From Acaryochloris marina MBIC11017 (GTDB lineage: Bacteria; Cyanobacteriota; Cyanobacteriia; Thermosynechococcales; Thermosynechococcaceae), in assembly GCF_000018105.1 (NCBI RefSeq), contig NC_009925.1, positions 6,270,001 through 6,302,000 on the forward strand: a stretch of DNA of 32,000 nucleotides, written 5' to 3'. Each line of letters begins with the position of its first letter. Within the stretch, counting starts at the first letter, position 1. Made by a program: the position numbers and the translations under genes. The notes under the pieces were generated by a model, which searched no databases, was not told the origin of the DNA, and worked only from the letters and a program-made list of their open reading frames with translations. Below are positions 1-32,000 of the stretch, in pieces.

Positions 1-114
1 TAATCAGGTTGGTTATATACAAATTACGACAAAGGAAATATATCTTAAATATTTCAGATTTCTAATGAAAATTAGCTTTAGATAAAAAGATTTTTTACTG
101 CGGCATAAATTTAC

Positions 115-228
115 TAGACCTCTTGCATAATTCAGCTACTGATATGGTAGAAGACTAAAAATTCAAGTCAAATCGCGGCATGAATTGAGCGCACAACACA
201 TCATGAAGTGAATATTGCAAGAGGTCTA
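115..228. repeat. 13-bp inverted repeat TAGACCTCTTGCA (115-127) / TGCAAGAGGTCTA (216-228), 88-nt spacer, immediately downstream of the integrase remnant
   Basis: Read directly from the sequence. The arms are perfect reverse complements. Function unknown. Confidence 0.6.
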
Positions 229-234
229 CTGAAA

Positions 235-630
235 CTACAACCTACCCCACTGAAATTCCCCCAACCGCTTCGAATTCAGCTTCATATATGTCACTGTATG
301 CTGAATATTTAGATGCCCCAACCAATCTTGAAGCAACATTGTATCCAACCCCTGATTCGACAGGTGATAACCACAGCTACGGCGCAACTGGGGATTAAGT
401 GTCATTCCCAGTTGCGCCAACTCCCCACAGCGATTGATCAGACTTGTCAACGCATAGCACTTAATCTGATCCCTCCTCCGACAAATCTGACAGCACCCCC
501 GTCACCCCTTCCAGAAGAACCTTCCGGTTATCGTCGTACCACATCACCATTTCTGGCTTCACTTGGCGTGGGAGCTGCTTCACTGCCCGGACATACCCCA
601 CCTACCTGAGGAATCCACCACCGCAGTATT
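235..630 (-). pseudogene. Decayed tyrosine recombinase (phage-integrase family) remnant; only the C-terminal catalytic part is still an ORF (235-450)
   Basis: ORF 235-450 ends with LRRSCGYHLSNQGLDTMLLQDWLGHLNIQHTVTYMKL, which resembles the HxLRHSxG...LGHxxIxxTxxYT(catalytic Y) box II of tyrosine recombinases. The ORF starts at TTG. Upstream (about 450-630), integrase-like stretches (for example RAVKQLPRQ) appear only in other frames and are broken by stops. Confidence 0.55.
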
Positions 631-661
631 TAAACCTCGTCGATGCGTGGCGTTAAAAGTT

Positions 662-1027
662 TTATTTTCGATTCTTAAGATATGACCTTTTCGATTTTAT
701 TTTTTTATTCTCAAAGGTAAACACATCGCAGCCATCCACCTTAATTTTTGTACCATCTTTTGTTGTACCGACAATTGTCCACTCTGAGCAGCCATAGTTA
801 TCTTGTGAGAAATGGATTGCGTTTTCAAATCTTACATTTGGAATATCTGTCCATACTTCAATGAATCGTGCCCTCACAGCATCATGACCTTCATAACTGG
901 TGCCAAATCTCTCGGGTCCACCTCCAGGTTCGAAAACACAATCTTCTGTCATGAACTTCATGATTTTATCGATATCATGCTCGTTCCAGGCATCACTGTA
1001 CTCTTGTAGTTCTTTCGAATTCATCAC
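662..1027 (-). CDS. SnoaL-like / NTF2-fold small protein (polyketide-cyclase-like family)
   Basis: The 121-aa ORF has the typical SnoaL-like N-terminus (YSDAWNEHDIDKIMKFMTEDCVFE...) and size. The first codon at 1027 is GTG and an ATG follows at 1024, so the start is 1027 or 1024. Confidence 0.7.
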   Translation of the reverse strand: MMNSKELQEYSDAWNEHDIDKIMKFMTEDCVFEPGGGPERFGTSYEGHDAVRARFIEVWTDIPNVRFENAIHFSQDNYGCSEWTIVGTTKDGTKIKVDGCDVFTFENKKIKSKRSYLKNRK

Positions 1028-1347
1028 TCTTTAGAAGTACTCATAACATCCACAATCACTGGGCTAAAAAGAGTGATTGTCCATTTAAAATACTCCTAAC
1101 TTGGCGGCTCTAATTAATAAGGGTGATTAAGATTAGAGGAAGTCGTGTAAATTGGAACTTCCAGCTTATCAAACACTTTTTCTGATCCAGAGAGGACACC
1201 CCACCCCCCCAACCTGTCTTAAACGGTCTTGTTGTATGGGGCGAATATACATGCTCTTTGTTTCAAAAGACCTCCTAACGAGGTCAAAGTATTGGAAGTT
1301 CGTGGATTTGATCTAAATTAGGCAGTAAGATCGAGCTTATTGAGAAT

Positions 1348-2028
1348 TTATCCACCCGAGCTATTGAGCCGATAGCCCATCCCTCTGACCGTCTCAATGT
1401 ATTGACTACCGAACTTTCGCCGTAAATGTCGTATGTAGACCTCGATGATATTGGAGCCTGGATCGTAGTCGTAACCCCAAACTCGATTTAGAAGCTGCTC
1501 TTTACTCATCACCTGCATCGGATGCCGCAGAAGCACTTCCGCCAAAATAAATTCTTTCGCCGACAACTCCACCACGCGATTACCCACCCAAGCTTGCCGT
1601 GTCAATAAATCTAGCGATAGATTGCCGACCTGTAAGTGTGTCTCGGAAGGAGGTTGTGCCCCAATGCGACGATCGCGCAGTTGCACCTTTATACGGGCCA
1701 ATAACTCTTCAAAGCGAAAGGGCTTGGTCATATAGTCATTCGCGCCTCTTTCCAGAGCCTGAACGGTGTCATCTACACCATCCCTAGCAGTAAGGACGAT
1801 GATAGGCAGCAATTCACCTTGCCCCCGAATCTCCCGCAATACAGTGAGGCCATCCTTTCTAGGCAAACCTAAATCTAAGATAAGCAGGTCAAACTGATCA
1901 CTACAGGCCAAATTGGCAGCCTGGCCACCGTCTTCTGCCACCAGAGCTGTGAATCCATGGGCCTTGAGACCAGCCTTCAAAAAGTCAACAATGTGCGGGT
2001 TATCTTCCGCAATCAGAATGCGATTCAT
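1348..2028 (-). CDS. OmpR/PhoB-family response regulator (receiver + winged-helix DNA-binding domain)
   Basis: Receiver motifs are present (ILIAEDN, LLILDLGLPRKDG, KPF). The C-terminal winged helix reads LSAKEFILAEVLL...VWGYDYDPGSNIIEVYIRHLRRK...TVRGMGYRL. The start overlaps the upstream kinase stop by 29 nt. Confidence 0.95.
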   Translation of the reverse strand: MNRILIAEDNPHIVDFLKAGLKAHGFTALVAEDGGQAANLACSDQFDLLILDLGLPRKDGLTVLREIRGQGELLPIIVLTARDGVDDTVQALERGANDYMTKPFRFEELLARIKVQLRDRRIGAQPPSETHLQVGNLSLDLLTRQAWVGNRVVELSAKEFILAEVLLRHPMQVMSKEQLLNRVWGYDYDPGSNIIEVYIRHLRRKFGSQYIETVRGMGYRLNSSGG

Positions 2029-3463
2029 GCTGAGTGTTTCTCGACTGATGGACTACGGGATCTAACGGTAAGATCAGTGTGAAGGTCGCACCTTGACCCA
2101 GCTCACTCCACAATTCAATTCGTCCACCATGAGCTTGAACAATTTTGCTCACAATTGCTAGCCCCAATCCGGCCCCTTCAAACGGACGATTATTGGTGGT
2201 GGCTTGGGCGAACCGCTCGAAAATACGAGTTTGGTCAGCTAGGGCAATACCTTCTCCTGTGTCGCGGACCCAAAATCGCAATGAATCGCCATCAACAGCA
2301 GAGCCCAAGGCAATCACATCTCCAGGTTGAGTATGCCGTAAGGCATTTTGCACTAAATTCATCACGGCTTGAGAAAACCGCTGCTGATCGATGGTGGCTG
2401 GATATAGCCCCTTAGCCTCTAGCCGCCAGTCTCGGTCTGAGGTGAGCGATCTCGCCTTGAGATACAACTCCTCGGTTAGCCAGTCCAAATCTTCGGGTTT
2501 CATAATCAGAAAATCAGGACACTCCGCCTTCGTCAGCAGCAACAGATCATTAACCAGCCGATTCATCTGCTGGAGCTCGTTGGTAATTAGCGAGATGGTT
2601 TCTGGTTGTTTTTCGGGACGGTAAGCTAGAGTTTCGAGCTGTCCTTGAATCACTGTTATGGGTGTTCGTAGTTCGTGGCTCACATCTTTCAGAAACTCTT
2701 GCTGTCCATCAAAGGCACTTTGCAATCGATCCAGCATAGCGTTGAATGTTGCCACAACCTCAGTGATTTCATCGGACCCCTGAATCGGAATCCGCTGACT
2801 CATATCAGATTCAGTAATTTGCCGGGCTGTTTGATTCATCAATCGCAGTGGCCGCAGCAGTCGTCCCGCTGAGACCCAGGCCACAACAAAGAAAACCCCT
2901 AGCACTGCGACGGAAACCTTGAGCACTAACCAAATTGCACTTGTTCCCGACTGGTAGGCGATGGTTTTGTCTTCTATCGCCACAAAAATACCCTTTACCT
3001 GTTGACCGATGACTAGCGGCTCAGCAGCATAAATAACATTTCGATTCGTTCCTTCCAGACGCTGACGCTGAGGTATTTTCAAGTTGGCCCAGGTCTTCAT
3101 GAGGTCAGAGTTGCGGGCTAACCAGTTTGGTAAAGGGCCACTAGCACGATAAAACTGACCGTTCACAAAAGTGAGGACCTCTTCATCCTTAGATGGGACA
3201 TGACTGGTCACCACCTGATCAAACAGCTCATTGACCTCTTGGTCCGTTGGCTGTCGAGTGGTAAGAGGCTCAGCAAACTGCTTAAATCGTGCCACTTCTT
3301 CTGTCACAGCCGCTTCTGCCTGCTCATACAGACGATCGCAGTAAATCTGCCGCGTTACCCAAACAGCCATCCCCGTTGTAGAGACGGCTAACAAAAAGTA
3401 CCAGGCTAAGAGGCGAGTGCGAAAGTTACGAAAGGACATCAGCCACTCAGTTACTGGTTTCAT
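2000..3463 (-). CDS. Membrane sensor histidine kinase (2 TM + periplasmic loop, HAMP, HisKA, HATPase_c)
   Basis: Two hydrophobic segments flank a ~150-aa loop. A HAMP-like segment follows, then the H-box SHELRTPIT, the N box VQNALRHT and the G boxes DTGEGI / GAGLGLAIV. The ATG overlaps the DoxX stop as ATGA (3460-3463). Confidence 0.9.
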   Translation of the reverse strand: MKPVTEWLMSFRNFRTRLLAWYFLLAVSTTGMAVWVTRQIYCDRLYEQAEAAVTEEVARFKQFAEPLTTRQPTDQEVNELFDQVVTSHVPSKDEEVLTFVNGQFYRASGPLPNWLARNSDLMKTWANLKIPQRQRLEGTNRNVIYAAEPLVIGQQVKGIFVAIEDKTIAYQSGTSAIWLVLKVSVAVLGVFFVVAWVSAGRLLRPLRLMNQTARQITESDMSQRIPIQGSDEITEVVATFNAMLDRLQSAFDGQQEFLKDVSHELRTPITVIQGQLETLAYRPEKQPETISLITNELQQMNRLVNDLLLLTKAECPDFLIMKPEDLDWLTEELYLKARSLTSDRDWRLEAKGLYPATIDQQRFSQAVMNLVQNALRHTQPGDVIALGSAVDGDSLRFWVRDTGEGIALADQTRIFERFAQATTNNRPFEGAGLGLAIVSKIVQAHGGRIELWSELGQGATFTLILPLDPVVHQSRNTQHESHSDCGR

Positions 3464-3885
3464 CGTACCGATTCCTTAGGGTATGGGGAAGGCAACACTT
3501 TATTGGATTGACGGTCTAGACTCATTGGCCCTGATCCATATGTCACCACCATCAACAGGCCACCAATAATAGAAAGATTTTTCAGGAACTGGATCGTCTG
3601 CGTTGGGTCCACGATGGGATTATGAAATACGAGGGTCGCTGGTACGAGAAACACCAGCAAGAGTCCTGTACCTATCTGAGCTCTGTAACCCAGAATCAAG
3701 GAGAGACTGCCTAAGAATAAGAAAGCAATGGTAAACACGGTCACAAGCGGTGCTAAAGGCAGTCCTGCCCCAGCAATTTGCTGCTGGGTTCCCGAAAAAT
3801 TAGAAATCTTGCCAATGCCGCTGTGCAGGAAAATAATCGAGATCGCAGTGCGAGCCAAGAGAGGAACATATTTTTGAAAAGCCAT
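3460..3885 (-). CDS. DoxX-family integral membrane protein
   Basis: The 141-aa protein has four hydrophobic helices and DoxX-like motifs (IIFLHSGIGKI..., FLKNLSIIGGLLMV). Confidence 0.8.
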   Translation of the reverse strand: MAFQKYVPLLARTAISIIFLHSGIGKISNFSGTQQQIAGAGLPLAPLVTVFTIAFLFLGSLSLILGYRAQIGTGLLLVFLVPATLVFHNPIVDPTQTIQFLKNLSIIGGLLMVVTYGSGPMSLDRQSNKVLPSPYPKESVR

Positions 3886-3940
3886 GAGATTTCTCCTAAT
3901 TACTTGGGGTTATCGAATTGATGAATTGGAAATTCAGCAT

Positions 3941-5242
3941 TCAGCTGGAAATTGGAGTTTTGTGTTTAGAAAGTTGAATTCGGTCTTTTGCGCTATTGCT
4001 CGACAGAATGATACGAATGGCACGATCACCTCGGATATAGCCCTGCAGCCAGTTCAACAGAACCATCAATCGATTCCGAAACCCTGGTAGGTACACGAGG
4101 TGCACACTAAGCCACAACAGCCAGGGCAAAAAGCCTGTGAGCAAGAAGGGGCCAATTTTGCCCACACCAGCGTATACACCAATAATCGCCAACCGTCCTT
4201 TATTGAAATAGCTAAACGGTTTGGGAGATTTACCGCGAAGCTGTCGTCGTAGGTTATGTGCAACGGCAACCCCCTGTTGCAAGGCTTCTGGTGCGACCCC
4301 TGCAAGCGGCTTACCGTGTTGTTGGGTGTAAGCTAAGTCCCCGATCGCATACACGTTGTCATGGTCAATCAGCTGTAGTGTTGGCCGCACCTTTAGCTTG
4401 TGTTTGCGAGCGGTGGTTAGTGGGGCTGTTACATCTGGTAAGGCGGCTTCCAGTCCGGCAGCCCATACGACTGTTCCTGTAGGTAGTGTTGAGCCGTCTG
4501 AAAACTCTACCGCCTGCTCTGTGACTCGCCTTACCCGTGTCTTAAAATACACGTTAATGCCAAGCTGTCGCAGCTTTCTGGTGGTGTAGTGACCCAAACG
4601 ATTGGGCAAGTTAACCAACAGATTGTCCCCTGACTGAACCAAAACAATCCGCATCTGTGACCAGTTGAGGGTGGGATAGTCGTGCCGAAGCGAACGCTTT
4701 AACTCCACCAACGTGCCCGCCATCTCAACACCAGTTGGACCACCACCAACAATGACGAAGGTCAGCAATTGCTGCCGCTGCACTGGGTCATGCTCCTGCA
4801 CCACTTGTTCAAACCGTTGGAGGATGTGGTTTCGCAATGCAATAGCATGATCCAATGTTTGTAGTGGAAAGGCGAAGTCTTCAGCACCCGGTACGCCGAG
4901 AAACTGGGTCTGACTGCCTGTGGCCATTACCAGATAATCGTATGAAATTACCGCTTTGTCTGTTTCAACCACCTGATGCTCAAAATCTATGCGCTGTACT
5001 TCAGCCATCAGAAAGCGAGTGCGTGGAGCACGGCGTAGCACCGTGCGAAGCGGATAGGCAATGCTCTCTGGCTCAAGTTGGGCAGCCGCCACCTGATATA
5101 GCAGTGGCACAAATGTGTTGTAGTTGTGGCGATCGATCAGGCAAACCTCTGCCCCGCTATGAGCCAAGGATTGGGCTGCTTGCATACCACCAAACCCAGC
5201 ACCAACAACAACAATTCTTTGGGGATTGTGAACAGGTTGCAT
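3941..5242 (-). CDS. ndh: Type II NADH:quinone oxidoreductase (NDH-2), FAD/NAD(P)-binding
   Basis: There are two Rossmann dinucleotide motifs (VVVGAGFGGMQAA and IVGGGPTGVEMAG). The conserved AIGD motif and the C-terminal membrane-anchoring helices typical of NDH-2 are also present. Confidence 0.9.
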   Translation of the reverse strand: MQPVHNPQRIVVVGAGFGGMQAAQSLAHSGAEVCLIDRHNYNTFVPLLYQVAAAQLEPESIAYPLRTVLRRAPRTRFLMAEVQRIDFEHQVVETDKAVISYDYLVMATGSQTQFLGVPGAEDFAFPLQTLDHAIALRNHILQRFEQVVQEHDPVQRQQLLTFVIVGGGPTGVEMAGTLVELKRSLRHDYPTLNWSQMRIVLVQSGDNLLVNLPNRLGHYTTRKLRQLGINVYFKTRVRRVTEQAVEFSDGSTLPTGTVVWAAGLEAALPDVTAPLTTARKHKLKVRPTLQLIDHDNVYAIGDLAYTQQHGKPLAGVAPEALQQGVAVAHNLRRQLRGKSPKPFSYFNKGRLAIIGVYAGVGKIGPFLLTGFLPWLLWLSVHLVYLPGFRNRLMVLLNWLQGYIRGDRAIRIILSSNSAKDRIQLSKHKTPISS

Positions 5243-5310
5243 AATTTGGATGCATTAATGGGGTTGATATTTTTGAGCATCGCAATCCCCAGGATTAGTT
5301 TCCTGAATCT

Positions 5311-5332
5311 AACCTGAAAATTTTTTCAGGTT
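5311..5332. promoter_or_regulatory. 22-bp palindrome AACCTGAAAATTTTTTCAGGTT plus an extra CCTGAA half-site (5302-5307), 69-90 bp upstream of the ndh start
   Basis: Read directly. CCTGAA occurs at 5302 and 5313, and TTCAGG at 5325. The position fits an operator or promoter element of the ndh-doxX-HK-RR unit. There is no T-tract, so it is not a convincing terminator. Confidence 0.3.
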
Positions 5333-5511
5333 CTGATGGGGTAGCCATGATTCTCCGGCTCAGTTGCAGAAATCGGGTTGGTTCAATTCAGGGTAACAAT
5401 TGTGCTGAAGGGATAAGGACTACCACTACTGCTGTGCAAGGACTTTAAGGATTTTGGGTTGTTTAAAAGTGTTACCCTGGCATCCGATTACTTGAACCAT
5501 GCAGAGGCTGC

Positions 5512-6249
5512 CTATAGCGTTTGCTTCGACGGACGGATGATTACCTCATTGATGTCAACATCGGCAGGCTGAGCCACGGCGAAGTGAATAGCACGCGCGA
5601 CCGCGTCCGCGTCAATGGCAATTTCGGTAAACGTCTTTACACCCTCCTTCACCTCAGCCACTGAAATATGATCAGTGAGCTCAGTCTTGATAGCACCGGG
5701 ACTGATATTCGTCACCCTTATGGAACCATCGGACTCCATGCGAATGCCCTCACCAAATGCTCGAACGGCGAACTTAGTAGCGCAGTAAACTGCAGCACCT
5801 GGAAAGACAAGATGCCCAGCTACTGAGCTTATATTTACAAACTGGCCTGAGCCTTGGGCGCGCATGAGAGGCTGAGCGGCGGCCACACCGTTGAGCACGC
5901 CCTTGATGTTAACGTCCACCATCCAGTTCCACTCATCGATGCGGTTCATTTCAACAGGAGAGAGCGGCATAACCCCTGCATTGTTAACCCAAACATCCAG
6001 ACGCCCGTAGGTATCTTTAGCAGTTTCCGCCGCACACTGCATATCCTCAAAAGCTGTGACGTCAGCCTCAACAGCGATGGCTTGACCACCAGTCGCTTCA
6101 ATGTCTTTGACAAGTTGGTCAAGCCGCGACTTGCGACGGGCAACAGCAACTATCTTCGCCCCGTCTTTGGCCAACAGGTGAGCAGTTGCTTCGCCAATGC
6201 CGCTGCTTGCTCCAGTGATAACGACGACTTGGTCAAGTTTATTGTTCAT
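5512..6249 (-). CDS. Short-chain dehydrogenase/reductase (SDR) family oxidoreductase
   Basis: Motifs TGASSGIGE (TGxxxGxG), NNAG and the catalytic S...YCATK are present. I place the start at the internal ATG at 6249 (MNNKLDQVVVITG), which is preceded by AGGAG. The 38-codon upstream extension of the tracked ORF (to 6363) has no SDR counterpart. Confidence 0.9.
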   Translation of the reverse strand: MNNKLDQVVVITGASSGIGEATAHLLAKDGAKIVAVARRKSRLDQLVKDIEATGGQAIAVEADVTAFEDMQCAAETAKDTYGRLDVWVNNAGVMPLSPVEMNRIDEWNWMVDVNIKGVLNGVAAAQPLMRAQGSGQFVNISSVAGHLVFPGAAVYCATKFAVRAFGEGIRMESDGSIRVTNISPGAIKTELTDHISVAEVKEGVKTFTEIAIDADAVARAIHFAVAQPADVDINEVIIRPSKQTL

Positions 6250-6434
6250 GATCAATGCTCCTGGCTGATAAAAATAGGCAGCAGTTTCTTTCTCCAAAGC
6301 ACTATAGCGTGCCTCATAACGACTAAGATAAGCGGCGACAGGCAACTCTAGCACCCTTGCCAAGCTCCTCTGACCGTCCGCCTCATCGACTTGTTAGGTT
6401 GCGTCGCTACAAATTGCTCTTTACTGCTTTATAC

Positions 6435-6716
6435 CTATAAACCTGTTTCAGAAATGTGCTGAGAACGATCTTTTGCAGAAATGAACCAAGCTGTGCCGAT
6501 TAGTGTCGAGTATCCCCCAAATAAAAAGGCTGCGTAACGGCCTGCTGTTTCAGGTTGCATATTGCCCATCAGTTCTGAAAACCCAGCAAGAATTGGAATA
6601 TTGCCCAGCATCCCCGGTAAAGCAATGTAGATTGCACATTGCAACCAATCTTTCTGCTCAATCTTTCGCCACTTCATTACTCCCAGCGAAAAAACAGCAT
6701 ATAGAATACCTGTCAA
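6435..6716 (-). CDS. Hypothetical small membrane protein (possibly a 3' fragment of a longer gene)
   Basis: The 93-aa hydrophobic ORF starts at TTG. The frame stays open for 35 more codons upstream (to 6821) without an ATG. No family is recognised. Confidence 0.3.
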   Translation of the reverse strand: MTGILYAVFSLGVMKWRKIEQKDWLQCAIYIALPGMLGNIPILAGFSELMGNMQPETAGRYAAFLFGGYSTLIGTAWFISAKDRSQHISETGL

Positions 6717-6954
6717 ACTGACGCTAAGCCAATACCTAGCAGCAAAGCCTTCAAAGAAGGGGTTAGCGGCTATAAGGTCTGGGCTAGCTGTTAACTCTTT
6801 GAGTCGATTAATAATGGTTTGTTAATCTCGGGAAAAATAATTCTTTCGTTATCAAGAGCAAACGCACTGATAATCAGTCATTCCAGCCATTAGATTTATC
6901 TGGCAGAACATATCAAAGAATCAATATCTAATAAGCTACTTTAACGCAGACCTT

Positions 6955-7962
6955 TTAGCCGCTAACGGGTGCTTCCCCGTGCACTTCATAGAATTCCTGC
7001 TCCGCCTTCAGCTCAATCCCCCGATCCGAGTATCGGACAAAAGACTGCTCTGAAGCATGACGGGTAATCCGCCGGGCCAGAACTGAATCCATGTCCTTCA
7101 TCACTAACCGAGTCGCTAGGGTATGCCGTCCCCGGTGAGGATGGGCATTCTCCACCTCGGCAATCTCAGCAATGGCCTTGAATATTTTGTAGATACCCCA
7201 GTACTGTAATCGCTGACCTTTGCTGTTGTTGGAGTGGGAGACGAACAACGGTGAATCATTTCCCAGAGCATCCCCCTGCTGCTCTCGCCATTGCTTATAC
7301 TGGTCAATCGCTTTTCGGGCTTTCTTCAACAGGGGTACGGTGCCCACACTATCTGCTTTAGCGACTCGAATGGTGATGCGCTGCCCGTCGTAGTCCCCGA
7401 CGTTCAGTCTGTGAATCTCCGATGCCCTCAGCCCATGATCAATCAGGTGAAGCAAGGCTCGATCTCGGAAGGCATGGAAGCCGCGATCGCAAATCGCCTG
7501 GTAGAGATTATCCACTTCATCCTGGCTAAACTCCTGGGGTAGCACGGGATCAGACTTGAGTTTTTCTAGGAGCAAAGTTGGGTCTTTAGTGATGTAGTCC
7601 CGGACCGTTAGCCATTTGAAAAAGCCCTGCAATGCGGCCAAGTTGCGGTTAATGGTTGCGTTCTTTCGGAGTTGGCCCCGTTGATTGGGTTCCACCTTCA
7701 GGTAGTTCTTGTACCGATCCAAGTCCCTGGCTGTTATCTCATGCCAACCCTTATCGGTCCAATCCATGAACTGCTTCAAGTCTCGCTCATAGGCTTTGCG
7801 AGTGTTGGAGCTAATCTCGCGAGACCTCATAAACTCTTCCACTCGCATCCATCGCAGATCCGCTGGGGTGGTTTTTGGGGGTTGTGTATTGAAGCGGGCA
7901 GTATCGATGGGGGTGGCGGATTGGTCTGACAGTACGATGAGTTTTACTTCGGGGACAGTCAT
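6955..7962 (-). CDS. Tyrosine-type site-specific recombinase / integrase (XerC/D-like, SAM-like N-domain + catalytic domain)
   Basis: The N-terminal core-binding-like region reads NTRKAYERDLKQFMDW. The catalytic residues sit in GLRASEI (R), HPHRGRHTLATRL (HxxR) and ITRHAS...FVRY (H...Y). Confidence 0.9.
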   Translation of the reverse strand: MTVPEVKLIVLSDQSATPIDTARFNTQPPKTTPADLRWMRVEEFMRSREISSNTRKAYERDLKQFMDWTDKGWHEITARDLDRYKNYLKVEPNQRGQLRKNATINRNLAALQGFFKWLTVRDYITKDPTLLLEKLKSDPVLPQEFSQDEVDNLYQAICDRGFHAFRDRALLHLIDHGLRASEIHRLNVGDYDGQRITIRVAKADSVGTVPLLKKARKAIDQYKQWREQQGDALGNDSPLFVSHSNNSKGQRLQYWGIYKIFKAIAEIAEVENAHPHRGRHTLATRLVMKDMDSVLARRITRHASEQSFVRYSDRGIELKAEQEFYEVHGEAPVSG

Positions 7963-8183
7963 TCGGGAAAGCCTAGTAGCAAGACACTGTAATGGGTTGG
8001 GATGCCATCAATGGAGATTCTACTCCAAATAACTGCATAACCTATTCCCTATAAATGAATCTATGCAAACTGTAAGACAAAAGTTTTGACAAACCGTAGG
8101 TTATGGTTTGATTGCCTTACTTCTACCTTTAATTCAGAAGAGCTGATTGAACAAATTTTTACCTGCAATAAACTAAACCCATA

Positions 8184-9311
8184 TTGATACAGGGGATATT
8201 TTCCAATTTGTCACCTCAGAAACGAACTCGAACTTCACCGGGGTATGACCGTTATTTCTCTGCACTCAAGCAGAGATATCGAAAAACGCAGAGAGAGCTA
8301 TTTCTCGGACTATTAGCACTTATTTGCATTATTTTCGCCGGAACCCTTTGGTATTGGATTATTGAGGGTTGGCACTTTATAGAAGCGCTCTATATGACCG
8401 TCATTACTCTAACGACGGTTGGATTCACTGAAGTTCAGCCCCTCAGCGAACGCAGTCGAATTTTTACAATCTTACTGATCGCATTAGGGATTGTTGCCGT
8501 AGGATATATCGTTAACCGATTTACAGCCGCAATTATGGGAGGCTACTTTCAAGAAGGGATGCAATTAAAGCAACGCCGCAAGCTTATGCAAGAACTGTCT
8601 CAGCATTATATTTTGTGTGGATTTGGGAGAACAGGGCGCCAAATTGCAGAAGAGTTTTCTCTCCAAAAGATTCCTTTTGTGGTGGTGGATAACGATGAAG
8701 AGGTGGTTCAGCAGGCACAGCAGTTGGGTTTTATGGCTGTACAAGGAGATGCCACCAAAGATAATATCCTCCATTTACTGAAGATTGAGTCGGCGGTTTG
8801 TCTAATTACAGCTTTAACATCCGATGCTGAGAACTTATATACAGTGCTCTCAGCCAGAACGCTCAATCCAGATATTCGAATTATTGCCCGAGCAAGTAGT
8901 GAAGATGCTATTCAGAAATTGCAACGAGTGGGATCTGATTCTGTGATCTCTCCTTATATAACGGGTGGTAAGCGGATGGCTGCTGCTGCACTACGTCCTC
9001 AAGTGATGGATTTTGTCGATGGGATTTTTGCCGGTGGTGATCAAACGTACTACATGGAAGAGTTTTTTCTCGATCCACAAGTAAGCTCTCAAATTGGCCA
9101 AACTCTTGAAGAATCACAATTGCGATCGCTGACGGGAGTTCTAATCGTAGCTATCCGACGAGATCATGGGGAAATGATTATCGGACCGACTGCAGAGATC
9201 CGACTAGAGGCAGGAGATTTTCTTATCTGCTTAGGGACTGCTGAGCAGCTTCAAACGATGAATCGCACGCTTTGCCCTATTAATCCAAGCCAATTGAAGC
9301 GACCTGTTTGA
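8184..9311 (+). CDS. Two-TM ion channel with cytoplasmic RCK (TrkA-N/TrkA-C) domains; non-canonical pore signature TTVGFTE
   Basis: The fold is TM1, pore helix, TLTTVGFTEV, TM2. A Rossmann RCK domain (ILCGFGRTGRQIAEEF) and a TrkA-C-like C-terminus follow. The start is uncertain: TTG at 8184, with no in-frame ATG before TM1. Confidence 0.8.
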   Translation: MIQGIFSNLSPQKRTRTSPGYDRYFSALKQRYRKTQRELFLGLLALICIIFAGTLWYWIIEGWHFIEALYMTVITLTTVGFTEVQPLSERSRIFTILLIALGIVAVGYIVNRFTAAIMGGYFQEGMQLKQRRKLMQELSQHYILCGFGRTGRQIAEEFSLQKIPFVVVDNDEEVVQQAQQLGFMAVQGDATKDNILHLLKIESAVCLITALTSDAENLYTVLSARTLNPDIRIIARASSEDAIQKLQRVGSDSVISPYITGGKRMAAAALRPQVMDFVDGIFAGGDQTYYMEEFFLDPQVSSQIGQTLEESQLRSLTGVLIVAIRRDHGEMIIGPTAEIRLEAGDFLICLGTAEQLQTMNRTLCPINPSQLKRPV

Positions 9312-9514
9312 GATCAACCACATCAGCAAAGTTCTCAAAACAGTTATTCACCCCCGAAACCATGACGGAAACAGTATTTTCAAGATAATTTCTACTGGGC
9401 GTATGTCGTTACAGCCCCTACTGGGCTCAAACTGCTACATAATAAGTATCGCTGTATATCATGAATACACCTTCAAACAAACGGCAGTCCCGCTTACTAT
9501 TAGGCAGTCTGTTA

Positions 9515-9522
9515 ATATTTTT
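9515..9522. repeat. Target-site duplication ATATTTTT (left copy) of the ISL3 element
   Basis: An identical 8-mer directly abuts both IS termini (9515-9522 and 10908-10915). An 8-bp TSD is the ISL3-family norm. Confidence 0.85.
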
Positions 9523-10907
9523 GGCTCTCCGGGAATTAGCGTGGTAGCCGCTAGATATAGTGTTTAGGTCACAGCGAATGTCTGATACCCATTGAGGTCA
9601 AGAGAAATCCTTTGGAAGAGTCTTTCAATATCGAAAATACCGTAGCATCGTCTTTTTAAGACTTTGACTCGGTTATTAAATCCTTCCACAAAACCACTGG
9701 TCCACCCCTCCAGGAAATAGTTGGTCATCTCGTCCATCCAATTATTGATAGTGGTCAGAAAACAATCGAATTCCTTGATGTCACTCTTGAGTACTTGTTT
9801 ACACCAAGCACGGATGGCACATTTAGCTCCGTGCTTGGTGTACCTGCCCTCAAATATCTGCGTGAGTTTCTCTCGGAGGTTGTACGCCTGTTTCAGTTGT
9901 GGAGAATAAGCAAACAATCGCTCAAGGAGTTGTTGCTCTGACTCTTTCAGATTCTCTGGTCGTTTTCTAAAAGGCCACATCGCGCCTTTGATGCTGTCAT
10001 ACTCTTGCTTAGAGAGCTCTCGTCGTAGACGTTTGACCTCACGTTTACGAACCGTATCAGCACAATTACGATAGGCTTTGGTCACATGAAAGCGGTCAAT
10101 GACAATTTTGGCTTGCGGCAATTGTTCTCGGACTGCACTGACAAATCCTTGGTACATGTCCGTACAGACGCGCTCAATGGTTTGGCGTAAATCAATGGGA
10201 ATCGATTGAAGGAAATTTGCCACTGTCTGCTGTTTACGGTCGGCTAGAACTGCCAATATATCCACCCCATCCGTCGTAGGAATCGTGATCAAAACCACAA
10301 AATCACGATGGCCTCGTTTGAGAGAAATCTCATCCATCCCCATAACTTTGAGGTCTGCATATTCGCTCCAGTCAACTTGAGCGGCAATCCAACGATCAAT
10401 GATTCCACTGACGATATCCTCACTAACGCCTAGTTTTCTGGCAACATCTGAGACCGTTGAATTGATCAAGATTCGCAGAAGCCAACGCTCATATGCTTTT
10501 GTATTGGGACTGCGAGGTTCGTGCCATTCTAAATGTTGAGTTGTTGTGGGATGGTCATCGCAATACTTGCATCGATAACGCTTGGGCCGAATTTCTAAGT
10601 AAACGGGGACTTCAAATAATGGCAGGTGACGAATCCGAAAAGGCTGATCATGACAATGGAGGTCAGTAATCTCACGTCCGCATTGATGACAGGTTGTTCC
10701 TTGAAGCGTACTCTCAATCTTGATGAGCCAATCCCCTCTCTCAGTCTTCGATAGCTCTAGAACTCGAATATCAGGAAGGTTGAGCGGGATGCGAATTGAG
10801 TTATCCATTACGCCATTGCTCTGAAGTACTACCTCAGATCATTCCATAGGGATGAAAAAGGAAACACACTAAATGTAGGACTGCTACACGCTAATTCCCA
10901 GAGAGCC
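9523..10907 (-). mobile_element. ISL3-family insertion sequence, 1385 bp, imperfect ~40-bp terminal IRs starting GGCTCTC
   Basis: The left end is GGCTCTCCGGGAATTAGCGTGGTAGC. The reverse complement of the right end is GGCTCTCTGGGAATTAGCGTGTAGC, so 20 of the first 21 nt are identical. There is a single transposase ORF, and the element is flanked by the 8-bp direct repeat ATATTTTT. Confidence 0.9.
9564..10808 (-). CDS. ISL3-family transposase
   Basis: The 414-aa protein has an N-terminal Zn-finger-like CHQCG...HCHD and a DDE region (GMDEISLKRGHRDFVV, CTDMYQGF). The C-terminal EGFNNRVKVLKRRCYG signature is typical of ISL3 transposases. Confidence 0.95.
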   Translation of the reverse strand: MDNSIRIPLNLPDIRVLELSKTERGDWLIKIESTLQGTTCHQCGREITDLHCHDQPFRIRHLPLFEVPVYLEIRPKRYRCKYCDDHPTTTQHLEWHEPRSPNTKAYERWLLRILINSTVSDVARKLGVSEDIVSGIIDRWIAAQVDWSEYADLKVMGMDEISLKRGHRDFVVLITIPTTDGVDILAVLADRKQQTVANFLQSIPIDLRQTIERVCTDMYQGFVSAVREQLPQAKIVIDRFHVTKAYRNCADTVRKREVKRLRRELSKQEYDSIKGAMWPFRKRPENLKESEQQLLERLFAYSPQLKQAYNLREKLTQIFEGRYTKHGAKCAIRAWCKQVLKSDIKEFDCFLTTINNWMDEMTNYFLEGWTSGFVEGFNNRVKVLKRRCYGIFDIERLFQRISLDLNGYQTFAVT

Positions 10908-10915
10908 ATATTTTT
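10908..10915. repeat. Target-site duplication ATATTTTT (right copy) of the ISL3 element
   Basis: See the left copy at 9515-9522. Confidence 0.85.
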
Positions 10916-11533
10916 CCTCATTTGGTTTTGGGGACTACAAGTCTCCTTCCAAACTGATCGGTTCATCTGGTTCTCTATGTTCTCATCCAAGCAATCCGGT
11001 GAAGCCATCGTTCAGGATCTCAGACAAGAAAAAAGATTAAATCTTACCTACTACACAATTTACCTGAAGGGTGTAGAAGACACCCCAAACTTCTCAATTC
11101 ACAATGCCTTTTCAGCCAAGCCTTATAAAGTCGAAACCATACATCAAAGACTGAAATCAGTGCCTATAGGGGATAAAGTATCCGTACAGTGGAAACAACC
11201 ACTATGGAGAAAGCCTTTTTACATATCAATTGAAGGTGATTCAAACATTTTAGAATCACTAGTAAGTTGCGATTGGATAATAGCATCCTGCTTTAGCTTG
11301 GCAATGATAGCCATAATAGGGTGTTTATTTACGAAGTGTTTTTGACCACTATTTGGCACTGATATATTAACAAGGCACATACTTAAATCCTGCCATTCCC
11401 CCTTCCAAGAACAGCTTGATGCTCTTTGGGAAGCATTGCTTGACTTTACGGAACCTGCTGATTTAGTGAGCTGGCTTTGGAGAGTCAGGTGGTAGCCATT
11501 GTTTCCTCAATAACTTCAAAACACCGTTTCAGC

Positions 11534-11556
11534 CCCCTTCTTCTGAGCTGAAGGGG
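11534..11556 (+). terminator. GC-rich hairpin CCCCTTC-N9-GAAGGGG followed by a weakly T-rich tail
   Basis: The 7-bp G/C-rich stem (11534-11540 / 11550-11556) lies ~190 nt downstream of the disrupted membrane-protein gene. The following sequence, CATTATTTCG, is only a weak U-tract. Confidence 0.35.
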
Positions 11557-11684
11557 CATTATTTCGACTATTTCTAGTCCAAATAACGGTCATTACTTGT
11601 AATTGAGCTTTCTCAATGGAGAATACAAAAGCCCATAATCTGTATCAGGCAATTATTTGAGCAGTTTTCAAACCAAGCTGCAAG

Positions 11685-11700
11685 ATAACAAATATGTTAT
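11685..11700. promoter_or_regulatory. Palindrome ATAACA-AATA-TGTTAT 10 bp upstream of the higB start; candidate antitoxin operator
   Basis: Read directly. Type II TA operons are normally autoregulated through palindromes that overlap the promoter. Confidence 0.35.
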
Positions 11701-11709
11701 GTTTGCTTT

Positions 11710-12042
11710 ATGGCCTGGAGTGTTCAATATTATTCCGAAACAGTTGAATCTGAGGTACTTGCTCTGCCTCCAGGTTTGTTAGCTAGATATTTGAGGCTCA
11801 CCGACCTCATGTTAGAGTTTGGTCCCAATCTGGGGATGCCTCACACCCAATCCATGGGCGATCGCCTATTTGAATTGAGGGTAAAGAGCAAGGAAGGGAT
11901 TGCGAGGGTGTTTTATTGCACCCTGATCGGCGAAAGGATAGTGATGCTGCACAGCTTTGTGAAGAAGACTCAAAAGACCCCCAATCGTGAACTCAAGATC
12001 GCGCGTCGTCGGTTAAAAGAGGTGATAGACAATGACTCATGA
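11710..12042 (+). CDS. higB: Type II toxin, HigB / Gp49 (DUF891) RelE-fold family
   Basis: The 110-aa protein carries Gp49-like motifs (LRLTDLMLEFGPNLGMPHTQSMGDRLFELRVKSKEGIARVFYC...IVMLHSFVKKTQKTP). The toxin-first order and the 11-nt overlap with the downstream HTH gene fit a HigBA module. Confidence 0.85.
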   Translation: MAWSVQYYSETVESEVLALPPGLLARYLRLTDLMLEFGPNLGMPHTQSMGDRLFELRVKSKEGIARVFYCTLIGERIVMLHSFVKKTQKTPNRELKIARRRLKEVIDNDS

Positions 12043-12322
12043 GGATCTCAAAGCAAAAGCCCTAAACAATCCAGAAGTGGCTGAAGAGTACGAAAAACTA
12101 GAGGAAGAGTTTAGTCTTTTAAGGCAAATGCTTGCTGCCCGCCAGAATGCAGGTCTAACTCAAGCTGACATTGCTGAAAAAATGGGGACAAAGGCAACAG
12201 CAGTGACCCGGCTGGAATCATCCCTCAGTAGTGGTAAGCATTCACCATCCCTATCCACTTTGCGAAAGTATGCCAAGGCAGTGGGTTGCCGTTTAGAAGT
12301 GAAGTTAGTGCCAGAACAGTAG
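12032..12322 (+). CDS. higA: Type II antitoxin, XRE-family HTH (HigA-like)
   Basis: The 96-aa protein has an HTH (GLTQADIAEKMGTKATAVTRLES). Its position and overlap fit a HigA antitoxin. Confidence 0.85.
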   Translation: MTHEDLKAKALNNPEVAEEYEKLEEEFSLLRQMLAARQNAGLTQADIAEKMGTKATAVTRLESSLSSGKHSPSLSTLRKYAKAVGCRLEVKLVPEQ

Positions 12323-12328
12323 CCCAAC

Positions 12329-12353
12329 ATAAGATATGGCCCCAATATCTTAT
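12329..12353. terminator. AT-rich hairpin ATAAGATAT-GGCCCCA-ATATCTTAT between convergent higA and the DUF3365 gene
   Basis: The 9-bp perfect stem lies between two converging stop codons (12322 and 12469). The stem is AT-rich and there is no clear U-tract, so support is weak. Confidence 0.25.
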
Positions 12354-12468
12354 ATTGCATTCCATTAGACCAAATAGACTAGAGTCATTTTTCTTCGTAT
12401 CGATGAAATACTATTCAGAGAGAAGAATTCAGATAAGTATATCTGTGGAATAAATCCCGAAACAGCTG

Positions 12469-13389
12469 TTAGGAATTCTCGGGAGTTTGTTTGAGCATGT
12501 TCATTGCCATTTCCATACTTACCTTCAAACGGTTCACTGAAGCGGCTAGAACTCCGATTTCATCTTTTGATTTATGTTCAAAGTTAGAAACTAATGCCCC
12601 TGTGCTCACTCCCCGAGACCACTTGGACATATTTGTGATGGGTGAAATAATTGAAAACTTTAGAAACAAGTTGAGAATGATGGCGGCAACCATGAAACCA
12701 GCTGCCAAAATACTGATGACTAATACTTGCAATCGCCGAGCTTCTGCAATGACACTGCTCGCGGGTACGGAGATAATCTGGGCACCGACAATTTCATCTA
12801 ACTTCCAACCAAAACCACCATCACGTCCATAAGTTCTAATTTGACTGGCAGGTGCTCTATTTGGGGTACTATGACAGACCAAACAGCTTTCACTCTTGAT
12901 TTGCAGCGGTCTCGCAATATAAAACAGGTCACCAGCAGCAATTTTCCGAAAACCGGATTGCTCCTGTAAATCTGGCTGCCTACGGAATTTCTCAACAATT
13001 TTAGTTTCAAACTTATCTGCTTTGTCTGAGAGGGAAGTTGGATTTAACGTCGCTTCTCGGTAGAAAAAGTCACTGTATTTCTTGCGCCTTTGCAAATTAC
13101 TAAAAACTTCATTAGCAGAATATGCAGGAATACTCGTCTTGATAAACTGCCCATCAATTTCTAGATTTGGAGAGAGCGCTTTAATCGTGTCTTTGCTGAC
13201 CTGCTTGTTCGTATATTCTCGAACAGCAGTCATTGTTTCAATCAGCACTAAAGCTTTATCTTTGACCTCTTGTTCGGCATTCCTCTGCAATACACTAGAT
13301 AATAGCAAGCCATTCATTAAAATAATCACTAGAAAAACTGAAAGCAAAATTAGGTTTAATTTGACACCCAGTTTTAGATTTCGAATCAT
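12469..13389 (-). CDS. Tll0287-like (DUF3365) c-type-heme sensor domain protein with TM anchors and a C-terminal HAMP domain; no output domain
   Basis: The order is N-terminal TM, an extracytoplasmic DUF3365-like region with the heme-binding CxxCH motif CLVCH (12871-12885), a second TM, and a HAMP segment (DEIGVLAASVNRLKVSM). The ORF then ends. I place the start at ATG 13389 (MIRNLKLGVKLNLILL). The tracked ORF extends to 13476. Confidence 0.8.
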   Translation of the reverse strand: MIRNLKLGVKLNLILLSVFLVIILMNGLLLSSVLQRNAEQEVKDKALVLIETMTAVREYTNKQVSKDTIKALSPNLEIDGQFIKTSIPAYSANEVFSNLQRRKKYSDFFYREATLNPTSLSDKADKFETKIVEKFRRQPDLQEQSGFRKIAAGDLFYIARPLQIKSESCLVCHSTPNRAPASQIRTYGRDGGFGWKLDEIVGAQIISVPASSVIAEARRLQVLVISILAAGFMVAAIILNLFLKFSIISPITNMSKWSRGVSTGALVSNFEHKSKDEIGVLAASVNRLKVSMEMAMNMLKQTPENS

Positions 13390-13922
13390 TTCAGCACCTT
13401 TTAGCAAATAGAAAACCAAATATTTTTTCTGAATTAAGTTGAATGAATTCAGGCATTGACTCATACCAATAGTCATTAAAAACTATGAAATCTATGTACC
13501 CATTTAAACTTCAAGTATGGCTAGCTTGGGTGATATGCTTGCGAAATGCTTTAAAAGAATGATACAGACTATCTTTGTGGATAACTCGTATCATTCTTCA
13601 AGAACATAAACTAAGAACTCGAAGTATTTCTGGCTTAATTCATCAAATATTTGAATATCTTTTCAAGCTTATAGACATATAAAATAGAGCTTAAAGTTTA
13701 TATGCTATTTCATTTAATAGATTTTTAGTTCTATCTATTTATCAACTTACATTCCAATCATTATGTAGCCAGAAATATATCTTTATTCTTGATATTGAAA
13801 GAATTTACAAAGTCAATCACTTAGTAAAACAAGGGAAATATCTTTACTAAGTTAATCTTTGTTTTAAAGGGCATACTAAATTCATGCCGTCAGCCAATAT
13901 CAATCCTGCATAAATAGCAAGA

Positions 13923-13958
13923 TTTTAAAAGCCCAAAGATCCAGAAGAACTCTGGGCT
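13923..13958 (-). terminator. Rho-independent-type hairpin after RTX copy 1 (AGCCCAGAG-N11-CTTTGGGCT + UUU)
   Basis: The 9-bp stem (13930-13938 / 13950-13958, one G-U pair) is followed on the minus strand by TTTAAAA. It lies 8 nt after the stop of the frameshifted C-terminal segment (13966). Confidence 0.55.
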
Positions 13959-13965
13959 CAGAAAC

Positions 13966-15289
13966 TTAACTAACGTAATCAACGTAGCTAGAGTTGAGAC
14001 TAAAAGTTGTGTTGTTGGCAATAAAGGCAACCTGATCACCCACCCACGAGTTGTGTTCAATGGCATTAATAAAGGTACCGGTTACACCATTGACGGAACC
14101 AAGAGATAAGTAATATCCGCTACTGTTGCCATACAACTGAACGGTATCTTGGATATTGCTGAAATCTTCAATGTAGGCATAGATTACCGTTGGAGGTACT
14201 GGGGTTATCGTAGAATCGACCGCTGCTATCCCCTAACACAAATAGATCAAATCCATTTCCTCCATCTAAGGTATCTATGGAACCTACAGACTCGCCCATA
14301 GTCGCAGCGCCCCAAAGCGTATCATCGCCGTCACCGCCATCGAGATCGTCGTTACCGTAACCGCCGACTAATTGATCATTGCCCCCATCGCCGCGAAGAA
14401 AGTCATTACCATTCCGCCCCCATAGCCGATCTTCACCATCGCCACCATAGAGGTAATCAACGTGATAGTCCCAACCGCCATCTAGGCGATCATTGCCCGC
14501 TTCACCATAGAGGACATCGCTTCCATCCCCTCCATAAAGGTAGTCATTTCCTGTGCCACTGTACAAGAGATCTCCTCCATCATCACCGTAGAGCCAGTCA
14601 TTACCTGAGTCACTGTAAAGCTGATCATTATGGTCTCCTCCCCGGAGCGTGTCATTACCAGAACCGGCAAAAAGAGTATCAGTATCCGCTTCACCGCTTA
14701 GGTAATCATTGCCCGCTTGGCCATACAGACGATCCACTCCGCTCCCACCATAAAGGGAATCATTGTCTATTCCACCAAAGAGGGAATCATGATCAGTGCC
14801 ACCGTAAATGCGGTCTTTGCCAGCCCCGCCGTAAAGCATGTCGTTTCCAGACCCACCACTCAGGTAGTCATCACTATCTGCACTAGATTCAACAGTGTGG
14901 TCGTGATAACCATATAAGCTGTCATTGCCAGAGCCACCATACAGGCTATCTCTGCCAGCACCACCATTGAGAACATCATTGCCGGCTTCTCCATATAGCG
15001 TGTCGTCACCGATTCCACCATCCAGTGAATCATTGCCTGGCCCAGCATAGAGTTTGTCATTTCCTTTCCACCCAAAGAGAGAATCGTTTCCTGATCCGCC
15101 AGAAAGGACATCGTTGCCTCCAAGGCCAAATAGGCGATCATTTCCGCTACCGCCATAAAGGGTGTCGTCATCATCCCCTCCAATGAGGGTGTCGTTCCCT
15201 CCATAGCCATACATGAGCCATGGCTCATGCCCACTAGTAGCTTTTCCAAAATCGTCTTTGGTCGGGTCACCGTAGTAGTAGCGCGTCAT
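13966..15289 (-). pseudogene. RTX / hemolysin-type Ca2+-binding repeat protein, copy 1, frameshifted near 14180 (open part 14168-15289)
   Basis: The ORF carries dozens of GGxGxDxL nonapeptide repeats. Relative to copy 2 (AATCTAGATTATGCC), copy 1 reads AATCTATGCC, a 5-nt deletion, and this gives a premature TGA at 14168. The homologous C-terminal ~67 codons continue in another frame to the TAA at 13966 ([41 protein letters not shown]...SSYVDYVS). Confidence 0.7.
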
Positions 15290-15458
15290 AGTGATTCTCC
15301 TTTGGCTGAAAGATATGTTTTCGTTTTTTTCGCAGTCACCACCATCCCAGGCAACACAGAGCGTTACGGGAAAGTCGTGATAGATGAATTCCGGTATCAG
15401 TGCTTATCTGCTGGGGGCTGACAGATGGACATGAAGGTTAAGTCCTTTCGGAATCTGT
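15290..15458 (-). promoter_or_regulatory. Conserved leader/promoter region of RTX copy 1 (paralogous to 16701-16870)
   Basis: The SD is AAGGAGA. A conserved block, CTGGGATGGTGGTGACTG (rc of 15333-15351), starts 44 nt upstream of the ATG in both copies. A second block, AGGACTTAACCTTCAT (rc of 15431-15446), lies ~140 nt upstream in both. Confidence 0.4.
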
Positions 15459-15563
15459 AAGCGCTTGTATCTCAATGATTGTCTTACCTTGACGTTGTTT
15501 CACCGATGACAACACAGTACTCGTTAGAGCCCAAAGCACTTGATCAACTCTGAGCTCTGGGAC

Positions 15564-16700
15564 TTAAACGACGTAATCGACGTAGCTTGAGTTTAGATCG
15601 AAGTTATTGGTGTTATTGGCAATAAAGGCGACCCGATCCCCTCCCCAAGAGCCAGGTTCAATCGCGTTAACAAAGGTGCCTGAAACACCATTAACTGAAC
15701 CGATAGACAGTGAATAGTCACTACTGCTTCCATTCAACTGAATGGTGTCTATTGTCCAGTTGAAATCTGCGATATAGGCATAATCTAGATTACCGTTGGA
15801 GGCACTGGGGTTATCGTAGAACCGACCCGTGCTATCCCCTAGCACAAACAGGTCATTCCCATTACCACCCGTTAAGGTATCGATGGAACCAATAGACTCG
15901 TTATTGGTGGCCGCACCCCAAAGCGTATCGTTGTCGTTACCCCCATTGAGGTTATCGTTGCCATAACCACCGATAAGCTGATCATGGCCATTATCACCTC
16001 TGAGATAGTCGTTGCCATACCGTCCCCACATGCGATCATTGCCTCTGCCACCATAGAGGTAATCGGCGTGATAGTCCCAACCACCATCTAAGATATCGTG
16101 ACCATCTTCGCCGTAAAGGAGATCTTCTCCATCACTGCCATAGAGGGAATCATTGCCAATGCCACCAAATAGGAAATCATTACCGGAAACACCGTAGAGG
16201 AAATCATTACCGGAACCACCGTAGAGTGAGTCTTCACCAAAGCCACCGCTGAGGGTATCGTTACCAGATTCGCCATACAAGAGATCGTCGCCCTTGTCGC
16301 CTCTTAATTCATCATTACCAGTACCACCGTACAGGGAATCATTATGATCGCCTCCATAAAGGGTGTCATTGCCATTACCCCCTTTTAGTAAGTCATTCCC
16401 TGCTCCACCACTTAGGTAGTCGTTACCACCCTGATGATAGGTGAGTCCTTGCGAGAAGCCATATAAGCTGTCATTGCCGGAGCCACCATAGAGAGTATCT
16501 TCATCAGCTCCACCCTCAAGGAGATCATTACCCGAACCACCATAGAGGGTATCTTCATCTCTGCCTCCTCTCAGAGTGTCATTGCCCCCGTAGCCATACA
16601 TTTTCCAAGATTCCCAGGTGTCAAACCACCAACTGCGCTTGGTTATTGTTGCTCTTTTGTAGTCGTCTTGATTTGGGTCGCCATAATAGTAACGAGTCAT
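15564..16700 (-). CDS. RTX / hemolysin-type Ca2+-binding repeat protein, copy 2 (intact)
   Basis: It has GGxGxD nonapeptide repeats throughout. The start is set at ATG 16700 (MTRYYYGDP, identical to the copy 1 N-terminus) with the SD AAAGGAGA. The 27-codon upstream extension in the ORF track is rejected. The C-terminal non-repeat domain is intact. Confidence 0.85.
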   Translation of the reverse strand: MTRYYYGDPNQDDYKRATITKRSWWFDTWESWKMYGYGGNDTLRGGRDEDTLYGGSGNDLLEGGADEDTLYGGSGNDSLYGFSQGLTYHQGGNDYLSGGAGNDLLKGGNGNDTLYGGDHNDSLYGGTGNDELRGDKGDDLLYGESGNDTLSGGFGEDSLYGGSGNDFLYGVSGNDFLFGGIGNDSLYGSDGEDLLYGEDGHDILDGGWDYHADYLYGGRGNDRMWGRYGNDYLRGDNGHDQLIGGYGNDNLNGGNDNDTLWGAATNNESIGSIDTLTGGNGNDLFVLGDSTGRFYDNPSASNGNLDYAYIADFNWTIDTIQLNGSSSDYSLSIGSVNGVSGTFVNAIEPGSWGGDRVAFIANNTNNFDLNSSYVDYVV

Positions 16701-16870
16701 AGTCAATCTCCTTTTGTTGAACGATAGGTTCAAAGTTTTTAGACAGCCACCACCATCCCAGCCCATACCGTGCAAGTGCATAGCTGGGATAGTTGCAGTT
16801 GAAAAGTTGTAATAGTCTTGGGGGAATCAACTAGGAATGCAGGTTACGTCCTCGGTAGGCCATAGACTGT
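16701..16870 (-). promoter_or_regulatory. Conserved leader/promoter region of RTX copy 2 (paralogous to 15290-15458)
   Basis: The same two conserved blocks occur at the same spacing from the ATG (16744-16762 and 16837-16852). Confidence 0.4.
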
Positions 16871-17320
16871 TCAGCGGACCTCCGCAGTGCTAGGGATGAT
16901 CCGGGTTCTGGAGTCAAGGGAAGAGAATGAACTGGATGTACCAACCTATATGAGCCACAATTTGGGATCACGCTGGTTGAACAGATATCACCTACTAAAA
17001 TCCAGCTCTAGTGCAAGTCTTACACTCTTATGTTCGAGGGAGTAATGATGGTTCTCCTGCAGTCTTGGTGCGTTTTCATTCCATAACTTCAATCTGCTTG
17101 AACCATCAAAATGACGCCACGTAAGATCACAACTTAAGCGCTCAACTTAAAGGCCAACTTAAACTAAATCTGCCAGAATTATTGAATTCACTGCGTTTCA
17201 GTTGTTGTGGGACCTTTAAGAAATAAGTTGAAATATCTTAACTTGGGCATGCAACATAACGACTAAGGTTATTTCCTTCATCAATGGACTGCAGACATGG
17301 TTGTGCTGGGAGTTTCAAGT

Positions 17321-17636
17321 ATTCGTTTTGGGCAGTTTTGATTCTAGAATGAGAAAAGAGTAAATCATCTGTGGCTGTGCTGGTATGCTGCAACACTGAT
17401 TGCCTGTATGACTAACCCCCAAAAGCCATCAAAACGAAGGCGGGGCGTTATTCTCACCGCAGCAGGTTGGCAACGGTTGCAAACCGCACAACAGCAATCA
17501 GAACTGACCCATAACGGTGGCAATCCTTATACCGTTGAGGACTTAAACGAACTCACTCATCTAAGTCGAAATACACTATCGAAGGTTAGGCTGCGCAAGA
17601 AACCGGTTGATCGACACACCTTAGAAGCCTACTTCA
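17321..17636 (+). repeat. 316-bp near-identical 5' module (87-bp leader + first 76 codons) of STAND/WD40 paralog 1; copy of 21656-21971
   Basis: Base-by-base comparison by eye finds 6 mismatches in 316 bp. Identity collapses after ...GCCTACTTCA. Confidence 0.95.
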
Positions 17637-20600
17637 CAACCTTTGGTCTCAACCTCACCCCAAAAGACTATAATCGAACCGCCTTAGAGCGAGCAGAAGC
17701 ACCAGAACAATTCGAGACAGAACCAGTCCCCCCACCTTCTAATCACCAAGATTGGGGGGAAGCCATTGATGTATCTATCTTTTATGGACGAACTACAGAG
17801 TTAGCAGCTCTAAAACAGTGGGTTGTAATTGATCGATACCGGCTGATTAGTATCTTTGGTATGGGGGGAATTGGCAAAACGGCACTATCTGTGAAGCTAG
17901 CCCAACTTGTACAGAGAGATTTTGACTATGTGATTTGGAGATCGCTCCGTAATGCTCCCACGATGGAATCGCTCCTCGGTGAACTGGTCCCATTTCTATC
18001 TCGTCACCAAACCACAGAACCAACCATTGGAAAACTATTGCAGTGTTTTAAGCAATCCCGATGTCTCGCGATTCTTGACAACGTGGAAACGATTTTGCAG
18101 AGCAATCGAAACGCTGGATATTTCCGTCCCAACTATGAACCCTATGGTGATCTACTCAGGGTTATTGGTGAAACGGATCATCAGAGCTGTTTGCTTCTTA
18201 CAAGTCGCGAGAAACCCGTTGAAATGGCTAAGTTCATAGGGTCGGAAGAAGCAGTAAGAACACTCTCCCTCAGCGGTTCTCTGGAAACCTCATTAGCCCT
18301 CATTGAAACTCAGGAATTAATTGGAACTCAAGACCATAAACAACAACTGTGTGAAGCCTGTGGTTGTAGTCCTCTAGCCCTAAAAATTACAGCTAGTTCT
18401 ATTCACGAATTATTTGATGGCAATATCGCTCAATTCCTTTTCGAGAAAACTATTGTTTTTAACGGAGTGCGTCGACTGCTAAATCAGCAATTTGAGCGTT
18501 TGTCAAGTCAGGAACGCAGCATTATGTATTGGCTAGCAATTAACCGTGAATGGACATCTATTTCAGAACTAGATGATGATTTGATCCCTAAGATTCCCCG
18601 TTCTCACTTGTTAGAGTCTTTGGAATCACTCTGTTGGCGTTCGCTAATTGAAAAGCGTTCTGGTAAATATACTCTTCAGCCAGTGGTGATGGAGTATATT
18701 ATTGGACAGTTAGTTGAACGAGTTTGTCAGGAATTAATTGAGTGGGAGATTGATATTTCTCTATCATCTTCCGAGCCTAATTTTTTGACGAAAACCTCTC
18801 TTTTTCATGTCCATGCTCTCCTTAAAACCAATGCCACAGATTACATTCGTGAGAGCCAAAAACGTCTGATTCTACAACCGATTGCTGAACAGATTCAACA
18901 AACTTTTAGCACACCTGCTTCATTAGAAAAGCACATCAAAGCTATCCTAGCGAGCTTACGCAGCAAATCACCTAAAGTCGGAGCCTATAGCAGTGGTAAC
19001 TTGCTTAATCTCTGTGGTCTTCTAAACCTAAATTTAGCAAATTACAATTTTTCTGGCCTGGATATCCGTCAGGCTTATCTTCCTGGTATTGACCTACCCA
19101 GGGTCAATTTTTCCAATGCTCATATCACATCCTCCATTTTTGCAGAGCCTTTGGGGGATATGCTGTGTGTTGCTTTCAGTCCAAATGGTCAAATGATTGC
19201 AACAGGAGACTCAAACGGTTTCTTGTCTGTGTGGCAAGCAAACACAGGCCAGAGGCTGCTGACGTGTCAAGGACATGCCGGATGGGTGATGTCAGTAGAT
19301 TTCAGTCCTGATGGAACGCTGTTGGCAAGTAGTAGTAATGATCAAGACATTCGACTTTGGGATGCTCATACAGGACAATGTCTAAAAATTTTACAGGGTC
19401 ATACCAACCTAGTGTGGTCAGTACGCTTTAATCCTGATGGGAAACATCTTGCCAGTGGGTGCCATGATCAAACGATCAAAGTGTGGAATGTTTCATCTGG
19501 AGAATGTTGTCACACCCTGCGAGCACACGCCAGTGGAGTTTTTGATGTTGTCTTTTGTATGGGAGGAAAAACCCTAGCCAGTAGCAGTATGGATTGCACG
19601 GTGAAACTTTGGGATTGGGCGAATGGGAGCACCCTAAAGACATTAGAAGGGCATACTGATGCAGTCCTCTCGCTTGCTTACAACACACTGGATCAAATTT
19701 TGGTGAGTGGCGGTCGTGATAAGACCATTCGGCTGTGGAATATAGAGACCGGAGACTGTTTACAGATTCTTCAAGGACATATCCATTGGATCTGGGGAGT
19801 CAGCGTGAGTCCCGATGGTCAAACCGTGGCGAGCAGCAGTAGCGATTGCAGTATCAAGCTGTGGGATGTAATCACAGGGCAATGCTTACAAACACTTTTA
19901 GGACATACCAGTGGCTTGTACGGTATCGCCTTTAGCCCAGATGGTCAACGCCTCACCAGTGGTAGCTCGGATCAAACGGTAAAGTTCTGGGATATTTCTA
20001 CAGGAAAAGTATTACGGACTGTGCAAGGACACACCCGACAAATTCATCAGGTTAGATCATTAGCTCTCAATGTCGATGGCCACACATTAGCTAGTAGCAG
20101 CGATCGCCAAATCATTCGGTTCTGGGATCTTCAGACAGGGAATTGTTCTCAGACTTTACAAGGGCATACTGGATGGATCTTTGGCATAGATCAAAGTCCT
20201 GACGGGCAGTGGCTAGCGAGTGCAGGTGGAGAAGATCAAACAATTAAAATTTGGGATGTTAAAACTGGCCAATGCGTTCAAAATTTGCAGGGGCATCTGG
20301 CTTGGGTGTTTGATGTTGCCTTTAACCCAGCCAGCCCTTCAGAATCGAATAAAACGTTATTGGCAAGCGGCAGCCAGGATCAAACCATCAAACTATGGGA
20401 TCTTGACCGCGGTGAATGCTTAAAGACACTATATGGGCACAGTCAAACAGTTTGGACTGTTGCTTTTAACCCCCAAGGAACGCTTCTAGCCAGTGGTGGG
20501 CAAGACCATACGGTGAAAGTATGGAATATACCAACAGGTTCCCTCCTTACAACTTTGCTGGGACATACCAATGAGGTATTGTCCGTCACCTTTAATCCTC

Positions 20601-21046
20601 AAGGGACAATCCTAGCAAGTGGTAGTCAGGATCAAAGCATTAAACTGTGGGATGTAGAGAGGGAACAGGCTCTAAAAACCATATCGCAACAAGAGATGGG
20701 GCATATTTGGACTCTGGCGTTCAGTCCAGATGGCCACCTCCTTGCTAGTGGGAGTGTGGACCATATGATTCGGTTGTGGGACATTCATACCGGTGAGAAT
20801 GTACAGACATTAAAAGGGCACACGAACTGGGTGCTTTCAGTCTGTTTTAACACCCAAGGAACAGTGTTAATCAGTGGCAGTGCCGATGCCACCATAAAGC
20901 TGTGGGACTTACACACAGGAGATTGCCTAGAAACTCTAAGACCCGATCGCCCCTATGAAGGTATGAATATTACTGGAGTTACGGGCTTAACTGAGGCCCA
21001 GAAATCCACACTTCAGAACTTGGGTGCCATGTCAAATGATAGTTAA
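17408..21046 (+). CDS. STAND P-loop NTPase (NACHT/NB-ARC-like) with N-terminal HTH-like module and 14 C-terminal WD40 repeats, paralog 1
   Basis: The 1212-aa protein starts with an N-terminal ~85-aa XRE-like HTH candidate ([36 protein letters not shown]). Walker A is GMGGIGKT (aa 151-158) and Walker B is CLAILDN. A helical linker follows. I count 14 units of the type LASGSxDxT[IV][KR]LW[DN] (about 19165-20940), which would make two 7-bladed propellers. The conserved tail is [25 protein letters not shown]. Confidence 0.9.
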
Positions 21047-21059
21047 GTTTAATCTCTTA

Positions 21060-21651
21060 CAACTCATTTCGGGTTTTTATCCAGTTGACCTGAAATATCA
21101 GCTTTTTAAGCTAAAATGAACAACAAAGAAAGAAGAAAAAGGGAATTTAATCATTCCTCTTTGATTATTCACCTCATGATTCCGTTTTCTATGCATGACA
21201 ATCTGGATCTCAGTTACAGAGACCTCTAGAATTTATAGATTTCAAGTTGAGACTAACTTTGGCAAAAATGCCGAAGATTGATCATCGTGTATGCCAAGCT
21301 TTTCAAGGCTGAGATGTTGCACCAAGGGTCCTGCCTATGAGAAAAGGGCGTGCAGTTATATCCAGAAACAAGCATGCCAAAACACATCCTTGCCCACGCC
21401 CAAGGGCTAGTCTACAACCTTTGGTTGAGGTTCCCGACTGCCGATGTGCAAATGGGGCAAGACAAATGTCTCAAACTGCTCAAGAGTTAAGAATGTTGGA
21501 ATCCATTTATGGGACTTAGTTTGAGGCATCTGCACTCCTAACGAACGGTAAACTAAATGACTGGCGTCATTTAAGTCTTTAATGATGGAAGGCCATGCAG
21601 GGTATGGGTTTTAAGTGATCTGAACCATGGAATAAAACCCGAAATGAGTTG
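21060..21651. mobile_element. IS-derived remnant / MITE-like element bounded by 18-bp inverted repeats CAACTCATTTCGGGTTTT
   Basis: The left IR is 21060-21077. The right IR, 21634-21651, is its exact reverse complement. The ~590-bp interior holds only a 40-codon transposase-like N-terminal fragment. The element starts 14 bp after the paralog 1 stop and ends 4 bp before the duplicated leader begins. No clear TSD was found. Confidence 0.45.
21407..21529 (-). pseudogene. Possible N-terminal fragment of an IS4/IS5-type (DUF4096-like) transposase
   Basis: The 40-codon ORF MPQTKSHKWIPTFLTLEQFETFVLPHLHIGSREPQPKVVD* resembles, from memory only, the N-termini of cyanobacterial IS5-like transposases (...FxxFVLPHLxxGxRGP...). 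The downstream frames are broken. Confidence 0.3.
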
Positions 21652-21655
21652 AAGG

Positions 21656-21971
21656 ATTCGTTTTGGGCAGTTTTGATTCTAGAATGAGACCAGAGTAAAT
21701 CATCTGTGGCTGTGCTGGTATGCTGCAACACTGATTGCCTGTATGACTAACCCCCAAAAGCCATCAAAACGAAGGCGGGGTGCTATTCTCACCGCAGCAG
21801 GTTGGCAACGGTTGCAAACCGCACAACAACAATCAGAACTGACTCATAACGGTGGCAATCCTTATACCGTTGAGGACTTAAACGAACTCACTCATCTAAG
21901 TCGAAATACACTATCGAAGGTTAGGCTGCGCAAGAAACCGGTTGATCGACACACCTTAGAAGCCTACTTCA
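21656..21971 (+). repeat. 316-bp near-identical 5' module of STAND/WD40 paralog 2; copy of 17321-17636
   Basis: See 17321-17636. Confidence 0.95.
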
Positions 21972-24900
21972 ACACTTTCGGCCTCACTCTCCGTGCCGAA
22001 GATTATAGCCAAAGCACCACAGATGGAGAGAAAATTCCCAAACTAGCACAAACATCTAAGAGCCCTCTAATTTCTAACCGACAAGATTGGGGTGAAGCAA
22101 TTGATGTATCTATCTTTCATGGGCGTAATGAAGAACTGTCAATACTCAATCAGTGGCTAAGGCAAGAACGATGTCGTCTCATCAGCATCCTTGGCATAGG
22201 CGGGATCGGCAAAACAGCACTTTCAGTTAAGTTAGCCCAACAACTTCAGCATGAATTTGAGTACATAATCTGGCGTTCGTTACGCAATGCCCCTAACCTA
22301 GAAACCCTTCTTGAAGAACTCGTACCTTTCCTGTCTACAGATCAGGACACCAAAACTGATACGCTTCACTTTCTCAAATGTTTGCAAAAGTCTCGCTGTC
22401 TAGTGATTCTAGACAACTTGGAGACAATTTTACAACCGGGAGGCCAAGCTGGATATTATCGCCCAGGTTATGAAAATTATGGTGATCTACTAAGAATAAT
22501 CGGGGAATCTAGCCATAAAAGCTGTTTTATCATCACGAGTCGGGAGAAACCTGCTGAAATTGCAGTGTTTGAGACTATAGAGTTTCCCGTTCGATCTCTT
22601 CAGCTGAGCGGCTCATTAGAAACAGCTTTGGCTTTGGTTGATACAAAGGACTTACTCGGAACTGTTCAGAACAAAAAGGACCTGTGTGAATCCTATGGGT
22701 GCAGCCCTTTGGCACTCAAGATTGTCACTAGTACGATTAAAGACTTATTTGGAGGGGACATTGCCCAGTTTCTAGCAGAGGAGACAATTGTCTTTAATGG
22801 AGTGCGTCGTTTATTAGATCAACAATTTGAGCGCCTAACTGAGCTTGAGCGCACTCTTATGTATTGGCTCGCGATCAACCGTGACTGGACTTCGATTTCA
22901 GAACTCGTCACTGATTTGGTGCCAAATGTCCCTCGGTCCAAACTGTTGGAATCCCTGGAATCGTTAAGTTGGCGTTCTTTGATTGAAAAACAACCAGGCA
23001 AATATACACAACAGCCTGTAGTGATGGAATATGCGACTGAATCGTTGACTCAGCAGGTTGTATCAGAGCTCATGACTCAATCCTTTTCAAGATTTACCCA
23101 CCATGCCCTGCTCAAAACTTCAGTCAAGGAATTTGTCCGTAATAGTCAATGCCGACTGATATTAGATCCTGTCCTTCATGCGCTTAAAACGGAACTACGA
23201 TCTCCTTCCGCGTTGGCAAAGCATTTGCAAGCCGTACTATCGACATTACGGCAAAATCAAGATTACCGATTGAGCTATGCCGGGGGTAATGTGTTGAACT
23301 TATGTCGTCAAGGCCAGCTTGACATCAAAGGCTTCGACTTTTCACAACTGGCCATTTGGCATGCCTTTCTACAAGATGTTGAACTCCAGCAAACCAATTT
23401 CACTGAGGCTGAATTTTCAAATGCTAGCTTTGCTCAAACCTTTAGCAGCATTTTATCGTTGGCGTTTAGCCCTGATGGTCAACTGCTAGCTGCATCTGAC
23501 ACCAATGGAGAATGCCACTTGTGGGACGTTGCAGATGGTCAACTCCTCTTAACACTTCCCGGAGTGGATTGGGTACGATCAGTCGCCTTTAATACTAATG
23601 GCAAGCTGTTGGCCAGTGGAGGGGATGACTACAAGATTGTATTCTGGGATATCCAAACTGGGCAGTGCCTCAAAACCCTACAAGAACATACCGGTCGTGT
23701 CTGCGCTCTCATGTTCAGCCCCAATGGTCAGGCTTTGGTGAGCAGTAGTGAAGATCAAACCATACGTTTGTGGGAAGTGAACAGTGGCGAGTGCTGCGCG
23801 ATAATGTCTGGCCATACCCAACAGATATGGTCTGTTCAATTCGATCCAGAAGGCAAGCGGTTAGTCAGTGGGGGAGAAGATAAAACCGTTAAAATCTGGG
23901 ATGTACAGACCGGACAATGTCTCAACACTTTTACAGGACATACCAATTGGATTGGGTCTGTTGCCTTTAGCCCAGATGGGCAACTGGTGGGTAGTGCCAG
24001 TCATGATCAAACCATTCGTTTGTGGAACGCTCAGACCGGTGAATGCCTCCAAATCCTTAAGGGGCACACCAATTGGATTTGGTCAATTGCTTTTAGTCCA
24101 GATGGACAAATGCTGGCTAGCGGCAGTGAGGATCATACGGTTCGCCTTTGGAATGTTCATACAGGTGAGTGTTTGAAAGTTCTTACTGGACACACTCATC
24201 GAGTGTGGTCTGTTGTGTTCAGTCCCGATCAATCGATGCTGGCAAGCGGGGGTGAGGATCAGACTATACGATTATGGGAAATGTCCCGATTGGTTTCTGA
24301 AGAGTATTCTGCTGATAGTCGCACATCCCAGCTACATTGGCCTCTCTCAGCTCGATGTTTGCGAACCTTACAAGGCCATACCAACCAAGTTTGGGGGATC
24401 GCGTTTAGCCCCGATGGTCAGCGTTTAGCCAGTGTCGGAGACGAGAAGTTTATTAGGATCTGGCACACCGAAACTAGGATATGTAACCAAATTTTAGTAG
24501 GACATACTCGCCGGATCAGTTCCGTTGATTGGAGTCCAGATGGTGTCACCTTGGCTAGTGGTGGTGAAGATCAAACAGTTCGACTCTGGGATATTAAGAC
24601 TGGAAGTTGCTTGAAAATCTTGAGTGGACACACCAAGCAAATTTGGTCAGTCGCTTTTAGCCCAGATGGTGCCATTCTTGCGAGTGGGGGCGAGGATCAG
24701 ACGATCAAACTGTGGCTGGTTGATAGACAAGATTGTGTCAAAACAATGGAAGGTCATAAGAACTGGGTCTGGTCTCTGGATTTCAACCCTGTCAACTCCT
24801 TATTGGCAAGTGGTAGCTTTGACCATACTGTTAAGCTCTGGGATATCGAAACGGGGGATTGCGTTAGAACATTGGAAGGGCATCAAGGATGGATTATGGG

Positions 24901-25375
24901 CGTAGCTTTCAGCCCTGATGGTCAGCTTCTTGCGAGTGGGAGTCCTTACGATAAAACCATACGGATATGGGAGGTGCTTACCGGAAAGTGCCTAGAAATC
25001 TTGCCTGAACAATCTGCATATTGTTTAGCCTTTTCTTCTCCACTTAGAGCACCATCCTCCGAGCAAGATGCCATCCTTGCTATCGGCGGATTAGATCAGA
25101 CCATAAAGCTTTGGAATACTAACACAAAAAAAATTACTTGCTTACCAACTTTACATAAGCGTTGGATCTTTGACATCGCCTTTAGTCCTGATTGTCAGAC
25201 CATTGCTAGTGGAAGTGCCGACGCAACTGTGAAGCTGTGGGATGTCAGTGAAAGAGCCTGTCTCAATACACTCAGACCACATCGACCTTATGAAGGTATG
25301 AACATCACTGGGATAACAGGTTTGACCGAGGCTCAAAAATCTACACTTATGGATTTGGGGGCAATCGCGAATTAA
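21743..25375 (+). CDS. STAND P-loop NTPase (NACHT/NB-ARC-like) with N-terminal HTH-like module and 14 C-terminal WD40 repeats, paralog 2
   Basis: The 1210-aa protein has the same architecture and register as paralog 1. Walker A is GIGGIGKT at aa 151-158, Walker B is CLVILDN, there are 14 WD40 units (about 23450-25270), and the tail [25 protein letters not shown] starts at codon 1178 in both. The first 76 aa differ from paralog 1 at one residue. Confidence 0.9.
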
Positions 25376-25503
25376 AATTACTGACGAAATAGATGATTTA
25401 CTCTTGCAGGCCACTATATTAAGCAGCGATTTCTATTCCAGATTTGTCTCTCACAACATCAAAACTACTTTTCAAACCCTTGACCCTTACAGTAAGGATA
25501 TTT

Positions 25504-25508
25504 TAGTA
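25504..25508. repeat. 5-bp target-site duplication TAGTA (left) of the Tn3-family element
   Basis: TAGTA directly abuts both IRs in direct orientation (25504-25508 and 31283-31287). A 5-bp TSD is characteristic of the Tn3 family. Confidence 0.8.
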
Positions 25509-25694
25509 GGCCCAATTGAAGGGTTGCTGACACCAGGGACAACGAAAGCTACAACCCTTTCTCAGTAATAGTTACAGGCATTAAGAAGTGTAAATACCAT
25601 CGACTTACACTACTCTTAAATCATAAGTTTTATTTATAGTACATTAGCTTGCCTTACGCTCTAGTGAATTCACTTTTAATAGGAGCGTAATCGC

Positions 25695-27824
25695 ATGAAA
25701 CGGAAATGGCATCCAGAAGAGCTGATTGAGCATTGGTCCATCCAGCCCGATGAAGCACATCTATTGGCTAGGCGTAAAGGCGTTACTCTTTTAGGATTTG
25801 TCCTGCTGCTTAAATTTTTCCAATATGAAGGACGTTTCCCCGAACAGAAGTATGAGATTCCTCGCATGGCGATAACTTTTGTGGCAGAGCAGTTAGACTT
25901 GCCGCCAGAGCAGTTTCAAGACTATAAGTGGCGAGGGAGAGTCGTTAAATATCACCGGGCCCAGATTCGCCAATTTACTGGATTTCGACAAGCCACTCTT
26001 TCAGATCAAAATCAGCTACGTACTTGGTTAGTCGATACAGTCCTGAGTCAAGAGCAGGATTACCATCATCTGAAATTGAAAGTCTATGCTCAACTGCGTA
26101 CTCTTCAGATTGAACCACCCACCCCTGCTAGAATTGAGCGTTTAATCCGGTCCGCTCAGCGTCGGTTTGAGCGTCAGCTTTTTTCCTCAACCCTCAAGCA
26201 GCTGTCCAAGCAAACTCAGACTGAGCTTGATGAATTGATCCAAGAACCCAAAGTGACGCCGGGTAAAGAGATACCAGATCCGCCCCTGAGTGCCTTAAAA
26301 AAAGATCCTGGACCCGTGGGTCTCAATAGCCTGCTTTCAGAAATCATCAAGCTCCAACGCCTCCGCCAAGTGGCTTTGCCAGATACCTTGTTTTCTCATC
26401 TGACCCCACGAGTTCTGGAGTGTTATCGGCTCCGAGTGGAGACAGAAACCTTATCAGAGTTGAGGCATCACCCCAAAACCATCCGACTCACCTTACTCGC
26501 GAGTTTCTGTTGGCAGCGGTGCCAAGAGATTATCGACAACATCATGGATTTATTGATTCAGATCGTTCATCGCATTGATACACGCAGCAAGAATAAAGTG
26601 ACGTCAGAGGTGATCGCTAAAGTCAAAAAAACCGACTCTCATACCCAGCTGTTTTATCAGGTGGCCACCGCAGCCCTGGCCACACCAGATGGCTTGGTCA
26701 GAAATGTTATCTACCCCGTTGCTAGTGAGCAAACTCTGGAAGCATTTGTTGACTCCTACAATGATGGCGGTCAGACTTACCGACAACTTCTACACTCGAG
26801 GATCCGTTCTTCCTACGGTCATCATTATCGGCAAATGCTTCCTGCGGTACTGGAAGTGATTGACTTTCGGTGCAATAACAAGCAATACCAGCCCATCCTC
26901 CAGGCTGTGGATTTACTCAAAGCCTATGTGGACACCCCCCGAAAACCTTATGCCTCAGCAGACGACGTTCCCATCGAAGGGGTCGTTAGTGCAGACTGGC
27001 AAGAGACGGTATTGGGTCAGGATGAAGACCAGCCAGACAAAGTAGATCGCATCGCCTATGAGATGTGCGTCCTCAGGGCCCTGCGAGAGAAACTACGGTG
27101 TAAGGAAATTTGGGTCGCCGGTGCCAATCGCTATCGAAACCCCGACCTGGATTTACCCCAAGACTTTGACGAGCGGCGAGAGGAATATTACCAGGATCTA
27201 CAACAGCCCCTAGAGGTGGAAACCTTCATCGCTCAAATCCAGGCTGATATGGAAAACGCCTTGACCCGTTTAAATCAGGGGATGCCTCACAACTCCAAAG
27301 TTGAGATCTTGAGTAAGCGTGGAGGACGAATTAAGGTATCCCCGCTTGAGGCTCAACCGGAACCCATGAACATTCACAAGCTCAAGGAAGAGATCAACCA
27401 GCGGTGGTCATTAACGCATTTGTTGGACGTCCTCAAAGAGGCAGACTTTCGGATTGATTTCACCCAGCATTTCAAGAGTGCGGCTAGTCGTGAAATATTG
27501 AGCCCCCAGTCCCTGCGCAAGCGCCTACTGTTGTGTATTTACGGACTGGGCACCAATTTAGGAATTAAGCGCATCGCTCATTCAGAAGCCGATGCAGGAT
27601 ACTTTGAATTGCATTATGTCCGACGCAAGTTTTTAAGCAAGACAGCTCTCAGCTGTGCGATTACGGATGTGGCCAATGCGATTTTCCGGATTCGCCTTTC
27701 TCATATCTGGGGGGAAGCCACCACGGCTTGTGCGTCTGATTCTCGGCACTTTGAATCTTGGGACCAGAATTTGATGACGGAATGGCATGTTCGCTATGGC
27801 GGCCGGGGGGTGATGATCTACTGG
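25695..27824 (+). CDS. tnpA: Tn3-family transposase TnpA, exon 1 (codons 1-710)
   Basis: The N-terminus is DUF4158-like (WSIQPDEAHLLARRKGVTLLGFVLLLKFFQYEGRFP). The long helical middle and the start of the DDE domain (ACASDSRHFESWDQNL...RYGGRGVMIYW) follow. The reading frame then runs into intron sequence (VRFVG*) right after codon 710. Confidence 0.9.
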
Positions 27825-28453
27825 GTGCGATTCGTTGGCTAGAAACTAGACCTGAATAGGGTTTGAGGGGATTAGCCGCAAGCGTAAAGAAGGGGAAAAT
27901 ATCCCAACTGTACCTTGACAACTTAATAGCCATATAGGTGAGAGTCAGTATCCTAGACCGCTCTAGTCCTATCCCGCAGGTGCAGCGGTGACAGCATTTC
28001 CCCCAGGTTCGCGACTAGCCATCAACGCCTGAAGCGGGGAAAAAAGGAGGTAACAGGGAGCCTAGCTCTGAACCCCTTCGAGCAAGAACTTATGAGTAGC
28101 GAAAGCGAAGATGTGGTTAACCCACCGTAATCATTAACCAGCGAAATTAGGTTGATAACGCTGGGAGTCCCAAAAGGGCAAGGATATACGGAGCTGGCGT
28201 GTCCAGTAGCGACCAGTTAGCACTTCCAATAAACCCGGTGGAGCGCATCACTCTAACAGTTCAATCAATGGCTATTAGGAACGAAGTAACCCCCGCCTAT
28301 CTCTCTTGGAGGTCGATTGGCTAAGAGTAGGTGCTAACCAGAAGTTAGGCGGTGGGAAGGATTGGGTCAAAAGCAAAAGCCCCACTGTAATGGTGAGGAT
28401 AAGCAGACAGACTCACGGTGACTTGGAATGAATAGGAACAAGTAGCAATAAAT

Positions 28454-30184
28454 ATGTCTAAAGCACGGGTCAAACCGATGATGGAATGGAGCGCAATCCC
28501 CTGGCCAAAACTAGAGCGGAAAGTGTTTAAGTTGCAAAAGCGCATATTCAGAGCCAGACAACGTGGCGATGTCAAAGTAGTACATAGACTCCAGAAAACT
28601 CTGATGAGGTCCTGGTCAGCCAAATGCCTTTCAGTTAGACGGGTCACACAAGACAACCAGGGAAAAAAGACGGCAGGTGTGGATGGAGTTAAATCTCTGT
28701 CCCCAGAAGCTCGTCTGCCCCTAGTGGGTCAACTTAAACTCGGCTCAAAGGCCCCTCCCACCAGACGGGTGTGGATTCCTAAACCAGGAAAAGACGAACA
28801 ACGTCCTTTGGGTATACCGACCCTGTATGAAAGGGCAAGAATGACACTAGTCAAACTAGCCCTGGAACCTGAATGGGAAGCGGTTTTCGAACCAAACTCC
28901 TATGGTTCAAGACCAGGCCGTTCATGTCATGACGCGATAGAACAAATTTTTGCAGCCATTAAACAGAAAGCAAAATATGTGTTGGACGCTGATATAGCCC
29001 AATGTTTTGACCGAATAAACCACGAAGCACTGCTCAAAAAGCTGAAGACCTTTCCCACTCTACGCCGACAAATAAAAACTTGGCTAAAAGCTGGGGTAAT
29101 TGATGGTCATCAGTTCTTACAGACATCTGAAGGAGCACCTCAAGGGGGGACTATCTCTCCTTTGTTGGCAAATGTAGCCCTCCATGGCCTAGAGTATCGA
29201 ATCAAGCAAGCCTTTCCTATCAGAAAGATTGCCGACGGGAATAAGCGAAAAAGAATTGCTACTCCTGATGTCATTCGATACTGTGATGACTTCGTGATTC
29301 TTCACGAGGATTTATCCGTAGTTCAAAGATGTCAGAGCTTAGTTCATGAGTGGCTAAAAGACATGGGGTTGGAACTAAAACCTAGCAAAACGCATATATC
29401 CCATACTCTCAAAAGGTATGAAGCTGAAAACCCTGGATTTGATTTTCTAGGATTCTCAGTTAGACAATTCCCGGTCGGTCAACATCAATCGGGGAGATTA
29501 TGCGGGACATTGCTGGGATTTAAGACCATCATTACCCCCAGTCGAAAGAAGCAAAAAGTACATTACAATCGGCTCGTTAGTATCATCAACGCCCATAAGG
29601 CAGCGCCGCAAGCGGCATTAATCCGCCACCTCAATCCCGTGATTAGAGGATGGACGAGATATTATTCGACCATGGCTAGTAAAGAGACCTTCTCCCGTCT
29701 AGACCATTTACTGTATCAAAAGCTTCAAACATGGGCTAACCACCGCCATCCTGGCAAATCCAGGAAATGGGTGGTGAATAAATATTGGCAAACTGTCGGG
29801 GGAGATAAATGGGTCTTCGCGACTAGAGTAACTAAATCTAGAACCGAAAAATTACTCAAACATCGACAGACTCCAATTATCCGCCATGTCAAAGTCAAGG
29901 GGGATGCAAGTCCCTACAATGGCAATCTAGTTTACTGGAGTTCAAGGACTGGGAAGCATCCAGAAGCTCCGAAGAGAGTATCTATGCTCTTGAAGAAGCA
30001 GAAGGGGAAATGCGCTCAGTGCGGCATGTTCTTCCGAGAAGAAGATTTACTTGAAGTGGATCACATTCTCCCTACATCAATGGGAGGATTGGACGTATAC
30101 AAGAATCTTCAACTACTACACAGACATTGTCATTATGTTAAAACGGCCAAGGAGAAGTCCTCTCAGGCCAAATGGTATGTATGA
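28454..30184 (+). CDS. Group II intron-encoded protein: reverse transcriptase + maturase (X) + HNH endonuclease domains
   Basis: The 576-aa protein has RT blocks (RRVWIPKPGKDEQRPLGIPTLYERA, APQGGTISPLLANVAL, and YCDDFVIL as the YxDD box). The maturase motif is RGWTRYY. The C-terminal HNH region is CAQCG...VDHILPTSMGG...LLHRHCH. Confidence 0.95.
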   Translation: MSKARVKPMMEWSAIPWPKLERKVFKLQKRIFRARQRGDVKVVHRLQKTLMRSWSAKCLSVRRVTQDNQGKKTAGVDGVKSLSPEARLPLVGQLKLGSKAPPTRRVWIPKPGKDEQRPLGIPTLYERARMTLVKLALEPEWEAVFEPNSYGSRPGRSCHDAIEQIFAAIKQKAKYVLDADIAQCFDRINHEALLKKLKTFPTLRRQIKTWLKAGVIDGHQFLQTSEGAPQGGTISPLLANVALHGLEYRIKQAFPIRKIADGNKRKRIATPDVIRYCDDFVILHEDLSVVQRCQSLVHEWLKDMGLELKPSKTHISHTLKRYEAENPGFDFLGFSVRQFPVGQHQSGRLCGTLLGFKTIITPSRKKQKVHYNRLVSIINAHKAAPQAALIRHLNPVIRGWTRYYSTMASKETFSRLDHLLYQKLQTWANHRHPGKSRKWVVNKYWQTVGGDKWVFATRVTKSRTEKLLKHRQTPIIRHVKVKGDASPYNGNLVYWSSRTGKHPEAPKRVSMLLKKQKGKCAQCGMFFREEDLLEVDHILPTSMGGLDVYKNLQLLHRHCHYVKTAKEKSSQAKWYV

Positions 30185-30203
30185 CAAGCACCAAGCCACT
30201 GAG

Positions 30204-30237
30204 GAGCCGTGTAAATCGAAAGATTTACGCACGGTTT
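30204..30237 (+). ncRNA. Group II intron domain V (catalytic hairpin)
   Basis: The sequence is GAGCCGTGTAAATC-GAAA-GATTTACGCACGGTTT. It has the AGC triad near its 5' end, a GAAA tetraloop and a 2-nt bulge on the 3' arm, which is the canonical 34-nt DV geometry. Confidence 0.85.
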
Positions 30238-30278
30238 TGAAGCCAAGTCGGAGGAGTGATCCTCCGGCTTAGGTTAAC

Positions 30279-31097
30279 CATGTCGAGAAAAAATCCGTGT
30301 GTATCTACTCGCAACTGAAGAAGTGTTCTTCCTCGGAGGTGGCCTTTATGGTGAAGGGCGTACTTCGCCACTGTACGCAAATGTCCGTGAATAAAAGCTA
30401 TGTGGATACCCATGGCCAAAGCGAGGTGGGGTTTGCCTTTTGCTATTTGCTGAACTTTCAGCTGATGCCCCGCTTCAAGGGCATCAACAAGCAGAAGCTC
30501 TATTTACCGATGTCCGGGCAGAAGAAGAAGTATGTCTATCTCAAGGCGATTGTGAAGCGCCCCATGCGTTGGGATCTGGTGCGGGAGCAATATGAGCCAA
30601 TGATCCAGTTCACCACCGCAATGAAGCAAGGGACCGCCGAACCTGAAGCGATTCTGAGTCGGTTCACTCGCAACAACATTAAGCACCCCACCTATCTTGC
30701 TTTGGCTGAATTAGGCCGAGCTATCAAGACCATTTTCCTGTGCCAGTATTTGCACGATGAAGCCTTACGGCAAGAGATCAATGAAGGTTTGAATGTGATT
30801 GAAAATTGGAATAGTGCCAATGACTTCATCTTCTATGGCAAGAATGGTGACTTTGCCAGTAATCAAACGGCGATGCAAGAGCTGTCCATGCTTTGCCTGC
30901 ACCTACTGCAAATCAGCCTGGTTTACATCAATACTCTAATGATTCAAAAAGTACTTTCTGAACCCACGTGGATGAATCGTATGCAGGAAGAAGATTTGAG
31001 GGCGTTAACGCCGTTGTTTTACCTTCATATCAATCCTTATGGACGTTTCCGCCTCAACATGAATGAGCGTCTGGTGATTGAAAACTTGGCTGCGTAG
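30279..31097 (+). CDS. tnpA: Tn3-family transposase TnpA, exon 2 (272 codons + stop)
   Basis: Exon 2 starts HVEKKSVCIYSQLKKCSSSEVAFMVKGVLRHCT...SYVDTHGQSEVGFAFCYLLNFQLMPRFKGI. This aligns with the classical Tn3 TnpA segment ...YTHISDQYAPFHTKVI...[30 protein letters not shown], which holds the second catalytic D. It is in frame with exon 1 and with the tracked ORF 30297-31097. Confidence 0.9.
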   Translation, partial: HVEKKSVCIYSQLKKCSSSEVAFMVKGVLRHCTQMSVNKSYVDTHGQSEVGFAFCYLLNFQLMPRFKGINKQKLYLPMSGQKKKYVYLKAIVKRPMRWDLVREQYEPMIQFTTAMKQGTAEPEAILSRFTRNNIKHPTYLALAELGRAIKTIFLCQYLHDEALRQEINEGLNVIENWNSANDFIFYGKNGDFASNQTAMQELSMLCLHLLQISLVYINTLMIQKVLSEPTWMNRMQEEDLRALTPLFYLHINPYGRFRLNMNERLVIENLAA

Positions 31098-31282
31098 GGA
31101 GTAGCTGTAATGAGGTTGCTGAGTTGGGGCCCATCTCCACAAGGCAACCTTTGCTCCAATATCGAGTAGTACAGCGACAAAAAATACTTAAGCAAAACTT
31201 ATTGATTAGCGGTAAATTTGCCCTGTTTTGAGGGGTGATTTGGTTTGATTGCCCCTGGTGTCAGCAACCCTTCAATTGGGCC

Positions 31283-31287
31283 TAGTA
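31283..31287. repeat. 5-bp target-site duplication TAGTA (right) of the Tn3-family element
   Basis: See 25504-25508. Confidence 0.8.
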
Positions 31288-32000
31288 GCGAAGACAAATT
31301 GGAAGCATTAAAACAAGTCAAAGAACTTGCAAAAGCAAGCCAGAATTCAGATGAAGGTACTATGAAAAAATTAGCTAAAAGAGCAATGACAATGCTTAGA
31401 GGAATTCTTTCAAGCCTATCTGACGGAGTAAAGTTGGTTCAAGAGTGTAAAAACCTATTACCAGTAATTGCTTCTCTTCTAGGCATAAGTTAGACAAGAG
31501 TCATTAGCTTTAGCGACCTTTTCATCCCATTGATAGATAAATGCCATTCAGCCAAGTTTGTCTCACTATGTCTGCATCCTAGTTTATTCTCTAAACAAAG
31601 GCTTTGGTTATCATAGCTGAACGAAGAAAGATTTCCCATAACCTTCATTGTCGTTGGAACGCACCTGCATTAATAAACCCCGGACAGGGGGAGACCTTCC
31701 GGGGCAAGAGACTTTCTCGCTGTTAAAGCGATAGCTTACCTCTGGCTATAGCTTGCCAAACCAACGTAAAGAAGCTGTAAAAACATCACAATCTGGTCGA
31801 GTTTTGTGTCCACTCGATGACCTATTACGAGTGCTTCAGAGTGATAGTCTTACCCCAACTACCTCCACACTATCCCTGAAGGGTTTGATTGGTACACAGA
31901 AAAGTGCTTGGCGAGATGCAGCCCTTAGCATCAAGACCCATGTGGGAGCTATGGAGCAGCAAGCTACGTAACCTTTCCCAAAATTCTCCTCCGATCCTCC

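Follow-up and report, generated by a model that had tools for sequence, protein, structure and literature searches.

In MalT of Escherichia coli and GutR of Bacillus subtilis, an inducer binds to the sensor arm and ATP-dependent self-association then licenses DNA binding. MalT responds to small-molecule ligands; for WD40 propellers, the usual partners are proteins or peptides. AfsR of Streptomyces coelicolor, a protein with the layout SARP-NOD-TPR, is an experimentally shown transcription activator in which the NOD and the TPR region keep the head inhibited until ATP is bound (PMC10936776). Apaf-1 and the Apaf-1-like STAND proteins of cyanobacteria, among which its closest bacterial homologues are found (PMC13581612), carry two WD40 propellers behind an NB-ARC NOD, and the N-terminal position is occupied by a CARD in Apaf-1 and by a caspase-like protease in the bacterial cousins.

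Within a window of 32,000 nucleotides from Acaryochloris marina MBIC11017, the whole stretch of DNA analysed here, two adjacent genes (A and B) encode proteins that likewise contain a DNA-binding domain, a NOD and a repeat sensor, as in the AfsR/MalT/GutR class. AfsR resembles them in its succession of DNA-binding head, NB-ARC-type NOD and C-terminal repeat sensor, and the NOD clade of gene A has members with a SARP/BTAD head. In contrast to AfsR, the head of A and B is an XRE-type HTH rather than an OmpR-type wHTH plus BTAD, the sensor is composed of 14 WD40 blades rather than TPRs, and there are in addition a pentapeptide linker and a conserved tail. MalT, a member of a different STAND clade, has a LuxR-type HTH, and this lies at the C-terminus. 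With Apaf-1-like STAND proteins, A and B share the succession of NB-ARC NOD and two propellers, the P-loop GMGGxGKT, a TSR/TTR sensor-1 and the GxP motif, but they begin with an HTH, and their family has MEY at the position read as MHD. The antiphage proteins Avs and bNACHT also combine an N-terminal module, a STAND NTPase and a C-terminal repeat sensor; unlike these, A and B lack any effector of the nuclease, protease, TIR or SIR2 type. Our literature searches found no experimental study of any member of this HTH–NB-ARC–WD40 family.

Architecture of the two genes

Gene A (17408–21046; 1212 aa; ABW31152.1) and gene B (21743–25375; 1210 aa; ABW31155.1) lie with all their parts on the plus strand and are 53% identical over their full length in one register (BLASTP). 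These coordinates verify the two co-oriented ORFs of like architecture that an earlier note had described from the sequence. The proteins themselves are not new: GenBank already lists both as NB-ARC/WD40 domain proteins, and relatives bear the JGI name ‘transcriptional regulator with XRE-family HTH domain / WD40 repeat protein’.

The NOD extends over residues ~115-470 of gene A (17750–18817) and residues ~115-455 of gene B (22085–23107). Pfam NB-ARC (PF00931) scores 38.4 bits for A and 35.8 for B against a gathering cut-off of 23.5, whereas NACHT (PF05729) reaches 22.8 and 26.1 bits, just under its cut-off of 26.7. By these scores, both proteins belong with NB-ARC rather than with NACHT or bNACHT. 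A PDB sequence search gave an NB-ARC domain protein, 9h2l, as its sole match (E = 5.7e-6). Walker A is at residues 151-158 in both proteins, as the note had it (GMGGIGKT in A, GIGGIGKT in B), and gene A further encodes Walker B (ILDNVE, 222-227), a TSR sensor-1 (R267), the GxP motif CSPLAL (P322) and a winged-helix MEY (428-430). Across an alignment of 18 sequences (A2), residues G151, G154, G156, K157, D224 and R267 are invariant, as are M428-E429-Y430, and P322 is nearly so; in our own reading, MEY occupies the MHD-motif position of the winged-helix domain. Judged by Walker A, Walker B, sensor-1 and GxP, A and B are STAND NTPases of the NB-ARC/AP-ATPase clade.

In gene A, a pentapeptide-repeat-like linker (residues ~526-580; 18983–19147) precedes the propeller region, which is followed by the conserved C-terminal tail (residues 1176-1212; 20933–21043). 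The blades span residues 581-1175 of gene A (19148–20932) and residues 566-1175 of gene B (23438–25267), where blade 8 has an insertion of 20 residues and the tail comprises residues 1176-1210 (25268–25372). Pfam recognizes 14 WD40 stretches in A and 13 in B, and a motif count of 13 blades plus the first blade brings the number to 14 in each, in agreement with the earlier count. Gene A blades are modelled as two propellers with pLDDT above 90. The position previously given for the start of the conserved tail, codon 1178, is likewise confirmed, because the A/B alignment places it at R1178; in relatives that lack WD40 repeats, this tail directly follows the pentapeptide linker.

An XRE-type module among interchangeable heads

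Codons 1-76 (17408–17635 in gene A, 21743–21970 in gene B) encode a basic arm (KRRRG) and an HTH. HTH_26 scores only 16.2-16.9 bits on residues 1-120 of gene A, below the Pfam cut-off of 22. Of 34 N-terminal modules of the family, 24 match Pfam HTH_26, nine match HTH_3 (best E = 4.7e-6) and nine match HTH_31. The top PDB profile match is another HTH protein, 3pxp (E = 0.02). An AlphaFold2 model of the module has four helices (pLDDT 81.9), and the 50 best Foldseek matches in the PDB are mostly XRE-type HTH domains with probabilities of 0.8-0.96 and TM scores of 0.4-0.6, the E-values of only ~0.1 reflecting the shortness of the domain. Among these matches are the XRE repressors and antitoxins HigA2, C.Esp1396I, ClgR, HipB, DdrO and Stl. 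The likeness to XRE/Cro-C1 proteins such as HigA, HipB, C.Esp1396I and ClgR, which are the best structural matches, covers residues ~18-80. Unlike them, the module of A and B adds an N-terminal basic arm and a β-strand, R12-G13-V-I-L, paired in the model with a second strand (residues 88-90), and it is fused to a signalling body of 1100 residues rather than standing alone. By its predicted fold and by the profile matches of family members, the HTH-like module that had been noticed within the N-terminal ~110 aa is an XRE/Cro-type HTH and not a death-like adaptor.

No enzymatic domain was detected by Pfam anywhere in either protein, and residues 1-120 give HTH matches only, which upholds the claim that a recognisable enzymatic effector is absent. 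Because the module is an HTH, we predict from sequence that the output is transcriptional rather than enzymatic, as the earlier note had proposed.

The module is promiscuous. It is found at the head not only of NB-ARC proteins but also of AAA_35 ATPases, including one with a guanylate-cyclase domain, and tandem copies occur. Such behavior, together with the near-identity of the module in A and B (one residue apart), might be expected of an adaptor, that is, a homotypic interaction domain that, in the manner of the death-like or effector-associated domains known from conflict systems, recruits a separate effector carrying the same module. We give this idea, also raised in the earlier note, very little credence. 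Profile and fold searches group the module with XRE DNA-binding domains, and in 80 related loci it is found only on NOD-bearing ORFs, with no ORF that has the module minus the NTPase. Furthermore, none of the best 147 representatives joins it to a nuclease, protease, TIR or similar domain, and the one apparently stand-alone short match that we checked (P0185) proved to be a contig-end fragment. A complete protein of 276 aa with the same module and no NTPase looks like a one-component regulator in its layout.

The family comprises thousands of cyanobacterial proteins, in which the body can carry other heads. When 195 NODs were classified with motif-based regular expressions, 82 had the module of A and B, 76 had a PF26355-type head that looks like sigma-70 region 4 or LuxR, 12 had a second XRE type and three had BTAD/SARP. 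Fusions of sigma70_r4 to NB-ARC and WD40 have been described in cyanobacteria (PMC11119718). The BTAD/SARP-headed variants, which lie in gene A’s own NOD clade, are 50-56% identical to gene A and bear the source name ‘DNA-binding SARP family transcriptional activator’. In close relatives, other DNA-binding heads, SARP/BTAD included, sit on the same NOD-WD40 body, which argues that the N-terminus is a transcriptional output. The family also illustrates receptor evolution by the swapping of heads between bodies.

A proposed regulator and the question of defence

Modelled on the characterised STAND transcription factors AfsR, MalT and GutR, the reading that we favor, with moderate confidence, is that A and B are ligand-gated STAND transcription regulators. 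The output would be the N-terminal XRE/Cro-type HTH with its basic arm, the switch would be the NB-ARC nucleotide-binding domain followed by the short pentapeptide-like linker, and the C-terminal pair of seven-bladed WD40 propellers would serve as sensor. In the resting state, the NOD and the sensor would hold the DNA-binding head in an inactive form. The propellers would bind a ligand that is probably a protein or peptide, and this would favor an ATP-bound, self-associating state, in which the HTH heads would be released or clustered so that they bind operator DNA and alter transcription of their target genes. This is, by analogy, the same inducer and ATP logic as in MalT and GutR. If A and B are indeed ligand-gated transcription factors, the family would constitute a large, little-explored layer of cyanobacterial signalling, and a natural example of STAND switches that couple protein-binding propellers to DNA-binding output.

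The earlier note had instead framed the locus as a candidate for defence. Its surroundings are rich in mobile elements, as claimed: we verified an integrase (6955–7962), an ISL3 transposase (9564–10808), a Gp49/HTH_3 toxin-antitoxin pair (11710–12322) and a Tn3 transposase interrupted by a group II intron (reverse transcriptase at 28454–30184, Rfam Intron_gpII at 30202–30278). The family is multi-copy, varies between strains and occurs on 42 plasmids as well as on chromosomes; a sister strain has a truncated gene B; and the sensor blades of A and B are strongly diverged, with 47% identity at matching positions versus 44% at non-matching ones. Immune receptors typically show such traits as well, which counts against the regulator reading. 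STAND ATPase plus repeat sensor is, moreover, the layout of known bacterial immune receptors, cyanobacterial Apaf-1-like WD40 sensors belong to defence-associated clades (PMC13581612), and HTH domains are among those that Kaur et al. 2020 list at the effector position of conflict systems (PMC7159879). A and B might therefore be antiphage NLR-like sensors of the Avs/bNACHT kind, whose propellers recognise a phage protein, whose NB-ARC domains oligomerise and whose clustered HTH heads are the effector, either by binding DNA non-productively, so as to block replication or transcription, or by switching on defence genes. We consider this unlikely.

Several results weigh against a role in defence. 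No specific PADLOC defence family matches A or B, in which they differ from Avs; the PADLOC HMMs yield a WD40-driven match to HEAT-ARM_XIII and, for gene B only, a weak match to PDC-S27 (E = 0.0065). Ten neighbours tested for defence genes hold none beyond the generic toxin-antitoxin pair, an enzymatic effector is missing in cis and from all 80 related neighbourhoods, and the homologue search found no phage homologues. Sister proteins have SARP heads typical of pathway activators, and STAND transcription regulators fall into non-defence clades in a Nature 2026 survey. The earlier note had reckoned core, syntenic and single-copy homologues with purifying selection on the WD40 surface as evidence against its own framing, and synteny exists for part of the family: in one subfamily, 16 Nostocales genomes of several genera share the gene’s downstream neighbour, as would suit a regulator passed on by vertical inheritance. 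The case for a new phage-defence system does not hold up on present evidence.

A homogenised 5′ tract in two old paralogues

A tract of ~320 bp, consisting of a 94-nt leader (17314–17407 for gene A, with its copy at 21649–21742 for gene B) and codons 1-76, is 98% identical between the two genes. Position 17321, where the earlier note began the locus, falls inside this common leader. Identity between 17314–17613 and 21649–21948 is 97%, and later segments drop to 72-74%. Within codons 1-76 a single residue differs (V14A) and dS is 0.056, versus a saturated pS of ~0.8 elsewhere. Their saturated synonymous sites mark A and B as old paralogues, and the near-identity of the tract points to recent gene conversion. 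The N-terminal module has thus been homogenised while the sensor halves diverged, just as the earlier note had claimed. Outside the converted tract, A and B are not each other’s closest relatives, and the body of gene B is closest to a protein of another cyanobacterium (L007/P0032; 69% identity in the NOD and 65% in the WD40 region). The A/B spacer does not resemble the sequence that lies upstream of gene A.

At this locus, gene conversion has homogenised the heads and leaders of anciently diverged paralogues whose sensors are still different. If A and B are regulators, the identity of their HTH modules save for V14A suggests that they would act on the same DNA sites in response to different ligands. 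The leader of gene A contains a 10-bp palindrome, ATTCTAGAAT (17341–17350), which recurs in the leader of gene B (21676–21685). A search upstream of 44 related genes for a conserved inverted repeat of operator type found none. A bolder proposal, which we regard as a long shot, is that the family is the bacterial counterpart of animal transcription-factor NLRs (CIITA, NLRC5): the propellers would detect a protein derived from an invader or from stress, the response would be to induce a defence or stress regulon and not to kill the cell, and gene conversion of heads and leaders would hold the A. marina receptors on one regulon.

Adjacency, common orientation and near-identical N-terminal modules and leaders would also suit a sensor-helper pair like the paired NLRs of plants, in which A and B function only as a hetero-oligomer made up of a sensing and a signalling partner. 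This arrangement is highly improbable given that, of 80 related loci, only six show another copy within 10 kb on either side and 74 are single-copy, and that a second A. marina strain retains gene A intact, with one residue different, but has gene B truncated to 242 aa. In both proteins the Walker A, Walker B and sensor-1 motifs are complete, as are the propellers, and therefore neither resembles a degenerate helper. These observations, and the finding that A and B are not closest relatives outside the converted tract, argue against the pair as a functional unit, as it had earlier been described. We propose that A and B are independent transcription units and not an obligate two-gene system. 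A spacer of ~700 bp with terminator-like hairpins separates the genes, and its intergenic part (21047–21648) contains short ORFs only. One of these, on the minus strand (21407–21535), is by eye a candidate transposase N-terminus.

Architecture and distribution of the A and B proteins

Genes A (17408-21046, 1212 aa) and B (21743-25375, 1210 aa) are co-oriented on the plus strand and encode proteins that form one end-to-end alignment with 53% identity. In both, an N-terminal module of about 90 residues (the N-module) is followed by a low-complexity linker and an NB-ARC domain (NOD) that Pfam scores at 38.4 bits in A and 35.8 bits in B against a cut-off of 23.5, with the score for NACHT falling slightly under its cut-off in each case. 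The motifs of this domain, comprising Walker A at residues 151-158, Walker B at ILD224, sensor-1 at TSR267 and the CSPLAL GxP motif, are invariant or nearly so when relatives are aligned. Both proteins also contain a short pentapeptide-like segment that is sub-threshold for Pfam Pentapeptide, 14 WD40 blades, and a conserved tail that begins at R1178. An earlier note on this DNA had described the two proteins as built from the same parts and devoid of a recognizable enzymatic effector; this description is accurate, and no enzymatic domain was detectable in A or B.

Exact-sequence look-up identifies the two proteins as ABW31152.1 and ABW31155.1 from the 6.50-Mb chromosome of Acaryochloris marina MBIC11017, where databases name them ‘WD-repeat protein’, ‘NB-ARC domain-containing protein’ or ‘WD40 domain-containing protein’. 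Both belong to a large family, recognized and annotated, for which literature searches found no experimental study. Residues 1-560 of gene A match more than 3,500 proteins, and all hits that carry a source organism name are cyanobacterial, as are all 80 loci retained from more than 546 found in a genome scan. Complete relatives are approximately 1200 aa long and share the architecture of A and B, and the best identity to gene A outside its source is only 55-57%. Family members are encoded on 42 plasmids of cyanobacteria, among them plasmids of Synechocystis 6803 and Nostoc 7120 and three of Acaryochloris, and no homologue was found among 50,697 phage records. Apaf-1-like WD40 sensors have been noted in cyanobacteria by a survey of STAND proteins (PMC13581612).

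Interchangeable heads and a proposed mechanism

The most instructive features to emerge were the swapping of heads throughout the family and a gene-conversion tract shared by genes A and B. With regard to the head, an alignment of 34 N-modules reveals the pattern R-x-R-G-V-I-L-[ST]-x2-G in the N-terminal part, Y-T-L-E-x-L-S-E-x-T-G-L-S-x2-T-x2-K-V in the middle, and V-D-K-x-T-L-E-x2-F-x-A-F-x-L-x-L-x3-D-Y in the C-terminal part. When these modules were scanned singly against Pfam, 24 of the 34 matched HTH_26 (Cro/C1), while nine matched HTH_3 (best E = 4.7e-6) and nine matched HTH_31; the HTH_26 score of gene A itself is 16-17 bits, under the cut-off of 22. In a confident AlphaFold2 model (pLDDT 81.9), four helices lie between a short first strand and a closing one, and Foldseek matches in the PDB are mostly XRE-family repressors or antitoxins (HigA2, C.Esp1396I, ClgR, HipB, DdrO and Stl), with probabilities up to 0.96 and E values of only about 0.1, as expected when only about 65 residues are aligned. 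By these profile and fold matches, the N-module is predicted to be a helix-turn-helix of the XRE type that carries a basic arm at its N-terminus, and is neither a death-like adaptor nor a new fold.

This module (the XRE1 head) is one of several that occupy the same position. Head types were assigned by motif to 195 NODs, yielding 82 XRE1, 76 PF26355-type, 12 of a second XRE type (XRE2), and three BTAD/SARP heads. The N-terminal position is thus variable while the rest of the body is conserved, and head swaps clearly occur in the family. By eye, the PF26355-type head (L-S-D-V-E...T-Y-E-Q-I-A...G-P-K-L-W-K) resembles sigma-70 region 4 or LuxR, and cyanobacterial fusions of sigma70_r4 to NB-ARC and WD40 are listed in a published survey (PMC11119718). 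All four heads can be read as DNA-binding modules, three of them with database support: XRE1 through its Pfam and fold matches, XRE2 through JGI names, and the SARP/BTAD head through precomputed Pfam matches and through the name ‘DNA-binding SARP family transcriptional activator’ that SARP-headed members received from their sources. NCBIfam names neither the XRE1 head nor the alternatives. Of the arguments for a transcriptional output at the N-terminus, this reading of the heads carries the most weight. The same proposal in the earlier note is supported by the Pfam matches across the family, the XRE-like predicted fold, and the presence of other DNA-binding-type heads.

The note had also entertained an output mediated by an adaptor, through homotypic interaction of the shared module, and the distribution of the N-module bears on this idea. 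The 101-residue N-module, used alone as query, had no match in a word-index homology search; a profile search that covered all 1.84 billion representatives located it in 746 clusters. Among the best 147 of these clusters, the next domain is an NB-ARC NOD in at least 59 and an AAA_35 (PF14516) ATPase in at least 16, once together with a guanylate-cyclase domain, and a few carry tandem N-modules or have a canonical HTH_3 ahead of the N-module. None of these 147 joins the N-module to a nuclease, protease or TIR domain, and no ORF in the 80 fetched loci bears the N-module without a NOD. These two results leave the adaptor hypothesis without support, and we regard it as very improbable. A complete 276-aa protein that combines the N-module with an unknown C-terminal domain, and that has no NTPase, resembles a one-component regulator. 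The short ‘stand-alone’ N-module that was checked (P0185) proved to be a fragment at a contig end. The XRE-type N-module accompanies AAA_35 ATPases in P0202, P0203, P0221, P0245 and P0294; a guanylate-cyclase domain is also present in one of these proteins, another contains two AAA_35 units, and in one the ATPase comes before the N-module.

An experimentally characterized protein of comparable layout is the activator AfsR (SARP-NOD-TPR), whose head is inhibited by the NOD and TPR portions until ATP is bound (PMC10936776). By analogy with AfsR, MalT, GutR and Apaf-1, we lean modestly towards the view that A and B are STAND transcription regulators gated by ligands via their propellers. In the resting, ADP-bound state, the HTH would be restrained by the NOD and propellers. 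Binding of a protein or peptide ligand by the propellers would then bring about nucleotide exchange and self-association, such that the HTH heads would be freed or arrayed on DNA and transcription altered.

In four relatives that lack WD40 repeats (P0119, P0129, P0133 and P0141), the YEGMNITG...LGA tail follows immediately on the pentapeptide-like linker. This arrangement suggests a single small pentapeptide-repeat unit into which the propeller array was inserted, in which case linker and tail may pack against each other and form a clasp around the propellers. In AlphaFold2 models, confidence is high for the propellers and poor for the linker and tail (pLDDT 35-63).

Gene conversion and the history of the two paralogues

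A nearly identical tract with sharp edges at both ends extends from 17314 to ~17636 in gene A and from 21649 to ~21971 in gene B, and so covers the 94 nt before each ATG together with roughly the first 76 codons. Between A and B, dS is 0.056 in codons 1-76, whereas elsewhere synonymous sites are saturated (pS ~0.8), which makes dN/dS across the WD40 blades of this pair incomputable; saturation would also be expected for the nearest relative from outside, which has 65% amino-acid identity. Beyond codons 1-76, A and B are no more identical to each other than to proteins of other genera. Blades at matching positions are 47% identical versus 44% for non-matching blades, and the most variable blade columns directly follow the GH dipeptide and precede the WD dipeptide. 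In a neighbor-joining tree, A is sister to a clade holding B and three foreign proteins.

These sequence comparisons are most simply read as recent gene conversion of leader and head in paralogues that had arisen by an ancient duplication or been brought side by side. The conversion is older than the split of the two sequenced strains, since the truncated B of the other strain has the same sequence, including A14. After such a conversion, A and B would be expected to recognize identical DNA sites but to carry different sensors. Acquisition by gene B of a foreign head, donated by gene A, was also considered, since the nearest match to the body of B is a PF26355-headed protein from another cyanobacterium (L007/P0032; 69% identity in the NOD and 65% in the propellers). 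This scenario is not favored. The tree places B in a small clade in which three of five members, B included, have the XRE1 head, which on grounds of parsimony favors homogenization of an ancestral XRE1 head over a swap.

A perfect 10-bp palindrome, ATTCTAGAAT, lies 67 nt upstream of each ATG and is absent elsewhere in the window. The two copies count as one observation, because both fall inside the converted tract. A search for an autoregulatory operator showed that inverted repeats 5′ to 44 related genes do not exceed those of shuffled controls in length (mean arm 5.34 versus 5.22).

That A and B act as an obligate pair seems scarcely credible. A second family member lies within 10 kb in only six of the 80 related loci. 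Moreover, a second A. marina strain carries gene A with one substitution, and its gene B homologue (P0178, BDM79854.1) is annotated as only 242 aa, identical to residues 1-242 of gene B, so that gene B is dispensable in at least one strain. In other genomes, tandem, co-oriented family pairs are present at L018, where both members have PF26355-type heads, and at L076, where both have XRE1 heads; tandem duplication is thus recurrent in the family, though not the rule.

Genomic surroundings and the question of defense

The mobile-element-rich context described in the earlier note is evident in the window, which contains an integrase, an ISL3 element, a Gp49/HTH toxin-antitoxin pair, and a Tn3-family transposase gene split by a group II intron. 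The first part of the transposase (25695-27842) comprises DUF4158 and the start of the DDE domain, and the second (30297-31097) holds the remainder of that domain; the intron between them encodes an RT-maturase-HNH ORF (28454-30184) and matches Rfam Intron_gpII at 30202-30278. In the spacer between A and B, a short minus-strand ORF (21407-21535; …TLEQFETFVLPHLHIGSREPQPK…) appears by eye to resemble a transposase N-terminus, which fits the ‘IS remnant’ of the earlier note.

A role for A and B as defense receptors would accord with the listing of HTH domains by Kaur et al. in the effector position of conflict systems (PMC7159879), and the STAND survey describes transcription regulators as non-defense clades interspersed with defense clades (PMC13581612). 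PADLOC models gave no specific match for either gene, and among ten neighbors they matched only the toxin-antitoxin HTH and the intron reverse transcriptase. Nothing observed speaks positively for a defense receptor, which we judge unlikely, and the framing of A and B as an NLR-like sensor pair and candidate defense system was not supported.

Neighborhoods of the relatives carry conserved genes. In a Nostocales subfamily with the XRE1 head and 43-44% identity to gene A, a gene for a Haem_oxygenas_2-like protein (an iron-containing redox enzyme of ~290 aa) lies convergent to the STAND gene at a distance of 0.5-4 kb downstream in 16 genomes that represent several genera (L015, L020, L024, L026, L030, L032, L034, L035, L037, L048, L055, L056, L067, L069, L074 and L076). 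Near the STAND gene of the closest outside relatives of gene A (L001, L003, L005 and L040, from Xenococcaceae MAGs, an unclassified cyanobacterial MAG, and Mastigocoleus testarum) there is a gene for a secreted cupin of ~180 aa, located upstream on the opposite strand in L001, L003 and L005. These conserved neighbors are signs of vertical, syntenic inheritance rather than of defense-island turnover.

Divergent from gene A are two minus-strand paralogues with RTX (HemolysinCabind) repeats (14168-15289 and 15564-16781; 53% identical). RTX-like proteins occur near the STAND gene in five of 81 neighborhoods, namely the window and four of the 80 loci (L025 and L028, where they are divergent to it, as in the window, and L022 and L008). 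RTX-repeat proteins are abundant in cyanobacteria, and by a rough estimate the excess is therefore marginal. The divergent genes are possible target genes, a weak lead. Farther along the minus strand, a 335-aa protein with Tll0287-like and HAMP domains and no output domain (12469-13476) may be a truncated sensor, and its gene is followed by an AT-rich stretch that includes the window minimum in GC content (0.325 at 13001-14000).

Follow-up and report, generated by a model that had tools for sequence, protein, structure and literature searches.

Two neighbouring genes of Acaryochloris marina MBIC11017 raise the question of how proteins that have become dissimilar over most of their length can begin with almost the same nucleotide sequence. 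The genes, here called P1 and P2, follow each other in the 32,000-nucleotide stretch of DNA that we analysed (NC_009925.1, positions 6,270,001 to 6,302,000; referred to below as the window, whose own numbering is used throughout). A first, sequence-only reading had pointed out the shared segment and had offered recent gene conversion or recombination, a swap of modules and selection for identical regulation and output as explanations. The features on which the question turns are the following.

17321 to 17636, + strand: identity tract, copy 1 (leader of 87 nt; in P1, codons 1-76 plus the opening base of codon 77)
21656 to 21971, + strand: identity tract, copy 2 (leader and codons 1-76 of P2; the same sequence is found in strain MBIC10699)
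17408 to 21046, + strand: P1, a 1212-aa STAND protein with an XRE-like HTH (aa ~5-90), an NB-ARC domain (aa ~125-330) and 14 WD40 repeats
21743 to 25375, + strand: P2, a 1210-aa paralog with the architecture of P1

Extent and edges of the identity tract

Direct comparison of the two tract copies, each 316 nt long, gave 6 differences (98.1% identity). Two of them, at 17355 and 17356, lie in the leader, and four, at 17446, 17448, 17494 and 17509, lie in the coding part, which begins with the start codons at 17408 (P1) and 21743 (P2). V14A is the sole amino-acid change, the other three coding differences being synonymous. This recount agreed in every detail with what had been read from the letters at the outset. 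The noncoding leader is identical over its 87 nt except at the two positions named.

In the codon alignment of P1 and P2, nucleotide identity was 98.2% over codons 1-76 compared with 57.6% over the remainder, where amino-acid identity was 52%. Identical amino acids were encoded by the same codon in 72 of 75 cases inside the tract and in 243 of 575 outside it. The Nei-Gojobori method gave a dS of 0.056 and a dN of 0.006 for the tract, compared with a dN of 0.41 and a saturated pS of 0.80 for the rest of the genes. The longest exact run measured 127 nt inside the tract versus 18 nt outside. The maximal-scoring segment of the match/mismatch vector reached 292, a value attained in none of 10,000 permutations (permutation maximum: 61). 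Identity in the tract is significantly above that of the homologous flank (98.1% versus about 58% at the nucleotide level), as is expected of a conversion tract, and synonymous and noncoding sites have been homogenised together with the protein, which argues against selection at the protein level. The abrupt divergence beyond the tract and the lower similarity of the rest of the proteins, both noticed in the first reading, were borne out by the ~58% nucleotide identity and the saturated synonymous sites to the right; instead of a uniform divergence profile, codon alignment and permutation test revealed a sharply delimited tract.

At the right edge, identity stops between 17636 and 17637, at residues 76/77. 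The next codons differ synonymously at once (ACC/ACT, TTT/TTC, GGT/GGC), and identity falls from 100% to saturated divergence over a single codon rather than gradually. Homology does continue to the right, but no exact run there exceeds 18 nt. At the left edge, the 121 nt upstream at the same offset of 4335 nt were 21% identical, which is the random level. No significant local alignment was found to the left of 17321/21656, and the homology that gene conversion would require on the left flank is therefore missing. The space between the two genes is filled by an insertion sequence (IS) remnant.

21060 to 21651, no strand assigned: IS4/IS5-family remnant, internally deleted, 592 bp, with terminal inverted repeats; fills the P1-P2 spacer

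The remnant matched both ends of an IS that occurs in 1181-bp copies on Acaryochloris plasmids (88-93% identity) and lacks IS positions 251-949. Its end at 21651 is separated from tract copy 2 by 4 nt (AAGG), in agreement with the distance noted at first. Once the remnant is removed, the stop codon of P1 lies 17 nt from the tract. A scan also called a terminator-like hairpin of 13 pairs with a T-rich run at 21638-21667, in which the end of the IS remnant pairs with the start of the P2 tract; if functional, this hairpin would insulate P2 from read-through out of P1 or the IS.

Within the tract, all six differences fall into the central 155 nt (17355-17509), the first 34 nt and the last 127 nt being perfect, and four of the six form two tight clusters (AA/CC and C.T/T.C). 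Under uniform placement, the probability that 6 differences are confined to the central 155 nt is about 0.014. Such clustering may stem from chance, from patchy repair of a heteroduplex or from a second exchange nested in the first. The clustered differences are a faint hint of a second, nested exchange, which would have been easy once 316 nt of identity existed.

The two proteins and their N-terminal domain

Both proteins combine the two hallmarks of the STAND class, an NB-ARC domain above the curated threshold and a superstructure-forming repeat array. In Pfam, NB-ARC (PF00931) scored 37.8 and 34.9 bits against a cut-off of 23.5 (E = 1.7e-9 for P1), and the C-terminal repeat array was recognised as WD40 in 14 and 13 stretches (E = 3.9e-153 and 7.7e-162). 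The WD repeats are 60-72% identical within and between P1 and P2. The sole sequence match in the PDB was the NB-ARC protein 9h2l (6e-6). The PADLOC models did not place the proteins among the defence STANDs (Avs-like), giving only a P-loop-level match (PDC-S27, E = 0.002-0.005). The C-terminal tails (20919-21046 and 25254-25375) share 84% of their amino acids and 72% of their nucleotides, far more than the preceding WD40 blades. This indicates that the tails are probably a separate conserved motif and not a second identity tract.

The identity tract covers most of the N-terminal domain.

17408 to 17683, + strand: full N-terminal domain of P1, predicted HTH (aa 1-92); the tract stops 47 nt before the domain end, in helix 69-78 (nt 17612-17641)

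A search of a 1.84-billion-protein library with this domain returned 431 representative clusters, the match typically spanning query residues ~5-90, and among these 431 representatives the domain nearly always sits N-terminally in cyanobacterial NB-ARC proteins. Pfam gave a weak match to HTH_26, below its 22-bit cut-off (14.6-16.5 bits, E 0.01-0.04), and several homologs are labelled XRE-family HTH in one source. An AlphaFold (AF2) model built from 39 family members had a mean pLDDT of 75.8, exceeding 80 for residues 11-90, and a linker (residues 94-104) with pLDDT below 50 that is disordered in the model. It consists of a strand (14-16), helices 18-35, 43-50, 54-62 and 69-78 and a further strand (88-90), that is, four helices and two short strands, compared with the five helices of the XRE fold. 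The top fold matches in the PDB were weak (E = 0.06-0.3, TM 0.35-0.6) and all of XRE/Cro type: ClgR, HigA2, C.Esp1396I, HipB and DdrO. The model and the matches point to an XRE-type HTH at the N-terminus of P1 and P2. Its position fits a predicted DNA-binding output domain, with which close homologs of SARP/BTAD type agree; one of them, P0179, carries a SARP/BTAD DNA-binding N-terminus in place of the XRE-like domain.

Conserved positions continue beyond the tract: F79 is invariant, L81 and L83 are nearly so, and a DY motif occupies 87-88. According to the model, the HTH domain runs to about residue 90, and the right breakpoint is not a module boundary. The proposal that modules had been swapped at a domain boundary finds no support, as the domain extends over ~90 residues and the tract already ends in helix 69-78, at residue 76. 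Because the edge lies inside the domain, selection on the module cannot have fixed it there.

Age of the paralogs and of the tract

Over residues 1-76, 26 relatives were 36-72% identical to P1/P2, with values of up to 89% between other pairs. In a regression over 299 pairs, N-terminal identity tracked NB-ARC identity and was predicted to be 55% (sd 8.5) at the 65% NB-ARC identity of P1 and P2; the observed value was 99%. In a library of 1.84 billion representatives, no protein exceeded 64% identity to the N-terminus.

The NB-ARC domains of P1 and P2 are 65% identical to each other and 67-69% identical to those of P0151 and P0001, two homologs from other cyanobacteria. In neighbour-joining bootstraps, P1 and P2 were sisters in 200 of 200 replicates for the N-terminal domain, in 91 of 200 for NB-ARC and in 1 of 200 for residues 451-570; tract and rest are phylogenetically incongruent in these trees, which were all of the neighbour-joining kind. 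Because their NB-ARC domains are no closer mutually than to other cyanobacterial homologs, we take P1 and P2, on the strength of these sequence comparisons, to be old tandem paralogs on which the tract is a recent overlay. Outgroup identities were equal for P1 and P2 and gave no signal of donor or recipient.

A scan of genome contigs with the 111-aa N-terminus detected one distant locus (L001, from a Prochloraceae MAG; 63%), and a scan of metagenome contigs with the same query gave no match. A word-indexed protein search returned no match to the N-terminus, and its matches to residues 1-570 did not exceed 57%. Look-ups of the exact protein were empty for P1, P2 and one RTX gene, and for two neighbouring genes they led to strains 99.9-100% identical to the window only. 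No third tract copy was present in the window or, by tblastn, on the Acaryochloris plasmids; a further copy elsewhere in the chromosome may conceivably have been the donor.

The chromosome of MBIC10699 (AP026075.1, L007; a single contig of 6.4 Mb) matched window positions 12438-22470 at 99.9%, with five SNPs and one 5-nt indel. It carries both tract copies, which differ at the same 6 positions as in the window, and has one additional SNP in the leader of P1, at 17367. The divergence between tract copies (6/316 = 1.9%) is ~38 times the 0.05% found between the strains (5 SNPs in 10,033 nt). Judged by these two values, the event is recent compared with the split of the paralogs, yet older than the split of the sampled strains.

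P2, intact here, is cut in MBIC10699 by an IS with a DDE_Tnp_1_5 transposase, inserted directly behind window position 22470, and what is left is an NB-ARC fragment of 242 aa; at least one strain can thus do without P2. P1 is adjoined by a tandem pair of RTX (HemolysinCabind) paralogs (14168-15289 and 15564-16781, - strand; blocks of 71-78% nucleotide identity), and the 5-nt indel relative to MBIC10699, at 14180, changes one RTX product from 442 to 373 aa.

Proposed origin of the tract

We consider it highly probable, from the sequence comparisons above, that the tract goes back to one recent non-reciprocal recombination event between old paralogs, either a conversion or a duplication followed by an in-register deletion. 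The first reading's central claim, a recent gene conversion or recombination between STAND paralogs, is upheld in this form by the identity of synonymous sites and leader, the abrupt edges and a family norm of 36-72%. A 316-nt segment of one gene would have been copied over the homologous position in the other, long after the genes had diverged and well before the sampled strains split. The partners were probably copies of the chromosome. The six point differences would have built up since the copying, and a second, nested exchange may have come afterwards. We infer, rather than observe, that the exchange was non-reciprocal, with one copy as donor and a direction of transfer.

The two junctions would differ in kind. 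On the right, the junction would be in register and lie in the most conserved stretch of the HTH (VDRxTLExYF), where a short run of identity could support strand exchange. On the left, it would be a non-homologous or microhomology joint just past the stop codon of P1. Two routes can be envisaged. By the first, gene conversion would have been resolved at both ends in very short homologies, on the left in a motif of the old leader. A strict version of this route is mechanistically awkward: RecA-type conversion needs flanking identity, of which there is none on the left and only runs of at most 18 nt on the right. With homology ending at the left edge, conversion of the strictly homologous type is not the sole option and perhaps not the best one. 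By the second route, a P1 unit reaching from 17321 to ~17 nt beyond the stop codon would have been duplicated in tandem, and an in-register deletion at VDRxTLExYF would then have joined the new copy, up to codon 76, to the old P2 from codon 77 onward. This route would explain why identity starts just after the P1 stop, and it needs no homology on the left. The tract behaves like a conversion tract and falls short of proven gene conversion. As a result of the exchange, two proteins with different NB-ARC and WD40 parts would now share the helices of the HTH and the 5' leader.

Alternative explanations

The tract might instead have been homogenised continuously since the duplication by recurrent homologous gene conversion, in a long-term concerted evolution from which the remainder escaped by divergence or diversifying selection; the left edge would then be the duplication junction. 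An edge 17 nt past the P1 stop, with the IS taken away, is what a tandem-duplication joint should look like, the 316 nt of near-identity permit further RecA-dependent events, and perfect outer parts with differences in the middle hint at nested events. Erosion of the edges, however, should have produced a gradient instead of a drop within one codon, the SNP of MBIC10699 at 17367 is still unhomogenised inside the tract, and an edge within the domain is not one that selection on a module can hold. We therefore regard long-term concerted evolution as unlikely, though with an appreciable chance.

The proximity of the IS remnant allows another explanation, in which the exchange began with a break or strand transfer at the IS's right end, or the leader and N-terminal segment travelled along with the IS. 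The tract does begin 4 nt from the IS end, and IS activity is high in this region: within 20 kb, the window and MBIC10699, which are 99.9% identical, differ by three ISs. However, any insertion into a spacer of 17 nt necessarily lands near the tract, and the distance of 4 nt is therefore unremarkable. Neither an IS or IS-end relic to the left of the P1 tract nor an IS inverted repeat at the tract start was detected at a significant level (3352 of 5000 and 1337-2912 of 5000 shuffles scored as high). Because five full-length copies of this IS have no target-site duplications, the IS flanks are silent on the order of events. An origin driven by the IS appears doubtful to us.

The surroundings of the locus hold further mobile elements. 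The ISL3 element ISAcma10 (9516-10920; 99.6-100% identical to plasmid copies) is absent from the corresponding site of MBIC10699, the target duplication being evident there as an overlap of 8 nt, and MBIC10699 in turn has a 1081-nt IS630-like insertion between window positions 12438 and 12439. A Tn3-family element with 44-nt inverted repeats (91% complementary) extends from 25504 to 31287. Its transposase gene (25695-27842, resuming at ~30297-31097) is split by a group II intron with an RT/maturase/HNH ORF (28454-30184). The intron is 97% identical to MBIC10699 plasmid copies, and those matches also overlap annotated Tn3 family transposase genes. Taken together, the IS and intron sequences of the window have plasmid-borne counterparts in MBIC10699 with 97-100% identity. 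A Gp49-like/HTH_3 pair (11710-12322), in the arrangement of a HigB/HigA-type toxin-antitoxin system, lies between IS elements upstream of the locus.

The shared leader contains a perfect palindrome, read from the sequence and not statistically remarkable.

17341 to 17350, also 21676 to 21685, no strand assigned: candidate operator, perfect 10-bp palindrome ATTCTAGAAT

We considered the idea that leader and HTH have been homogenised as a matched pair in recurrent exchanges, the leader carrying an operator (e.g. ATTCTAGAAT) for the shared HTH. We give this idea a slim chance. If it is true, two differently tuned WD40 sensors would be wired to one identical autoregulated output, and repeated events would have left their mark in the grouping of the differences near the centre and in the flawless 3' part of 127 nt.

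A consensus scan called no sigma-70-like promoter inside the leader. The assumption that the tract is confined to the promoter and the N-terminal module accordingly holds for a leader and an N-terminal coding part; no promoter was called in the leader, and no module boundary coincides with the end of the tract. No Rfam match was found at E <= 1, and the fold of the leader was no better than that of shuffled sequences (z = +0.75). By eye, the upstream region of L001 shows no similarity to the shared leader. Two tiny uORFs are present, at 17349-17363 (ATG AGA AAA GAG TAA) and 17385-17399 (ATG CTG CAA CAC TGA), and the AA/CC difference turns K into P in the first of them; both uORFs are probably meaningless.

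Purifying selection on the nucleotides themselves, imposed for instance by an overlapping element, by a regulatory RNA or by a leader rich in operators, would account for identity at silent sites. The tract includes the leader with its palindrome, and identical regulation would plausibly be useful to both genes. Against this, the domain of the relatives is just 36-72% identical to that of P1/P2, the leader of L001 is unlike, neither Rfam nor the fold of the leader indicates a structured RNA, and synonymous identity stops abruptly in the middle of a helix. Selection cannot explain an identity of 99% when the family domain lies at 36-72% and the synonymous sites and the 87-nt leader are included. 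For the same reasons, and with the edge in mid-helix, the suggestion that selection keeps regulation and output module identical finds no support, and we judge selection on the nucleotides to be very improbable.

Short-read data bear on the assembly. Two Logan contigs stop at window position 17350, 30 nt into the repeat, and a third stops at 17445, just before the difference at 17446. A de Bruijn graph with k=31 must branch at such positions if the repeat has two contexts. One further contig (L008, Logan SRR29694081) does not break at 17350 and joins the upstream flank of P1 to the P2-type CC at 17355-6; this is either a path switch of the de Bruijn graph within the repeat or a real strain polymorphism, that is, ongoing exchange. 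A collapsed or chimeric repeat in the assembly would fit the breaking of short-read assemblies in the repeat and the mixed L008 in graphs that cannot phase it, but it can practically be dismissed, since the copies differ at six sites with both ORFs open, both copies recur, differences included, in the independent chromosome of MBIC10699, and a true repeat in two contexts yields contigs that stop at 17350.

Discussion

Our findings describe a clean, well-bounded and recent exchange between bacterial NLR-like (STAND) paralogs that have otherwise diverged to saturation, with one junction that lacks homology. We regard the tract as one more example of a familiar type of event, an ordinary recombination footprint, and not as a new kind of system.

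Ectopic conversion and concerted evolution of bacterial paralogs, such as tufA/tufB in Salmonella, are said to have been reviewed by Santoyo and Romero in 2005. Near-identity that includes silent sites, inside diverged paralogs of the same genome, is common to such pairs, to duplicated genes of Acaryochloris and to P1/P2. The P1/P2 tract differs in measuring just 316 nt, 228 nt of which lie in a gene of 3.6 kb. In contrast to classical RecA-dependent conversion, the background of P1/P2 is saturated and one edge is without homology, so that conversion of this classical type is insufficient by itself. Acaryochloris genomes contain many, often recent, duplicates and several recA copies, and gene conversion has been inferred for a minority of the duplicate pairs (PMC3156569).

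Among eukaryotes, clusters of plant NLR (NB-ARC) resistance genes contain mosaic paralogs produced by unequal crossing-over and gene conversion. They resemble P1/P2 in their tandem NB-ARC genes, repeat-type sensors and chimeras with sharp breakpoints. P1/P2, in contrast, are bacterial and only two, and the exchange affected the N-terminal output domain and the leader instead of the repeats. The nwd/hnwd STAND family of Podospora anserina undergoes concerted evolution in which WD repeats are reported to be homogenised and shuffled (PMC1805685, PMC2873952). Both cases concern WD40 STAND paralogs that exchange sequence within a genome; unlike in nwd/hnwd, the WD repeats of P1/P2 are only 60-72% identical, and the N-terminus is the exchanged part.

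In terms of architecture, MalT and AfsR/SARP-NB-ARC proteins are STAND transcription regulators with a DNA-binding output domain. P1 and P2 share with them the succession of a DNA-binding domain (predicted in P1/P2), a STAND NTPase and a repeat sensor; their regulatory role, in contrast, is putative, and their HTH is detected weakly by sequence.

The tract also carries a practical warning for annotators and short-read assemblers, as a repeat of 316 nt breaks contigs and can yield chimeric paths. If leader and HTH were indeed homogenised as a matched pair, the locus would be a bacterial counterpart of the 'many sensors, one signalling head' arrangement of eukaryotic NLR clusters. For Acaryochloris, prone to duplication and rich in ISs, the exchange between P1 and P2 means that the output end of a sensor can be exchanged independently of its NTPase and repeats, and that such a swap need not follow the borders of domains.
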